Source: Candidatus Falkowbacteria bacterium (GTDB lineage Bacteria > Patescibacteriota > Patescibacteriia > UBA11705). Taken from it: a DNA stretch of 64,000 nt. The position numbers were made by a program, and so were the translations under genes. The stretch spans positions 2,046 through 66,045 of the forward strand of contig DOZJ01000003.1 in assembly GCA_003518055.1 (NCBI GenBank), read 5' to 3'. The notes beneath the pieces were generated by a model. The model did no database searches and was not told the DNA's origin. It worked only from the letters and a program-made list of their open reading frames with translations. Below, in pieces: positions 1 to 64,000 of the stretch. Numbering within the stretch: position 1 is the first letter of the stretch; the number at the start of each line of letters is the position of its first letter.

Positions 1-242
1 GCGTGGTTCAGGGTGAATTTGGATTAGGGGTAAAAATGGATTTGATTCCGGAGAATGAGGAAGTGGCGATTGGAGATTTGGTTATAACATCTGGGTTGGA
101 GGAAAAAGTGCCAAGAGGATTGGTCATCGGGTTGATTGAAAACGTGTTTGGGTCGGATGAAGATATTTTCAAAACTGCAACCGTTAAGTTGCCTATCGAC
201 TTTACCAAACTGAATATGATCAGCGTAATTATTAAACGTTGA
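1..242 (+). CDS. mreC: Rod shape-determining protein MreC, C-terminal fragment; the gene begins upstream of the window
   Basis: Translation ...GDLVITSGLEEKVPRGLVIGLIENV... matches the conserved C-terminal region of MreC. It is followed by mreD and mrdA in canonical order. It ends with TGA at 240-242. Confidence 0.7.
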   Translation, partial: VVQGEFGLGVKMDLIPENEEVAIGDLVITSGLEEKVPRGLVIGLIENVFGSDEDIFKTATVKLPIDFTKLNMISVIIKR

Positions 243-245
243 TAT

Positions 246-779
246 ATGATGTGGAAGACCTTTAAATATTCGCTTTTGGTGCTGATGATAATCTTGTTCC
301 AGGTTTCAGTTTTGCCCTTGATGGGGGATTGGATTCAATCGGTAAATATTGTTTTATTGGTTTTAATTTTGGTTTATTTGACCAAGGGGCTGCCGCTAAC
401 TTTGATGTTGGCGTTGATCCTCGGACCTATACTTGATTTATACCATATGATATTTTTCCCGGGAGTAACGATTTGTCTTATTTTGGCCCTATTGATTGTG
501 GATGCTTTTTTTTCCAAATTTTTTACCAACAAATCATTTTATTCATTTTTGTCGATGATTTTACTGGCGGTATTCTGTTATGGCACTCTACTGAGGCTGC
601 TGTTTGGTCTGCAAACAATTATTACCGCGGGGCAAAATTATCCGATCAATCAATATTTTACCGCCTTTGGTCAATTCGCAGTTGAAGTTTTGGCGGTGAA
701 TTTTATTTGCGGCACGATATTATTTATGCTTTTCTATTTTTTTAGCGATAATTTTAAGTCAGTCATCTTGCGCGATTAG
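246..779 (+). CDS. mreD: Rod shape-determining protein MreD (polytopic membrane protein)
   Basis: 177-aa highly hydrophobic multi-TM protein, positioned between mreC and PBP2 as in mreBCD-mrdA operons. Confidence 0.6.
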   Translation: MMWKTFKYSLLVLMIILFQVSVLPLMGDWIQSVNIVLLVLILVYLTKGLPLTLMLALILGPILDLYHMIFFPGVTICLILALLIVDAFFSKFFTNKSFYSFLSMILLAVFCYGTLLRLLFGLQTIITAGQNYPINQYFTAFGQFAVEVLAVNFICGTILFMLFYFFSDNFKSVILRD

Positions 780-780
780 T

Positions 781-2787
781 ATGAAAGAACGCGAGTTACA
801 AGAAGAAAGCCGGCCTCAGGAGGAATTGTTTTTCCTTGGGGATTCCGGTGTTAAGCATGGTCATTTGACCTCAAACCATGATGAATATTGGGTTGAAGAA
901 GCTTATTTGCAGGGGCAGGGAGACAATGTCCATTATTTTGGAATTAATTTATCTAAACGCCGGTTGACCTTTTTTTTAATTATATTGTTTTTTGGCGTGT
1001 TTATTCTCTTTACGAGAAGCGCGTATCTTCAAGTGATTAAAGTCGATGAGTATCTGTCCATGGCTGAAAATAATCGAATCAGGGTTTATTATTTGCAGGC
1101 GCCGCGGGGCATTATTTATGATCGAAATCAAATTGCTTTGGTCCGAAATGTAGCTAATTTCTCATTATTCATCACCCCAGTTGATTTTCCTCATGATAAG
1201 GACAAGCAAGATGAGATGAAACAAATTTTAACTCAATATTTCAACAACCCAGTGGTGACTGAAGAATTCGATAAAATACTCAGTCTAACTCCGCAGCGAA
1301 AGGAATACTACCAGCCGCACGCGGTGATCAACTCAATCGATTATGATGACGCGATAAGATTGAGATTGGCGAGTGCGGATATGGCCGGAGTGTCGGTTGG
1401 GGTGACACATCAGCGTGAATATTTGATGGCGAGCGATAATGCGCAGGACTATTGGCATAACAGTTTGGCTCATGTTTTGGGTTATGTCGGCAAGGTAAGT
1501 CAGGATGAATATGATGAATTTGGCGATGATGGTTATCTCTTTAATGATATCATCGGCAAGAGCGGTTTGGAAAAATCCTATGAAACAATTCTGAGGGGGG
1601 TCTATGGCCGGAAACAAATCGAGGTTGATTCAATGGGAAAAGAAAAAAAGATTATCGCCCAAGACGAGATCGTCAAAGGCGAAAATTTGATTTTGTCAGT
1701 TGACTACAATATGCAGACCAAACTTGAAGAATTGATTCGGGCCACATTGATAAAGGAAAATTTAACCACCGGCGTCGGTGTGGTTCAAAATCCTCAAACC
1801 GGGGAAATTTTAGCTTTGGTCTCTTTGCCGAGTTTCAATAATAATGTTTTTGTGGCCGGGATTACGGCGGAAGAATATAATATTTTGCTTCAGGATGAAA
1901 ATAAACCGTTGTTCAATCGAGCGATTAGCGGAGAATATCCGTCGGGGTCAACAATTAAACCGATGATAGCGGCTGCGGCGCTGCAAGAGGGAATAATTAC
2001 CGTGGCTACGTCATTTCTCAGTACGGGCGGAATCAGGATTTATGAATGGTTTTTTCCGGATTGGCGCGCTGGAGGTCATGGAGTAACGGATGTAAAAAAA
2101 GCCTTGGCTGATTCGGTCAATACCTTTTTTTACATTATTGGCGGCGGTTACAATGATTTTGACGGTTTGGGTAATAAAAAAATGAAACAGTATGGCGAAT
2201 TGTTCGGTTTCAATCAAAAAACCGGTATTGATTTGCCGGGAGAAAGATCGGGCTTTTTGCCGGATGAAGATTGGAAACAGCTGGTCAAAAATGAACCGTG
2301 GTACATCGGAGATACTTATCACATGGCGATCGGCCAGGGCGATGTTTTGGCCACGCCGCTGCAAATTGCCAATTACACTTCGGCTATTGCTAACGGGGGA
2401 ACCCTGTACCGGCCGCGATTAATACATTCATTGATGAAAACCGAGACCGGCGATATTCAAGAAGTGCTGCCGCAAATAATCAGAACCGGTTTTATCGATC
2501 AGAAAAATTTGGACATTGTAAAACAAGGAATGCGGCAGTCGGTGATGATCGGCAGTTCGCGTTCTCTGAGCAATTTGCCCATTCCTGCCGCTGGAAAAAC
2601 CGGCACAGCCCAATGGGGTGGGGAAGATGATGTGCCGCACGCCTGGTTTACCTCGTTCGCGCCATATGACAATCCGGAGTTAACAGTGACAATATTAATT
2701 GAAGAAGGAAAAGAAGGCAGCGAAACAGCCGCCCCAATCGCCAGAGACTTTTATTCATGGTATTATAGTGAATATATAAACCGTTAA
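781..2787 (+). CDS. mrdA: Penicillin-binding protein 2 (elongasome transpeptidase)
   Basis: 668 aa with an N-terminal TM anchor and a PBP dimerisation region. Transpeptidase motifs are present: active-site S-x-x-K in ...YPSGSTIKPMIAAAAL... and a downstream K-T-G in ...AAGKTGTAQW... Confidence 0.85.
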   Translation: MKERELQEESRPQEELFFLGDSGVKHGHLTSNHDEYWVEEAYLQGQGDNVHYFGINLSKRRLTFFLIILFFGVFILFTRSAYLQVIKVDEYLSMAENNRIRVYYLQAPRGIIYDRNQIALVRNVANFSLFITPVDFPHDKDKQDEMKQILTQYFNNPVVTEEFDKILSLTPQRKEYYQPHAVINSIDYDDAIRLRLASADMAGVSVGVTHQREYLMASDNAQDYWHNSLAHVLGYVGKVSQDEYDEFGDDGYLFNDIIGKSGLEKSYETILRGVYGRKQIEVDSMGKEKKIIAQDEIVKGENLILSVDYNMQTKLEELIRATLIKENLTTGVGVVQNPQTGEILALVSLPSFNNNVFVAGITAEEYNILLQDENKPLFNRAISGEYPSGSTIKPMIAAAALQEGIITVATSFLSTGGIRIYEWFFPDWRAGGHGVTDVKKALADSVNTFFYIIGGGYNDFDGLGNKKMKQYGELFGFNQKTGIDLPGERSGFLPDEDWKQLVKNEPWYIGDTYHMAIGQGDVLATPLQIANYTSAIANGGTLYRPRLIHSLMKTETGDIQEVLPQIIRTGFIDQKNLDIVKQGMRQSVMIGSSRSLSNLPIPAAGKTGTAQWGGEDDVPHAWFTSFAPYDNPELTVTILIEEGKEGSETAAPIARDFYSWYYSEYINR

Positions 2788-3001
2788 ATTTTGGTGAGAT
2801 TTTTGAAAAATAATAATTAATAGTTATATGCAGTTTGATTTTTTTCAAATAATCAAGTATAATATATCTTGTTATAACCACCTGAAAAGATGTGTGTGAA
2901 CAGGCGGTTTTTTAATTAACTACAAATTACGAATCGGCTACAAATTTACAAGTTTTAATTTGTTGATTGGTAGTGAATCAGATTGTCGTAGAAAATTGTG
3001 T

Positions 3002-3460
3002 ATGAATGGAAAAATTTTGACACCGGAGGGTTTGGAAAAATTAAAAGCTGAACTCAAGGAATTGAAAGAAGTAAAATTGCCGGACATCATCGACAAAATT
3101 GAGAAGGCCAAAGAAATGGGCGATTTGTCCGAAAATGCCGAATACCACGATGCTAAGGACCAACAGGGTTTGATCAATGCCAGAATTGTTGAAATTGAGA
3201 ATATCTTGAAGATGGCAGTGGTGGAGGAAGCCACCAGCGGAGACCGAATCGGTGTCGGGTCAAGATTTACGGCCGAAGATGACCGCGGTAAACGCCAGGA
3301 TTTCACCATTGTCGGCTATAATGAAGCTGATCCGACTGCCGGCAAAATTTCCAATGAATCGCCAATGGGCGACGCGTTTATGGGGCGGCAGGCCGGAGAC
3401 TCGGTTGAGGTTGATGCACCAAAGGGTACCATAACGTTTAAAATTATTGATGTAAAGTAA
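3002..3460 (+). CDS. greA: Transcription elongation factor GreA
   Basis: MNGKILTPEGLEKLKAELKELKEV...GDLSENAEYHDAKDQQGLINARIVEIE is a typical GreA N-terminal coiled-coil, followed by an FKBP-like C-terminal domain. The ATG at 3002 was chosen within the longer ORF 2960-3460. Confidence 0.85.
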   Translation: MNGKILTPEGLEKLKAELKELKEVKLPDIIDKIEKAKEMGDLSENAEYHDAKDQQGLINARIVEIENILKMAVVEEATSGDRIGVGSRFTAEDDRGKRQDFTIVGYNEADPTAGKISNESPMGDAFMGRQAGDSVEVDAPKGTITFKIIDVK

Positions 3461-3463
3461 AGA

Positions 3464-3494
3464 ATCGGCCTCACGGCCGGTTTTTTGTTTTTTT
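3464..3494 (+). terminator. Rho-independent terminator after greA
   Basis: cggcc-tcac-ggccg hairpin followed by a T tract (ttttttgtttttttg). Confidence 0.7.
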
Positions 3495-3543
3495 GATATT
3501 TTTGTAGTAGGATAATATTATTACCGCCAGATGGAGGTGGGGG

Positions 3544-3819
3544 ATGAAGAACGAAAAAATATTGGATGTTTTGGACCATTATGAACGGTTTTTAACTGAT
3601 AATGATGTTGAGACGCTCAAAGCATCCAAATTAGATTTCTCACAGTCCCGACAATCAACTTTGGGGCATTGTCTTGATCTGATTTTACGAATTCGTCAGC
3701 TATTAACGATAGATAGAGATGAAGCATTGATTAGGTTTGGTTTTTTGCAAGGAGTTTTTTGGATAATGGGCATAAAAACCATTTATCAGCTGCAAGTTGA
3801 CAACGGTCAATTTGACTAG
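3544..3819 (+). CDS. Hypothetical 91-aa protein
   Basis: ORF preceded by gatggaggtgggggATG (GGAGG RBS). A hairpin plus T-run terminator follows at 3819-3846. Confidence 0.5.
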   Translation: MKNEKILDVLDHYERFLTDNDVETLKASKLDFSQSRQSTLGHCLDLILRIRQLLTIDRDEALIRFGFLQGVFWIMGIKTIYQLQVDNGQFD

Positions 3820-3881
3820 GCCGCGTTAAAAGCGGCTTTTTTGTTAGACTTAATTTATGAGTTGATATGGTTGAGTGATTT

Positions 3882-3910
3882 TTGACTTTTAGCTCAAAAT
3901 TGAGTAGAAT
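3882..3910 (+). promoter_or_regulatory. Sigma70-type promoter upstream of the radical-SAM gene
   Basis: TTGACT (3882-3887), 17-nt spacer, TAGAAT (3905-3910). A ~150-nt leader follows before the ATG at 4067. Confidence 0.5.
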
Positions 3911-4066
3911 TTACTTATAATATTATAAAAATATGCACGCAGGGATAACGATGAATCAGGCAAGAGAGATAAAGAATGCGAATTGATTGGATTAACGCTT
4001 GATGAATTTATTGAGTTGTCATTGAAGTCTTTAACAGAAATTTCTAATGAGTTGGGGTTATAGTTT

Positions 4067-5500
4067 ATGAAAATATTATTAATTCAGCCGCCCAATCAAT
4101 ACGAGGGACACAGCCGCGGCACCGCTTTCTTCCCAATAGGTCTCGGATATGTAGCCGGAGCGCTGCTCGAAGCTGGCCATGAAGTCCAGATTTTCGATAT
4201 CAATGCGTATGATTATTCTAAAACGGAAGTGCTTAGTCGATTGAATGAATTCCAATTTGACGTGATTGGGATCAGTGCCATGAGCACACAGTACAATTAT
4301 GTAAAATGGCTCGCAGCTGAAATAAAAAAGCAAAGGCCTGATATCAAGATAATTTTAGGCTGGGTTTTGGCCAGCTATAATTATCCGGAGGTTTTGAATC
4401 ACACAGCAGTTGATATCTGCGTTATTGGCGAGGGTGAAAATACCATCAAAGAATTGATGTCCAATTTTGATAACTTGAATATTGTTGACGGTATTGCTTA
4501 TAGAGAAGCCGGTAAAATCACAGTTAATAATAATCGGCGATATATAGAAAATTTAAGCCAAACACCGCGAGTGCCATATGAATTATTTCCTATGGAAATA
4601 TACATTGGGATGATCAATGTGATCGGTGTCAAACAAAAAAAACGGACGATCAATATCAGCACCGGCCGTGGCTGTCCGTTCAACTGTCATTTCTGTTCCA
4701 AATCATTTTCCGGCGTAAGGCTGCGGAGTATTGATGAGGTAATGTCGGAAATTGCCGAATTAAAGCAACAGTATCAAATCGAAGGCGTGTTTTTTACTGA
4801 TGAATGTTTGGTCTTTAGCCGGCCGAGAATTCTTGATTTATGCTCCAAAATTAAACCGCTTAATTTGGTTTGGAGTTGTCAGGGACGGGTAAATTTGGTT
4901 GACAAGGAATTGTTGACTGTAATGAAAGAGGCCGGCTGTCGAGCGGTCGGCTACGGTGTCGAGTCCGGCAGTCAGGAGATCTTGCGGGCCATGAATAAGA
5001 ACACTTTGGTTAAACAGGCGGTCGAAGCGATAAAGATGACCGATGAGGTCGGGCTGGAGCCGATTATTCAAATGATGTTTGGCTACCCGGGTGAAAATGA
5101 AAAAACGTTGCAGGAGACGGTCGATTTCTTTACCGCGATTGACCATCCGGGGACTGAGCTTTGCCCCACGACCCCTTTGCCCGGCACATATCTGTGGCAA
5201 TGGTGCAAGGAAAAGGGCTTGATTACCGATGAGAAAGAAGCATTGGAAAAATTAGAAAGTGGCTATATGCCGGACGCGGTAGATGGGTTTCAGATAAATT
5301 TTACGGATTTTCCGGCGGATAAATTACGAGAGGTAAGGTTAGCGGCTGAGGCGCAAATAAGACGCAATTATATCCGGCGGCACCCAATAAAAAGTACGAT
5401 TATGTTTGTGGATAAGGTATTTCGATTTATCAAGCGATTCGGAATTAAGAAAACCATAAAAAAAATCAGTCAAAAGTTAAAGTTAACGCGAGCTGTCTAG
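4067..5500 (+). CDS. B12-binding domain radical SAM protein
   Basis: N-terminal B12-binding-like domain (MKILLIQPP...) followed by the radical SAM CxxxCxxC motif GRGCPFNCHFCS. 477 aa. Confidence 0.75.
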   Translation: MKILLIQPPNQYEGHSRGTAFFPIGLGYVAGALLEAGHEVQIFDINAYDYSKTEVLSRLNEFQFDVIGISAMSTQYNYVKWLAAEIKKQRPDIKIILGWVLASYNYPEVLNHTAVDICVIGEGENTIKELMSNFDNLNIVDGIAYREAGKITVNNNRRYIENLSQTPRVPYELFPMEIYIGMINVIGVKQKKRTINISTGRGCPFNCHFCSKSFSGVRLRSIDEVMSEIAELKQQYQIEGVFFTDECLVFSRPRILDLCSKIKPLNLVWSCQGRVNLVDKELLTVMKEAGCRAVGYGVESGSQEILRAMNKNTLVKQAVEAIKMTDEVGLEPIIQMMFGYPGENEKTLQETVDFFTAIDHPGTELCPTTPLPGTYLWQWCKEKGLITDEKEALEKLESGYMPDAVDGFQINFTDFPADKLREVRLAAEAQIRRNYIRRHPIKSTIMFVDKVFRFIKRFGIKKTIKKISQKLKLTRAV

Positions 5501-5558
5501 GGTGAACGCAGGAAAAATATCTTTTGTTGCGAATATAAATTACAATTCATGAAAATAT

Positions 5559-7040
5559 ATGGCAGACCAAAACAATGATGAAACAATTCGAAGTGAAAAA
5601 ATGAACCGTTTGATTGAGGCTGGAATTCATCCATATCCGGAAAAATTTGATAAACAAAATTTGCTCGCCGAGTGTTCAGCGTTAAAAGAAAGCTCCGGCG
5701 TGAAAACGGCCGGTCGCCTGATTATGTTCCGCGATATGGGCAAGATCACTTTTGGTCATTTGCAGGATGAAAGCGGAAAATTCCAAATAGTGCTCAAAAA
5801 GGACGAGGTTGGTGATGACCAATACAAACTGTTCACCAAAAATATTGATTTGGGTGATTTTGTCGGTGTTGAGGGGGAAATATTTACCACCAAAGCCGGA
5901 GAATTGTCGATCATGGTCAAAAAATGGACATTTTTGGGCAAGGCGCTGTTGCCGCTGCCGGAAAAATGGCACGGATTAAAAGACCGTGGGGTGGCTTATC
6001 GTCAGCGATATTTGGATTTGATCGCTAACCCGGAAACAATGGATCGATTTAAGTTTCGAAGTGATTTTATCAAAGCATTGCGGCAGTTTTATTGGTCCCG
6101 CGGCTTTAGAGAGGTCGAAACTCAGACATTGCTTCATAGCGCCACCGGCGCGCATGCCACACCATACAAAACGCATAATAACGCGCTTGATATTGATGTC
6201 TATTTACGTATTTCGCATGAATTGCCGCTCAAGGAATTAATTGTCGGCGGGTTTGATAAAGTGTTTGAACTCGGCAAGGCGTTTCGTAATGAGGGTCATG
6301 ATCCGTCGCATTTACCGGAGCATACGCATTTGGAGCATTACGCGGCTTATTGGAATTTTGAAGATAATATGAAGTTTACGGAAGATATGATCGACTACCT
6401 GTTTGAAACATTGAAGTTGCCAAGGCAATTAACCATCAGAGACCGAGATGGCCGGGAGAAAAAGGTAGATTTCAGCACCCCATTTGAAAAAATTAATTAC
6501 GTGGAATTGATCAAGAAAGATTCCGGTATTGATATTACCAAAGTTAGAGACCGTGACGAACTGATAAAGGCGATTAAAAAACAAAAGCTGGAGATTGAAG
6601 GTATGGATGAAATGGGATTCGCCAGTTTGGTTGATAATCTCTACAAGAAAATTTCTCGGCCCAAGATTGTTGGCCCGGCGTTTTTGTATTATTATCCGAT
6701 TGAATTGCAGCCTTTGGCGCGGCGGAATGATGGCGATAATAATATTGTCGATCAGTTTCAATTGGTTATCAACGGCTGGGAAATTATCAAGGCATATTCA
6801 GAGTTGGTGGATCCGATTGATCAGGATAATCGGTTCAAAGAACAAGCTGAGCTCAAAGAATCGGGAGATGAGGAAACCATGGAAGGCGATCCGGACTATA
6901 TCACGGCCATGAAACATGGGATGCCGCCGATTTCCGGTTGGGGGATGGGCGTTGACCGTATGCTGACGATTTTGACCGGACAGGAAAATCTTCGCGATGT
7001 GGTGTTGTTTCCATTGATGCGTCCAAAGGATAAAGAATAA
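5559..7040 (+). CDS. lysS: Lysine--tRNA ligase (class II)
   Basis: N-terminal OB anticodon-binding domain; class II motifs FRNEGxD...EFxxxExY-like (FRNEGHDPSHLPEHTHLEHYAAYW); C-terminal GMPPISGWGMGVDRMLTILTG...DVVLFP. Confidence 0.85.
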   Translation: MADQNNDETIRSEKMNRLIEAGIHPYPEKFDKQNLLAECSALKESSGVKTAGRLIMFRDMGKITFGHLQDESGKFQIVLKKDEVGDDQYKLFTKNIDLGDFVGVEGEIFTTKAGELSIMVKKWTFLGKALLPLPEKWHGLKDRGVAYRQRYLDLIANPETMDRFKFRSDFIKALRQFYWSRGFREVETQTLLHSATGAHATPYKTHNNALDIDVYLRISHELPLKELIVGGFDKVFELGKAFRNEGHDPSHLPEHTHLEHYAAYWNFEDNMKFTEDMIDYLFETLKLPRQLTIRDRDGREKKVDFSTPFEKINYVELIKKDSGIDITKVRDRDELIKAIKKQKLEIEGMDEMGFASLVDNLYKKISRPKIVGPAFLYYYPIELQPLARRNDGDNNIVDQFQLVINGWEIIKAYSELVDPIDQDNRFKEQAELKESGDEETMEGDPDYITAMKHGMPPISGWGMGVDRMLTILTGQENLRDVVLFPLMRPKDKE

Positions 7041-7061
7041 TCTAATTAACATTACTATAAT

Positions 7062-7469
7062 ATGAAAGAAATTTTTGAAACCCCAAAAACCGGCAGTGAA
7101 AAACCAGAACAAGAAAAGCCGGCTTTGATAGAAAGATCAAAGCAAGGGAAGGTGGAAAGAAACGCTGAAGATACCAAAAGGGGGCTCCAAGATATAGAAC
7201 GGCTGCGAGAGGAGCTACTTCAGATAATTGGAACCGATAGCTTGAGACGTAAACAAAATGCAACAAGACATGAGGGACGTGATACGAAACGGGAAAGTAA
7301 ACCGATTGGTTCATTCAAGATGTTGAGAAATTTATGGAAAGTGACGCCGCCGGAGGCCAAGACCATTTTGCTCGGCGAATTTTTGTTTAATCCGAATCGG
7401 TTGCGCGAGAGATATGAAGCGGAAAAGGATTTTCAGCAAAATATGGGCGCCCGGTGGAAAAAAGAATAA
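7062..7469 (+). CDS. Hypothetical 135-aa basic protein; intact member of a local paralog pair
   Basis: The C-terminal block WKVTPPEAKTILLGEFLFNPNRLRERYEAEKDFQQNMGARWKKE is repeated, disrupted, at 9775-9921. Confidence 0.5.
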   Translation: MKEIFETPKTGSEKPEQEKPALIERSKQGKVERNAEDTKRGLQDIERLREELLQIIGTDSLRRKQNATRHEGRDTKRESKPIGSFKMLRNLWKVTPPEAKTILLGEFLFNPNRLRERYEAEKDFQQNMGARWKKE

Positions 7470-7477
7470 AACTGAAA

Positions 7478-7740
7478 ATAAAGTGTCATACTACCCGCCT
7501 ACGTTACACCCTCAGCATGACAAGAGGGTTATGCTTCCCGCCTACGTTAAAACTCCGGCGGGCAGGCGAGAGCCCTGCCTACCGGCAGGCAGGCTCAGCA
7601 TGACAAGGAATTTGGGATTATGCTTCAAGAGCCTTAGTATGACAAGGAGTTTTGGGATTATATTTTCCGCCTACGTTAAAACTCCGGCGGGCCGGCAGCC
7701 TCGGTATGACAAAACGAGAAACTCCAGATAACAAAAATCG
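7478..7740. repeat. Intergenic palindromic repeat cluster
   Basis: Two copies of cccgcctacgttaaaactccggcgggc (7536-7565 and 7666-7695). Inverted copy of the gcctgccggtaggcagg palindrome seen at 18740 and 45470. Several catgacaag units. Small ORFs called here (7414-7731, 7618-7818, 7652-7849) are probably spurious. Confidence 0.6.
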
Positions 7741-7811
7741 GAATGATTCAAAAAAAAGGAAAGTAAAAATAAACAAGGTCATTAAACAAAACAAATATCC
7801 CCCAAGAATGG

Positions 7812-9464
7812 TTGGCAACTTCAGACCCAGACAACCAACAAACAGCTGAAAGTCAATCTCCGGAAAAACAAAGAATTGAAGCTCAAAAGCGGGAAGTGAT
7901 AACTCGTGTCGAGCAGTTTTTGGATAAATATTTAACCGGTGAGTGTTCAGAATTTATGGCCGATTCTGATGTTGATTCTATTTTTGATTGCATAGAAGTC
8001 GGGAGTTGGGGTGTCTCATCGAGGGAGTATTATCATTTTGAAAATGATGATGGTGAAGAACAGGAAACTCGGGAAGATGTGGCGCGGCAAAATTTAATCA
8101 AATTGGACAATCTAAGACGAATTGCCAAAAGATTAATCGACGCGGCTGATGATATTGAAATTACGAATGACGGTGTTAATTCTGTTGAATTTAAAATAAC
8201 AATGCCATTCACTGTTTTTGCGTCAAAATATCGTTCTCGTTTGGTGGAGATAAAAGCAGCAACCATCTCGGCCGATAAATTGAAGATCCAGATCAACGGA
8301 GGAAGCGGCGGTAAACTTTATTATAACGATCGTCAAGCTGACAATTGGGATAAAACGGGAAAGGAATGGGTGATAATAGATGATTTGACGGACAAGGTGC
8401 GATCGGGGGAACTCGAGCCGGCGGCGGCTGAAGAATTAGAATCCAACCATTTGTTCATGGATTTGTCACGTTTTGATCGAGAAAAGGTTTACGCGCAGAT
8501 TCTAACTAAATACGCTCAACTTTTGGAGGCGGAAACGAAGCTTACTGATGAATTGTCATCATTACGTAGATTGTATCAGGTGGCGCTTGATTATGGCGCG
8601 AAGTCTTTGGTTAAGGAAGTCTTGGTTCAAGCCACGCAGGGAGATGATGAGTTAATAAAAAATCGGCGGTGGATTCGCCGGTATCACGGCAACAAAACCT
8701 TGGCCCAGTTGAATGAATTTATTAAAGATAAACCAAAAAAATTGACGGAAATGGACGCGGAGCGCTGGCGGCTACACCGTTTCATCGAGCGGTTCGCGTT
8801 TTTATATCAATTTGGCCGGAATAAGATTGATGTGAAATATGATCTGGAAGCGCGATATAATCAGATTCATAATGAATCGATCAATATTGATGGCAAGATT
8901 TATTTGAATATTACAGACGACAGTTATACGATTTATTTTGGCGCCGGCGGATTTACTTCAGTTCGTTGGGATTCTCTAGTTCCAGCGCCGATTCCCGGTT
9001 ATAACAGTTATATCGCGGAGGGAAATTCATTTGACGATGATAAGCAGATTGCTGATGAATGTAGTCAAAAATTACGAGGAAAATTTATTGATACTGATAT
9101 AGTGAATCAGATCGGGGTCCACGGATCCACTCACGAAAAATGGGTGGATAGTGACATTAGAATTGCCAGAAAAGATATTATAAATTGGTGTAAAGAAAAT
9201 GAGCTTGATGAACGTGAAGCGATTGACATGATTGCGGCCATATTCAAAAAGACGGTTGAACAAGCGCGGATCAAGGGGATAACAAAAAGCGTTGCAGCCA
9301 AACAAAATAACTTACAACCACCAATTGAAGAAAAATCGCAATTAGACGAATCGAGCGATGAACCACTGGAAGTTCCTCGATCAAATGAGCCGCGATTTGC
9401 TGCTAGTATTGGAGATTTGATTAAACAAAAAAAACCGCAAAAGTCCGGACAGCAAAAGAAATAA
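7812..9464 (+). CDS. Hypothetical 550-aa acidic protein; start uncertain (TTG at 7812, first in-frame ATG at 7956)
   Basis: Long uninterrupted ORF with no recognisable motif. It lies between the two paralogous small ORFs. Confidence 0.45.
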   Translation: MATSDPDNQQTAESQSPEKQRIEAQKREVITRVEQFLDKYLTGECSEFMADSDVDSIFDCIEVGSWGVSSREYYHFENDDGEEQETREDVARQNLIKLDNLRRIAKRLIDAADDIEITNDGVNSVEFKITMPFTVFASKYRSRLVEIKAATISADKLKIQINGGSGGKLYYNDRQADNWDKTGKEWVIIDDLTDKVRSGELEPAAAEELESNHLFMDLSRFDREKVYAQILTKYAQLLEAETKLTDELSSLRRLYQVALDYGAKSLVKEVLVQATQGDDELIKNRRWIRRYHGNKTLAQLNEFIKDKPKKLTEMDAERWRLHRFIERFAFLYQFGRNKIDVKYDLEARYNQIHNESINIDGKIYLNITDDSYTIYFGAGGFTSVRWDSLVPAPIPGYNSYIAEGNSFDDDKQIADECSQKLRGKFIDTDIVNQIGVHGSTHEKWVDSDIRIARKDIINWCKENELDEREAIDMIAAIFKKTVEQARIKGITKSVAAKQNNLQPPIEEKSQLDESSDEPLEVPRSNEPRFAASIGDLIKQKKPQKSGQQKK

Positions 9465-9553
9465 ATGTTAATCAAACAAATTTTATCCTGAATATTAAAT
9501 AAATTAAATGTATGTGTCCATTTGAGAGACCGGCGTAAAAACCTGAGAGTGCT

Positions 9554-9921
9554 GTGAGTGAAAAAGAAGTGTCTGCGCCAATTGCGGCGGAGATTTCATC
9601 TGAACAGAGTGTTGATCGATCAACTGACAAGGGAATAGAGGATATTGAAGCTCTGAGGGCGGATTTGCATCGTCTTTTCGCCAGTCGCCAAAAAAACGTG
9701 GCTAGAAAGCGACAACTTGCTGCTCAGACGGAATCGACCGCGCGCCGGAACATAAAGAACCGGGTTCATGGCAAATGATACGGTCGCTATGGAAGGTGGC
9801 TCCGCCTGACGCCAAGATGGCTCTGCTTGGTGAATTTTTGTTCAATCCTCGCGCGCTTCGCGAATGATATGAAAATGAACAGAATTTTCAGGAGAAAATG
9901 AAAAGACGGTGGACTGAATAA
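9554..9921 (+). pseudogene. Disrupted paralog of the 7062-7469 gene
   Basis: Same domain order as 7062-7469 but broken by a frame shift at the ATGA overlap (9775-9778) and an in-frame TGA at 9865-9867. The intact copy has AGA (Arg) at the TGA position. The conserved block resumes as YENEQNFQEKMKRRWTE. Confidence 0.55.
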
Positions 9922-10000
9922 AATTCAAATGGGGATAACTGCTTGACGAAAATTTCAGATTTGATAAAGTTTATTAGTAATTATTACCAATAGAGATCCT

Positions 10001-10540
10001 ATGAGAAACTTAACTTTGGCGTTTATAATTGCGATTGTTGTTGTAGTACTTGGTTTTGGCGTTTGGTTTTATTTCTCCGATAAATCCGAACTGACAAATA
10101 TGGACAATGATTCAGATATTTCGGAAAATGTTGAAACCAAAGATAATGATTCAGCAAATGAGGCAGCAAAAACCGAACCGGATGATAGTGAGGTCACGAT
10201 CAAAAATGATGACGGTAGTTTTAATATAACAGTTGGCGTCAATGGTAGCGAAGATGGTTTTGGAGACGTAAAAGAATTTAATTTGAAAGGAGTGAATTTT
10301 GCTTTTGATGTTAAAGAAATTAAAGTGAAAAAAGGGGATACGGTCACGATCAATTTTATGAGTGAAGCCGGTTTCCATGATTTTGTCCTTGATGATTTTA
10401 AAGTAAAAACAAAACAGCTTAAAGCCGGTGAGACTGATTCAGTCGAATTTGTGGCGGATAAAACTGGGACATATGAATATTACTGTTCAGTCGGGGAGCA
10501 TAGGCAAATGGGTATGGTTGGCCGGTTGATTGTGGAATAA
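10001..10540 (+). CDS. Membrane-anchored cupredoxin (type-1 blue copper protein)
   Basis: N-terminal TM, acidic linker, then a cupredoxin fold with ligand pattern ...GFHDF... and YEYYCSVGEHRQMGMVGRLIV (Cys-His-Met). Confidence 0.65.
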   Translation: MRNLTLAFIIAIVVVVLGFGVWFYFSDKSELTNMDNDSDISENVETKDNDSANEAAKTEPDDSEVTIKNDDGSFNITVGVNGSEDGFGDVKEFNLKGVNFAFDVKEIKVKKGDTVTINFMSEAGFHDFVLDDFKVKTKQLKAGETDSVEFVADKTGTYEYYCSVGEHRQMGMVGRLIVE

Positions 10541-10559
10541 TTACAATTTACAGAAATAT

Positions 10560-10588
10560 AAAAAGAACGCGATTGGGCGTTCTTTTGA
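10560..10588. terminator. Bidirectional hairpin terminator
   Basis: aaaagaacgc-gattgg-gcgttctttt, a symmetric hairpin flanked by A and T runs, between convergent genes. Confidence 0.6.
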
Positions 10589-10590
10589 TA

Positions 10591-10839
10591 TTAACAGAGG
10601 GTCAATTCATCTCTTCGATAGACACCGGTTCCGTGATCATGAGCGACAAAATACCATTTTCGAACAAGTCCCGGAACGACAGCTGTTACTTTGCCGTTTT
10701 TGATGTTTGCGGTTCTGGTTTCCAAATAGGTTGGTTCAAAAAAATCAAACATTTTGACATCATTTACCTCTTTGGTTGAAAGCGGGCGAATTTCAGCTAC
10801 GTCGACATGATCATCTTCTCGGATTCGGATTAAGCTCAT
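10591..10839 (-). CDS. Hypothetical 82-aa protein
   Basis: aggagacaaatATG RBS at 10839. The longer 155-aa ORF called in the track has no RBS and overlaps the next gene. Confidence 0.45.
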   Translation of the reverse strand: MSLIRIREDDHVDVAEIRPLSTKEVNDVKMFDFFEPTYLETRTANIKNGKVTAVVPGLVRKWYFVAHDHGTGVYRRDELTLC

Positions 10840-10978
10840 ATTTGTCTCCTTGGGGTAGTTGTGGCTTAATTTTGGTGAATTATAATCATGGAATACAGAT
10901 TTGTCAAGTGTGAGCCCTTTACAAAACCGGAAATTTGTTCTATCATATATATCGGACCCATCAACGGAGGGGGCGAAG

Positions 10979-11665
10979 ATGGAACCATTGACCTTTGATA
11001 AAAGGCTAGAGAATGTTCGCGCCAAGAGTGATGCAATGGCTTTGTTTCCTCGAACCATGCTGGTCTTGACGATTATGACGGCGACGGCCGCTTTTGGCAG
11101 TTATGTCAGTTTTGATCTGGTTTTTAGTAGTTGGACTCAGCCGGTTGGGTTGGTTATTGGGTTGTTCGTCATCCTCGCCTGGGCTAATTATCATAGCAAA
11201 AACGATCAGTTGTTTGCTGTGGTTCCGGGCATGTTGTTTGCGTTTGTGTTGGGCTTGATGATTGGACCAGCGTTGGCTATGTACTTTGAACGGCTTGGCG
11301 CGCAGGTGATGGCGGACGCTTTTTTGATGACCATTGGGCTGACGGCAGTTTTTGGCTTCATTGGCAGTTTCGTGTCATTGCCTTATCGCAAAATCGAAGG
11401 AATTTTGATGGCTGCGCTGTTCGGTTTGATTATTGTGGCCGTGGTGACAATCTTTACGGGAATGCCGTCGCATGAATTCAACACGATTTACAGTATTGTC
11501 GGTTTGGTTATTTTCATCGGGTTTTTTATGGTTGATTTCTGGCGATTGAAGCAAATGGCCAAGCATGGAATGAACGGCTGGGGTAATGCCACGATGATGG
11601 CGCTTGATATTTTCTTGGACATGGCTAACGTGTTTCTCTTCATCTTGGCGCTGGGTGATGATTGA
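10979..11665 (+). CDS. Bax-inhibitor-1/YccA-family 7-TM membrane protein
   Basis: GGAGGGGG RBS before the ATG at 10979. Seven hydrophobic segments with BI-1-like topology. A terminator hairpin follows at 11666-11692. Confidence 0.5.
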   Translation: MEPLTFDKRLENVRAKSDAMALFPRTMLVLTIMTATAAFGSYVSFDLVFSSWTQPVGLVIGLFVILAWANYHSKNDQLFAVVPGMLFAFVLGLMIGPALAMYFERLGAQVMADAFLMTIGLTAVFGFIGSFVSLPYRKIEGILMAALFGLIIVAVVTIFTGMPSHEFNTIYSIVGLVIFIGFFMVDFWRLKQMAKHGMNGWGNATMMALDIFLDMANVFLFILALGDD

Positions 11666-11744
11666 AAGAACTTTATTAAAGTTCTTTTTTGATTAAAAAA
11701 GAACGCTTGTTTCGCGTTCTTGCCTTACTGTTAGTGGAAGGTGA

Positions 11745-12023
11745 TCACTTCGCATCAGGTTGGAATTTCCGGTACTTAAAGTATTGGCCAAACAAGATGA
11801 CGCAGAAGATAATACCAAGGCCGTCCGGAATGATCAAGAACCAGGCTTCGATCACGATTGAGTAGATGATGCGGCTGATATAGACCAAGGGTGGCAGGAT
11901 TGTCATGAAGTAACTCAGACCGGCGCGTTTGTCGTGTTTGTTTTTCCTGATTTGGCTGGGTAGGCCAATAACAATCATAATGATGGCCAAAAGCATGGTT
12001 GAAGTTCCGAAGATTTCCTGCAT
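11745..12023 (-). CDS. Small membrane protein (93 aa)
   Basis: caggaggacaccATG RBS. Two TM helices. Terminator at 11695-11725. Confidence 0.5.
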   Translation of the reverse strand: MQEIFGTSTMLLAIIMIVIGLPSQIRKNKHDKRAGLSYFMTILPPLVYISRIIYSIVIEAWFLIIPDGLGIIFCVILFGQYFKYRKFQPDAK

Positions 12024-12192
12024 GGTGTCCTCCTGATTGTGACACATAATTATATCATAATAATTAATATTTGTCAATGTTTTGTTTAGATTTAGCCTAA
12101 TATTTAATAATTATCCGAGTTGACGATAAATTTTTTCTCCAGTAAATTATATTAGCGGAGAGTAACCATAACAATTGGAAAGTGAGAGGGGG

Positions 12193-12525
12193 ATGAAAAT
12201 CGGCCAGAAGAGAATTCCCGCGTCTGGTCTTAAATTCACGATCGAAGAAGCGGGCAAAGAGCTTGCTCGAGCGACGGTGTTTATCATGACGAATGATTTG
12301 CATGAAAGACCGTTTGCTTTACTCGAAGATGTCTTTGTTGAGCCTGATCATCGCGGCCGCGGCTTAGGCAATGAATTGCTCAGGAGAATCTTGGCTCGGG
12401 TGCGTGAATTAGATTGCTATAAAATCATCGCTACCAGCCGTTTTGAACGCGGTTCGGTGCATGAATGGTACAAAAGATTGAGTTTTGTTTGTCATGGTTA
12501 TGAGTTTCGCCTCGATCTTAATTAA
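12193..12525 (+). CDS. GNAT-family N-acetyltransferase
   Basis: Motif A VFVEPDHRGRGLGNELLRRIL. RBS gagaggggg before the ATG at 12193. Confidence 0.7.
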   Translation: MKIGQKRIPASGLKFTIEEAGKELARATVFIMTNDLHERPFALLEDVFVEPDHRGRGLGNELLRRILARVRELDCYKIIATSRFERGSVHEWYKRLSFVCHGYEFRLDLN

Positions 12526-12627
12526 AAGGATTGTTTAGACTCGGAATCACGGGTCTTTTCTTGACAAAATGGGGGGGCAAATTATGATTAGAAGTCATCA
12601 GTTAACCACTCAAGAGGAGGTTGGATC

Positions 12628-13431
12628 ATGACGCGTGAAGATGCTTTGACCGTTGTGAATCAATATCAGGCTATTGATCGGCGGATTGCCAGATGGGAAT
12701 CCTTCCGGTTTCTTTCTTTGATAACTATTGTGCCTTGGGTCTTGATGACTTTTTTAGGCGCGTTTATGGCTGGCGTTTTTGAAATCGGTTTTTTCTTTCT
12801 GTTTGGATTTGTTGTGGGAATTATTCTGATTATCGTTGGAATGGAAATTCAGTCACGTGTTTTAAGAAAGCTCAAGTTCAAACTCTCATTGTTAACGGGT
12901 GAAAAATGTTTGGTTAAAATTTCGACCGAGCAGGGGAGTGAACAAGCGATTTATTTGGCGGATTATCAGACCGGAGAAATCTTGTGGTCTTTTGATCAGG
13001 CCGACATTCCATTGACAATGACCACACAGCAATCCATGGTAATCCGGGAGTCGGGCGAGGCGGTCATTGATGAAGAATTTCAAAATGAGAATGGAGATTA
13101 TAGCAAGTTCTCTGTTACGGTAGCTTATACTTTGAATGAATCAAAAGATGAGCCGTTGATCTCAAGGTTATATCCGGTTGGCAGTTCGTTTTGGAAGAAT
13201 TTGAATGAATTGTTTGTCGATAGGTTGTCCGAAATCGTTACGCCGTATTTTGAAGAATATAAAAAGCAAACAGAATTTGGCTTTCAGTTTGAATGGATGC
13301 GGAGGTTGGAAGCGGTTATCCGAGAAGTAATGAGTCGGTATGACTATGTGAGAGTGGTGGAAATTCGCTACTCGAGTGAATTGACGCAAAGGCAAGAAGT
13401 GAAGCTGTTCGGGGGATCGGTTGAATTGTAA
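12628..13431 (+). CDS. Hypothetical membrane protein (2 TM), 267 aa
   Basis: Promoter TTGACA-16-TATGAT at 12561-12588, RBS aggaggttggatcATG. Palindromic terminator at 13441-13462. Confidence 0.5.
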   Translation: MTREDALTVVNQYQAIDRRIARWESFRFLSLITIVPWVLMTFLGAFMAGVFEIGFFFLFGFVVGIILIIVGMEIQSRVLRKLKFKLSLLTGEKCLVKISTEQGSEQAIYLADYQTGEILWSFDQADIPLTMTTQQSMVIRESGEAVIDEEFQNENGDYSKFSVTVAYTLNESKDEPLISRLYPVGSSFWKNLNELFVDRLSEIVTPYFEEYKKQTEFGFQFEWMRRLEAVIREVMSRYDYVRVVEIRYSSELTQRQEVKLFGGSVEL

Positions 13432-13490
13432 ATAATAAAAGATGTCAAAGACGTCTTTTTTTGATTAAAAAAAACCATCACGTTGGATGG

Positions 13491-13697
13491 TTAGACTCCG
13501 GACTGCGGTTTTGACTGTCTGACGGCCCATTTGACGAGCGGATAGAGGAACCCAAAGATGTGGACCTTGAATTTATCTTCTTCGTGCAGGTGGTCAAAAA
13601 TCTCGGGGTGGTCCTTGATCAATTTATAGCCGCGATAGCCGAAGTACAGATTAATCACGATCAATAAAATGAGTCCAACCGTTGTTTCTGGTGTCAT
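13491..13697 (-). CDS. Small membrane protein (68 aa)
   Basis: cccggaggaaaaaATG RBS; one TM; terminator at 13468-13490. Confidence 0.45.
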   Translation of the reverse strand: MTPETTVGLILLIVINLYFGYRGYKLIKDHPEIFDHLHEEDKFKVHIFGFLYPLVKWAVRQSKPQSGV

Positions 13698-13878
13698 TTT
13701 TTCCTCCGGGCGTTGGTGGACTTGTTTTTTGACCTGATATTTCCTATAATGGGATTAATTGCAATTATACCTGAAAATATGATATCGTCAAGTTGTAAAA
13801 TCTCCCCTTTGGGGGACTAAATAGATAGCTTTAAGGTTTAAGATTGATATTTTGATTTTAATATTTATTAATTGATGT

Positions 13879-15150
13879 ATGTTGGATATAAAATTTATCA
13901 GAGAAAATTTGCCGGCGGTGATTGAAGCGGCAAAAAACAAAAATATTACAGTTGATTTTGACAAACTGCTTCATTTGGATGACCAAAGACGGGATTTAAC
14001 GCAAAAGTCTGAGGAATTTAGAATGCGGAAGAATGACGCGTCGAAAAAAATTCCCACGTTGTCCGGCGCAGACAAACAAACACTGCTTGATGAGATGAAA
14101 TCTTTGTCTGACGCACAAAACAAGATTGAAGATCAGCTAACCAAGGTTAAGCACGAATTCAATGACGTGATGCTTTTGGTGCCGATGGTGCCTAGTCAAG
14201 AAACTCCCATAGGTAAAGATGATCAAGGAAACGTGGAAATAAAAAGGTGGGGAGAACCGCGGCAGTTTGATTTTGAATTCACTGATCATATAAAATTGGG
14301 TCGTGATCTCGATATCGTCGACAATGAACGGGCAGCCAAAATCGCCGGCAGCCGGTCGTATATCATGAAGGGCGACGGCGCCAGATTGGAATACGCTCTG
14401 TTGAAGTACGCCATGGATTTTATTACAAGAAAAAATTATACCATGATGAGTGTTCCGGTCATGGTCAATCGTTTCGCGCTTGAAGGTACGGGTTTTTTCC
14501 CGGGAAATGAGGAAGAAATATATGAACTTGAGCGTGACAACAAATTTTTAGTTGGAACTTCTGAAGTGTCTCTCGGCGGCTACTATTATGATGAAATTTT
14601 GGAAGGTGAAAAATTGCCGGTAAAATTTTCCGGTATTTCGACCTGTTATCGCCGTGAGGCCGGCAGCTATGGCAAAGATACGCAGGGATTGTATCGAGTT
14701 CATCAGTTCAATAAAATCGAACAGTTTATTATTTGTCGCAATGACAATAATGAGAGTCAAAAAATGTTCGATGAACTGTTGTCTAATACGGAATTATTTT
14801 TGCAAAGTTTGGGCTTGGTTTATCGAGTTTTAAATGTCTGCACCGGCGATATGGGTAAGGGTAAATATTACATGAACGATGTTGAGTGCTGGATGCCAAG
14901 CCGCAACGGGTACGGTGAAACTCACTCTTGCTCCAATTTGCATGACTTTCAATCCAGACGGTTGAATTTACGTTACAAAGATCAGGATGGCAAAGTTCAG
15001 TTTTGTCACACGTTGAATAATACGTTGGTGGCGACGCCGCGAATTTTGATTCCAATCCTCGAAAATAATCAAAATCAGGACGGTTCAATCACGATTCCGG
15101 AGGTTTTACGGCCATATATGGATAATCAGGAGCGTATTGAGAGAAGATAA
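13879..15150 (+). CDS. serS: Serine--tRNA ligase
   Basis: N-terminal coiled-coil (MLDIKFIRENL...). Class II core with ...FRREAGSYGKDTQGLYRVHQFNKIEQF... and C-terminal ...TLNNTLVATPRILIPILENNQ... Confidence 0.85.
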   Translation: MLDIKFIRENLPAVIEAAKNKNITVDFDKLLHLDDQRRDLTQKSEEFRMRKNDASKKIPTLSGADKQTLLDEMKSLSDAQNKIEDQLTKVKHEFNDVMLLVPMVPSQETPIGKDDQGNVEIKRWGEPRQFDFEFTDHIKLGRDLDIVDNERAAKIAGSRSYIMKGDGARLEYALLKYAMDFITRKNYTMMSVPVMVNRFALEGTGFFPGNEEEIYELERDNKFLVGTSEVSLGGYYYDEILEGEKLPVKFSGISTCYRREAGSYGKDTQGLYRVHQFNKIEQFIICRNDNNESQKMFDELLSNTELFLQSLGLVYRVLNVCTGDMGKGKYYMNDVECWMPSRNGYGETHSCSNLHDFQSRRLNLRYKDQDGKVQFCHTLNNTLVATPRILIPILENNQNQDGSITIPEVLRPYMDNQERIERR

Positions 15151-15245
15151 TATACAGATTGTCACGGATATGGTGATGTTTTTGTCTGGCAGCCAACTTA
15201 TAAAAGATGCGGTTTGAATTTTAAAATTACAAAAACAAATAAATT

Positions 15246-16319
15246 ATGAAGAAACTTAAAGCAAACTTCGGCGATCGGTCGTATGAAGTTTTGTACCAAA
15301 AAGGTTTGATAAATAAAGTTGGGGCGTTGGTGAAAAGGATTAAAACTGATAATCTGGCTGTTATTGTTTCTGATTCTTTTTTAAAGAAAACCTATGGTCA
15401 AAAAATTGAGCGCAGTTTAAAGGCGGCTGGATTTAAATTTACTTGGTTTTTGGTATCGAGTGGCGGCGAAAAAAGTCTAAGTGAAGTGGAGAGATTGTAT
15501 CATCATTTTGTTAAATATAAGTCATCACGACGGTCGGCGGTGATTTCGTTGGGTGGCGGTTTGGTTCAGGATTTGTCATGTTACGCATCCGCGACATACA
15601 AACGCGGGTTGAAATTGGTGCAGATTCCAACTACGTTATTGATTCAGGCGGATACGAATTTGGGTGGCTGCGCTGTGGATTTGCCTGAAGGGAAAAGTTT
15701 AGTGGGTGCATTTTATCAACCGAGCTTGGTGATTCAAGACGTAGAATTGCTGCAAAATTTGCCGGAGGTTATTTATCAGGATGGATTGGCGGAGATTATT
15801 AAATATGCCATAAACGCTGATTTTTTTGATCAATTGGAAAAAGATTTTGATAAATTGCTCAAGAAAAATTTATCAACGGTGGAAAAATATGTTTATTTAT
15901 CCAACAAGATCAAATTAAATTTGACTGAAAGAGATGAACACGACTGCCGCGATATCCGAATTCAAATTGATTTGGGGCATACTTTTTCTCACGCGCTTGA
16001 GACAGTAACCGGCTACCGGTTATCACATGGACAGGCGTTGGCTATTGGTCTTCGTGCGGCGGTAATTATGTCTCAAAAACGCGGGTTGCTCAGCGTCTCA
16101 AAACGAGAAAGAATTGAAAAATTACTTTCTGCGACCAATCTGCCGATGTCTGTACCGAAAACAGTCAGATTTGCCAGTTTGATGTCTCATATCAAGACGG
16201 ATAAAAAATGCTATGATAACAAGTTGGTATTTGTGTTAATCAAGGATTTCGGCCGGTTGATTGTGGTTGATAATGTTACCGTTAATGAGGTTAAAAATGT
16301 CTTAAATCAGCTGAAATAA
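15246..16319 (+). CDS. 3-dehydroquinate synthase family protein (AroB-like sugar-phosphate cyclase)
   Basis: GGGLVQDLSCYASATYKRGLKLVQIPTTLLIQADTNLGGCAVDLPEGKSLVGAFYQP matches the DHQS nucleotide and metal-binding core. Confidence 0.65.
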   Translation: MKKLKANFGDRSYEVLYQKGLINKVGALVKRIKTDNLAVIVSDSFLKKTYGQKIERSLKAAGFKFTWFLVSSGGEKSLSEVERLYHHFVKYKSSRRSAVISLGGGLVQDLSCYASATYKRGLKLVQIPTTLLIQADTNLGGCAVDLPEGKSLVGAFYQPSLVIQDVELLQNLPEVIYQDGLAEIIKYAINADFFDQLEKDFDKLLKKNLSTVEKYVYLSNKIKLNLTERDEHDCRDIRIQIDLGHTFSHALETVTGYRLSHGQALAIGLRAAVIMSQKRGLLSVSKRERIEKLLSATNLPMSVPKTVRFASLMSHIKTDKKCYDNKLVFVLIKDFGRLIVVDNVTVNEVKNVLNQLK

Positions 16320-16325
16320 TCAGGC

Positions 16326-16352
16326 TTGACAGATGTCTTGTTATGTTATAAT
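16326..16352 (+). promoter_or_regulatory. Sigma70-type promoter
   Basis: TTGACA (16326-16331) ... TATAAT (16347-16352), followed by the strong RBS aagaggagga and an ATG at 16391. Confidence 0.5.
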
Positions 16353-16450
16353 ATAATTTACCCCATCACCACACAAGAGGAGGACTGAGCATGCCGGTAT
16401 TTCGTTGAGGTTTTGTCACTTTACGGGCCAATAAACAGCTGACAGAACGG

Positions 16451-16726
16451 TTGATTCGAGTGATGGTTCATTTTGGGCAGGAACTTTTATTTGATCCAAA
16501 TCGAGAATCGGGAGAGTCTGGACAGGTGGAAATTGATTTTCCTCGTGATGGCGAACTGGGTGACATTGCGGGGGTGGTCAAGACCAATGGACGCCATGTG
16601 AATTTGGGCGGGCTGTCAGGACTGCACCTGCAAGCTGAAATTGAATCAGACGAAGGTAATTTCAAGGTCAGTTATATGCTGAGTGGCCGTGAGGTATTTG
16701 GCGGCGCATCTTCGATGATTCATTGA
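16451..16726 (+). CDS. Hypothetical protein; continues in frame after a TGA at 16406-16408 that follows a 5-codon RBS-led start at 16391
   Basis: ATG 16391 (MPVFR), TGA, then the same frame stays open to 16726. Local GC ~50%. A terminator hairpin follows at 16753-16777. Confidence 0.35.
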   Translation: MIRVMVHFGQELLFDPNRESGESGQVEIDFPRDGELGDIAGVVKTNGRHVNLGGLSGLHLQAEIESDEGNFKVSYMLSGREVFGGASSMIH

Positions 16727-16819
16727 CCGGGTTGGTACAGTTAAGTATTTTTAGAGCCAAGGTTTTGGCTCTTTTATAATAAAAAAAACAGCTATATTAT
16801 AGCTGAGGCGGTGTTTGGA

Positions 16820-17224
16820 TCACCCAAATAAATTCATGATGCGAAAAATCATTGTTTCGCGTTTGCAGTTTGGCGGAAAACAGAATTGAGGAGTCTCGCG
16901 ATGTCTAAATTTAGCCCGATTCCAGCATTTCAGTGAAATAGTCACACCAAAGGATACTGAGACGGTGACATTATTAACTTGTTTTACAACGGTAAAGTCA
17001 CGTCCGGATTCATCTTCAGGTGAATTGTGGGGGTGGCGAGTGAAGTTGATAATTAACCCGTTATCAATAAGACCTTGCATCAAGTATTCGATTTCATCTT
17101 CAAGCTGTAATCCTCGAACAGCCATTCTGATTGATCGTCTTCCGTTTAATCCATTCAAATCATCTCGGCTTCGGTGTGGAAGCTGTTTTCGGCGAGCTTG
17201 CCGTTGGGGGAGGAGTTTTGGCAT
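16820..17224 (-). CDS. Hypothetical 134-aa basic protein
   Basis: aaggagggccgATG RBS at 17224. Terminator palindrome cagctatattatagctg at 16789-16805. Elevated GC. Confidence 0.45.
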   Translation of the reverse strand: MPKLLPQRQARRKQLPHRSRDDLNGLNGRRSIRMAVRGLQLEDEIEYLMQGLIDNGLIINFTRHPHNSPEDESGRDFTVVKQVNNVTVSVSFGVTISLKCWNRAKFRHRETPQFCFPPNCKRETMIFRIMNLFG

Positions 17225-17351
17225 CGGCCCTCCTTTGCGCGGTAATATTTTCAACCTGCATTTTTTATAATAAACGATAGGTTAAATGTTGTCAACCCAA
17301 TGAGAATACCATAGTTGTTGTGTAAAATTTCCAATATGTTAAAATTATTCC

Positions 17352-18494
17352 ATGTTGAATATCAAACCAAAAACTTGGCTTGAGCTGAGCCCAGAAAATG
17401 CAAAGGCTAATGTGGAAAATTTCCGTCGAAGAGTGGGGGATAGGGTTTTGATCATCGGTGTGGTCAAATCAAATGCCTATGGCCACGGAGCGCATCAAGT
17501 AGTTGAAATGATCAGGGACAAAGTTGATTATTTGGCTGTGGATTCAATCGATGAAGCCATGGAAATTAGAAATGAGGCCGGTGATAAACCGATATTGATT
17601 TTGGGTTATACTTTGTTTGATAATTTGGAAGTGGTTGTTGAAAATGGATTTGAACAGGTTGTGGCCAATCTTGAGACTTTGACTCGGTTGTCAGCCATTT
17701 CAAACCGCTTGGGGAAACAAGTAAAAATTCATTTGAAAATTGAGACCGGCACCTCAAGGCAGGGGATATTTAGAACAGAGCTAGGCTCTTATCTAAAGTT
17801 AATTCAAGACAATAATAATCTTGTACTTCGAGGCGTATCGACTCATTTTGCCAACATTGAAGATACAACCGATTCAACATTTGCCATGAAACAATTGACC
17901 GAGTTTCGGCTGGCGGTTGAATTCATCGAGTCGCAGGGTTTCTCCGGTTTTATCAAACATACAGCCAGCAGCGCCGCAGCCATTTTATTTCCGGAAACTC
18001 ATTTTGATGCGGTTCGTGTCGGTATCAGTTTGTATGGGTTGTGGTCGGCACCGCAAACAGTGGTGACTTCCGGACAAATTAACAACGGTTTTACTCTCCA
18101 GCCGGTGTTGACATGGAAAACCGTCGTGGCCCATATCAAAACCCTGCCGGCCGGAACGTATATCAGTTATGGCTGCACCGAAAAGGTGGAAAGACAAACG
18201 AAGGTCGCGGTTTTACCTATTGGTTATCGAGATGGATTTAACCGGAAATTATCTTCAATCGGTGAAGTATTGATTCACGGCAAGCGTTGTCGGGTTCTTG
18301 GCCGGGTCTGCATGAATATGATTGTGGTTAGTGTTGATCATTTGGATCATGTTACGTTGGAAGATGAGGTTGTGGTAATTGGTAAACAAGGATTAGAAAG
18401 AATTACAGCCGAAGAAATGGCAGCTAAAATCGGGACGATTAATTACGAGGTGGTAACGGGGATTAACTGGCAAATTGAGAAATTTATAGTGTGA
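17352..18494 (+). CDS. alr: Alanine racemase
   Basis: PLP-binding motif VVKSNAYGHGA near the N-terminus. Length and C-terminal beta-domain fit Alr. Confidence 0.85.
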   Translation: MLNIKPKTWLELSPENAKANVENFRRRVGDRVLIIGVVKSNAYGHGAHQVVEMIRDKVDYLAVDSIDEAMEIRNEAGDKPILILGYTLFDNLEVVVENGFEQVVANLETLTRLSAISNRLGKQVKIHLKIETGTSRQGIFRTELGSYLKLIQDNNNLVLRGVSTHFANIEDTTDSTFAMKQLTEFRLAVEFIESQGFSGFIKHTASSAAAILFPETHFDAVRVGISLYGLWSAPQTVVTSGQINNGFTLQPVLTWKTVVAHIKTLPAGTYISYGCTEKVERQTKVAVLPIGYRDGFNRKLSSIGEVLIHGKRCRVLGRVCMNMIVVSVDHLDHVTLEDEVVVIGKQGLERITAEEMAAKIGTINYEVVTGINWQIEKFIV

Positions 18495-18499
18495 TCGTG

Positions 18500-18830
18500 T
18501 TGGTGGGGTAACAATAACTACCGAAGTTTGGCGGTCGGATGTTGGTTTTTTACAAAAATTAGACAGGGGTAACTGGAATGGCGGAAGTAAAGAGTAAAGA
18601 GCGAATAATAAAAATGGCGTAACTGTAACTACGGAATTAACTGTAACTACGGAAGTTTGGCAAGTCGGTTGGGTTTTTTACAAAAGTATGGCAGCAACAA
18701 TAACTACCCACCTACGCTCTTACTGTGTAGAAAGCTACGGCGCCTGCCTGCCGGTAGGCAGGGGCGCGGCGGAAGTTTGGCGGATGGGGAGGCAAAAGTT
18801 TGGCTATAACAATGAAAGTTTGATGATTTT
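18500..18830. repeat. Intergenic repeat cluster: copies of the ~28-nt GTAACTGTAACTACGGAAGTTTGGCGG family plus a ~130-bp segment duplicated at 45370-45500
   Basis: ggggtaacaataactaccgaagtttggcgg, gcgtaactgtaactacggaattaactgtaactacggaagtttggcaag. Also ...ggcagcaacaataactacccacctacgctcttactgtgt...gcctgcctgccggtaggcaggggcgcggcggaagtttggcgg, nearly identical to 45380-45500. Confidence 0.7.
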
Positions 18831-18838
18831 TTGTATAT

Positions 18839-19657
18839 ATGAGTCAATTTATCAAAAAAGATTATAAAAATTTGGAGCTGGCCAACCCGCGCAAGATTAA
18901 GGAGGCCGGCCAAAAGAAAAAACAGCTGCTCAAAGCGGTTGGCTGGGTTGGTGTCGCGGGGGTGATTTTGTTGGTGTATTGGTTGTTTTTTTCACCGCAA
19001 TTCAAAATTCAGGAAATAAACATTGGCGGCATAAACAAGATTAGTCGAGATAAGTTTGACAAGATCGTGAACGATTACCGGTATAGCCTCAAATGGTTGA
19101 TATTTTCTCGAAATAACACGCTGATTTTTTCCGAGGCCGGATTGAAGCAGCGGGTCGGTCAGAGTTATTTGCTCGAGAATATCGAGGTGGAAAAGGATTT
19201 TCCGGCTTATGTGGAAATCTGGGTCGAAGAAAAGGATTCAAATATTGTTTGGCTAACCGGTTCAATGTGTTTCAATCTCGATCAAGACGGGATGGCGATT
19301 GAAAATTGTGAAAGTGCGGTTAGAGCTAATATTATTCGAATCAAGGATGATGCGGATAACCCGGTGGCGGTGGGGAAGGGAACGGTTTCTCCAGCTACTT
19401 TGGCTCAAATGATAAAAATTCAGGAGCTGTTGGCTGGGATTGTTAAACCCGATATATTTTATTATCATGTTGATGGGCCATATTCGGTTCGAGTGACAAC
19501 CGAGCAAAATTATGAAGTCTATTTTAATCTTGAAGAGGGGATAGAGCTTCAAGTTGAACGGTTGCGGCTGCTTTTGGCTCAGGAAGAAATACAACAAAAG
19601 TTGCCGCAAATAAAGTACTTTGATTTGCGTTTTGGTGAGAAAATTTATTATCAGTAA
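18839..19657 (+). CDS. FtsQ/DivIB-like cell-division protein (basic N-terminus, 1 TM, POTRA-like)
   Basis: KKKQLLKAVGWVGVAGVILLVYWLFFSPQFKIQEINIGGINKISRDKFDKI resembles the FtsQ TM plus POTRA start. It is adjacent to alr, as in dcw-type neighbourhoods. Confidence 0.5.
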   Translation: MSQFIKKDYKNLELANPRKIKEAGQKKKQLLKAVGWVGVAGVILLVYWLFFSPQFKIQEINIGGINKISRDKFDKIVNDYRYSLKWLIFSRNNTLIFSEAGLKQRVGQSYLLENIEVEKDFPAYVEIWVEEKDSNIVWLTGSMCFNLDQDGMAIENCESAVRANIIRIKDDADNPVAVGKGTVSPATLAQMIKIQELLAGIVKPDIFYYHVDGPYSVRVTTEQNYEVYFNLEEGIELQVERLRLLLAQEEIQQKLPQIKYFDLRFGEKIYYQ

Positions 19658-19721
19658 TAATTGACAGGTGGTCGTATATTTGTTAAGCTCTTTTGTCCAT
19701 CAACCAAGAGGAGGCGCGGGA

Positions 19722-20201
19722 ATGAAAAGCTCTTTCAAGAAGAGACTGCATATTTTTTTGAGTGAACACACCGACGTTAGGTGCCGGGTTAGAAAAATTT
19801 GGATTATTCATTGCTGTGTTGGAATAATTTGTTTTATTGTCACGGCCGCCCTATTATTGAAACGTTTGGACGAGCCGACGTTTTCAAGCGATGATCCCAA
19901 GGAATTATTTTTGATGGTGATGATGGGTGTTTACGTGGTATACGCGCTTTTGACGTTTATCCTTGCTTTGGTGAGGCGTGAATACACGATTGATCATAAT
20001 CTTGATTTTTCTTTGGTCGATAAGGATGATAATTTTGTTAGCATTAGAAATAATAAGGGACATGAATTGCACATTCCGCGGACGGCGGTGGTTCAAGAGA
20101 ATAATTCTCGATTATCAGAATCATATCTACGGATTTGGTCAGGGGATATTTATGCCAATACTCCGAAGTTATTTATCAAAGACGAGTCGAGTCAAAGGTG
20201 A
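19722..20201 (+). CDS. Hypothetical membrane protein (159 aa)
   Basis: ccaagaggaggcgcgggaATG RBS; two TM segments. Confidence 0.45.
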   Translation: MKSSFKKRLHIFLSEHTDVRCRVRKIWIIHCCVGIICFIVTAALLLKRLDEPTFSSDDPKELFLMVMMGVYVVYALLTFILALVRREYTIDHNLDFSLVDKDDNFVSIRNNKGHELHIPRTAVVQENNSRLSESYLRIWSGDIYANTPKLFIKDESSQR

Positions 20202-21032
20202 TTCTCGATGTGTTTGTTTAAGGATTATGAACCGATGATTGGGTTTATGTAATCACGTTTAATGAGCGTGATTTTTTGTCCTCTATTTTACTCCACTATT
20301 ATTTTACGACACATGATTATTTTAAAGTTAATTTTGAGTGGGAGATGAGTGAAGTTGTGATGAACTAATGAACTAATAATACAAAGAGGGGGAGAAGAGT
20401 ATATTCGAAATAAATAAATTTATCTTTGTTAAATTTAAAATTTAGAATTTTTTTGTGGATAACTCATTTAGACTTTTTATCATTTATTTTGTTGTTGAAT
20501 GTGGTTGTTCTGTACTGATATTAGATAAAATAAGGCTCAAAATCGCGCTATAACGCTTGATTCTCCGCGGTTGATGGTTTGTTACCATAAAATAATAATA
20601 AATATTGATGTATAGTTACGTAATAGCACGTATTTTATAGTTAATTTTGAACGCGACACCCCCCTGATATTTTGGCTAGAATTACAATAAAAATGACCCT
20701 CAAAATTGAGTTGTGTGAGGCGATTCATTTCTTTGTGACTAAGTACATGCGGATAGTATGGAATAAAGTGGAATATAACCATTTGATCGAAAATGAGGTG
20801 TAGTGTCGTAAAAGATATATTTGGCGACACTACATCCGATGTGATTTACTGGCAGCGCGGTGCTGGAATTAGTTGAGCCTCACCGAGTAAATTTGATGAG
20901 GTTGAATGCGGTGCATATGTTTCGTCCCCCATTCTTTCGATTTCAGCGGCGTCTAAAATTTACAGAATTGCAATAGATTATATTTATCAACAGTTCCCCG
21001 TGACGCTATTGGTTATAAGTGTTATAATATAG

Positions 21033-23210
21033 GTGAAAAAAAACAAAAATATGCCAAAAATAAATAGTTCAACTTTACGGAAAAGGAAAAAAATCGCAAT
21101 AGCGTCACTTCTATTGTTTTTTGTAGTTTTTGCGAGCGCAGCTTGGATTTTTTTACCCAATGATCCGGCTGAGGCCGCGGCTACAGATATTTTAATCAGT
21201 GAAGTAAGAGTTTCACCAGCTCAAGTTAGCCCAAATTTACAGCCAAATCCATCATACGAAACATGGACATCATCCAGTCAGCTAGAGCCATGGTATGATA
21301 TGAATGAAGATGAGGTCGCGGATGTTGATGAATATTGTGATTTTGACAGCAGTGGAACCAGAAATTCCTATGATAAGGAAATTTTTTCCGGAGGATCAAT
21401 TACGTTAACCCCGCTCGACAAAGATTGTGGTTCCGTCACTGAGGAAACGACAGATGTTTATCACGGAACGTCTGCGGTAAAGATTGTTACCGGTGATAAT
21501 GAGATTGCGACGGTTAAATTTGCTGACGGCTCAAGAACGGATATTGAAGCTGCCACACAATACACTGTGTCTTTTTATGCCAAAGGAAGTATTGGAAATG
21601 AAAGTATATATTTAAAACTTGATCATTTTGATGTCGGGTTTGTGGAACACACGTGGGATTTTGATCTGGAAACATTTGGTGTTAATGATACAATACCAGC
21701 ATCCAGCTCTATGGTTCGCGAATCTATTTTGACCACATCCTGGACGAGATACTCTTATACATTCACCACTGGTGATGAAGCTGGTTTTTTAGATGTTCAA
21801 ATTATATCAGGAGGAACAGGTATAATGTTTGACGGAAGCGCTGATCAATCAAATCAAACATTTTATATTGATGCTCTTCAGGTTGAGGCTGCAGCGTCGG
21901 CTACCAGTTTTATGTCGGCTGACGTGACAAGCGCGACTTTTTTTGAGCTATATAATCCAACAGCCGCGGCGATTGATCTGAATAATTACAATCTGGAATA
22001 TAAATTTGATGCCAATGAATGGGCTGATTTGGCGGTGGTCTCGGAGGCAACCAGTTTGGCGGCCGGTAAACATTATTTGATTAAGGCGTCCGGTGGTGAT
22101 AAAGTGATCGCAAATGAGGCGACATTTAATAGCGCGTATACCACCAACTCAATCACAATCAGCGGAATGGCGCTTCGTGTGTGTTCGAATTCAGCAGATT
22201 GCGCGTCGACCATCAAGGATACAGTTGGACTCGGTGATGCCACGGTTTACGAAGGTACGGCTATGAGCACCACCGGCTGGAATACAGCGAAAAGTTTTGA
22301 GCGTAAAGCCTACTCAACGTCAACGTCCGTGACCATGGCGTCTGGCGGTGCGGATGAGGTGGCCGGCAACGGCTATGATTCCGAGGTAAACAATAGCGAT
22401 TTTGTGTTATTGACTACCCCTGTCCCCCAAGCGATGGCAGCGACGGCGGAAATTTATGTGGCGCCCGTAACAGGCGGCAGCGCGTCAAGCCAGCGAGCGG
22501 CGCAGGAAAATTATGATATTTTATTAGGATTAGACTTGGATGATTCAGGGGCTGAAGACACGGGAGAGGTCCCTCCTGATGATACTACTATTACTGAGGA
22601 AGAATTATTGATTGAAGAAGATAATGTTGAACCGGATGATCAGACGGATGGATCTGATACTGAGGTGATTGAGGAATCGCCGGAAGAATCATTGATACCC
22701 GAATCACCGGTAGAAAAAAATATTATCATGGAACTTGAGGCCTTGAAGGATTTTATCGCAATTAACGGCGTATTACCAAATGCGGATGATTGGGCCGTAA
22801 TTCATTTTTTGAGCTATGATTCATCCGGATTTGAAGGTGTGTCTCTAAATGATCGAGTCGGGTTGATTGAAGACTATTATGATTTATACGGAAGAATGCC
22901 GAATGACGAGGCTGACTGGGAGGTTGTCTTGTCCATGTCAACCGGTGAGAAAACTGAAGTTAAGATTAATGAATTTGAAATCCGAGCGTTGAAAGAATTT
23001 ATCAGCGTCTATGGCCGGTTGGTTGATTTTAGCGTGCCGCAGGAAGAGCGATTTGTCCACATGGTCGCCTATCATCTGAGGCCGATGGAAAGAAATTTGG
23101 TTTTGGAGAATGCCGCGTTGATAAAATTTGTAACGACATACAATCAGATACCGGATACGCCACTTTTATGGTCAGTACTGAGAGCAATTGCTTATGCCGG
23201 CGTTGAATAA
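21033..23210 (+). CDS. Large N-anchored surface protein with a lamin-tail domain (LTD) and a conserved C-terminal ~160-aa domain
   Basis: Signal-anchor ...IAIASLLLFFVVFASAAWIFL. LTD-like block ...FFELYNPTAAAIDL...KSFERKAYS...NGYDSEVNNSDFVLL. Acidic D/E/T linker. C-terminal domain ending ...LLWSVLRAIAYAGVE, shared with the 2317-aa paralog. Confidence 0.6.
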   Translation: MKKNKNMPKINSSTLRKRKKIAIASLLLFFVVFASAAWIFLPNDPAEAAATDILISEVRVSPAQVSPNLQPNPSYETWTSSSQLEPWYDMNEDEVADVDEYCDFDSSGTRNSYDKEIFSGGSITLTPLDKDCGSVTEETTDVYHGTSAVKIVTGDNEIATVKFADGSRTDIEAATQYTVSFYAKGSIGNESIYLKLDHFDVGFVEHTWDFDLETFGVNDTIPASSSMVRESILTTSWTRYSYTFTTGDEAGFLDVQIISGGTGIMFDGSADQSNQTFYIDALQVEAAASATSFMSADVTSATFFELYNPTAAAIDLNNYNLEYKFDANEWADLAVVSEATSLAAGKHYLIKASGGDKVIANEATFNSAYTTNSITISGMALRVCSNSADCASTIKDTVGLGDATVYEGTAMSTTGWNTAKSFERKAYSTSTSVTMASGGADEVAGNGYDSEVNNSDFVLLTTPVPQAMAATAEIYVAPVTGGSASSQRAAQENYDILLGLDLDDSGAEDTGEVPPDDTTITEEELLIEEDNVEPDDQTDGSDTEVIEESPEESLIPESPVEKNIIMELEALKDFIAINGVLPNADDWAVIHFLSYDSSGFEGVSLNDRVGLIEDYYDLYGRMPNDEADWEVVLSMSTGEKTEVKINEFEIRALKEFISVYGRLVDFSVPQEERFVHMVAYHLRPMERNLVLENAALIKFVTTYNQIPDTPLLWSVLRAIAYAGVE

Positions 23211-23223
23211 AAATTTACAAAAA

Positions 23224-23249
23224 TAAAAAGGGGCTCACTCCCCTTTTTT
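23224..23249 (+). terminator. Rho-independent terminator
   Basis: aaaagggg-ctcact-cccc followed by tttttt. Confidence 0.7.
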
Positions 23250-23304
23250 GATATGTTTATTCGCGTTATTGTCAATTAAACTATATGACAGCAAAGAATA
23301 ATAA

Positions 23305-23530
23305 TTAAACTCGGAAATATTGGCTGGAATATTGGTCTTTTTTTATTTTAGCGATGTTTTTATCCACTTGATGATAAAACGCCGGATAATGCTGCCTGAC
23401 AATCATGCGGCCGCGGTATTTTTGATAATATGGCGGTTTTTGGATGTGGGCAATTTCATGAGCGAGGGTTCTGAGTAAAGAATTGATGCTTTTTGGTTTG
23501 TTAAATATAATTTTTTCGTTTTATTTATCC
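23305..23530 (-). pseudogene. 5-prime-truncated duplicate of the HExxH (DUF45/SprT-like) gene at 31002-31400
   Basis: ~190 bp (23318-23505) is ~95% identical to 31012-31200. It encodes ...SINSLLRTLAHEIAHIQKPPYYQKYRGRMIVRQHYPAFYHQVDKNIAKIKKDQYSSQYFRV* (stop at 23305-23307). The frame closes with TAA immediately upstream and has no ATG. Confidence 0.55.
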
Positions 23531-23693
23531 ACACATTTAGACTGTGATCAATAAAAGTGCTATAATAAATGCATAAACTAATATGGTATATTTTCATAAA
23601 GCTGAACCAGTTAATTGTGACAAAAGATAACCAATCAAAGGGTGTGTGTCACTCTATGATTTTTGTTAAAGATAACAGTTTTTATATAAATAA

Positions 23694-26600
23694 ATGATTC
23701 ATATGAAAAAAACAAACAGGCGATCGCGTTCGAATCATAATTTGTTGATCGCGTTTTTAATGGTTTTTATTCTTGGCACAACAGGGTATCTAACTTTGAT
23801 AAAACCTTTGGCGGTTAAAGCCGGGACATCGCCGCTTCTTATCAGTGAGGTGAAGTTTACGGGTGAAGTTGGCGGGAATTATGTTGAATTGTATAACCGC
23901 TCTGGCAGTGCCCTGTCAACGGAAGAAAATGTAGGCGTTCAATACAAGTTTCCCAGCGGCGAGTGGACTAATTTACACGTGGCATTCAGTAATGAATCAA
24001 TCCCAGCCAGTGGATTTGTTTTGTTTGGAACAGCGGGCGGTGACTTAGCTTTTGCCGATGAGGCCGCGTTTAATACCGCTATGGCCGCGAATAATAATTC
24101 CATTAACGGACTTAGTTTACGTTTGTGCGCTATATTAAGCAGTTGTGTCGATGGTAATTTGCTTGATGTCGTGGGTTTTGGTTCAAGCTCCACCACTGAA
24201 GGAACCGCAATCAGCCTCACAGATTGGGACCCGAGCAAAAGTTTTGAACGTAAGGCGATTTTTGATTCGACGGTTGGCGCTATGATTGCCGGTGGCGAGG
24301 ATGAAACGGCCGGAAATGGTTTTGATTCCGATGATAATAATTGGGATTTTGTGATGCAATCGACGGGCAATCCGCAAAATTTATCCAGCGCGGTTGAATC
24401 TTTGGATAACGCGGTATTTGAAGATGTTGTTCCCTTTATAGATCATGGACAGGTTTTCAGTTATCATGATAATGCGGATTTGTATTTGTTTGCCGCCATC
24501 TATGATGATAGTAATATTGCAACCACAGGAGCAAAAATATTTTATCGTGTCGGGACCAGCGGTGTTTTTACACAGGCTGACTCAACCAAAACCGTTGGGG
24601 CGTATGATCTGACAGGGTCTGCCTGGTATGCTTTTGTTATTCCCCAAGCAAGTTTGCAAAGCGCTGTTTCCGGGGGCGGAGTAGTCCAGTATTATCTTCA
24701 GGTGACCGATGGCGAAAATACAGCAACAATGCCGGATTACAATCCCAGCACCACGCCATTTAATATTGGCGTGACGGATGACTATGCCGGAGTTAAGTCA
24801 TTTTCCGGGGTGATAACCGATAGTCAGTTGAATTTTGTAAGGGCTTTGGTGCTTATAGAGAATTCAGGGTTTTATGCTGTTTCAAGCGCTGAGAATGGGG
24901 CTTACAGTTTCAGCAGTTTGCCAACTTCATATGAACCTGATGGGGCTTATCGGGTGATAATGGTGGCGCCAAATTATAGCTCTGCAATGGTAAGCGGCAT
25001 GAATGGATCTACGACTGTGAACGCGCAACTGCCGTTGTCATATGGGGATTTCGGTGGCGGAGACTTTGTTGGTCCTTATGTCAACTATACCGCTCCGAAC
25101 GCGGAAATGTTTGGAGCCCCGGTGGCGATATGTAATTTAAATACATCCCCGGAATCTCTGCCTGCCGGAGTAAATTTTTGTTCACCTATAATGGTCGGTT
25201 TTTCTGAAGCAATGAATAGCGGTACGGTTAATACGACAAATGTGAAACTGTACAATTTTACGACCAGCGCTTATGTTGACAATTTAGGGATAACAGCTAC
25301 AGCCCAAGATAATGAGTTTCAGGTTTTTTCCACCACTCCCCTGTCCGTCAATACGACATACGCTTTGATTTTAACCACGGATGTTCGAGATCAAGCGGGA
25401 AATGCTTTGGTGGGAAATCGAAGTGACGGTAGTTATGAAATTACTTTTACGACGGGAGGGGCGGCTTTTACCGGTGGTGGTGGTCAAACCTTCGGTTCCG
25501 GTCAGTTCCAGCCACCGTTTGTGCGAACGGTCAGTCCGAATTCAGGATCTTTTAATATCGCCATGAACGCCAATGTGTTGGTTGATTTTACGACGGCCGT
25601 AAACGTTGAAAGCGCCAACTTGGCTCGGGTTAATTTGGTCGATTTGGATTCGTCTGAGGTTGTGAGCTTGACTCGCACCTACAGCAACGATAAAACAAAA
25701 ATTATTTTAAATCCGAATTCAACTTTATCAGCTAATCAAGACTATGAAATTCGAGTTGCGGGCTCTTTTGAAAGTAGTGTCGGAGTGACGTTGGGAGATC
25801 CGCAAAACAGTCAGAATACGGATGACTACGTTTTCTTCCGCTCGTCGTTTACCACCGGTTCAACTTTAGATTCAACCGGACCGAGAGTTTTGGGCACGCT
25901 TCCGGCATCAGCTCAGACTGATGTGGCTGTGGGTTTGGGTTCGATTGAGATTGGCGTAAGCGAATCTCTTGATGCGGCGACAGTTAATACGTCAAATGTC
26001 ACCTTTAAACGAGGGAGCACGAATATTGCCGCCGATATCGAGTACGATGAAGCGTCTAAAACAATTCGATTGTTCCCTTCCAGCGCGTTGACGGCCAATG
26101 CCAGTCATACTGTAGCCGTCAAAACCGATGTGACTGATATCAATGGCAATGCTTTTAACAGTGATAATGACGGTACAAATGGTGAAGTTGATGATATTTA
26201 TACTTTTCAATTCACGACTTCCAGTACAATTGAAACAACCGCTCCGACGGTAACGAATGTCCGGTGCGATGATTATCAGTGTGTCGTGACATACAGTGAA
26301 GCGATGAATCGAGTGACAGTGACAGATACAACCGATTGGGTTGATAGTGTGGGAAAATGGGAAACCAGCGTCTTGAATAGGCTTAATTATAGTATTTCCG
26401 TTGATAAAGGGGCTGGATTGGCTACCGTGGACATAACAGAAGCGACTTTTAAATATGATGGTAATACCAATAGCGTAATTATATCCAATTTAAGGTTATA
26501 TGAAGATGTGGTTGATCTTAACAATCCGGTTCCATTAACTTTGTCGGTTTATAATGCGGCCGGCCCGGCTGATGGCGTGAGAGATATTGTCGGAAATGTC

Positions 26601-29600
26601 ATTGCCGCTTCAATCAGTATTAGCGGTACAGTTGAATCTAGCGCTCAAACCCAAGGTTTCATCGGGCCGGGCGCGACCGGGTTTGGCACGTCAGGCGTGA
26701 GCGATTTTGGAATGCATAGCGCGGCTACCATGGGCGAGAAACCAATTGGAGTTTTTCCGATGAATTCACTGGCCGGTGTAACCTCTCGCTATTTTGTTGA
26801 TTTGCCTGTGACCACGGTTATTCCGAACGGTGGAAAAATTGAATTAACATTCCCCAATGGATTTGATATTACAAATGCGGTGATTGATACCAACAGTCCG
26901 ATGAATAATGATATATCTCGCGGTTCTTCCACCATGACTTTGTCTTGCGTGGGAACTCAAGCAACGAGAACCATTACCTGTACGACTACCGGTGCTTCTG
27001 ATGCCAATGATTATTTATCTTTTGAATTAAAAACTATAATTAATAGTTCTATTCCCAAAGATTTCAACACTTCAGGTTATACGGTTGATGTTAAAACCAA
27101 GTCGGCTGATGGTTTGACTCTGTTGGAATCAATGACGACCATGCCGTTTTTCGTCACCGCGGCCGGATCCAATTCTATCACGGTCAAAGTTTATGCCGGC
27201 GGTCAGCTCGATGCCACCACCGGTACGGATGATATTGATGATGTAACCATGAATTTGTTTGTCGGTTCCCCCATGACCGGTCCCATGGATCAAACGATTA
27301 CTTTTACTAACGGCTATGCGACAACAACGATCAGTAATTTACCCGCCGGCGAATACTTTGTCTTTACCGAGCCATCAATGACAATTGGCGCCAACGAATA
27401 TGTCGGGGTGTCACCGGAGCAATTTTCACTAAATAACAACGTTACCAAGTCATTTTCGTTGAGTAAAATGGATAATTCAACGGCGGCGCCGCTGACAGTC
27501 AAGATTACCGGGGCCTTTGGCGAGACTGAAGATATTGATATTTTCGCCGGTAGTTCCAAGGGCTTTGTGGTCAAAACAATCAGTGATATCGGGACCGTAA
27601 CAAATCAGTCTTATACATTATATTTGCCTTACAACAGCGATTGGAGTATCGGTCTCGGGCCGGCAATGCCGAAAGGCGCAATCAGCGGTCAAGTCGCCAT
27701 GCCCGATTGGATGCCGCCGAAAAATAAAATGGTTCGAGTGACCGGCGTGGGCGAGACAGTCGCTTTGACCAATATGGAAACGCAGGCTGATGTTACCAGT
27801 GCTGGAGTCTCATTTACGGTGGCCTCTGCCGATTATCAAATTAACGGTTCGGTGGTTGACGGCAATGATCAAGGAATCGCTAACGCGGAGCTGTGGGCTT
27901 ACCAACCAATGGGTTTTGGCGGCAGCGGTAATAACACTCGAGCGACAACCGGCGGCAACTTCTCATTGAAGGTAGCGGAGTATGGAACGTACAAAGTAGG
28001 CGCCTTTTTACCTGGTATTCCCCAATCACCGGAATTAACATTGGAGGTAAAAGTTAACACCGGCGCCATTGATGGTAACGCCTCAGCGGATGTTTATCTA
28101 AACGGGACATTGATAACCGCTGGTAGTCCGTTTAAAATAAAATTAAGGAAAGCTGATTACACCATATCGGGTAAAGTGACGGATTCCAGCAACAATCCAA
28201 TGCAATACGCGCCGATTTGGGCCGAGGAATCCACCACGAAACAGACGGTTAACGCCATGACCGATTCCAGCGGAAATTATGTGCTTTATGTCGGTAATGG
28301 TACTTGGGTTGTCAGATCGGCGGTGCCTTTCGGTTCCAATATTTGCGGCAGTCTGACTAAAACGGTGACAATTTCCAGCGCATCCAAATCCGGTCAAAAT
28401 TTGCAACCATCATCAAGCACTTGTTACACTTTGAGCGGAACCGTGACTATTGGCGGATCGGTTGTTACCGGCGCCCCGGTGTTTATCGATGAATGGTCAG
28501 GGACGCTGGCGAGCGGTAATCCAATCGGGGTTTTTAGAGACTCGCGAACAGATTCCGCAGGACAATATTCGACACGAATTTCGAACGGCACATATCGCGT
28601 TGGGACTTGGTCAGAGGATTATGGCGAGCGGGCTATTTTAGTCACGGTTAATGGCCAGGATTCAACGGCAAATCATATCACTGTAGAGGTGGCTGATTTA
28701 AAAACATTGACCGTTAATTTTACCGGTGGCGCCAGCGACATGACTGGTTTCATGGAGGTGCGGAACGCCACAAGCACTGAACGCCGCGGTCGTCCGATCA
28801 ATGATTTATCGAATGCTGAAATTATTCAAGTTAGCGCCGGGACTTATAATGTATTTGTTCATATTGACGGTGTGGGTGACTTTAGCCAAAGCAGCGTTGA
28901 TTTAACCGCTAACGCCGTTATTACATTCAATGTGTCATCAGTGACTCGATTTGGCATTACAGGCACGGTCGAGGATGTTGATGGCAATCCGATCGAAAGC
29001 GCTTGGGTTTGGGTTCATGATCCAAATAGCAATTATAGAACAGGAGCAGCGACCAACTCGTCTGGCGCTTATACTTTGAGTGTAAAGGAAGGTTCAGGGA
29101 TGAAAATCGGTGTTGATAAACCGAATTATGTCTCCCCTGCCCCCAGAACATTAAACGTCACTGAAGCGGCTACGATAGATTTTACCGACGCTGAGAATGC
29201 CGCTTTGACCGCGACGAATTATGTGGTTTCTGGTACGGTGACGGGAACGAATTTGACTGAGGGTTTTGTGTGGGCGGAAACCGCTACGGGTGGTTGGTCA
29301 GGTAGTCCGATTGATTTGGACGGAACCTTTTCATTGCCGGTGACAAACGGAACGTGGACACTCAAAGGTATTGCTCCGCTTCACGCGCAAACGACCTATA
29401 GTGGTTCGATAACGATTAATAATGACAGTGTAACCGGTTTAAGCTTTCCTTTGACGGTTGATGTCACGAAGACAGTCAAAACGGCCATAAATTCGATTAC
29501 TCCTTCTGTCGGTGGTGTCATTCAAGACGATACGGTAGGGGCAAAAGTCGTAGTACCACCGAATGCTTTAGGCAGCGGATCGACGTCAGGAAATATGACA

Positions 29601-30647
29601 ATGCAAAAATCATATACGGCTCCGGCTACTGGCTTATACGCGCCGTTATCAGGTGAGTCAGTCAATATATCAGTTACCGATAACAATGGTCAGCAGATTA
29701 CCAATTTAAACGATGACGTGGAGTTGACTCTAGATTATTTGACTACAAGTTTACCGAGCGGAATTTCCGAAGGCGATTTGATTCCGGCTTATTGGGATAC
29801 TACAACAAATCAATGGATCCCGCTCAGCGGAGTGCAGAATTCGTCAGACAACTCATTTACAGCTCAAACCAATCACTTTACCATTTTTGGTGTGGTTTAT
29901 TCCCCGCTGTCAGTAACGACAGCATCTGGCAGCAGTCGATCCAGCCAGGAGGCGTCACAAGAGCTTGTTGATTCGATAACCGGTGATGGCTCTGGTAGTT
30001 CGACATCGATTCCGGCGACTGAAGAAACGACAGAGCCGGAAACCGCAGAACCGGAGTTAATACCCGATGAGTCAGTAACGGAAACACCTGAGACGTCCGT
30101 GGAAGCTGAAGAAGAGATGGTGAAAACATATACCCCGGATTTACCGGCAGAGCGTGATTTGGATAATGAACGAGACGCCATAAGTCGATATATCAGTTTG
30201 GAGAAAGAATTACCAACTGGTGATGACTGGAAGGTTGTCCAATTCATCAGCTACGGAAGTACGTCTGTGACTGAAGTTTTGACGACTCGGGAGCGTTCTG
30301 GTTTAGTATCTGATTATAAGGATTTGTACGGCCATTTACCGGTGACCGAGACTGATTGGAAGGATATAGATTTGATTGCTCGCGGTGAACAACCGACCCG
30401 GATTTTGACGCTTGAGGCATCAGCTATCAAGGAATTCGTAATGATTTATGGTCGATTGGTCAATTTTCAGACAGCAGCAGATGAGGATTTTATTCATATG
30501 GTGGCTTATCGCTATCGAGTGGAACAACGCGATTTGGCCAGGGAAAATACGGCTTTGGGCATATTTTCTAAGGCTTATGGTCATCTGCCCAATTCAACCC
30601 ACTTTTGGTCGGTATTGAGAGCTATATCCTATGCTAACGTGGAATAA
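23694..30647 (+). CDS. Giant (2317-aa) N-anchored surface protein with an LTD, bacterial Ig-like and carboxypeptidase-regulatory-like repeats, and the same C-terminal domain as 21033-23210
   Basis: Signal-anchor LLIAFLMVFILGTTGYLTLI. LTD LLISEVKFTGEVGGNYVELYNRSG...SFERKAIF...NGFDSDDNNWDFV. Many ~90-aa beta-rich repeats (e.g. ...NTSNVTFKRG...DINGNAF..., ...YTISGKVTDSSNNP...DSSGNYVLYV...). Acidic T/E linker. C-terminus ...FWSVLRAISYANVE. Confidence 0.6.
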   Translation: MIHMKKTNRRSRSNHNLLIAFLMVFILGTTGYLTLIKPLAVKAGTSPLLISEVKFTGEVGGNYVELYNRSGSALSTEENVGVQYKFPSGEWTNLHVAFSNESIPASGFVLFGTAGGDLAFADEAAFNTAMAANNNSINGLSLRLCAILSSCVDGNLLDVVGFGSSSTTEGTAISLTDWDPSKSFERKAIFDSTVGAMIAGGEDETAGNGFDSDDNNWDFVMQSTGNPQNLSSAVESLDNAVFEDVVPFIDHGQVFSYHDNADLYLFAAIYDDSNIATTGAKIFYRVGTSGVFTQADSTKTVGAYDLTGSAWYAFVIPQASLQSAVSGGGVVQYYLQVTDGENTATMPDYNPSTTPFNIGVTDDYAGVKSFSGVITDSQLNFVRALVLIENSGFYAVSSAENGAYSFSSLPTSYEPDGAYRVIMVAPNYSSAMVSGMNGSTTVNAQLPLSYGDFGGGDFVGPYVNYTAPNAEMFGAPVAICNLNTSPESLPAGVNFCSPIMVGFSEAMNSGTVNTTNVKLYNFTTSAYVDNLGITATAQDNEFQVFSTTPLSVNTTYALILTTDVRDQAGNALVGNRSDGSYEITFTTGGAAFTGGGGQTFGSGQFQPPFVRTVSPNSGSFNIAMNANVLVDFTTAVNVESANLARVNLVDLDSSEVVSLTRTYSNDKTKIILNPNSTLSANQDYEIRVAGSFESSVGVTLGDPQNSQNTDDYVFFRSSFTTGSTLDSTGPRVLGTLPASAQTDVAVGLGSIEIGVSESLDAATVNTSNVTFKRGSTNIAADIEYDEASKTIRLFPSSALTANASHTVAVKTDVTDINGNAFNSDNDGTNGEVDDIYTFQFTTSSTIETTAPTVTNVRCDDYQCVVTYSEAMNRVTVTDTTDWVDSVGKWETSVLNRLNYSISVDKGAGLATVDITEATFKYDGNTNSVIISNLRLYEDVVDLNNPVPLTLSVYNAAGPADGVRDIVGNVIAASISISGTVESSAQTQGFIGPGATGFGTSGVSDFGMHSAATMGEKPIGVFPMNSLAGVTSRYFVDLPVTTVIPNGGKIELTFPNGFDITNAVIDTNSPMNNDISRGSSTMTLSCVGTQATRTITCTTTGASDANDYLSFELKTIINSSIPKDFNTSGYTVDVKTKSADGLTLLESMTTMPFFVTAAGSNSITVKVYAGGQLDATTGTDDIDDVTMNLFVGSPMTGPMDQTITFTNGYATTTISNLPAGEYFVFTEPSMTIGANEYVGVSPEQFSLNNNVTKSFSLSKMDNSTAAPLTVKITGAFGETEDIDIFAGSSKGFVVKTISDIGTVTNQSYTLYLPYNSDWSIGLGPAMPKGAISGQVAMPDWMPPKNKMVRVTGVGETVALTNMETQADVTSAGVSFTVASADYQINGSVVDGNDQGIANAELWAYQPMGFGGSGNNTRATTGGNFSLKVAEYGTYKVGAFLPGIPQSPELTLEVKVNTGAIDGNASADVYLNGTLITAGSPFKIKLRKADYTISGKVTDSSNNPMQYAPIWAEESTTKQTVNAMTDSSGNYVLYVGNGTWVVRSAVPFGSNICGSLTKTVTISSASKSGQNLQPSSSTCYTLSGTVTIGGSVVTGAPVFIDEWSGTLASGNPIGVFRDSRTDSAGQYSTRISNGTYRVGTWSEDYGERAILVTVNGQDSTANHITVEVADLKTLTVNFTGGASDMTGFMEVRNATSTERRGRPINDLSNAEIIQVSAGTYNVFVHIDGVGDFSQSSVDLTANAVITFNVSSVTRFGITGTVEDVDGNPIESAWVWVHDPNSNYRTGAATNSSGAYTLSVKEGSGMKIGVDKPNYVSPAPRTLNVTEAATIDFTDAENAALTATNYVVSGTVTGTNLTEGFVWAETATGGWSGSPIDLDGTFSLPVTNGTWTLKGIAPLHAQTTYSGSITINNDSVTGLSFPLTVDVTKTVKTAINSITPSVGGVIQDDTVGAKVVVPPNALGSGSTSGNMTMQKSYTAPATGLYAPLSGESVNISVTDNNGQQITNLNDDVELTLDYLTTSLPSGISEGDLIPAYWDTTTNQWIPLSGVQNSSDNSFTAQTNHFTIFGVVYSPLSVTTASGSSRSSQEASQELVDSITGDGSGSSTSIPATEETTEPETAEPELIPDESVTETPETSVEAEEEMVKTYTPDLPAERDLDNERDAISRYISLEKELPTGDDWKVVQFISYGSTSVTEVLTTRERSGLVSDYKDLYGHLPVTETDWKDIDLIARGEQPTRILTLEASAIKEFVMIYGRLVNFQTAADEDFIHMVAYRYRVEQRDLARENTALGIFSKAYGHLPNSTHFWSVLRAISYANVE

Positions 30648-30710
30648 TTAGATAAGAAAAAAAGGGCTCTTGGCTCTCTTTTTTCTTTGTGGTATACTTT
30701 TTTTAGCTAA

Positions 30711-30986
30711 GTGAGTCGTGATAATCAGTTTATTAAATTTTGTGATGTAAGTATGTCAATTTTAGAAAAAATATTTTCGAGTAAAAAATTGTTTCAGTAT
30801 TTTGTTTTGGTGGTGGTGACCTTGTTTTTGGTCAATTTGATTTTAACGGTAATATTATTGACAAAAGTTACAACGTTAAGAGGCGCCGTTGATACTTACC
30901 AATCAAAGGAATCGCAAATGTTAAATCAAATTTACGGCCGAACGTGGACGATTCAGGGGGCTTTGGAAACGAAGAACAACAATTAG
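30711..30986 (+). CDS. Small membrane protein (91 aa)
   Basis: One TM (FQYFVLVVVTLFLVNLILTVILL). It sits between the giant gene and the HExxH gene. Confidence 0.4.
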   Translation: MSRDNQFIKFCDVSMSILEKIFSSKKLFQYFVLVVVTLFLVNLILTVILLTKVTTLRGAVDTYQSKESQMLNQIYGRTWTIQGALETKNNN

Positions 30987-31001
30987 ATATTAACAGATCC
31001 G

Positions 31002-31400
31002 TCACGAGCGAAAATATTGGCTGAAGTACGGATCTTTTTTTATTTTGATGATGTTTTTATCGACTTGATGATAAAACGCCGGATAATGCTGTCTGACAAT
31101 CATGCGGCCGCGGTATTTTTGATAATATGGCGGTTTTTGGATGTGGGCAATTTCATGAGCGAGGGTTCTGAGTAAAGTATTAATGCTTTTGGGTTTATTG
31201 GTCTTTGGTGTCAGGACATCAAGCGCGATAGTCTTTTTTTGGAAATTGATATACCCCAAAATTAATCTCTTGCCGGTTGCTGATTGACGGCGGCTGATGA
31301 TTCGTAGTTTGTATTCATCATAGCCAAAAAGTTTTCTCACGATTTGGTGAAAAATCAACTCGACAAATTCAAGGTAGCGGTCATTTTTGTAGGCTGGCAT
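31002..31400 (-). CDS. HExxH zinc-metallopeptidase-like protein (DUF45/YgjP/SprT-like), 132 aa
   Basis: ...LRTLAHEIAHIQKPPYYQKYRGRMIVRQHYPAFYHQV... : HExxH followed by an H..(F/Y)(W/Y) segment as in DUF45/M48-like families. Confidence 0.5.
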   Translation of the reverse strand: MPAYKNDRYLEFVELIFHQIVRKLFGYDEYKLRIISRRQSATGKRLILGYINFQKKTIALDVLTPKTNKPKSINTLLRTLAHEIAHIQKPPYYQKYRGRMIVRQHYPAFYHQVDKNIIKIKKDPYFSQYFRS

Positions 31401-31429
31401 AGATTAAACAGAAATTAGGGGGAAATTAA

Positions 31430-31530
31430 ACCCCGCTCAAGTTGGATCTGGCGGGGTAACTCTAACTACAAAAGTTTGGCGGGTTGGGTTAGTTTTTACA
31501 AAAGTTTGGCGAGGTAAGGTTGTAAATTGG
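31430..31530. repeat. Copies of the GTAACTNTAACTAC(A/G)GAAGTTTGGCGG repeat family
   Basis: ggcggggtaactctaactacaaaagtttggcgggttgggttagtttttacaaaagtttggcgagg. Confidence 0.6.
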
Positions 31531-31532
31531 AA

Positions 31533-32756
31533 TTATGGAAGATACAGCAGCGGATCGACTGGGATACCATTGAGACGGACTTCAAAGTGAAGGTGCGGTC
31601 CGGTGGTCAGGTTGCCGGCGCCGGGTGTCCCAGGGGCGCCGCCGCTTAGGCCAATAACTTCACCTTTGGATACATATTCATCCACAGAGACATAAAGGGC
31701 GCTGACGTGGCCGTAGACGGTCGAGAGGCCATTGGCATGGATTAGAGCAATATAGCTGTACCCCATTCCGGCATCTCGGGCTTTGAGTACATAACCATCG
31801 GCAGAGGCTCTGATCGGAGTGGATTGGGCTGCTCGGATATCGATGGCCGGATGTTCAAAAATATGACGAAAGGGATAAGATTTGTCGTGAAAATAGGCGG
31901 TTACCGTATTTTTTGTTACTGGCCAAATTAGAGTGCTGTCTGTCAGGGCCGGTTGTTCGGTGTCAGTGGCGGCGTCAATTTGTTCTCGTTTAAGTTTTTC
32001 GAGATTATAAATTTCGTTATTGGCCGCTTCTTGTTCTTGTTTGGCCTGCCAGAAAAGATCGTAAAATTTTTGTTCTGACTCTTTGGTGTCAAACAGCAGA
32101 TCATCTTTATAATTGACTTCGCCCGCGAATTCCGCTTGCTGAATTTTTAATTCTTGTTTTAAATCGGTTAATTGCGTGTGTTTTTTGTCCATGTCGGATT
32201 TCTGGGTTTCAAGCTCCCCTTTTAGCCGTTTGATGCTATCAAGGGATTTTTGAAGGTTGTTGGATAATATTTTGGTGTTTTCAAGATGAATGAAAAAATC
32301 CGAGAGTGAATTGTTTAGAACAAAAATTTCTAGCGCGCCGGTGTCGTTTTGATAATGAAGGTGTTTCAGCGTTTCGCCTAACTCCCCTTTTTTCTTGTCG
32401 ATTTCATTCTCATGAGTCAAAATCTGCAATTCTGTTTGCCGGATTTCCAACTCGTTTTTTTTGACTTCTTGCTCGGTGGTCTCAATTTCGAGCTTGGTTT
32501 GGGCGATTTTATTGGTCAGAACGTCAATTTGATTTTGCAGGGATACGGCTTCTTCTTGTTTCTGCTGGATGTTTTTTTTGTAGATAGCTTGTTGCTTTTC
32601 CAATTCTTGAATTTTTTCTTGCGTAGATTTGATTTGGCTGTCGAGGTCATCAACGGTTTGAGCTATGATTGGGAGTCTCGGCAAAAGAAAAAATATACTT
32701 ATAACCGATAAGCCGCCAATCCATTTGATAGATTGTTTGAAATAGGATTTCATCAC
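31533..32756 (-). CDS. M23-family peptidase with an N-terminal coiled-coil (EnvC/LytM-like murein hydrolase or activator)
   Basis: Signal/TM, long heptad-rich region (KIQELEKQQAIYKKNIQQKQEE...). C-terminal LytM domain ...HANGLSTVYGHVS...GPHLHFEVRLNGIPVDP. Confidence 0.7.
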   Translation of the reverse strand: MMKSYFKQSIKWIGGLSVISIFFLLPRLPIIAQTVDDLDSQIKSTQEKIQELEKQQAIYKKNIQQKQEEAVSLQNQIDVLTNKIAQTKLEIETTEQEVKKNELEIRQTELQILTHENEIDKKKGELGETLKHLHYQNDTGALEIFVLNNSLSDFFIHLENTKILSNNLQKSLDSIKRLKGELETQKSDMDKKHTQLTDLKQELKIQQAEFAGEVNYKDDLLFDTKESEQKFYDLFWQAKQEQEAANNEIYNLEKLKREQIDAATDTEQPALTDSTLIWPVTKNTVTAYFHDKSYPFRHIFEHPAIDIRAAQSTPIRASADGYVLKARDAGMGYSYIALIHANGLSTVYGHVSALYVSVDEYVSKGEVIGLSGGAPGTPGAGNLTTGPHLHFEVRLNGIPVDPLLYLP

Positions 32757-32826
32757 AATTATTATAACAGATTTTGTTTAAAATGTGAATTCGGCTGTTG
32801 AAATAAAAAAACAGCCCCATGAGGGG

Positions 32827-34362
32827 CTATTGTTGACTAAGGTTTAATAGAGCGTGTTTTAACCGGTTAAGGCATTTGGTTTTGCCCAGAACTCCGGCGA
32901 TTTCGAATGGTCCGGGTGATTTTTCCCGGCCGGACAGGGCAACCCGAAGCGGCCAAAGCACATCACCATTTTGAAGGTTGTTGTGATCAATCATGTTTCT
33001 GATTTCTTTTTCGAGTTGGTCGGCGGTAAAGTGATCTTCCGGTGTTTTGATGAGTATTTCAAGGAGATATTGCAGGGCTTGGATGGTGGTGTCTTTGTCC
33101 GATTTTTTAAAAATTAACATTGTCGGATCAAGGTCCAGTTTGGCTGGGAAGACAAATTTGATCGCGTCGGAAATTTCGTTCAGGCGGCGGATGCGATTTT
33201 TTTCCAGCGAACAATAACGTTTAATGTCATTAAAGGTAATTTTTTCTTTGGTTAGCCGGTTGGTGTATTTGTTGTCGCTTTCATCGGTAACTAATTCAGC
33301 TGAGATTAAATAAGGTATACATTCGGTTGTGAATTGATCGTCGGATAAGCCTCGGAGATATACGCCATTGATCCAATCCAATTTTTCCAGATCAAAAACC
33401 GCGCCTTTTTTGTGGACATTATCAAGAGAAAATTGTTTGATCATCTCGTCGCGCGTATAAACTTCTTGTTCAGTCCCCGCGTTCCAGCCGAGCAAAGCAA
33501 TGAAATTTATTAAAGCGTCTTTCAAAAAGCCGGCTTGGATAAAGTCTTTGACGGAGACGTCGCCGTCGCGCTTACTCATTTTCTTTTTATTATTGTTGAG
33601 AATTTGGGGTAGGTGCGCGAAAACCGGAGCCTGCCAACCGAAAGATTCATATAACAAAACATGTTTTGGCGTGCTGGCAATCCATTCATCGCCGCGCATG
33701 ATGTGCGTGATTTTCATCAAGTGGTCGTCAATGATGTTGGCAAAGTGATAGGTCGGGAAACCGTCTGTTTTTACTAAGACAAAATCATCCAGATCTTTGG
33801 TGTTGACTTTGATGGCGCCGCGGATCGTGTCTTCAAATACAACCTCTTTTTCCTCAGGCATTTTGAATCGGATGACAAATGGGGCTTTTTGTTTTAACTT
33901 TTGTGTCACTTCGTCTTTTGATAAATGGCGGCACAAACCATCGTATTTGGGCGGCAGATTATCTTTTTTTTGCTGTTCGCGGAGATCGTCCAAGCGTTCT
34001 TTGGAACAGAAACAATAGTAGGCTTTATTTTTGGCCAGTAAAGTTTTTATGTGTTTTTGGTAAATGTCCAGACGTTCAGATTGAACATAGGGTCCATAGT
34101 CCCCTTTTTGATTGATTTTACCGTTGTCCAGATATGGTCCTTCATCATAGTCTAAACCAGCCCACTCCAAGGTCTGAAGCAGGTCTTCGAGGGCGCCCGG
34201 CACAAACCGCGTGCGGTCGGTGTCTTCGATGCGAACAATAAAGGTGCCGTCTTGATGACGAGCGAAAAGATAGTTGTATAAGATAGTGCGCAGATTGCCG
34301 ATGTGGACATAGCCGGTCGGGCTAGGGGCAATACGGACGCGGATGTTGGTGTTGGTGGGCAT
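32827..34362 (-). CDS. gltX: Glutamate--tRNA ligase
   Basis: RIAPSPTGYVHIGNLRT (HIGH motif) and KMSKRDG (KMSKS motif). 511 aa. Confidence 0.85.
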   Translation of the reverse strand: MPTNTNIRVRIAPSPTGYVHIGNLRTILYNYLFARHQDGTFIVRIEDTDRTRFVPGALEDLLQTLEWAGLDYDEGPYLDNGKINQKGDYGPYVQSERLDIYQKHIKTLLAKNKAYYCFCSKERLDDLREQQKKDNLPPKYDGLCRHLSKDEVTQKLKQKAPFVIRFKMPEEKEVVFEDTIRGAIKVNTKDLDDFVLVKTDGFPTYHFANIIDDHLMKITHIMRGDEWIASTPKHVLLYESFGWQAPVFAHLPQILNNNKKKMSKRDGDVSVKDFIQAGFLKDALINFIALLGWNAGTEQEVYTRDEMIKQFSLDNVHKKGAVFDLEKLDWINGVYLRGLSDDQFTTECIPYLISAELVTDESDNKYTNRLTKEKITFNDIKRYCSLEKNRIRRLNEISDAIKFVFPAKLDLDPTMLIFKKSDKDTTIQALQYLLEILIKTPEDHFTADQLEKEIRNMIDHNNLQNGDVLWPLRVALSGREKSPGPFEIAGVLGKTKCLNRLKHALLNLSQQ

Positions 34363-34370
34363 AAACTACG

Positions 34371-34600
34371 AAAGTTAGATTGTCAGATGTGAATTAGGGT
34401 GTAACTATAACTACGGAAGTTTGGCGGGGTAACTGTAACGGCGGAAGTTTGGCGGGGTAACTGTAACTACGGAAGTTAGGCGGGTGTAACTGTAACTACG
34501 GAAGTAACTATAACTACGGAAGTTAGGCGGGGGTAACTGTAACTACGGAAGTAACTGTAACTACGGAAGTTAGGCGGGGTAAGTTAAGGTTTATTTAAGT
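34371..34600. repeat. Tandem array of seven or more directly abutting ~28-nt units, (G)GGTAACTGTAACTACGGAAGTT(T/A)GGCGG
   Basis: ggtgtaactataactacggaagtttggcgg / ggtaactgtaacggcggaagtttggcgg / ggtaactgtaactacggaagttaggcgg / gtgtaactgtaactacggaagtaactataactacggaagttaggcgg / gggtaactgtaactacggaagtaactgtaactacggaagttaggcgg. There are no unique spacers. Confidence 0.8.
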
Positions 34601-34976
34601 TTGGATTTATTATACGATAAATGTTAACATTTTTTTGATTAAAGTGAACTAATAAACCAAGTTTTATTCCCGACAATTTTAAATATTCTTTGACTTGATA
34701 AAAATGCTTTTGGGAAATTAGGGATGAGGCTTTAATTTCTATAATAATACAATCTTCAATCAGAAAGTCAATCTTACGATAAGTAATCTCACGACCGTAT
34801 AATTGAAGTGGAATTTTGGATTCTTTTACGTAATTTATTGTTTTTTGTTTGAGTAGTGATTCAAGTAGTTGACAATATGATGCTTCCCTGAGACCGTAAC
34901 CGAGTTGTTTGTATATTTGATAAAATAGTCCGTTCAAGACATATGAAAGATCCTCAAAATAAAAATGAGTCTGCAT
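34584..34976 (-). CDS. GxxExxY-family protein
   Basis: ...YKQLGYGLREASYCQLLE... (G-x-x-E-x-x-Y) and ...LKLSGIKLGLLVHFN... match the GxxExxY family signature. Confidence 0.6.
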   Translation of the reverse strand: MQTHFYFEDLSYVLNGLFYQIYKQLGYGLREASYCQLLESLLKQKTINYVKESKIPLQLYGREITYRKIDFLIEDCIIIEIKASSLISQKHFYQVKEYLKLSGIKLGLLVHFNQKNVNIYRIINPNLNKP

Positions 34977-35105
34977 ATGGTTTATTATACCATATGGTGA
35001 TAAGTATGGTAAGATAACGGCTGATAAAATAATTATTGTTTGTGTGCGTTAACAGTTAAAAAATACTTATTTTAGCTAAACTTCCGTAGTTATCGTTATA
35101 CCCTA

Positions 35106-35134
35106 TTGACAAATTATAATAAGTATGATATAAT
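35106..35134 (+). promoter_or_regulatory. Consensus sigma70 promoter
   Basis: TTGACA (35106-35111), 17 nt, TATAAT (35129-35134). Confidence 0.5.
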
Positions 35135-35295
35135 GGCTAATCAAGCTGAGAAATTCATTGGCACATTGGCATTCATATATAAGACATTTGGATCTTTTTG
35201 TTGAGGGGTAACTGTAACTACGGAAGTATTACTACTAACGTTTTTACATTCATATAGTATATCGCTTGTCGTGATATTATATATAAAGACACCTC

Positions 35296-35324
35296 TTGAC
35301 AAAATGATTTAGATGTGATATAAT
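35296..35324 (+). promoter_or_regulatory. Consensus sigma70 promoter feeding a ~355-nt leader and the high-GC ORF
   Basis: TTGACA (35296-35301), aaatgatttagatgtga (17 nt), TATAAT (35319-35324). Confidence 0.55.
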
Positions 35325-35682
35325 GTTAAGCATGAACTTTGATATAACCATAACTACCAGACTACGCTGAAGCTACGTCTGGCACAGCGAAAGTTTAGCA
35401 GCAGCAAGAAGGCAGCAACTATTATTGAATTTGAGTTTGTGTCAACCTGAACTTGTTTCAGGTTCTACAAAATCAGATTCAATGATGGTTGTGAGATGTC
35501 TCCAACCTGTCCGGTGTAAATGGTCAAGACCAAAGAACTTCTTAAGCTTCACTCTGGTCCCCACATATCAAAACCGGGACCTATGAGCCGATTAGCGGCT
35601 GACAAAAGTGAAGTCGAAGATCAGCGGTCAAGACCAACCAAATCGTTTTTGGGGCACAGCCCCGCTTCATGGAGGAATCCAG

Positions 35683-36768
35683 ATGACCGAGCAGAGCACC
35701 CGCATCTCCACCCTCGTCGACTACGTCAACAACCACGGCACGTCGATCCGGCCCAACGTCATGGTCGAGTCCGATCTCGTCACCGGGCGCCCCTTCCCCG
35801 CGCGTTTCGCGCGGGTGCTGGTGGCGACCCAGCAGCTGTTCAACAACATCGACGTGAAGATGCTGCAGGAGCAGATTTTCAGGCTCAACGGCGAGCAGCG
35901 CGACGCCGGCAAGCCGATGCTCGACGGCAGCCACATCACGCTCAGCGAGGCGCTCGCGAACGCCGCGGCGGTCATCAAGTACCGCGACGCCATCGACCCG
36001 CTCCTGATCAACCGCGACGCGCGACTCACCGGCTTCCAGGTGTCCGAGCTGTCGCTCGACCCGACGGAGCTGGAGAAGCACCTCGCGGCAGGCGCCGGCA
36101 CGATCGACATGACCCGTGTCGCGGCCTGGTCCAAGAAGCAGAGCCTCTACGAGGCCGCGCTCGCGGCCCGCGCGGCGATCTTCGACGACCTGCGCAGCCG
36201 CGACGTCACCCCCGAGGAGCCCAACGGCTGGAGCCTGGCCCAGTGCCAGACGTCCGACTTCTGGGCGGCCTACGAGGAGGCGATCAAGGCCTTCGCGGTC
36301 GAGGTCGGCTTCGAGTGGGACGGCACGCCGACCACGCCGACTCCGCCGGTCTACCCCGTCACGGTCGTCCGCGTGTTCCACCGGGACGACATGTCGACCG
36401 GCTTCCGGTACATCCCCATGGTGGCGGACGGTCGGCACAAGGCGGCCGTGCAGATCCTCTGGGAGCAGCACGTCGAGTGGTCCCAGGAGCGCCAGAAGCC
36501 GCCGACGTTCTACCGCCGGTTCGTGTCGGAGGTCTGCGTCCCCCTGAACCTGCTGCAGGACATGCTCCGCAGCGAGGGCGTCAAGGACGACCGGCCGACG
36601 GTCGAGGCGAAGGTCTCGAGCCTCGCCGCGTCCCTGTCCGCCATTAGGGACAACCGGAACGCCGAGTACGAGGGCGGCCGGCGCAACCGCGACGAGGACA
36701 ACGACCGCCGCGGCAGCCGGGGCAAGCGCGGCAACACCCGCCAGAACCACCCCTACTCCCGCGGCTGA
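35683..36768 (+). CDS. Hypothetical 361-aa protein encoded at ~66% GC (GC3 >90%); probable foreign (horizontally acquired) gene
   Basis: GGAGG (35671-35675) then ATG at 35683. Codons are almost all G/C-ending (gtc gag tcc gat ctc gtc acc ggg cgc ccc...). C-terminal R/G/D/N-rich tail ...GGRRNRDEDNDRRGSRGKRGNTRQNHPYSRG. Overlapping ORFs on other frames and the other strand (35520-36647, 35581-36840 etc.) are high-GC artefacts. Confidence 0.6.
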   Translation: MTEQSTRISTLVDYVNNHGTSIRPNVMVESDLVTGRPFPARFARVLVATQQLFNNIDVKMLQEQIFRLNGEQRDAGKPMLDGSHITLSEALANAAAVIKYRDAIDPLLINRDARLTGFQVSELSLDPTELEKHLAAGAGTIDMTRVAAWSKKQSLYEAALAARAAIFDDLRSRDVTPEEPNGWSLAQCQTSDFWAAYEEAIKAFAVEVGFEWDGTPTTPTPPVYPVTVVRVFHRDDMSTGFRYIPMVADGRHKAAVQILWEQHVEWSQERQKPPTFYRRFVSEVCVPLNLLQDMLRSEGVKDDRPTVEAKVSSLAASLSAIRDNRNAEYEGGRRNRDEDNDRRGSRGKRGNTRQNHPYSRG

Positions 36769-36841
36769 CCGCAACCAACCCACCTCCCGATCTTTCCGTC
36801 TCGAATCTGAGGCATCACAAGCGAAAAACTCTACGAACATA

Positions 36842-36874
36842 AAGACCTAGCATTGCCTGGGTCTTTTTCGTTTT
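36842..36874 (+). terminator. Rho-independent terminator after the high-GC ORF
   Basis: aagacc-tagcattgcctg-ggtctt followed by tttcgtttt. Confidence 0.55.
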
Positions 36875-37051
36875 AAAAGTGTGGGCTGTTTAGTTATCAA
36901 TTCACATCTGTCAGTAGACAATGATATGTTTGCTATTTTTGTAAAGCCGTTAGTTTCTAGTTGTCAGAAATAGTAGGTTGCTTCGTCGTTACTACGTACT
37001 CCTCGCAACATAAAAAGGATCAAAAAAATAAAAAAAGATGTTGGTTGATTC

Positions 37052-37080
37052 TTGACTTAACAATCTGTTTGCAGTATGAT
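37052..37080 (+). promoter_or_regulatory. Sigma70-type promoter
   Basis: TTGACT (37052-37057), 17 nt, TATGAT (37075-37080). Confidence 0.5.
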
Positions 37081-37155
37081 AAATTTAATACAGTTAATAA
37101 AAGGAGGCATCTATCCCCTGCTCGAGGAGGCGCAGGGAGCCAAGGAGGTGACCTA

Positions 37156-37743
37156 ATGTCAAATAAAGACACGGCTGGTGGTTTTTTCCGGGTCACCGAT
37201 GACTTTTGGGCCAATTTGCTCCTTAGGGAGATGAAGTTTCACGCCGGAGACAACGGTTTTGATGTGGCGGAAATATTCATCGACAGAGATCGCCGGCTGG
37301 TGCTAATGGTGCCGAGATTGCCGTCAGATATCACCAAGTTGAATTTGATGGAGGTTGAGCGACTGATCGCCGAGCCTGATGATTTTGAGGAAATGGATGA
37401 CATGCCGTTTTCTCTTTCCGTTATCCGGTCTGCGGGATTGGTGTATTTCATCAAGTTTAATGTGGGTGAAATAAATGTCTCCGTATTGATGCCGGTTCCA
37501 TATTCTTTGTACAGTCAGGATTTTGACGGCTATGTCGGTTTCGTCAAGGTAAATAATGTAACATGGACTGACGCCAAAAACCTGGACCTAGATTCTTCGA
37601 AGTTTTCGGTTGTTTATCGAGATTATGTTTCGGGCTTCATGGAAATTTGCCTCGCGGTTGGCCGCGATGAACAAAATAAACCGATTCCGGTACTGCCATC
37701 GGTCACGATGAGCACTGACGGACGGAAATTTATAAGAGTATAA
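37156..37743 (+). CDS. Hypothetical 195-aa protein
   Basis: caaggaggtgacctaATG. The upstream 55 nt carry three SD-like motifs and a ccctgc/gcaggg hairpin. No recognisable domain. Confidence 0.5.
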   Translation: MSNKDTAGGFFRVTDDFWANLLLREMKFHAGDNGFDVAEIFIDRDRRLVLMVPRLPSDITKLNLMEVERLIAEPDDFEEMDDMPFSLSVIRSAGLVYFIKFNVGEINVSVLMPVPYSLYSQDFDGYVGFVKVNNVTWTDAKNLDLDSSKFSVVYRDYVSGFMEICLAVGRDEQNKPIPVLPSVTMSTDGRKFIRV

Positions 37744-37892
37744 AAACAGACTTTAACGAAGTCTGCTTTTGTTTATATACTGTAACTGCGAAAGTATGGC
37801 CGTGGGGGCTACTTATACAAAATGAGTATAGTTAAAGTAAAAAGTGGAGGGAAAAGTTTTTACAAAAGTTTGGCGGGTGTAGCTGTAATAAA

Positions 37893-38348
37893 TTATTCAA
37901 TGTATTTCAAAATTATCTCTAGCGACCCATGACGCTGGGTATGGATGTATTTTTTTAGTTCGTCTTTGGTGACCCATTTGAAATCATCGGCTTCGAGTTC
38001 GTCGCTTTGATCAAGATGAAAGTCATTGTCAGTGCCGGAAAAGGTTAAAATAAAAATTGTTTGCTCTTGGCCAATGTAGCCTTCCGCCTCATAGTATTTA
38101 AGCTTCAAAATTTTTTTTGGCCAGTCATAACGATATTGCTCGGGCAGTTTTTCTTTGACAGTTAAAAATTGTGGCTCAACGCCCAATTCTTCCGAGGCTT
38201 CACGCACCACTGCTTGTTCCGGCGTTTCTCCTTGGTCCACTCCCCCTTGAGGAAATTGCCAATGATTAAAACGCGGGTTGTGTTGGATTAAAAATTTGTC
38301 ATTTTGGGTAATAACGGCGATAACATTGGGGCGATATTTGTTTGGCAT
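37893..38348 (-). CDS. NUDIX hydrolase
   Basis: NUDIX box GGVDQGETPEQAVVREASEELGV. Confidence 0.8.
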   Translation of the reverse strand: MPNKYRPNVIAVITQNDKFLIQHNPRFNHWQFPQGGVDQGETPEQAVVREASEELGVEPQFLTVKEKLPEQYRYDWPKKILKLKYYEAEGYIGQEQTIFILTFSGTDNDFHLDQSDELEADDFKWVTKDELKKYIHTQRHGSLEIILKYIE

Positions 38349-38449
38349 AGAGTTTTTACAAAGTGGTTATAGTTTTTTACAAAAGTATAACAGCAACTAC
38401 GAAAGCTTGACGGTTAGTGGCAGGGTTTTACAAAAGGTTGGCGGGGCGG

Positions 38450-39199
38450 TTAGGAAGGTTTGCGGTCTTTGTGGGCCAATGAATGTTTCAGGCAGATTAG
38501 GGGAAAAACAATTACAGCTTTGAAAATTCTGTTGATTCGTTTGGGTTGTTTATATAGACGAAAAAGCCACTCTAATCCGAGTCGGCGCATGATTTCGGGG
38601 GCTCTGGTTTGGCGGCCGGTGATAAAGTCAAAGCTGCCGCCGACCCCCAGACCGAGCTTGGCGGTGATGTTGAGGTCGCGAAGCTGATGGAGCAATGATT
38701 CTTGAATTGGCGCGCCATGGGTGGTAAAAATAATATCAGGTTTAGTGTTATTGATATGATCCAATAAATCGTTGGTAATGTCAGCGCTTTTGTACCCATG
38801 AAGTTTGAGATTCGGATAATCGTTTAGCACGGATTTTTTTATTTCGATCAGTGAAGACAAAGAGTCGGGGTGATTGATGATAAATATGGTTAGCCTCCGG
38901 TCGTGTGCCAGCTGCAAAAGATATTTGGTCAAATCCGAACCGGTGTGACGATGCTGGATTTGTTGGCCGGAAAGAAAGGCGCCGATTTTTAACCCAAAGC
39001 CGTCAGGAATGTTCATGTCGCCTTGGTTAAGAACATCTTGGAACTTTTTATTTTGGCGCGCGTGAAGACATATTTCCGGATTGGGCGTAAATAAAAGTTT
39101 TAATTTTGTTTGACGCAAAAAACCGTCAATCTCTTGATAGAGATCGGATTCCGAGCAATCATGAATAACGGTATCGAGGATGGTAATTTTTTGAGTCAT
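38450..39199 (-). CDS. WecB/TagA/CpsF-family glycosyltransferase
   Basis: 249 aa. ...DGFGLKIGAFLSGQ...TTHGAPIQE...GLGVGGSFDFITGRQTRAPEIMRRLGLEWLFRL matches the WecG/TagA family. Confidence 0.7.
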   Translation of the reverse strand: MTQKITILDTVIHDCSESDLYQEIDGFLRQTKLKLLFTPNPEICLHARQNKKFQDVLNQGDMNIPDGFGLKIGAFLSGQQIQHRHTGSDLTKYLLQLAHDRRLTIFIINHPDSLSSLIEIKKSVLNDYPNLKLHGYKSADITNDLLDHINNTKPDIIFTTHGAPIQESLLHQLRDLNITAKLGLGVGGSFDFITGRQTRAPEIMRRLGLEWLFRLYKQPKRINRIFKAVIVFPLICLKHSLAHKDRKPS

Positions 39200-39249
39200 A
39201 AGAAAAACAGCAAATTAGCTGTTTTCAGTATATATAAAGTGATTGATTT

Positions 39250-39612
39250 TTACAATTCCGGAAACGGCTCCAACGAATAAATTTTTTGTCTGTCGGATTC
39301 CGAGATTAAATTTTTATCGGATAAAATTTTGACCAAAGTCTTAAATTTTGAGTCTTCTTTGCGAATTAAAACCACCAAATCTCCGCGCAGATCAGCCAGT
39401 TTTTCATCCAAGTAATCCTTGGTGACCATGGTGGCTTCGATACGGTTAATTCTGGATTCAATAACGTCAAAGCGCTGATCAATGGCATTAAAGCGCTGAT
39501 CAATGGCATCAAAACGTCGATCAATTGATTCGAATTTTTGATCAACAACAGTTGAGAATTGGTTGATCGCGGCCAAAATTTCTTGTTTATCCGTATGGTC
39601 CATATTTTTCAT
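39250..39612 (-). CDS. Hypothetical heptad-repeat protein
   Basis: Contains 21-bp tandem DNA repeats (39466-39540) encoding IDRRFDAIDQRFNAIDQRFDVIESRINRIE. Confidence 0.5.
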   Translation of the reverse strand: MKNMDHTDKQEILAAINQFSTVVDQKFESIDRRFDAIDQRFNAIDQRFDVIESRINRIEATMVTKDYLDEKLADLRGDLVVLIRKEDSKFKTLVKILSDKNLISESDRQKIYSLEPFPEL

Positions 39613-39689
39613 TGAATGGATTTATTATATCATGATGACAAATCAACGCAATGTTTCGGATTGTGACCAAATTTGGTATAATTAAATTA

Positions 39690-39960
39690 GAAATCTGGCA
39701 GTGGTTTCGGATAACCTGAGCCGGAAAGGGGTTTGTCATGCTCAGGGGTGAATATCTGCCGTGCCTCGGGTGCGCCTATTACAAAAATTGCCCATGGGCG
39801 CGAAACCAGAAACTCTGTCCTGGATTCCGGAGTGCGATTTCACCGGAATGCCTTGAGGAGAACCGTCGTGAAGCGGAAAGACGCTTGCGGCGCGATCCCC
39901 GGTCGGCCTTGTCATTGGCCCAGTGGCTGCATTTGGGTCAAGACGCGGCTTAACCAACCC
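39690..39960 (+). ncRNA. GC-rich (~56%) short transcription unit; candidate structured ncRNA, or alternatively a 71-aa Cys-containing protein (39738-39953)
   Basis: TATAAT at 39677-39682, ~270 nt, then a strong terminator at 39962-39995. ORFs open on both strands and all frames (39733-40017, 39738-39953, 39742-39957), typical of GC-rich non-coding sequence. Internal hairpins ttccgg-agtgcgatttca-ccggaa and gcccatgggc. Confidence 0.3.
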
Positions 39961-39961
39961 A

Positions 39962-39995
39962 AAAGAGCTGGCTCACTGAGCGAGCTCTTTGACTT
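39962..39995 (+). terminator. Rho-independent terminator
   Basis: aaagagct-ggctcactgagcg-agctcttt, an 8-bp stem, followed by gactttgtg. Confidence 0.6.
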
Positions 39996-40018
39996 TGTGA
40001 TGCAAAACTTGACATAGT

Positions 40019-40046
40019 AAAATGTTAGGTTATAATAAATTAGCAC
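40019..40046 (+). promoter_or_regulatory. Sigma70-type promoter of clpB
   Basis: TTGACA (40019-40024), 16 nt, TATAAT (40041-40046). Confidence 0.5.
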
Positions 40047-40169
40047 TCGTTATTATTGACTGCCAACGGGGCTTTACTGGATGATTTTAAATAATCTATT
40101 CTATAATAATTTTAGTAATGAGTGATTGGTGTTCAGAATTTACGATTTAGAATTTTAAAATTTAATTTT

Positions 40170-42800
40170 ATGGATATCAATAAATTTACCACAAAAGCTC
40201 AAGAGGCGCTCCAAGCGGCTCAAGCTTTGATGTTTGAACGAAAGCACGCGCAAGTTGATGTGTCTCATTTGTTGTACGCACTATTGGAACAGGAACAAAG
40301 CATTGTCACCACGATTTTGCGTAACAGTGAAGTCGATATGTCCGCGTTGATCACGGAGGTTGAATCTTTGATGCGTCAGATGCCGGAATCATTTACGGAA
40401 AATGTGGCGGACGGACAAGTGATGGTGACTCCGGCGATGAATTTTGTAATAGTCAACTCAGAGAAAATCGCGCGAAAAATGGGTGATGATTATGTCAGCA
40501 CCGAGCATTTGTTTCTGGCGCTGTTAACGGTCAACTCCCCCATCAAACGGGTCTTGGAATATTATCAAATAAACGAGAAAGTGGTTCTCGAGCAGTTGAA
40601 AAATCTTCGCGGCGCGCAGAAGGTTGATTCTCGTGAACCGGAAGCCAAATATCAGGCGTTGGAAAAATACGCGGTTAATTTGACTGAGATGGCGCGGCAG
40701 GAAAAATTGGATCCGATAATCGGTCGAGATGAAGAAATTAGACGAATTTTGCAGGTATTATCACGCCGAACCAAAAATAACCCAGTCTTGATCGGTGAGC
40801 CGGGTACGGGTAAGACCGCGGTGGTGGAAGGTTTGGCTCAAAGAATCGTATCCGGAGATGTGCCGGAAAATTTGAAAAATAAAGAAGTCCTATCGATCGA
40901 TATCAGTTCTTTGATTGCCGGTGCCAAATTTCGGGGCGAATTTGAAGATCGATTAAAGGCAGTGCTGAAAGAAATTAAACAATCAGGAGATAAATATATT
41001 ATTTTTATCGATGAACTTCATACCATCGTCGGTGCCGGAGCGACTGAAGGGTCAATTGACGCCTCCAATATGCTCAAACCGGCGTTGGCGCGCGGTGAAT
41101 TGCGTTGTGTTGGCGCGACCACGACCAAAGAGTATCAAAAATATATTGAAAAGGACGCGGCTTTGGAGCGCCGATTCCAACCGGTTCGAATTGATCAACC
41201 GAGCGTGGATGATACGATCGCGATATTGCGTGGTATCAAGGAAAAATATGAGATTCATCACGGTGTGCGAATAACCGATGATGCTATTGTGGCGGCGGCG
41301 AAATTGTCAAACCGATATATCACGGAACGGTTTTTACCTGATAAAGCCATTGACTTGATTGATGAGGCCACTTCAGCGCTGAGAATCGAATTGAACAGTA
41401 TGCCGATTGAACTGGATCAGGCCAAGCGCCGATTAATGAAATTGGAAATTGAAAAGAGCGCTTTGGAAAAAGAAAAGAGTGCTAAAACCAAAGATCGGCT
41501 GATGGAAATTAAGAAAGAAATGGCTGAAATCAAAGAAAAGACCAAGGAGCTGGAGCTGCATTGGACCAAAGAAAAAGAAATTATTTCGGCGATGCAAGAC
41601 GCGCAAAAGCAGATTGATAAATTGAAACAAGAGGCGGAAATATTGGAACGCCAATCAGAATTCGACAAGGTGGCGGAGATTCGTTACGGCCGGATTCCTG
41701 ATCTGGAAAAGAAAATGAACTCCAGCCGGGAAAAACTGCGCAAGTTGCAGAGTGGTCCGGGCGGCAAACAAATTTTAAAGGAAGAAGTGACGGAAGAAGA
41801 TATTGCCGATGTTTTGTCCAAATGGACCGGCATTCCGGTGATCAAAATGCTGCAAACCGAGGCGGAGAGATTGGTTAGGGCTGAGGAAGTTTTGGCTGAA
41901 CGGGTGGTCGGACAAAAGATGGCGATCAAATCCGTCGCCAACGCGTTGAGGCGGTCACGGGCCGGATTGGCCGAGGAGAACAAACCGATCGGGTCATTTC
42001 TCTTCATGGGGCCGACAGGTGTGGGTAAAACCGAATTGGCCAAAGCGTTGGCTGAATTTATGTTTGATGATGAAGAAGCGATAATCCGGGTTGATATGAG
42101 TGAATATATGGAAAAGCACGCGGTGTCAAAGTTTATCGGTTCACCTCCCGGATATATTGGTTATGAAGAAGGCGGACAGTTGACAGAGCAAGTGCGGCGA
42201 AAACCATATTCAGTTATATTGTTTGACGAGATTGAAAAAGCGCACCCTGAAGTGTTCAATTCTTTGTTACAAATGCTTGACGACGGACAAATGACTGACG
42301 CCAAGGGACGGAAAGTTAATTTCAAGAATACAATTATAATCATGACCAGCAATATCGGCAGTGATTTGATTTTGAGTTCGTCAACCAAAACTTCACTTGG
42401 TTTTGGCGAGGCGGAAACAGAAAGCCAGAAAGCAGATGATTTGCGTGATCGGATCATGAAGCTGCTCCGTGAGCAATTTAAACCGGAATTCCTCAATCGA
42501 ATTGATGAAATTATCATGTTTGAAGCTTTGAGCCGCGACGATATCAGGCAGGTGGTTGACTTGCAGCTGGAGCGGGTTGCCAAACGATTGGTGGAAAAAG
42601 ATTTGGAGTTAGTTTTCACCAGTAATTTGAAAGATATGCTGGCCAAAGAAGGTTATGATCCGGCTTTTGGCGCGAGGCCGCTCAAACGGTTGATCCAAAA
42701 TAAGATTCTCGATCCCCTAGCCCTTCAAATTATCGAAGGTAAAACTAAAAAGAAGATTAAAGTGGATTTTGTCGCCGAGCAGGTGAAGTTCGGGCGGTAA
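40170..42800 (+). CDS. clpB: ATP-dependent chaperone ClpB
   Basis: [18 protein letters not shown]... N-domain. Two AAA+ modules with Walker [16 protein letters not shown] and [15 protein letters not shown]. Long coiled-coil middle domain. 876 aa. Confidence 0.9.
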
Positions 42801-43004
42801 AGATATTTTAGAATTAATGTCATAAGGACGTAAAATACAAAAGTTGCCGGTTGTGATAACAGTTGGCAATTTTTGTTTAGTTTTGGTTTTTTTGTGGGAT
42901 TTTACGGTTTATTGTTTGTGCTGGTTCGTTAATTACGCTGATCGGATAAATTCAACTACAAATAGTCGCCGAGTTGTGTTATAATGGGATTAAAGAAAAA
43001 AAAT

Positions 43005-44378
43005 ATGCGGAGAAAAATATTTTACACCATCATGGTTTTGATCATAGGTTTGGGGTCTTTTTCGCCGTTCGCGGCGACAGAAGCGATTGAATTTAATCGG
43101 CATCTAGTCATAAGCGATGATCAGATGTTCAATCCGAGTGCTATGACACTGGCTGAAATCCAAAAGTTTTTGGAATTGAAAAATTCGTATTTAGCGACTT
43201 TGACTGTGCCTGACATTGACGGCGCGCAAAAAACAGCGGCGGCCATAATCGACGGCGCGGCTAAACGTCATGGTGTTAATCCAAAATTGATTCTGGTAAT
43301 GCTGCAAAAAGAGCAAAGTTTGGTCGAGGATCCTAATCCCAGTTACAAACAAATCGATTGGGCTATGGGTTATGGCGTGTGTGACAGCTGCAGTCTCAAT
43401 GATCCGTTATTGTTGATTTATAAAGGTTTTGCCAATCAAGTGGATAAGGCAATCGCCCGATTGAGATGGTATAGTGACAATCCAACCGTATTTAAAACAG
43501 TCGGCCAAACATATATTATTGATGGACAAGACGTAACGCCGATGACTCAAGCGACGGCAAATTTATACAGCTACACGCCGCATATTCACGGTAATTATTT
43601 GTTTTGGAAAATATGGCAGCGGTGGTTCAAACAATATTATCCCGATGGATCGCTGTTAAAAACTTATGACGCTCCCACTGTCTGGTTAATTCAATTCGGA
43701 GAAAAAAGAGCCTTTGTCAACATGTCTTCTCTTATATCCCGATATGATCCAAAGCGGATTTTGACCGTCACCACCGAAGAACTTGATAAATATGAAGTCG
43801 GCGCCCCGATCAAATATCCGAATTATTCGCTCTTGAAAGAACCGACTGGATCAATTTATTTACTCGTAGGCGACACATTGAAACATATTGATACTATGGA
43901 CACGTTCAGGTTATTAGGATTTAATCCGCTAGAAATTATCGAGGTGGAGACCGGTGATCTTGACGGCTATAATATTGGTGAGGAAATTACCATGAAAAGT
44001 TCATATCCGCTTGGAGCTTTGCTGCAAAACAAAGACACCGGTGGAGTTTATTACGTTCAGAACGGAGTCAAACATCCATTGATCGCGATTGAGATTATGA
44101 GGATAAATTATCCCGGTTATCGCTTGATTCCGGTAGACGCGGTCGAGCTTGAAAATTTTGATGATGGTGATATGATTGGATATCGTGAAGGAGCGCTGCT
44201 CAAGGGTTCGGATAAACCAACCGTTTATGTCGTGTCAGGCGCTACCCGACGGCCGATCGTGTCAGGCGAGGTCTTTGAACGGCTTGGTTACAAGTGGACT
44301 GATGTTTATACCGTATCCGAAGGATCTTTGGTGGTGCTGCCGCTCGGTCAAAGCGTGGATTTGTCATTTAAAGAATAA
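43005..44378 (+). CDS. Secreted hypothetical protein with four ~80-aa internal repeats
   Basis: Signal peptide MRRKIFYTIMVLIIGLGSFSPFAATEA. Repeats contain PTVWLIQFGEKRAF / GSIYLLVGDTLKHI / GGVYYVQNGVKHPL / PTVYVVSGATRRPI. TATAAT at 42980-42985 overlaps the upstream ATG, so 43005 was chosen as the start. Confidence 0.5.
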   Translation: MRRKIFYTIMVLIIGLGSFSPFAATEAIEFNRHLVISDDQMFNPSAMTLAEIQKFLELKNSYLATLTVPDIDGAQKTAAAIIDGAAKRHGVNPKLILVMLQKEQSLVEDPNPSYKQIDWAMGYGVCDSCSLNDPLLLIYKGFANQVDKAIARLRWYSDNPTVFKTVGQTYIIDGQDVTPMTQATANLYSYTPHIHGNYLFWKIWQRWFKQYYPDGSLLKTYDAPTVWLIQFGEKRAFVNMSSLISRYDPKRILTVTTEELDKYEVGAPIKYPNYSLLKEPTGSIYLLVGDTLKHIDTMDTFRLLGFNPLEIIEVETGDLDGYNIGEEITMKSSYPLGALLQNKDTGGVYYVQNGVKHPLIAIEIMRINYPGYRLIPVDAVELENFDDGDMIGYREGALLKGSDKPTVYVVSGATRRPIVSGEVFERLGYKWTDVYTVSEGSLVVLPLGQSVDLSFKE

Positions 44379-44385
44379 AGTTTGA

Positions 44386-45186
44386 TTGAACGACATTATG
44401 ATTGTATTTGCGGCGGTGGTCCCCCACCCGCCATTAATCATTCCCAGCTTGGGAAAAGATAATACAAAAAAATTGACTAAAACTCAAGAAGCTTTTGAAA
44501 TTTTAAAAAAAGAATTTGAGGCGGCTAAACCTGATACGGTTGTAATATTTTCACCGCATGGAGATATATATCCGGATGCGTTTACCATCAATACTTTGCC
44601 TGAATATGAGTTGAATTTTGAAGATTTCGGCGACTTTGAAACTCGGATGAATTTTGTCGGTGACCTAGGATTGATCAATCGATTCCGGGAACAAGTGGAA
44701 ACTACCCTACCGGTGGTGTTAAAATCAGAGTCGGTGCTTGATTATGGCGTGGGCATTCCATTGTATTCTCTCGCTCAGGCATATAAAAATTTCAAAATAA
44801 TGCCGATAAATTCTTCCTTACTTGACCTCGAACAGCATTTGAATTTTGGCGAGGAATTGAAAGAAGCGATATTTTCAAGTGAAAAAAAGGTGGCGATAAT
44901 CGCCTCAGCTGATTTGAGTCATCGGCTGTCAAAAAATGCTCCAGCCGGGTTTTCACCGAAAGCCAAGGATTTTGATAAAAAAATTATTCAGTATTTGAAA
45001 CAAAAAAAAGTAGATCAGATGATCCAATTCGATTCCCAGCTGCTCAAGGAGGCCGAAGAGTGCGGGTTGAGACCGATTATGATGTTGATGGGAGTGATTA
45101 GGAATATGAATTATGATTTTCAGGTTTTGAGTTATGAGTCGCCTTTTGGGGTGGGATATTTGGTGGGAGAGTGTTTGTTGAAGTAA
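44386..45186 (+). CDS. LigB-superfamily protein (class III extradiol dioxygenase subunit B-like / MEMO1-like)
   Basis: N-terminal ...IVFAAVVPHPPLIIP... and ...VVIFSPHGD... histidine motifs typical of PF02900-like folds. 266 aa. Confidence 0.45.
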   Translation: MNDIMIVFAAVVPHPPLIIPSLGKDNTKKLTKTQEAFEILKKEFEAAKPDTVVIFSPHGDIYPDAFTINTLPEYELNFEDFGDFETRMNFVGDLGLINRFREQVETTLPVVLKSESVLDYGVGIPLYSLAQAYKNFKIMPINSSLLDLEQHLNFGEELKEAIFSSEKKVAIIASADLSHRLSKNAPAGFSPKAKDFDKKIIQYLKQKKVDQMIQFDSQLLKEAEECGLRPIMMLMGVIRNMNYDFQVLSYESPFGVGYLVGECLLK

Positions 45187-45545
45187 CTGTAACTACGAAA
45201 GTTTGGCAGCAAGTAGATAGTTTTACGAAAATTAGGCGGGCGTAACTGTAACTACGGAATTAACTGTAACTACCCGCCTACGCTCTTACTTCCACCTACG
45301 CATAACGCTTATGCCTTCGCTAAAGCTATGGCATACAGGTCGGTGGACAGGGTGTAGAGCTACGGCGGGCGCGGCGGAAGTTTGGCAAGTCGGTTGGGTT
45401 TTTTACAAAAGTATGGCAGCAACAATAACTACCCACCTACGCTCTTACTGTGTGAGCTACGGCGCCTGCCTGCCGGTAGGCAGGGGCGCAGCGGAGGTTT
45501 GGCGGGGATTGGTTGCGTAGGGTTAATTCAGGGAAAAGAAAGGCG
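45187..45545. repeat. Intergenic repeat cluster: GTAACTGTAACTAC family units plus a ~130-bp near-identical copy of 18640-18790
   Basis: aactgtaactacgaaagtttggcagc..., gcgtaactgtaactacggaattaactgtaactacccgcctacgctcttac..., ggcggaagtttggcaagtcggttgggttttttacaaaagtatggcagcaacaataactacccacctacgctcttactgtgtgagctacggcgcctgcctgccggtaggcaggggcgcagcggaggtttggcgg. Confidence 0.7.
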
Positions 45546-45594
45546 GATTATGTTCGCTTTTTTTAGTCTGTTAAGGTAAAATAAAGGTGAAACT

Positions 45595-47481
45595 ATGACT
45601 AAAATCGCTCACGTGACGCCATTAAGAAAACTGCCAAGAGAGATGGATTACTTTGATTATATTATTCCCGATAAGCTCGCGGCGGTGGTTAAGGTTGGTT
45701 CACTGGTTGAAATTCCGTTCAAGCAAAGTATGGTTCAAGGGTTGGTCGTGGGGATAGATAAGGAAAGTAAATTCAAAAAATTGAAAATGATTGATGATAT
45801 AATCGACTCTGAGCTGGTCCTGCCGGAATGGCAGATAAATTTTATCAAATGGTTTGCTGATTATTATTTTTATTCATTGTCATCAACTGTTCGGATGTTC
45901 GTGCCGGAAAAACCTAAACTTAAAAGAAAGGCAAAGGAGCCCGCGATTGGTCAAATTAGCGCAACGGTTAAACATAACAAAGAAATTGATAAATTGGGGC
46001 AGCTGTTGATGAAAAAAAGCCAACGTGAGAATTTAATTATTAATCATGATCAGGAAAAGAATAATCAATTGATAATAAATTTGATTGAACAAACGGTTAC
46101 TGCCGGCCGGCAAATCATAATCATGGTGCCGCACGTGGAAAAAATTAAAGACGTGTTGCAAATAATTCCCGAGAAATTTTCGGCCTTGATCGCCGTCGTT
46201 GACAGCGGTCTTTTTCGCCAAAAAAACGCTTGGCATGAGGCTTGGCGGAATATTCGCTTGAATCAAAAACAGATTATTGTCGGTACGCGATCGGCTCTTT
46301 TGACGCCGGTTGATGATTTGGCTTATGTCTACATAAATGAAGCGGAATCGATTGATTACAAGAATTGGGACCAAAATCCGCGATATCATGGAACCACATT
46401 AGCGCGGAAAATGGCTGAACTGACCGGCGCGAAAGTAATTCTCAGTTCCCCGGCGCCGAATATTGAAGATTATTTTGTGATTAAGAAAAACAATCAGCCG
46501 ATTATAACCTTGGGAGCTAACATTAAAACAGATGAATTACAGATCATTGATTTGAATAGTGTCAGGCGAAAAGAATTTACCTATTATAGTCCGCAGTTGC
46601 TTGATAATATCAGGCGGACATTGGCGACAGGAAAGAGGGTTGTTTTGTTTTTGAATAAACGAGGATTCTCCAGTCAAACGAGATGTAATGCCTGCGATTT
46701 TATTGCCAAGTGTCCTAGTTGTGATTTGCCGCTCGTGTCAACGGAAACAGAGTTGGTGTGTTATTCGTGTCAACATCGTGAGCCGGCTTTGACCGTATGC
46801 CCCAAATGTCATCGTGGTCAATTAAAGGATTTGGGGCTGGGAATTGATCAAGCGGCCGCGGATTTGAAGGGTGAATTTGCCGGCGTAAGTATTGCCGATC
46901 CGAAAGCGCGGATTTATTTGACGACAACATTACCCACTGATAAAACCGTATTTAATGATGTTGCTTTTATCGGGGTTATCTCTTGGGACAGTATGTTGTA
47001 TTTGACTGATTTTCGGCTGATGACGCGATTTTTTCAGCAGATATGGACATTGACCGTGCTCAAGAGAATGTGGGCGCCAGAAGCCAAAATTTTGCTTCAA
47101 ACGGCATTGCCGGACACTTTGGCGATAAAATATATATATCAGGATTATAAGCGGTATTTTGATTCAGAATTAGCAAAAAGAGAGATGTTTCATTATCCGC
47201 CCCAAAGCCGACTGATCAGTATTTTTACCCAGAATAAGGATAAAAAGACCGGTCAAGCTGAAGCTAAACAGCTGTACGAACAGCTATATAGGCAGTTTTA
47301 TGCTGACAAAAATTTGCAGATATCTGTCCCCTATCAGCCGCATAGGCAGATGACTCGGGGGCAGTATCGATATTATATTTTGATAAAAATTCTTAATGAT
47401 GACACGGCGATTCGAAGCTGGATTAAAGAGTTTTTGCCGGATTACTGGACCATTGACATTGACCCGATGAATGTAGTATAA
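45595..47481 (+). CDS. Primosomal protein N' (PriA)-like protein with no recognisable Walker A motif
   Basis: PriA-like N-terminal 3-prime-DNA-binding domain (...VVKVGSLVEIPFKQSMVQGLVVGI...). Cys-rich zinc-binding insert CNACDFIAKCPSCDLPL...CYSCQHRE...CPKCHRG. No GxxGxGK(T/S) found by eye. Confidence 0.5.
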   Translation: MTKIAHVTPLRKLPREMDYFDYIIPDKLAAVVKVGSLVEIPFKQSMVQGLVVGIDKESKFKKLKMIDDIIDSELVLPEWQINFIKWFADYYFYSLSSTVRMFVPEKPKLKRKAKEPAIGQISATVKHNKEIDKLGQLLMKKSQRENLIINHDQEKNNQLIINLIEQTVTAGRQIIIMVPHVEKIKDVLQIIPEKFSALIAVVDSGLFRQKNAWHEAWRNIRLNQKQIIVGTRSALLTPVDDLAYVYINEAESIDYKNWDQNPRYHGTTLARKMAELTGAKVILSSPAPNIEDYFVIKKNNQPIITLGANIKTDELQIIDLNSVRRKEFTYYSPQLLDNIRRTLATGKRVVLFLNKRGFSSQTRCNACDFIAKCPSCDLPLVSTETELVCYSCQHREPALTVCPKCHRGQLKDLGLGIDQAAADLKGEFAGVSIADPKARIYLTTTLPTDKTVFNDVAFIGVISWDSMLYLTDFRLMTRFFQQIWTLTVLKRMWAPEAKILLQTALPDTLAIKYIYQDYKRYFDSELAKREMFHYPPQSRLISIFTQNKDKKTGQAEAKQLYEQLYRQFYADKNLQISVPYQPHRQMTRGQYRYYILIKILNDDTAIRSWIKEFLPDYWTIDIDPMNVV

Positions 47482-47550
47482 TATGAGCGTTTTGTATCAG
47501 GGCAATTTGTTAATTAGATAATGCAAATCAATAAATCTAACGGCATATAT

Positions 47551-48042
47551 ATGATTTTACCAATAATTAAATATCCTAATAAAAATCTTCGAAAAAAATC
47601 TCAGGATTTATCCAAAGAACAGATTCTGTCTCCCGAGACTCAAGGATTTATCGTCAATTTGATTGAGACCATGTTTAAGGAAGACGGTTTGGGGTTGGCG
47701 GCGGTACAGGTTGATAAGCATTGGAACATGTTTGCCGTGGCCACCGAGGACGGCCCGATGGTTTTTATCAATCCGAAAATTGTTTATAAATCGTGGCTCA
47801 AAGAAACAGACGAAGAAGGTTGTTTGTCGGTTCCGGGTGTATATGGTTTGGTCAAACGGCCAAAAACCGTCATTATTAAGGCACTGGACCGCAATGGAAA
47901 TAAATTGTCGATGAAAGCCAAAGGGCTTTTTGCCCGAGTGCTGCAGCATGAAGCTGATCACACGCAAGGTGTTTTATTTATTGACAAGACAAATAAAATT
48001 ACCCGAGGTGATGATGTTTTGCGAGAATTAAACACTAAATAA
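47551..48042 (+). CDS. def: Peptide deformylase
   Basis: Motifs GLAAVQV, EGCLSVPG, QHEADH. MILPIIKYPN start. Confidence 0.85.
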   Translation: MILPIIKYPNKNLRKKSQDLSKEQILSPETQGFIVNLIETMFKEDGLGLAAVQVDKHWNMFAVATEDGPMVFINPKIVYKSWLKETDEEGCLSVPGVYGLVKRPKTVIIKALDRNGNKLSMKAKGLFARVLQHEADHTQGVLFIDKTNKITRGDDVLRELNTK

Positions 48043-48099
48043 TTTTGAATTTTTTTTGAATTAAAGTGGTTGACGGCCAATCAGTTACAAGATAAAAAT

Positions 48100-49074
48100 A
48101 TGGGTGAGAAAAAAAGAAAAATAGTTTTCATGGGTACTTCAGAATTTGCCGTGCCAATATTAACACGGTTAAATCAGTGTCATGAAGTGGTTCTGGTGGT
48201 TGCGTCGCCGGATAAGCCGGCCGGCCGGAAACAGATTCTAACGCCGCCGCCGGTAAAGGTTTTGGCCCAAGAGTTGGGCTTGCCGGTGGAACAGCCGGTA
48301 AAATTGAGGGGAAATGAAAATTTTTTAAATCGATTAAATGAGATCAGTCCGGAATTAATTGTGGTGGTGGCGTATGGAAAAATTTTACCGGCTGAAATAA
48401 TTAATCTGCCTGAGCATGGGTGTGTAAACGTGCACGGTTCCATTCTGCCGAAATATCGAGGTCCGTCGCCGATTCAAACCGCGATCTTGAATGGTGATAA
48501 GGAAACGGGCGTGTCGTTCATCTTGATGGATCTGGGTATGGACACGGGTGATATTATTGAGTCTCATTCACTTGAAATAACCGCTGATGATAATTTTAAT
48601 ACTTTAAGTGGTAAATTATCCACGCTAGCTGCGGACAAAATATGTCCAATTGTAGACGGATATATAAAAGGAGAACTAAATCTTGAAGTTCAAGAAGATG
48701 ATGATGCGACGTATTGCTACAAGATGACTGAGGAGTTGGGAAAAATTCAATGGTCATTGTCGGCTCGAGCGATTGCCAATCGAGTCAGAGCCATCAGCGA
48801 GAAGGTCGGGGTTTATGGATTTTATGATAAAAAACGTTTGAGCATCATTGAAGCTGATTTTATTGATAGTGCCTGTCCTGAAGACAAGGCGGAATTACCT
48901 GTTGGGACGGTTTTAATGGGAATAGAGACTGAAACCAACCAGAAAATCATTTGCGTAAAATGCGGCAAAGGCCGACTGATTTTGAAGAAAGTCCAACTTG
49001 AGGGCCGGCAACCAATGGAAATAAAGGATTTTATCAACGGACAGCAAAAGTTCGTGGGATCAGTGCTAACATAA
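48100..49074 (+). CDS. fmt: Methionyl-tRNA formyltransferase
   Basis: IVFMGTSEFAVP... ...VNVHGSILPKYRGPSPIQTAIL... N-terminal formyltransferase domain plus C-terminal domain. def-fmt order. Confidence 0.85.
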   Translation: MGEKKRKIVFMGTSEFAVPILTRLNQCHEVVLVVASPDKPAGRKQILTPPPVKVLAQELGLPVEQPVKLRGNENFLNRLNEISPELIVVVAYGKILPAEIINLPEHGCVNVHGSILPKYRGPSPIQTAILNGDKETGVSFILMDLGMDTGDIIESHSLEITADDNFNTLSGKLSTLAADKICPIVDGYIKGELNLEVQEDDDATYCYKMTEELGKIQWSLSARAIANRVRAISEKVGVYGFYDKKRLSIIEADFIDSACPEDKAELPVGTVLMGIETETNQKIICVKCGKGRLILKKVQLEGRQPMEIKDFINGQQKFVGSVLT

Positions 49075-49080
49075 TACAAA

Positions 49081-49104
49081 AGGAGCCATTGGGGCTCTTT
49101 TTTG
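49081..49104 (+). terminator. Rho-independent terminator after fmt
   Basis: gagcc-attgg-ggctc followed by ttttttg. Confidence 0.6.
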
Positions 49105-49152
49105 TCGGAGTTCATTGAATATGCGATAATTCAAGTGTAAAAATCAAAGAAT

Positions 49153-49578
49153 ATGATAATAAAACTTTCAGGTTGCGCCATTGTTAACGAACGGGGGGAA
49201 ATGCTTCTGTTGTGGAAAATAAACCAAGGTCATTATGAGTTTCCCGGCGGCAAGGTTGAGTCCGGAGAGACGCTGGAACAAGCGGCAATTCGTGAATGTC
49301 GGGAGGAATTGGGAGTTGATGTGACGTTGGGTGACTATATTGGAGCGGAAGAATTTGAAACCAAGGGAGGTAAATTTCGGAGTCATAAATTTTTTGGGAT
49401 GATAAAAAAAGGACAAACACCCAAAGTTAATGAACCGGAAAAATTTGAAAAATTATTTTGGCTGCCCATGGATCGTTATACTGAATTTTCCTGCGCTCCA
49501 AATGTAAAAAAAGTCTGTCAAAGATACATTGATGGTGAACTCAAATTACCATTTGAAATTAAAATGAAAATAAGATAA
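49153..49578 (+). CDS. NUDIX hydrolase
   Basis: NUDIX box GGKVESGETLEQAAIRECREELGV. Confidence 0.8.
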   Translation: MIIKLSGCAIVNERGEMLLLWKINQGHYEFPGGKVESGETLEQAAIRECREELGVDVTLGDYIGAEEFETKGGKFRSHKFFGMIKKGQTPKVNEPEKFEKLFWLPMDRYTEFSCAPNVKKVCQRYIDGELKLPFEIKMKIR

Positions 49579-49596
49579 AACGATAAAAAATATTTT

Positions 49597-50367
49597 ATGT
49601 CAGATTACTACTCTATCCCCAGGGCGGCAAATTGGAATTTTGATCCGAAAAAGAAAAATAATTTCAAGCTTAGCCGATCAAAGCTAGATTTATACATGGA
49701 ATGTCCACGGTGTTTTTATTTGGATAATCGTTTGGGGTTGAAACGTCCGTCTGGATTCCCTTTTAACTTGAACAGCGCGGTCGATACGCTGCTGAAAAAA
49801 GAATTTGATATTCATCGAGCTAAAAGACAGGCTCATCCGTTAATGAAAAAATACAAAATTGAAGCTGTGCCAGCTGATCACGAGCAGCTGAATGTGTGGC
49901 GGGAAAATTTTCAGGGAATTACCTATGATCACAAAGAAACCGGTTTGAAGATCACCGGCGCTATTGATGATTTGTGGATTGATAAACAAGGCAAGTATAT
50001 CGTGGTCGATTACAAGGCAACCAGCAAAGATGAAGTCATTAAGGATATCAACAAACCGTGGCAGATCGGTTATAAACGACAAATGGAGGTGTATCAGTGG
50101 CTTTTGCGTCAAAATGGCTACAAAGTAGCCGACACCGGATACTTTGTCTATTGCAATGGTCGGACCGATCTTGAAGCCTTTGATGCCAAACTGGAATTTG
50201 ACATCAGTATTATCCCCTACCTTGGTAATGATTCGTGGGTGGAGCCGGCAATTATAAAGGCTTATAAATGTTTGAAAAGCAATACGCTGCCTAAATCAAG
50301 CAAAAATTGTGATTATTGCCGGTATCGAAGTGTCGTTAGTAAGGTTGAAGGTCATGGTAGCGTTTAA
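49597..50367 (+). CDS. Cas4-like PD-(D/E)xK nuclease (RecB-family fold; no CRISPR locus nearby)
   Basis: N-terminal Cys (YMECPRCFYLD); core ...GAIDDLWIDKQGKYIVVDYKATS... (D...D-x-K); C-terminal Cys cluster ...AYKCLKSN...KNCDYCRYRS, as in Fe-S Cas4/DUF83 nucleases. Confidence 0.6.
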   Translation: MSDYYSIPRAANWNFDPKKKNNFKLSRSKLDLYMECPRCFYLDNRLGLKRPSGFPFNLNSAVDTLLKKEFDIHRAKRQAHPLMKKYKIEAVPADHEQLNVWRENFQGITYDHKETGLKITGAIDDLWIDKQGKYIVVDYKATSKDEVIKDINKPWQIGYKRQMEVYQWLLRQNGYKVADTGYFVYCNGRTDLEAFDAKLEFDISIIPYLGNDSWVEPAIIKAYKCLKSNTLPKSSKNCDYCRYRSVVSKVEGHGSV

Positions 50368-50417
50368 ATACGGTAAATTGTGTTGCAATTTAATCAGAAA
50401 GGGTTAAGAAAAATTTT

Positions 50418-50801
50418 ATGAAAAAATTAAACTGTTCATTGCGGCTCCCCTCTTGGGTTTACGGTGGTGTGATTAGTCTGGCAGTATTTTTAATGTTGTA
50501 TTATTTTAATAACATAATTCAAGATTGGAATTTGGCTGGACCGGTGGAGAGTTTTTTGGCCGTAATTGTCAGAGGCGGGCTTTTGGTTGTCATGATTCCA
50601 TTGTATATTTTGTTTAGTTATATTGGGTTTATTCTGGACGCGATTTTCCACACCGGAGTTGGATATGAATCTTTGGGTGTGTTTCCGGCCGGCGTTATGT
50701 TTATGAAAGCGGTAGGGCTGGTTTATTTTTTTACAGTCGGCGCGGTGGCGGTGGTTATTTATCGTAAGGTTTGGCCATCAATTCCCAAGAAATTAAATTA
50801 A
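50418..50801 (+). CDS. Hypothetical membrane protein (4 TM)
   Basis: 127 aa, hydrophobic. Confidence 0.45.
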   Translation: MKKLNCSLRLPSWVYGGVISLAVFLMLYYFNNIIQDWNLAGPVESFLAVIVRGGLLVVMIPLYILFSYIGFILDAIFHTGVGYESLGVFPAGVMFMKAVGLVYFFTVGAVAVVIYRKVWPSIPKKLN

Positions 50802-50984
50802 CTTTTTTGTTGTTTGCGTTGATAGAGTGATAATCTAAAAAGGGATGACAAGCTCTGTGGCTTAATGATGTAATCCAGCGGTTTTCAGGCTGGTGTTTTA
50901 TATATAAACAATGGCGGTTATTGACGTTATGAGTCGCCTATGTTAAGGTGATTTGTTGTAACTTGACAAAATAACGGAGGAAGC

Positions 50985-53078
50985 ATGAGCAACGAACACA
51001 AATATTTTTGGGAAGAAGCAGTGGCCATTTTACGACGATTGCGGATTCGCACCAAACAAAAATATTTTGAACTTTGCAACATTGATAATCGATTTTCTCG
51101 AACCCCGGGATCTTTTTATCGTGACTGCTGGGTGGAAAAGGGTAAATGGCCCGGTTTCTTGGGATTCAAACCGTTTCGGACTGAGAAAACCAGTTACGTC
51201 ACGTGGGAAGAAGCAGCTGTCGCGGCCAGAAAATTGGGGTTTGCTACTGCGGATGATTATAAATTAGACTATGAAACAGATCCCAAATTGCACTCAAGCC
51301 CGCAAAAACTTTATAGATATGTATGGAAGAAAAATGGTGGCTGGCCCGGCTTTTTGGGTACAATCGGCAAAAAGAAACGAAAAAAATTTTACGCTACTTG
51401 GGCTGAAGCGTCAGCCGCTGCTCGGCGGTTAAAATTCAAAACCATTCGAGAGTATGTTAACGGTCGGAAACAAGATCCACGACTTCACTCTAAACCAAAC
51501 AAACTATATGCGGCTGAGTGGAAATCGAATGGCGGTTGGAAAGGATTTCTTGGAAATTCAGGCATAAGAAAACGACAGGATATTTATCCTACGTGGAATC
51601 TCGCTTCAGCTGCAGCCAAAAAACTGGGAATTAAACGAAGTGAAGATTATAGTAAAGTGTATAAAAAAGACCCCAAGCTGCCGGGCAACCCCAATCTCGC
51701 TTATGAGGATGTTTGGCAGAAGAATGGACGCTGGGCCGGATTCTTGGGGACAAGGACAAAACCTAATCCGGATGAAAAATACGCGACTTGGGAAGAAGCA
51801 TCGGCCGCTGCCAAAAAAATTGGGTTTATTTCGACTGATGATTATAACCAGCGATTTGCTGAAACTGATCCGAAATTGCCGGGAAAACCAAGTGACAAGT
51901 ATCGGAGTGTTTGGAAAAAAAACGGCCGTTGGATCGGTTACCTTGGTTTAAAAATGGTTTCACCCATCCGCGGTCATAAATATGTTACTTGGCATGAAGC
52001 ATCTAAGGCCGCTCAAAGATTAGGCATCAAAAATGGAATAGAATACAAACGTCGATACAAAAGTGATCCAAAGCTGCCGCTGAAGCCGGCCCAATTGTAT
52101 AAGATTGAATGGAAGAAGCGCGGCAGCATGGCTGGTTTTCTGGCACGAATATTTTCATATGTCAGATGGGAAGAAGCATCGGCCGCCGCTCGAAAATTGA
52201 ATATTCGGACCATCAAAGAATATCAGAAAAAACATTGTTTGGATCCACGATTGCCAAGCAATCCGGCCCATACTTACAAATCTGTCTGGGTGAAAAAAGG
52301 TCTTTGGCTGGGATTCCTCGGCAAAACTAAGGTGGAAAAATACGCTACTTGGGATGAGGCGGTGAAGGCGGTTAGACGATTAAGAATTACGTCATGCCGC
52401 GATTATCAAAATCGATACCGTTGTGACCCGAAGTTGCCGGTCAGACCATATATAAATTACAGAAACGTTTGGGTTTTGCTCGGTAAGTGGAGTGGTTTTA
52501 TCGGTCGGAAATCTCATTTTTATTCGACTTGGCAGGAAGCGTCAAAGGCCGCGATTGCTTTGGGCATCAAGACTCAAAAAGAGTACAAACAGAATTATTG
52601 GGATGATCCAAAATTACCAAGCACTCCAGATGTGGTTTATCAATCGTTGTGGAAAGTTAATGGCGGTTATTGGGGGTTTTTGGGTAAAACAAAGAAATAT
52701 CAATCTTGGTCAGAAGCGGCAAAAGCGGCGCGCAGTCTAAAAATCAGGAATAATCAAGAGTACAAAATAAAATACAAGTTGAATCCGAAATTACCGGCCT
52801 GTCCGGATCATTATTATAAAAATGATTGGAAAAGAAATGGCTGCTGGAACGGATTCCTCGGATTGACGCCAAAAAAATATTATGACACATGGATTGAAGC
52901 GTCGACTGCGACGATAACATTGGGAATTAAATATCAGCAAGAATATCGTCAACGATACAAACAAGATCCCCGGCTTCCGCCTAGCCCGGATTTAGTTTAC
53001 AAGGATGTCTGGGTTGATAACGGGCGCTGGCTGGGATTTCTCGGCCGGACAAATAGAATATTGAAAGCTCGCAAATAA
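50985..53078 (+). CDS. Basic 697-aa protein built from ~11 tandem ~60-aa repeats, consensus Y-x-T-W-E-E-A-S-x-A-A-R-K-L-G-I-K-T-x-x-E-Y-x(4)-K-x-D-P-K-L-P-x-x-P-x(3)-Y-x(3)-W-K-K-N-G-G-W-x-G-F-L-G
   Basis: Repeats visible by eye, e.g. YVTWEEAAVAARKLGFATADDYKLDYETDPKLHSSPQKLYRYVWKKNGGWPGFLG; YATWEEASAAAKKIGFISTDDYNQRFAETDPKLPGKPSDKYRSVWKKNGRWIGYLG; YQSWSEAAKAARSLKIRNNQEYKIKYKLNPKLPACPDHYYKNDWKRNGCWNGFLG. Confidence 0.55.
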   Translation: MSNEHKYFWEEAVAILRRLRIRTKQKYFELCNIDNRFSRTPGSFYRDCWVEKGKWPGFLGFKPFRTEKTSYVTWEEAAVAARKLGFATADDYKLDYETDPKLHSSPQKLYRYVWKKNGGWPGFLGTIGKKKRKKFYATWAEASAAARRLKFKTIREYVNGRKQDPRLHSKPNKLYAAEWKSNGGWKGFLGNSGIRKRQDIYPTWNLASAAAKKLGIKRSEDYSKVYKKDPKLPGNPNLAYEDVWQKNGRWAGFLGTRTKPNPDEKYATWEEASAAAKKIGFISTDDYNQRFAETDPKLPGKPSDKYRSVWKKNGRWIGYLGLKMVSPIRGHKYVTWHEASKAAQRLGIKNGIEYKRRYKSDPKLPLKPAQLYKIEWKKRGSMAGFLARIFSYVRWEEASAAARKLNIRTIKEYQKKHCLDPRLPSNPAHTYKSVWVKKGLWLGFLGKTKVEKYATWDEAVKAVRRLRITSCRDYQNRYRCDPKLPVRPYINYRNVWVLLGKWSGFIGRKSHFYSTWQEASKAAIALGIKTQKEYKQNYWDDPKLPSTPDVVYQSLWKVNGGYWGFLGKTKKYQSWSEAAKAARSLKIRNNQEYKIKYKLNPKLPACPDHYYKNDWKRNGCWNGFLGLTPKKYYDTWIEASTATITLGIKYQQEYRQRYKQDPRLPPSPDLVYKDVWVDNGRWLGFLGRTNRILKARK

Positions 53079-53128
53079 ATCTTGCGGGTTTTTTAATCAA
53101 AAAACCGGCGCTAAGCCGGTTGTCTGGG

Positions 53129-53626
53129 TTATCTGGCAATCAGAAATTTACGTTTATTATCGCTCAGATTCATGAAGTCATCGGCGGCCTCAATTAACTT
53201 GGCACTGGTTGATTCTTTGAAGGCGACCACTTCTACGCGGCAGCCGGTGGTGTTCTGAAGATATTCAATCAATGGGACATAATCACCGTCACCCGAAACC
53301 AAAATGATCACATCCAAGCTTTTGGCCAGTTTAATGGCGTCGACGGCAATACCGACGTCCCAATCGGCTTTTTTGCTCCCATCGGGAAATATTTGCAGGT
53401 CTTTGGTTTTGACTTCATAGCCTGATTTGGCCAGAGCGTCAAAAAATTTCCCCTCGGCGCCCTCAAGTGTGGCTATGCCATAAGCAATGGCTCGGATCAG
53501 TTTTCGATTGCCGACCGATTCGGTTAGAATATTACCAAAGCTGACTTTTTTCTTGTATAAGGCTTTGGCGCTGTAATAAAGATTTTGAATGTCGACGAGC
53601 ACGCCGACGCGTTGGTCTTGATACAT
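53129..53626 (-). CDS. NYN-domain (LabA-like, PIN-related) protein
   Basis: ...VGVLVDIQNLYYS... and ...VIILVSGDGDYVPLIEYL... are the conserved NYN/LabA acidic motifs. Confidence 0.7.
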   Translation of the reverse strand: MYQDQRVGVLVDIQNLYYSAKALYKKKVSFGNILTESVGNRKLIRAIAYGIATLEGAEGKFFDALAKSGYEVKTKDLQIFPDGSKKADWDVGIAVDAIKLAKSLDVIILVSGDGDYVPLIEYLQNTTGCRVEVVAFKESTSAKLIEAADDFMNLSDNKRKFLIAR

Positions 53627-53711
53627 AGATTTTGATAAACGGTAAGAGTTAAGTTGTGATTATATTTTTAGTAATAGAAATAAAAGTAAAACCGGTACGC
53701 ATAAAGCGTCA

Positions 53712-55220
53712 TTAAGATGATTTTTGGTGTGTCTTTTCGGTTGGAGATTGACTAAATAATTGTAGCACAGCTGTTAGAAATATGATATATCCGATTCCGA
53801 GCGGATGGTTCAGATATGGACTGAATGCGTGGACGGTTGAAAGAAAAATTAAACCAAGCAAAAAACCGTACAATAACCAAGCATTGTCTTGGGTTGATGT
53901 CCGGATCAATGACCAGGTTTTTTTGCCGATTGATATCAATAAACCAAGATAAATGAATAATCCAAAGAGGCCGATTTTCAAGATAATATCAAGATAGCCC
54001 CACTCAAAAGCATAAGTAGTGTATTCGCCGGTGGGATTTTTTTCAAGCACCCGGGGATCAAGACTGGTATAGGTGACGGTTGAGCCAAAACCGGAGCCGA
54101 TAACCGGATGGGTGGTCAAACTTTTAGCTAGGTTCGGTAATTGACTCCACCGGCTGGAAACGGCTGATTCGTTGAGGTTGATTCTATCTTTGAGCATTTC
54201 ACTCGGGTTAATTGCCGGTAGATTGGGCCAAGGAAAATAGATGACGGCCAGAAGCGCGGCCACGCTGACGATCAAGATACCCATAAGGTTTATGATCAGA
54301 CCCGCTCCCCGTTTAATTTTATGTTTATTGAGGTATAAAAAGATAATGAGAAAAATAAACCCGGTTAAAAGTAGTCCAACCCAATTGCTGCGGGAGAGAT
54401 TTAAGATTGAAACCGCTGTAAGCGCGATGATGGCGATATATGGTAACAGGTTGGATTTTGTTGGCCGCAGTTGGCTGTTAATTAAAAACAAGAGCGATAA
54501 AATTATAAAAAAACCAATACCGGTGTAAATGTGGCTTTGAAAAAAAATGCGGTAAAAACTGCCTGACAACAAGGTAATCTCCCCTATTCCTGTGTCCCTA
54601 ACCCAGCGATAGACCGGTTTAATGGCGCTGAAATTATGAGAAAAATAATAAAGCAAGCCCATACTTTTGAGCACGGTCCAGGCAATACCGGCTGAAATAA
54701 CGGAAATCAGCGGTTTTAACGTATCTTTTGATGTCAAACCATCGACGGCAGGCCCAAGATAAAGGAAAAACAACCAAGCATTGAAATCAGAATAAATGTT
54801 GATTAAACCATTATGTCTGATTAAACCAAAAATCAAGCTCCACAGAACGACAAAGCCTAGAATCAGGAACCACTTGAAATTAAAAACAGAAAAAATATTA
54901 GTTCGACGGAAACGAACTAGGCCGACACACCAAGCAAGGATTATCGCACAAAAGATTCCAAGGCGAATGCCAATTTCCTGATTGGCAACGATTAAATTGA
55001 ACAAATGGCCTTGAGAACCGATGGTCAGTTCAGAAAACGCGATCATTAACCCGAGTGGTAGCCGGTATAATGATAAACCAAAGGTGATGAGAACAATTAG
55101 AATGAACAGGGTGTTTCCCAATATGTTGTTGTCATTGGCAATAAAAGAAAACACTTCAAAGATAAAAAAAAGCGGCAGGCACCATAAAAACCATTTTGAC
55201 GAGAAAAAAATATTTTTCAT
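53712..55220 (-). CDS. O-antigen ligase / Wzy-like polysaccharide polymerase family membrane protein
   Basis: ~12 TM segments with a large external loop near the C-terminus. Start taken at MKNIFFSS (55220). Adjacent to GT2 and GT4 genes. Confidence 0.5.
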   Translation of the reverse strand: MKNIFFSSKWFLWCLPLFFIFEVFSFIANDNNILGNTLFILIVLITFGLSLYRLPLGLMIAFSELTIGSQGHLFNLIVANQEIGIRLGIFCAIILAWCVGLVRFRRTNIFSVFNFKWFLILGFVVLWSLIFGLIRHNGLINIYSDFNAWLFFLYLGPAVDGLTSKDTLKPLISVISAGIAWTVLKSMGLLYYFSHNFSAIKPVYRWVRDTGIGEITLLSGSFYRIFFQSHIYTGIGFFIILSLLFLINSQLRPTKSNLLPYIAIIALTAVSILNLSRSNWVGLLLTGFIFLIIFLYLNKHKIKRGAGLIINLMGILIVSVAALLAVIYFPWPNLPAINPSEMLKDRINLNESAVSSRWSQLPNLAKSLTTHPVIGSGFGSTVTYTSLDPRVLEKNPTGEYTTYAFEWGYLDIILKIGLFGLFIYLGLLISIGKKTWSLIRTSTQDNAWLLYGFLLGLIFLSTVHAFSPYLNHPLGIGYIIFLTAVLQLFSQSPTEKTHQKSS

Positions 55221-55648
55221 ACTATTTCCGGTAGATAGAGTTTGTACAAGCGGTGATCCAGATCGTCGGACATGAAGTATGTGAATGGTTCGAGGTCGGC
55301 TTGCAGGCTTTTGTCTATGACCGGGTGGTCTTTGACATTCCCCAAAGCGATGTCGATAATTAATTGGTTGTCTTGAAGCCAAAGATGATCAATGTCATGA
55401 TGATAAAAATATCCGGACTGGATGTACAGCCGATGATTAGAGCCTCTGTTTATGTATCGGCGCAAATCATCAAGCAAGCTTTCAAGATTAACAGATATAA
55501 CCAAAGATTCGATCACTCGCCCCCGATGAAATCCCGCGCCGGATTGCTCCAGAAGGAATTCCTCCACCAGATTTTTTAGCCGCATAAAATCAATGGCCGG
55601 CGAAATTACCTTTATTATTGGAGTGATTTTTTTGTGAAGTAATATCAT
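55217..55648 (-). CDS. Hypothetical 143-aa protein
   Basis: ORF between the ligase-like gene and the GT2 gene; start taken at MILLHKK (55648). Confidence 0.35.
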   Translation of the reverse strand: MILLHKKITPIIKVISPAIDFMRLKNLVEEFLLEQSGAGFHRGRVIESLVISVNLESLLDDLRRYINRGSNHRLYIQSGYFYHHDIDHLWLQDNQLIIDIALGNVKDHPVIDKSLQADLEPFTYFMSDDLDHRLYKLYLPEIV

Positions 55649-55653
55649 ATTGG

Positions 55654-56541
55654 TTACAGTTTTGATTGAGTGCGCGGTTTTATTTTTAATAGTTGAACGA
55701 TATAGGCGAGAAAAAGGCTGATCGGCGACAGTATGAGCAGCAGCAGGTATTGCGGCCATGGGCGGTATTTTTTGAAAAAGATAAGCATGCCGGTGATAAA
55801 TCGTCGTTGTTTCGGCAGAGATGATTTTTGTTCGAAACTTTTGCCTTCAAAGTGAAAGACTTCGGAAAGCGGAACGTAACGAATCTTTTGCCCCTTTATG
55901 GTCAAATTGTAACACAGATCAACATCTTCCCACCAGATGGGATACTCTTCATTCCAACCGTCAAGCAGACGAATAACTTCAGCGCGAATAAAAACAAAGG
56001 CGCCCATAATTTGGTCCACCTCAGATTCTTGCGTATAGTCAAAATCTTTTCTGAGATATTTTTTTAGGCATTTGGGTTGGAATAAATGATGTAGTTTGAG
56101 TAGGATCAAAACTTGATCGCAAATAGTCGGGTTGGTTTTGATATTGGGCTGGGTGGTCCGGTCGCCATAAAGCAGTTTGGTGGTGCAGGCGGCGATGTCG
56201 CGATGGGAATCCATATACTGTTTCAATTTGAAGACGGTATTTTCGGTGAATTCCATGTCGGGATTCATAAATAAAGTATATTCCCCCTTTGCTTCTTTCA
56301 AACCCTGATTATTGGCCTTGGCAAATCCCAGATTTTGGCGATTCTCAATGATAAGCAGTTGGCCGGTTTGAATCTGGGGCTGAAATTGGCGGCGTAAATA
56401 TTCGGTTGAACCGTCGTTTGATGCATTATCCACAATAATCACTTCAAAAGTAATATTTTCCGTAAATTTAAAAATCGTTTCCAAACACTTTAGTAGAAAT
56501 TCCCGAACATTCCAATTTACGATGATAATCGAGACATCCAT
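55654..56541 (-). CDS. Family 2 glycosyltransferase
   Basis: MDVSIIIVNWNVREFLLKCL...EVIIVDNASNDGS... (GT-A DxD region). Confidence 0.75.
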   Translation of the reverse strand: MDVSIIIVNWNVREFLLKCLETIFKFTENITFEVIIVDNASNDGSTEYLRRQFQPQIQTGQLLIIENRQNLGFAKANNQGLKEAKGEYTLFMNPDMEFTENTVFKLKQYMDSHRDIAACTTKLLYGDRTTQPNIKTNPTICDQVLILLKLHHLFQPKCLKKYLRKDFDYTQESEVDQIMGAFVFIRAEVIRLLDGWNEEYPIWWEDVDLCYNLTIKGQKIRYVPLSEVFHFEGKSFEQKSSLPKQRRFITGMLIFFKKYRPWPQYLLLLILSPISLFLAYIVQLLKIKPRTQSKL

Positions 56542-56580
56542 AGAATTTGAAACCAGTATCGACTGCCGACAGTGGTGTTT

Positions 56581-57795
56581 TTATGATTTTTCGTTTAAAT
56601 ATGAATCAACCAGACTCATCATTTTATCAACGCGTGCCTGCCAGGTGTGAGACTTGATTAGATTTTGACGGTTTAAGACTTGTTGAGGTGAGTTGTCCTT
56701 GAGCGCCCGGTTGATAAGATCACTAAAGGCGTTAGCATCGGAAGCGGTTTTTATATCATTCGGAAAAAGCTCGGTGCCGGCCACTGGCGTGCTGACAATC
56801 GGTTTGCCGGCAGCCAAATATTCATACAGCTTCATCGGGTTCATAGATTCGACAAACGCTGATTGACGATGCGGCATGATGGCGACATCAAACCGGTGAA
56901 GATAAGCCGGCAGCAAGCGGTAATCAACGCGGCCGGTCAAAATGACATTGGGTAGGTCGGCAATCTTTTTATCCCAAGCTTTTTTGACTGCAGCCCAAAT
57001 CGGACCGCAGACAATGAAAGTTTTTTCCGGATTTAATTTTACAACGGCGGCGAATAGGTCGAGGTCAAAGCGGCCTTCAATGGTACCAACATAACCGATA
57101 AAGGGTCCTTTTTTATTATCGATAATCGTTGGCTGCGATATTAATTTCGGATCAATAAAATGGTCAAAATCAACGCCGTTAGGGACCCAATAAACATGGT
57201 CTGACCGGTCGTTTTGATGGAAAAAATCCTTCATGGCGGATGAAACCGTGAAGATTAAGTCAGCTTTGGCGGCGATGGTTTGATATTTGTCGGTTAACTT
57301 TTTGCGGCTCATCAGCTTTGAATAGGCGGTGTGCTCCAACCAATTGTCAACCGTATCGAAAACAAAAAGTTTTTCATCCAATCGGCCAATAAATTCGGTG
57401 AACATCGGATTATATGACCAAAAAATAATATTATTTAAATTGAGAGATTTTTTGACCCGATTCAATTCTCTAGCGACAATTTTCCAGGAGAAATTATTAT
57501 CAATCGTTGAGTAAACGTAAAGATCAGGTGCTTGGCGGAAGCAGGCGCTGGTCAAGTCGCCGTAGATCATTTCGCCGTTTTTAACACCGGTAAGAATGTT
57601 TTGAATATAATGTTTAACGGTTTTTTTGAGGCCGATGGGGAAAAAATCAACGCTGACAATTCTCTCGACGTTTGGGTGCCGGAGCAAAGCATTTAAAATA
57701 AAATAATTGCGATTGACAATCCCCCGGTGCCAATCTGACATCGTGGACATGTTAAACATGACTATATCGAATTTACTTTGATCGGATTTTAACAT
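56581..57795 (-). CDS. Family 4 (GT-B, RfaG-like) glycosyltransferase
   Basis: C-terminal GT1/GT4 domain ...GYVGTIEGRFDLDLF...IVCGP...E(x7)E-like ...MKLYEYLAAGKPIVSTPV. Confidence 0.65.
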   Translation of the reverse strand: MLKSDQSKFDIVMFNMSTMSDWHRGIVNRNYFILNALLRHPNVERIVSVDFFPIGLKKTVKHYIQNILTGVKNGEMIYGDLTSACFRQAPDLYVYSTIDNNFSWKIVARELNRVKKSLNLNNIIFWSYNPMFTEFIGRLDEKLFVFDTVDNWLEHTAYSKLMSRKKLTDKYQTIAAKADLIFTVSSAMKDFFHQNDRSDHVYWVPNGVDFDHFIDPKLISQPTIIDNKKGPFIGYVGTIEGRFDLDLFAAVVKLNPEKTFIVCGPIWAAVKKAWDKKIADLPNVILTGRVDYRLLPAYLHRFDVAIMPHRQSAFVESMNPMKLYEYLAAGKPIVSTPVAGTELFPNDIKTASDANAFSDLINRALKDNSPQQVLNRQNLIKSHTWQARVDKMMSLVDSYLNEKS

Positions 57796-57842
57796 GGGAT
57801 ATGGATATTGGAGAACAGCTTTATAATAAAATACGACCGCGG

Positions 57843-58328
57843 TTAATTATCCGGACCGTCTTGATCAGTCTCAGGGCCGGCCACGTCATCGATTTTTTTG
57901 CTTAAATCCTTGACCCGCTGCATGACCTGAAGAAATTCTTCTTCTTCATCATCAGATAGATTGTCGGGCATGACATGGTAAGCGGATTTGAGCGACGAGA
58001 GAGTATTTTGCATTTTTCCCGTAATGGCCTGCATCATCACTTCTCGTGACGGCATCCGATCCTTGTGCATGACTCTCGGCCCCTTGTAGTAGCCAAGAGA
58101 CTGCATGGTTTCATCGTCTTCATCCGGCCATGGTTCTTGGGTGCTTTGGCTGTTGAGCAAGACGAATCGATCGTCACGATTAAGCAATTCAATCAAATGA
58201 TCCGGTTCAAATTTTAAGTTATTTTTTTCTTCATCCATTAGATCGTATAGCTTTAGAATCGGAATCAAAAATTCGTCTTCTTCGAGTAGAATGGTTTCGG
58301 CGAGTTGCTTGATTTCATCGTCAGTCAT
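57843..58328 (-). CDS. Hypothetical acidic 161-aa protein
   Basis: ORF with D/E-rich composition. Confidence 0.4.
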   Translation of the reverse strand: MTDDEIKQLAETILLEEDEFLIPILKLYDLMDEEKNNLKFEPDHLIELLNRDDRFVLLNSQSTQEPWPDEDDETMQSLGYYKGPRVMHKDRMPSREVMMQAITGKMQNTLSSLKSAYHVMPDNLSDDEEEEFLQVMQRVKDLSKKIDDVAGPETDQDGPDN

Positions 58329-58378
58329 ATGAATTCATGATAATAATTTTTGAGAATGAAAGTCTTGAACGAGAGAGG

Positions 58379-59395
58379 TTAAAATAAGGTTTGTTTTGTC
58401 CCCTCGGTGTCAGCACCATCGTTTGACGGTGTCAGATTCGGCGCGTATAGACGATTGCCGAGTGCGAATAGGCGGTCGGAAATGTTTTCACCGCGGGTTT
58501 GCAACTCTTCGGTTAGCATATAAGCTAGGTTGGTTTTTGAAGACAACTGATCAAGGTGGTGGAGGGCGAGAGCCTCGGTGGTCATGGGTTTGATCGGACT
58601 GCCGAATTCCAACTCGCCATGGTGGCTGAGAATAACATGCTGGACCTGCAAAGCGGTTTCAGCTGGGAAATCTTTGATGGCGGCAATCAGAGCGGAAATT
58701 TTGTTGCTGATGATTGTAATGTGGCCGAGAAGGTGGCCGGCGGTGGTCCGGGTGGTGGCGGTTTCCGTGTTCAATTCATAAACTTTGCCGGCGTCATGAA
58801 GGATAATCCCGGCGGTCAGAATATCCATGTTTAATTTGGGATAAATATCTTTGAGCGGCCGGCTGAGGAGCAGCATGTCGGTTATATGCTCCATTAAACC
58901 ATGCAAATATGCGTGGTGAATGTATTCGGCGGCGGGGCAAAGCTTGAATTTTTCAATAAAGTTCTTATCTTTGAAAATTTCTTTCAATAATTTTTGGATA
59001 AACGGATCAGCCACTTCGTTGATAGCGTTTTTGATTTGAAGATATAGTTTTTCCGGATCGTGAATAGATGATTTGATATAATCAGATGAATTGACGCTTT
59101 GGCGATCAATGACCATGAGATGTTTGATGGTTAACTGTTTTTGATTTTTAAATTCAGAAACCGTCCCATCGACGCTGACAATGTCACCCGGATTGGCCGG
59201 TTCGCAATCGGCGAGAGCATCCGACCAGATTTTAGCCGGTATGTCGCCGGTTTTATCCTGAAGAATTAAATCCTTGTAGGTCTTCCCAGCGGCGGTGGTT
59301 TTGGTATTTTGATTTTTGAGGGCGAAACTGACACCCTGAATGTCATCATTGGGTTTCAAATCAGCGATATACAGCTGCTTCATAGCGGGAGTCAT
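58379..59395 (-). CDS. YhaM-like 3-prime-5-prime exonuclease (N-terminal OB fold plus HD domain)
   Basis: ...LKNQNTKTTAAGKTYKDLILQDKTGDIPAKIW... OB region; HD motifs HHAYLHGLMEHITD and IILHDAGK. Confidence 0.6.
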   Translation of the reverse strand: MTPAMKQLYIADLKPNDDIQGVSFALKNQNTKTTAAGKTYKDLILQDKTGDIPAKIWSDALADCEPANPGDIVSVDGTVSEFKNQKQLTIKHLMVIDRQSVNSSDYIKSSIHDPEKLYLQIKNAINEVADPFIQKLLKEIFKDKNFIEKFKLCPAAEYIHHAYLHGLMEHITDMLLLSRPLKDIYPKLNMDILTAGIILHDAGKVYELNTETATTRTTAGHLLGHITIISNKISALIAAIKDFPAETALQVQHVILSHHGELEFGSPIKPMTTEALALHHLDQLSSKTNLAYMLTEELQTRGENISDRLFALGNRLYAPNLTPSNDGADTEGTKQTLF

Positions 59396-59448
59396 TTTAG
59401 ATAATTATAGACTAATTATAGCAGGATTTTTCAGGAGAATAAACATTA

Positions 59449-59691
59449 TTGACACGGTTTGGTATTTGTGGTAATATATCCAATTCGTTAACAACCATGG
59501 AGGAGGGCGCGATGGATTGGTGGATGCATCTGTTGCTGTGGATCTTGGGTCCGGTGCTGATTGCGCCTTTAGCTTATGTTAAATGTCGCGTTGTGGATAA
59601 AGTTGATCATAAATTGGCTTTGGTAGGGGGGGCGATTTATACCGGAGCTTATTATTTAGTCGGACTGGTAATATATTTTTGTTCTATGTAG
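59449..59691 (+). CDS. Small membrane protein (80 aa)
   Basis: ccatggaggagggcgcgATG RBS; two TM. Confidence 0.4.
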   Translation: MTRFGICGNISNSLTTMEEGAMDWWMHLLLWILGPVLIAPLAYVKCRVVDKVDHKLALVGGAIYTGAYYLVGLVIYFCSM

Positions 59692-59727
59692 CAATAAAAA
59701 AACTCAAGTATTACTTGAGATTTTTGT

Positions 59728-60078
59728 TTATATTTGCCGTTCGGCAACTAAATTTTGCAGATCAGTCATTAGAGATAGGCCGTGAGGTTTAACTCTGATC
59801 ATGTCAGCTCTAGGATGAGTCGCTTGATCTCGGGCCGTGTGAAGAGCACAAACCAGATTTGGGTGATTGGCTTTGATGTGATCCAACAGCTCCAAGCCAT
59901 TCATTTTCGGCATATCCAAATCAATAATAGCGGCCTGAATCTTGTGACCCTTACGATGAAGAATGTCGATGGCTTCGGCTCCGTCAGCGGCTTCGTAACT
60001 TTTCATGCGGTTACGAGTAGCCATGTGACGGAGCATGTCTCGAATATCTTCATCATCATCCACGATTAGGACTTTCAT
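59728..60078 (-). CDS. Stand-alone response-regulator receiver domain (CheY-like)
   Basis: MKVLIVDDDEDIRDMLRHM...AAIIDLDMPKMNGLELLDHIK... with the conserved acidic pocket, phospho-acceptor Asp and Lys. Confidence 0.75.
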   Translation of the reverse strand: MKVLIVDDDEDIRDMLRHMATRNRMKSYEAADGAEAIDILHRKGHKIQAAIIDLDMPKMNGLELLDHIKANHPNLVCALHTARDQATHPRADMIRVKPHGLSLMTDLQNLVAERQI

Positions 60079-60186
60079 CCCTTTAACGCCTCCATGTGGT
60101 CGAACGTAAAAGGAATACTATCAAATACACGTGATTTTGTCAATTGGGTCGGTGGATAGTTTAATTTGGCTAAAATAGGTGTCTTA

Positions 60187-60215
60187 TTGACGAGGTTTGG
60201 AGATTGTGTTATAAT
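60187..60215 (+). promoter_or_regulatory. Sigma70-type promoter for the 60248 operon
   Basis: TTGACG (60187-60192), 17 nt, TATAAT (60210-60215); RBS aaggagga. Confidence 0.5.
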
Positions 60216-60247
60216 TCGATGTTGCAACCCATAACAAGGAGGATGAG

Positions 60248-60781
60248 ATGGATCGGAAGCCGCTATTTATCACTACTTTTCGTGAGTGGGATTTTCATGA
60301 TATTCGTACTGGTCAGACAGTGATGGTTCCGGCGGGACGTTATCAAGTCGCACGAATTGACTGTCCCCGATTTCATTGTGACAAGCTGGTTTTGATGAAT
60401 TATTCACCTGACGCTTGTATCGGGATGGCTGAAGGCGCGGTTCGGCAATGGCACGATGGCCAGATCAGTCCCAAGACGCTGGTTCCAATTTCTTGGGGAG
60501 ATTTTCAAATCAGATTTGAAAATGACGATGCCCCAGAAAGAAATATTGGTTATGATGAAATAAATCCGAGAGCTGATTTTGGTTTTGGTCATGATGGTAA
60601 TATGATTATCCATGAAATCTTTGTGGCGACTCATAACAGTCAGCATATCGATCGTTCAATCAATGCTGTGAATTTTGAACTGGCAGCGGTTCTGGTCGCT
60701 TATTTCCGCGGGTTTGGGTTCGTGGTAGACTGCGATCAGCAGCTAGAAACTATCCGTGTTCGTCATCCCCAGTTGGTGTAA
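60248..60781 (+). CDS. Hypothetical 177-aa protein
   Basis: ORF with RBS; no recognisable motif. Confidence 0.45.
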   Translation: MDRKPLFITTFREWDFHDIRTGQTVMVPAGRYQVARIDCPRFHCDKLVLMNYSPDACIGMAEGAVRQWHDGQISPKTLVPISWGDFQIRFENDDAPERNIGYDEINPRADFGFGHDGNMIIHEIFVATHNSQHIDRSINAVNFELAAVLVAYFRGFGFVVDCDQQLETIRVRHPQLV

Positions 60782-60856
60782 AAAAATAAGCTTACATTCA
60801 GTCGTAACTGATGTAAAAATTATTTTCAACCAAAACCAAAGAATCGGAGGGCTGGC

Positions 60857-61225
60857 ATGAGACAGATTAGAATTGATGATTGTAATTTTCTCGTTCAAGA
60901 AGGTGCGATTGAAACTCAAGCTCTACTTCGCGGCCAGCGGGCTGAAGTTTTCCGGCCGATTATTCGTTTTGAACGTATTCGGGTGATTCCGTTGTATCTG
61001 TTTGAAGCCGGCAGCCATACGATTATCGGATCTGAGGTTTTGGTCGTGGTTGACGACGTAATGTATTATTTTTACGATGAACGTCTTGAAATTGATGAAT
61101 ATCTGCTGATTTGTGACGGAAGGTTGTATCGTCCCACGGAAGAACCGGTAGAGGTAAACTTGCATTTTTCTCTGCGTCAAGTCAAGATTGAACCGGCTGT
61201 GACGACGCAGCTCGAAAAGATTTAA
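60857..61225 (+). CDS. Hypothetical 122-aa protein
   Basis: RBS cggaggg; terminator at 61229-61254 (ctcca-gaaag-tggag followed by T8). Confidence 0.45.
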   Translation: MRQIRIDDCNFLVQEGAIETQALLRGQRAEVFRPIIRFERIRVIPLYLFEAGSHTIIGSEVLVVVDDVMYYFYDERLEIDEYLLICDGRLYRPTEEPVEVNLHFSLRQVKIEPAVTTQLEKI

Positions 61226-61289
61226 AAAACTCCAGAAAGTGGAGATTTTTTTATTTACAAGAAAAACCAACGACGAATAGCTGATGTAT

Positions 61290-61515
61290 GCTTTTAAAAG
61301 CGTGCCGGTGACAGCAGTGGTCATCCTTCGATCCTGCCGATCGAGAACCTTCCGCCTTCACTATCGTTTCGGCGGACAAGCAGGGTGACAAAATGTTTTA
61401 TGCACGCTTCGACCATTCGACTAGGCTCGGGGCAAGCTTGGCGTCCCGGATAAACCAACGGGGCAGGTATGGTGACATACGTTCCCCGTGTTATGCTGGT
61501 GGTTTTCATTCGGAT
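61290..61515. ncRNA. GC-elevated (~55%) 220-nt segment between convergent genes; candidate structured RNA of unknown class
   Basis: Hairpins include cgggg-caggtatggtgacatacgtt-ccccg and ccgcc-ttcactatcgttt-cggcgg. The only ORF here (61321-61509, minus strand) translates to low-complexity junk. Strand and boundaries are undetermined. Confidence 0.25.
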
Positions 61516-61522
61516 TAAAATG

Positions 61523-61996
61523 TCATGTGAAAAATTTCAAATAGTAAGCGGCGATGCTGAAAGCGATCGAGACATTGAGGCTTTCCTTTGTTCCGGTCAT
61601 TGGGAGGTGTAGAACGTGGTCACAGCGGTTCAAAAGTTGTGGTGATAACCCTTTGACTTCATTGCCGACCATTAGCGCTAGCTTAGATTTTGGTTTGAAT
61701 CGGCGAATGTCGAGGCTCTCCCCTGTCATCTCTAGGGCAATGATGATATAACCGTTTTGTTTTAATTTTTCAATCACGCGCCAAGTATGGAATTCGTATT
61801 TCCACGGTACGGTATGATGGGCACCAAGAGCGGTTTTGGCGATTTTTTGTTCATTTTTGTCCGGCCGGCCGGAATAGCCGGTCAGATAGATTTTTTCAAT
61901 TCCAACCGCGTCAGCCGTGCGAAAAATCGAGCCGACATTGTATAGACTGCGAATATTGGGTAAAATTACGGTTATTTTCGGGTCTTTAATTGACAT
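61523..61996 (-). CDS. SpoU/TrmH-family RNA 2-prime-O-methyltransferase
   Basis: ...VILPNIRSLYNVGSIFRTADAVGIEKIYL...IALEMTGESL...ALMVGNEVKGLS... matches the SPOUT motifs. Confidence 0.7.
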   Translation of the reverse strand: MSIKDPKITVILPNIRSLYNVGSIFRTADAVGIEKIYLTGYSGRPDKNEQKIAKTALGAHHTVPWKYEFHTWRVIEKLKQNGYIIIALEMTGESLDIRRFKPKSKLALMVGNEVKGLSPQLLNRCDHVLHLPMTGTKESLNVSIAFSIAAYYLKFFT

Positions 61997-62050
61997 AATT
62001 ACTGATAGGTGATATCATAATGAGTTCACCTTACCACAAGGAGGCTGGGA

Positions 62051-62353
62051 ATGAAAAACGAGATTGATAACGAGATCGGTACCCCATACATGTTCATATC
62101 AATCATTTTATTTCTGTTCGGTGTCCTATCCTTTGTGGCTATCTTTTTGCGAGTGTTGATTGTAAACAATGTTATCAGATCCAACACGGTTGAAGGACAG
62201 CAATATTTATTGCAGAATATGCCGTCATACTTGTTTCTCGTGATGGTAGGCGTTCTGAGCTTTGGTCTTGAAATAATCATGATGAAGCTGTTGCAAATCC
62301 AGAATAATCAACAGGTGCTCATGGACGAATTAAGGGAAATCGCTGGTAAGTAA
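62051..62353 (+). CDS. Small membrane protein (100 aa)
   Basis: caaggaggctgggaATG RBS; two TM. Confidence 0.4.
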   Translation: MKNEIDNEIGTPYMFISIILFLFGVLSFVAIFLRVLIVNNVIRSNTVEGQQYLLQNMPSYLFLVMVGVLSFGLEIIMMKLLQIQNNQQVLMDELREIAGK

Positions 62354-62420
62354 TGAGAATCTACGGATGCTTACATTGAAATTGTGAGATAGTTATAACC
62401 GAGAATAATTCTCGGTTTTT

Positions 62421-63467
62421 TCATTGTAGAAACATCGCGTCGCCAAAACTATAAAAGCGGTATTTTTTTTTGATGGCCAAATTATACAGTTCCAATGTTT
62501 TTTCGCGGCCGATAAAGGCTGAAACCAGCATCAAGAGAGATGATTGAGGCAGATGGAAGTTGGTGATCATGGCGTCAATGACTTTGAACTTGTAGCCGGG
62601 GTAAATAAAAATATTAATTTCTCTCTTTATTGTTCTGGCTGGTTTGGTGGAGATAATATCCGGGGCTAAGGCTTCGAGCGTTCTTACCGACGTGGTACCG
62701 ACAGCAATCACCCGCCCGCCGGTTTTTTTTACCGCGCGGATTTTTTTTATTAAGGCCGATTTAATTTCAATAGCTTCGGCGTGTAGTTGGTGTTTTTCCA
62801 CGTCATCAACCGTAACCGGAGAAAAAGTCCCTAGACCGACGTGCAAAGTAAGAAATCCAACCCCAATCCCCTGCTTTTTTATTTTGGTCAACAATCGGCT
62901 GGTGAAATGTAGGCCGGCGGTCGGCGCGGCGGCGGAGCCTGATTGACGAGCGTATATTGTTTGATAAAAAGATTTAAGTTTAGCGTCCGTGGTTTTGAGT
63001 GAAGGATGAATGTAAGGTGGAATTGGGGTTTCACCGAAACGATTTAAAATCGCTTCGAATTTTTTTTCGGACACATTAAATTTGACGCGCCAGCTCTTGT
63101 CGTCAATTTTTGTGATTAAAACGGCTGATAATAAACTTGGAAAATTGACGCGGCTGCCCGGTTTCAAGTGGTGGCCGCGGATCATTGTTTCCCACTCTCC
63201 ATAGCCTAGATTTTTCAACAGTAAAAATTCAATTTTCCCGCCGGTTTCAGCTTTGAAGCCGTGAAGCCGGGCCGGTCTGACTTTGGTATCATTTAAAATC
63301 AATAAATCGCCCGGCCGCAGATAATCAGGCAGATGATTAAATGTTTGATGCGTGACTTTTTGCTCTTTTGAATCGTAAATGAGAAGTTTGCAGCTATCCC
63401 TTGGTGTTGCCGGGTGGCTGGCAATGAGAGTTGGCGGCAAATGATAATTAAAATCAGAGACTTTCAT
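62421..63467 (-). CDS. queA: S-adenosylmethionine:tRNA ribosyltransferase-isomerase
   Basis: MKVSDFNYHLPPTLIASHPATPRDSCKLLIY... canonical QueA N-terminus; 348 aa. Confidence 0.8.
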   Translation of the reverse strand: MKVSDFNYHLPPTLIASHPATPRDSCKLLIYDSKEQKVTHQTFNHLPDYLRPGDLLILNDTKVRPARLHGFKAETGGKIEFLLLKNLGYGEWETMIRGHHLKPGSRVNFPSLLSAVLITKIDDKSWRVKFNVSEKKFEAILNRFGETPIPPYIHPSLKTTDAKLKSFYQTIYARQSGSAAAPTAGLHFTSRLLTKIKKQGIGVGFLTLHVGLGTFSPVTVDDVEKHQLHAEAIEIKSALIKKIRAVKKTGGRVIAVGTTSVRTLEALAPDIISTKPARTIKREINIFIYPGYKFKVIDAMITNFHLPQSSLLMLVSAFIGREKTLELYNLAIKKKYRFYSFGDAMFLQ

Positions 63468-63915
63468 GTATTTTTTGTTTTAGCATATCAATACTCAGAC
63501 GGTCATCATATTCTTCACCCACGTAGCTGAATAATACGTCGTGTTCTGATGATATTAAGTAAACAGCAGGCTTGGATGTCTTGTGGGTTTTGTAAACAGT
63601 GGTTAAACCAAGATCAGTGATGAGTTTTGTGTCCGGATCGGATAGAATCGGAAAGGGCAGCTTTAGAAACGTTTTCAATAGGCTGGATTTGAGCTGACTG
63701 TCATTGGAAATGGCGACGATCTTGATATTTTTTTGATTGAAGAAGTCTATGTTTTTGGCTAATTCAATTAATTGTTTTTTGCAATAACCGCACCAGGCGC
63801 CGCGAAAAAATATTAAAAGCACCGGATTGTTTTGGCCGTATTCATAAAGATTGAAATTGGAATTGTCAGGTGCCGTCAAGGTAAAATCGTTGAATCGCAT
63901 ATAAATTAACAACAA
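63454..63915 (-). CDS. Thioredoxin-fold redoxin (AhpC/TSA/TlpA-like)
   Basis: ...VLLIFFRGAWCGYCKKQLIEL... contains a CxxC active site in a redoxin context. Confidence 0.55.
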   Translation of the reverse strand: MLLIYMRFNDFTLTAPDNSNFNLYEYGQNNPVLLIFFRGAWCGYCKKQLIELAKNIDFFNQKNIKIVAISNDSQLKSSLLKTFLKLPFPILSDPDTKLITDLGLTTVYKTHKTSKPAVYLISSEHDVLFSYVGEEYDDRLSIDMLKQKIHESL

Positions 63916-64000
63916 TCGTCGAGATGAAGGTTTTGGCTGATATTTTCGGCTTCAGCTTCATATTTTTTTAGGCAGTCTTCAGAGCAGAATTTCACTCCGT

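Follow-up and report, generated by a model that had tools for sequence, protein, structure and literature searches.

A stand-alone array of 11 integrase repeat units (INT_rpt) in a Falkowbacteria-like genome, a candidate multivalent DNA-binding protein

The window analysed here, a stretch of 64,000 nucleotides from a Candidatus Falkowbacteria genome, contains at 50985..53078 of the plus strand an intact ORF with an ATG start that encodes a repeat protein of 697 aa. A Shine-Dalgarno-like GGAGG can be read directly in the sequence at 50976..50980 on the same strand, 4 nt upstream of the ATG, and the GC content of the gene is 0.433 against 0.425 in the window. On the 5' side lie a PD-(D/E)XK, Cas4-like gene (49597..50367) and a gene for a 127-aa membrane protein (50418..50801), and on the 3' side a minus-strand NYN gene (53129..53626) converges with the repeat gene across a gap of 50 bp. 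The sequence-only reading of this DNA had placed the repeat gene between Cas4-like and NYN genes, and both of these are indeed there, but the membrane-protein gene intervenes on the nuclease side. The 50-bp gap holds a GC-rich hairpin (53103..53121, no strand assigned, located by a consensus scan only) which is predicted to be the terminator of the NYN gene, with the repeat gene perhaps sharing it. Envelope glycosyltransferase genes are found nearby, and the setting is a housekeeping chromosomal one rather than a mobile island; the gene is chromosomal, lineage-restricted and variable in copy number. Neither a partner helicase/recombinase nor an integrase was found among the 19 neighbouring and larger window ORFs scanned against Pfam, no gmtY or gmtX homolog was present among the scanned window genes, and an Rfam scan of the window returned no RNA family.

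The encoded protein consists of 11 tandem units, each of 59-66 aa, and a 10-aa basic tail (RTNRILKARK, 53046..53075, plus strand). No other domain passes the Pfam threshold except a marginal PaaX_C match (24.5 bits, 0 independent stretches), which falls over the first helix of one unit and was treated as spurious; the NCBIfam scan gave CedA only, below threshold, and the defence-system profiles of PADLOC gave 0 families for this protein. It had been described as very basic, aromatic-rich and devoid of a signal peptide, and its composition (pI 10.06, K 13.2%, R 7.6%, W 4.7%, Y 6.7%) and hydropathy bear this out, as no hydrophobic or TM segment or export signal was detected and the top 19-aa Kyte-Doolittle mean is 0.37. 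The best reading is that the protein is cytoplasmic.

Each unit closes with a G[FY][LI][GA] anchor, and these anchors lie at aa 60, 125, 190, 255, 321, 387, 446, 507, 567, 626, and 687; all of the units are on the plus strand. Unit 1 (50985..51164, aa 1-60) is the most divergent and is orthologous to unit 1 of a Falkowbacteria protein described below. Unit 2 (51165..51359, aa 61-125) has a linker of 10 aa, and unit 3 (51360..51554, aa 126-190) carries the K/R-rich linker TIGKKKRKKF and is, like unit 4 (51555..51749, aa 191-255) and unit 5, part of the three-unit structure model. The top matches of unit 4, unit 5 (51750..51947, aa 256-321; its residues 262-321 were used for the single-unit model), and unit 6 (51948..52145, aa 322-387; degenerate anchor GSMAGFLA) are units 2, 3, and 4 of the ortholog, respectively. 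Short linkers of 4-6 aa start with unit 7 (52146..52322, aa 388-446) and continue through unit 8 (52323..52505, aa 447-507), whose first codon is AAA (K447), unit 9 (52506..52685, aa 508-567), unit 10 (52686..52862, aa 568-626), and unit 11 (52863..53045, aa 627-687). The relaxed pattern W-x3-G-x3-G[FY][LI][GA] occurs 11 times in the protein and a mean of 0.0 times in 2,000 shuffles. These data sustain the earlier count of about 11 tandem repeats of about 60 aa, although to call their signature invariant was slightly overstated: the exact W-x3-G-x-W-x-GFLG is present in 7 of the 11 units, with substitutions in units 5, 6, 8, and 9, and the exact DP[KR]LP-x2-P is likewise present in seven.

The sequence-only reading could not confidently assign the repeat to a named family. 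However, it belongs to Pfam PF14882 INT_rpt (E = 3.7e-133, 434.2 bits against a gathering cut-off of 26.5 bits, 11 stretches), which is the 'Integrase-repeat' listed there for checking. The full name of the family is 'Integrase repeat unit', formerly PHINT_rpt, and NCBI calls such proteins 'integrase repeat-containing protein'; it counts about 4,800 clusters when grouped at 50% identity, and its members have 3-17 units each. In an alignment of 142 units from our protein and its homologs (alignment A2; another one, A1, was too divergent to design search patterns), every single unit matched INT_rpt (142 of 142) and the Y..EA..A..L, Y, DP.LP..P, Y...W, and W.(G)FLG columns were at least 90% conserved, the register of the Pfam model being about 20 residues off from the structural unit. 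No integrase domain was found by Pfam in the 697-aa protein, although integrases gave the repeat its name; such an association is no requirement for belonging to the family. Public array-only INT_rpt proteins of 380-700 aa and 6-12 units already bear this name; compared with them the 11 units described here are near the upper end of copy number, and what sets our array apart from other INT_rpt arrays is that it is among the most basic and that its host is a groundwater CPR bacterium with a Falkowbacteria-like genome. The 697-aa array is therefore a further member of the INT_rpt family, a real and named feature that does not constitute a new class. A well-characterised family of known function had been named as the finding that would make the array ordinary; the family turned out to be named and curated, but the literature yielded no work on the function or the structure of the repeat, and the PDB contained no sequence relatives of either the whole protein or a three-unit profile. 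A metagenome scan with the 697-aa protein as query gave no relative, an IMG/VR scan with a consensus di-unit gave nothing, and GenBank phages gave a single weak match.

The units have diverged considerably from one another. Their mean identity is 43% at the protein level (range 30-53%, with the variation scattered along the unit), 51% at the DNA level, and 38% at third codon positions, and TRF detected no tandem array of the repeat period in the DNA, as anticipated from the lack of long identical stretches. Between units, synonymous sites are saturated (pS 0.78; pN 0.40). Only one syntenic ortholog was found, in Falkowbacteria, and it shares 52% identity with our protein, compared to 60% for the neighbouring PriA and 93% for NYN. 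It has 5 units instead of 11 and its tail is acidic (...DDEWEIWEEE) where that of our protein is basic. As pS is also saturated in this comparison (0.71) and pN is 0.34, dN/dS is about 0.2. Furthermore, the hydrophobic-core residues are kept in 11 of 11 units. The array is under purifying selection, and the earlier proposal of an old, selected repeat architecture rather than recent slippage holds on these grounds; taken with the intact ORF and the GGAGG site, the gene looks real and selected.

A variant of the array is carried by a contig from a groundwater strain that is 99.85% identical. In this strain TAA stands in place of the AAA codon of K447 at 52323, at the boundary of units 7 and 8, and two further SNPs are both non-synonymous, which suggests that the full-length array may be non-essential. 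An in-frame GTG start lies two codons (6 nt) 3' of this TAA, so the variant could still make two shorter arrays.

AlphaFold gave an all-alpha unit with high confidence, at a pLDDT of 92.6 in the three-unit and 90.4 in the single-unit model. The models predict that each unit folds on its own into an alpha-helical domain of about 55 aa: two longer helices linked by a short 'LGI(K/T)S' turn would come first, and after them three short helices that pack against the conserved Y/W/F/L residues; in the single-unit model the two helices have 10-11 residues each and are separated by a 4-residue turn. The units are joined by short, frequently K/R-rich linkers, and the pTM of the three-unit model (0.54) and the fall of pLDDT in the linkers fit loosely connected domains. 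Foldseek searches of the PDB with the one-unit and three-unit models returned no significant neighbour, HTH or other. Matches of the single-unit profile to the designed toroids dTor_12x31L and dTor_9x31L were discarded as artefacts because they sum a 16-residue helix motif in which every stretch has an i-Evalue of 600-900, and matches of a single-unit profile to SRP9 (E about 0.4) were taken as noise. Against viral structures Foldseek gave sub-threshold matches only, to giant-virus SF2 helicases, which we record as an observation and not as evidence.

The weak matches of single units to other Pfam families are mainly to HTH or DNA-binding ones: HTH_50 (3 units), NUMOD1, HTH_8, HTH_23, and HTH_28, together with HTH_17, HTH_22, HTH_7, and I-TevI_DNA-bd. 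Taken one by one these are insignificant (E = 0.003-0.1 per unit, 142 units scanned). The segment 'EA(S)xAAxxLGI(K/T)SxxEY' resembles, in our reading, the classical HTH pattern, and the unit is predicted to have a helix pair with a short turn, as in small tandem HTH modules such as NUMOD1/I-TevI, the Fis/resolvase HTH, and Myb/SANT. It would differ from them by three more short helices and by the conserved DP(K/R)LPxxP loop, neither of which, to our knowledge, occurs in those modules.

Most of the relatives found are helicase-linked or array-only, and in 85 of the 121 proteins analysed the array is C-terminal to ResIII/DEAD/Helicase_C (SF2) motors, which best match those of type IV and type I restriction enzymes (E = 1e-35 to 1e-54); PADLOC restriction-enzyme matches in helicase-fused relatives are confined to the motor part. 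One member has an N-terminal Mrr_cat nuclease, which gives a nuclease-motor-array layout. In the GmtZ/VPA1269 integrases the array is N-terminal, and an Integrase_2 (PF13009)/tyrosine-recombinase catalytic region was found in four proteins (P0015, P0121, P0124, and P0126) and is absent from ours. Every fusion partner is a DNA enzyme. Regarding the stand-alone relatives, one (locus L005) adjoins both a helicase-INT_rpt gene and another INT_rpt gene, and another comes directly after a Phage_integrase gene, the stop codon of which overlaps its start codon. Among array-only proteins 92% of the arrays have a pI above 9, among helicase-linked ones 80%, and about 35% of the GmtZ-linked arrays are acidic (pI < 7). 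Our array has a net charge of +7 per unit, ranking 4th of 121, and the conserved K/R columns are within and after the second helix of the unit.

On balance we lean, with moderate confidence, towards the 697-aa protein being a multivalent DNA-binding array of HTH-like, DNA-contacting units. All three elements of this reading are inferred: binding to DNA, an HTH-like unit, and whatever specific target there may be. Each unit would touch DNA as an HTH-like module and the 11-unit array would thus bind at multiple sites, possibly serving as an architectural or nucleoid-associated factor; alternatively, it could be a free-standing version of a DNA-targeting module that is given in cis to restriction-type SF2 translocases and GmtZ integrases. 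Because the fusion partners are all DNA enzymes, nucleic-acid binding is favoured over wall binding, and of the two guesses made by the sequence-only reading it is the better one. The other, binding to peptidoglycan or teichoic acid, might find some encouragement in the aromatic-rich, basic tandem repeats, a composition like that of some wall-binding modules, and in the neighbouring glycosyltransferase genes. However, a protein that has neither a signal peptide nor a TM segment (maximum hydropathy 0.37), whose family is fused exclusively to cytoplasmic DNA enzymes, and which gave no Pfam/NCBIfam match to SPOR, SH3b, LysM, KWG, CW_binding, or similar families even at E <= 1, is extremely improbable in such a role.

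The most serious competitor to multivalent DNA binding is that the array is a protein-protein scaffold or adaptor, whose units would bring in partner proteins, for instance subunits of helicases or recombinases, or make them oligomerise, with no contact to nucleic acid. Tandem alpha-helical repeats frequently mediate protein binding, Foldseek recovered no DNA-binding fold, and the INT_rpt genes clustered in L005 could possibly give hetero-oligomers. Moreover, the acidic third of the GmtZ-linked arrays is hard to fit to generic binding of the DNA backbone and suits a protein-protein role. Nevertheless, our protein, like the majority of arrays, is strongly basic and has linkers rich in K and R, the array sits where a target-recognition module would in nuclease-motor-array proteins, and the units look like separate domains, to judge from the pTM and the linker pLDDT dips, and not like a continuous solenoid surface; we consider the scaffold unlikely. 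An RNA-binding array that partners the adjacent NYN-domain ribonuclease would agree with the very basic protein and with the convergent NYN gene, which adjoins the INT_rpt gene 50 bp downstream here and at the locus of the Falkowbacteria ortholog too. But the NYN protein occurs widely and is strongly conserved, and 0 of 80 NYN-anchored metagenome loci of other Patescibacteria, 61 of them extending for 1 kb or more on the side in question, contain an INT_rpt gene. As none of these 61 informative loci has the repeat, we rejected a functional linkage between the two genes; the position between the Cas4-like and NYN genes carries no functional signal and the adjacency to NYN is lineage-specific. 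In addition, convergent genes are not co-transcribed, a NYN gene adjoins none of the other INT_rpt relatives examined, and the fusion partners are enzymes of DNA, all of which makes an RNA-binding partner of NYN very unlikely. Finally, the gene could be drifting and dispensable, a repeat expansion that does little or nothing at present and that perhaps was left behind by, or split off from, the array of a helicase or an integrase. The gene is lineage-restricted, unit number differs between orthologs (11 and 5), the protein evolves faster than PriA and NYN, and the near-identical strain carries the K447 stop and two non-synonymous SNPs. Such drift is highly improbable in view of a 2.1-kb ORF that has stayed intact while synonymous sites between units became saturated, of the core signature kept by every unit at a dN/dS of about 0.2, and of the strong ribosome-binding site; besides, the variant stop falls exactly at a unit boundary, with the GTG 6 nt further on, so that two arrays are possible.

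Several known systems help to situate the array. GmtZ is needed for excision of GMT islands and their insertion at specific sites (bioRxiv 10.1101/2023.03.28.534373). Many GmtZ/VPA1269 proteins of the Gamma-Mobile-Trio have 3-17 N-terminal INT_rpt units that are 35-42% identical to those of our protein, which, in contrast, has neither an Integrase_2 nor a Phage_integrase catalytic domain and is surrounded by PD-(D/E)XK, small membrane-protein, NYN, and glycosyltransferase genes instead of gmtY and gmtX. The arrays most similar to ours (P0002, 45% identity over 496 aa) are those of SF2 (ResIII/DEAD) helicase-INT_rpt fusions, which are basic as well and occur in the same superphylum (Patescibacteria) and others; our array, however, begins at residue 1, and the motor is absent from both the protein and the window. 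The helicase-associated HA domain (PF03457) is also alpha-helical, of about 60 aa, located after SF2 cores, and co-occurs with INT_rpt, but as a separate module between motor and array, and it has no match in our protein. The possibility that INT_rpt is a divergent HA domain was discarded, with an hhalign probability of 0.5% and HA being separate in the same proteins. TALE-like code readers have near-identical repeats with few specificity positions, while the units described here are 30-53% identical and their variation is spread.

For a genome scan this result mainly clarifies, as the feature is real, already named, and not a new class. Nonetheless, INT_rpt is built into the GmtZ integrases, which move defence- and toxin-laden GMT islands to specific sites, and into numerous restriction-type helicases of the Patescibacteria, whose genomes are reduced; if the array were the DNA-targeting part of these enzymes, a soluble stand-alone protein of 11 units would be convenient to study the unit structure and the binding target. 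A more far-reaching and quite unlikely proposal is that INT_rpt represents a class of small DNA-reading modules with no solved structure, whose arrays would recognise long or repeated sites, set the specificity of GmtZ, and target restriction-type translocases, with free arrays acting in trans as specificity or architectural factors. The window contains 12 copies of a dispersed 18-bp intergenic repeat, GTAACTGTAACTACGGAA, with a repeat block at 34401..34568 and copies 5' of priA at 45183..45259, and on that proposal this repeat might be the target in this genome.

The repeat gene (window 50985..53078, + strand) starts with an ATG that has a GGAGG 4 nt 5' of it, as read from the sequence, and encodes a protein of 697 aa whose residues 1-687 split at G[FY][LI][GA] anchors into 11 units of 59-66 aa each, followed by a 10-aa basic tail. 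Pfam matches it to PF14882 INT_rpt ('Integrase repeat unit', earlier PHINT_rpt) in 11 stretches (E = 3.7e-133, 434 bits), so the integrase repeat, one of the candidates named by the sequence-only reading, was the right one; the feature is real and the protein is a further member of a known, curated family. Relatives carry the NCBI label 'integrase repeat-containing protein', and no specific model for the repeat was found in NCBIfam. The Pfam model is shifted by ~20 residues, with model positions 1-35 matching the unit's second half; the register Y-x-T-W-E-E-A ... G-F-L-G is the structural one: the protein starts and ends on it and the predicted confidence (pLDDT) dips in the linkers after GFLG. 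The signature had been called invariant: in the relaxed form W-x3-G-x3-G[FY][LI][GA] it does occur 11 times, with 0 occurrences across 2,000 shuffles, but the word slightly overstates the case since the exact W-x3-G-x-W-x-GFLG is present in only 7 of the 11 units. The rest of that description, a 697-aa basic protein (pI 10.06; K 13%, R 7.6%, W 4.7%, Y 6.7%) of 11 tandem units whose DNA copies have diverged, agrees with the ORF, the anchors, the mean identities among units (43% for protein, 51% for DNA, 38% at third codon positions) and a TRF scan that found no tandem array of the unit period in the gene's DNA. Linkers measure 10-11 aa in the first six units and 4-6 aa in the last five, suggesting that the array consists of two blocks of differing history.

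When 1.84 billion representative proteins were searched exhaustively with a profile, 4,820 INT_rpt clusters passed E <= 1e-3 and 759 passed E <= 1e-30; as the top matches have 4-17 units per protein, the 11 units found here are a high number but no record. Three architectures were found in a detailed set of 121 proteins (the query and 120 homologs): an SF2 motor (ResIII/DEAD/Helicase_C) with a C-terminal array in 85, many from Patescibacteria/Parcubacteria; an N-terminal array and then Integrase_2, with or without Phage_integrase, in 23, which are GmtZ/VPA1269 integrases of Gamma-Mobile-Trio islands, mostly from Gammaproteobacteria; and the array only in 13, the query among them. In PADLOC, the motor of the helicase class is matched best by the motor regions of restriction enzymes of type IV (methyl-directed) and type I (E = 1e-35 to 1e-54), and one homolog (P0132) is composed of a Mrr_cat nuclease, a ResIII/Helicase_C motor and a C-terminal INT_rpt array. 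It appears to be a restriction enzyme with nuclease and translocase on one chain and the repeat array as target-recognition part, the array lying where restriction enzymes of this nuclease-motor layout usually have their target-recognition domain. Some INT_rpt helicases contain an HA domain (PF03457) between motor and array; a relationship between HA and INT_rpt was considered, and profile-profile comparison shows no similarity. In phages the repeat is rare, with one weak match among 50,697 records and none in a scan of IMG/VR, and nine plasmids carry the repeat as GmtZ/VPA1269 or 'integrase repeat-containing protein'. One metagenome locus (L005, 8001-15538) has three consecutive INT_rpt genes (564-aa array-only, 893-aa helicase-INT_rpt and 530-aa INT_rpt) with 27 detectable units in total. 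This known, curated family is functionally and structurally uncharacterised: we found no study devoted to the repeat, and the sole earlier mention found places PF14882 among repeat families without known structure (PMC8078820).

Modelling of two or three units had been proposed, and AlphaFold2, given alignments of repeat segments taken from the query and homologs, predicted a confident all-alpha unit, with a mean pLDDT of 92.6 and pTM 0.54 for three units (aa 126-321) and 90.4 and 0.68 for one (aa 262-321). The one-unit model starts with two helices of 10-11 residues (unit positions 8-18 and 23-33) that have a four-residue turn between them; next come the DP(K/R)LPxxP loop, a pair of very short helices and, over W-x-GFLG, the last helix. 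High local confidence, modest pTM and the pLDDT dips in the linkers suggest that the units would be domains folding separately on short tethers. The best viral structure matches of the three-unit model were giant-virus SF2/'ResIII' helicases (Terrestrivirus, Bodo saltans virus, Klosneuvirus); these BFVD matches (A0A3G4ZSX7, A0A2H4UVX6, A0A1V0SLK7, A0A1V0SJG3) are just sub-significant (E = 6e-3 to 0.1, probability 0.75-1.0) and suggest that such helicases may have a similar C-terminal repeat.

The first two helices and their turn, 'EA(S)xAAxxLGI(K/T)SxxEY', resemble, on our reading, the classical helix-turn-helix (HTH) pattern. When 142 single units from the query and homologs were compared one by one with Pfam at a permissive threshold, the non-self matches were mainly to HTH or DNA-binding families (HTH_50 with three units, NUMOD1, HTH_8, HTH_23, HTH_28, HTH_17, HTH_22, HTH_7 and I-TevI_DNA-bd); as each is individually insignificant, the resemblance is a lead, short of demonstration. 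Arrays with pI > 9 make up 92% of the array-only and 80% of the helicase-linked proteins, and ~35% of the GmtZ-linked arrays are acidic; the query, at +7 per unit, ranks 4 of 121 and is among the most basic. GmtZ is needed for excision and site-specific insertion, according to passages of the Gamma-Mobile-Trio paper (bioRxiv 10.1101/2023.03.28.534373) that do not mention the repeats. Domain-fusion logic, charge and the weak sequence resemblance make a multivalent DNA-binding array of small HTH-like domains the best-supported mechanism for the query, and we lean towards it; the protein would be a free-standing counterpart of the targeting module on restriction-type helicases and GmtZ integrases.

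The main rival, that the array is a protein-protein scaffold, seems to us rather unlikely. The search for orthologs and neighbours that had been proposed gave a syntenic ortholog and mixed contexts for stand-alone relatives: one has a helicase-INT_rpt gene and a further INT_rpt gene as neighbours, one shows translational coupling to a Phage_integrase gene, one lies in a mobile-element-like region and two further ones have no evident partner. RNA binding together with the convergent NYN protein (53129..53626, - strand) is less likely. The NYN protein is 93% identical between two Falkowbacteria and 58-73% across 80 metagenome loci, yet none of these 80 (61 of them extending 1 kb or more on the relevant side) has an INT_rpt unit in any frame, and therefore the adjacency reflects shared ancestry in a narrow lineage and no functional pairing. 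A functionless, drifting expansion is also less likely; with pS saturated between units (0.78) against a pN of 0.40 and no DNA-level repeat, the array is old and kept by protein-level selection, as had been supposed. Wall binding is likewise among the less likely readings, and no hydrophobic segment was found in the protein.

The ortholog lies on another Falkowbacteria contig (L001, 18481..19488), where, as in the window, the convergent NYN gene and the polytopic membrane-protein gene come next. Its 335 aa comprise only 5 units vs the query's 11, and its C-terminal tail is acidic instead of basic; units 1-4 of the ortholog find their best matches in query units 1, 4, 5 and 6, and over the collinear part identity is 52% and dN/dS ~0.2. 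As ~2.4 kb of extra small genes separate the conserved small membrane-protein gene from the repeat gene in L001, the repeat locus is a variable spot within otherwise conserved synteny. A groundwater metagenome contig (SRR2177956, PRJNA292723) is 99.85% identical to the query gene over 2,022 bp and differs from the window by three SNPs only, two of them (51304, 51549) non-synonymous; an A>T at 52323 (position ~1391 of that contig) replaces the K447 codon AAA by TAA precisely where units 7 and 8 meet, so that the gene is broken into an ORF of 446 aa and a second one, with a GTG start, for units 8-11.

The window is an ordinary piece of chromosome, with genes for PBP2, LysRS/AspRS-type and GluRS synthetases, ClpB, PriA (which shares 60% identity with the PriA of a Candidatus Falkowbacteria MAG of the Patescibacteria/Parcubacteria group), Def, Fmt, NUDIX and glycosyltransferases; GC is uniform along it, the repeat gene having the average value, and no integrase or SF2 partner was found among the window genes scanned. 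The repeat gene had been placed between Cas4-like and NYN genes, and both are present, but a membrane-protein gene separates it from the former. The Cas4-like gene (49597-50367) encodes a stand-alone PD-(D/E)XK protein that has a CxxC motif at its C-terminus and Cas4-like profile matches (PADLOC Cas4, E = 5e-11); the tandem-repeat scan of the window found no CRISPR-like array, no Cas protein was found among the window genes scanned, and L001 lacks the gene at the equivalent position downstream of fmt, where it has a different small ORF. A 2,317-aa protein (23694-30647) with Big_5 Ig-like and CarboxypepD_reg domains is presumably one of the giant surface proteins that CPR bacteria typically have. 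Near the repeat gene, at 53712-57795, there are genes for a polytopic membrane protein of 556 aa and for GT2 and GT4 proteins, and a Patescibacteria helicase-INT_rpt gene at another locus (L092, 3132-8908) sits immediately downstream of a Wzy_C gene and a pair of genes for GT4 glycosyltransferases; this likeness may be a coincidence.

Finally, an 18-bp motif, GTAACTGTAACTACGGAA, has 12 copies in the window with <=2 mismatches, all on the + strand (18619-18654, 34401-34568, 35208-35225, 45183-45200 and 45242-45259), vs 0 expected by chance; they lie in clusters. It was found in none of the 93 fetched loci, the related Falkowbacteria contig included, and is a genome-specific dispersed repeat. 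The blocks at 34.4 kb and 45.2 kb, read directly, are intergenic, and the largest block has 7 copies alternating with GTT[TA]GGCGGG spacers.
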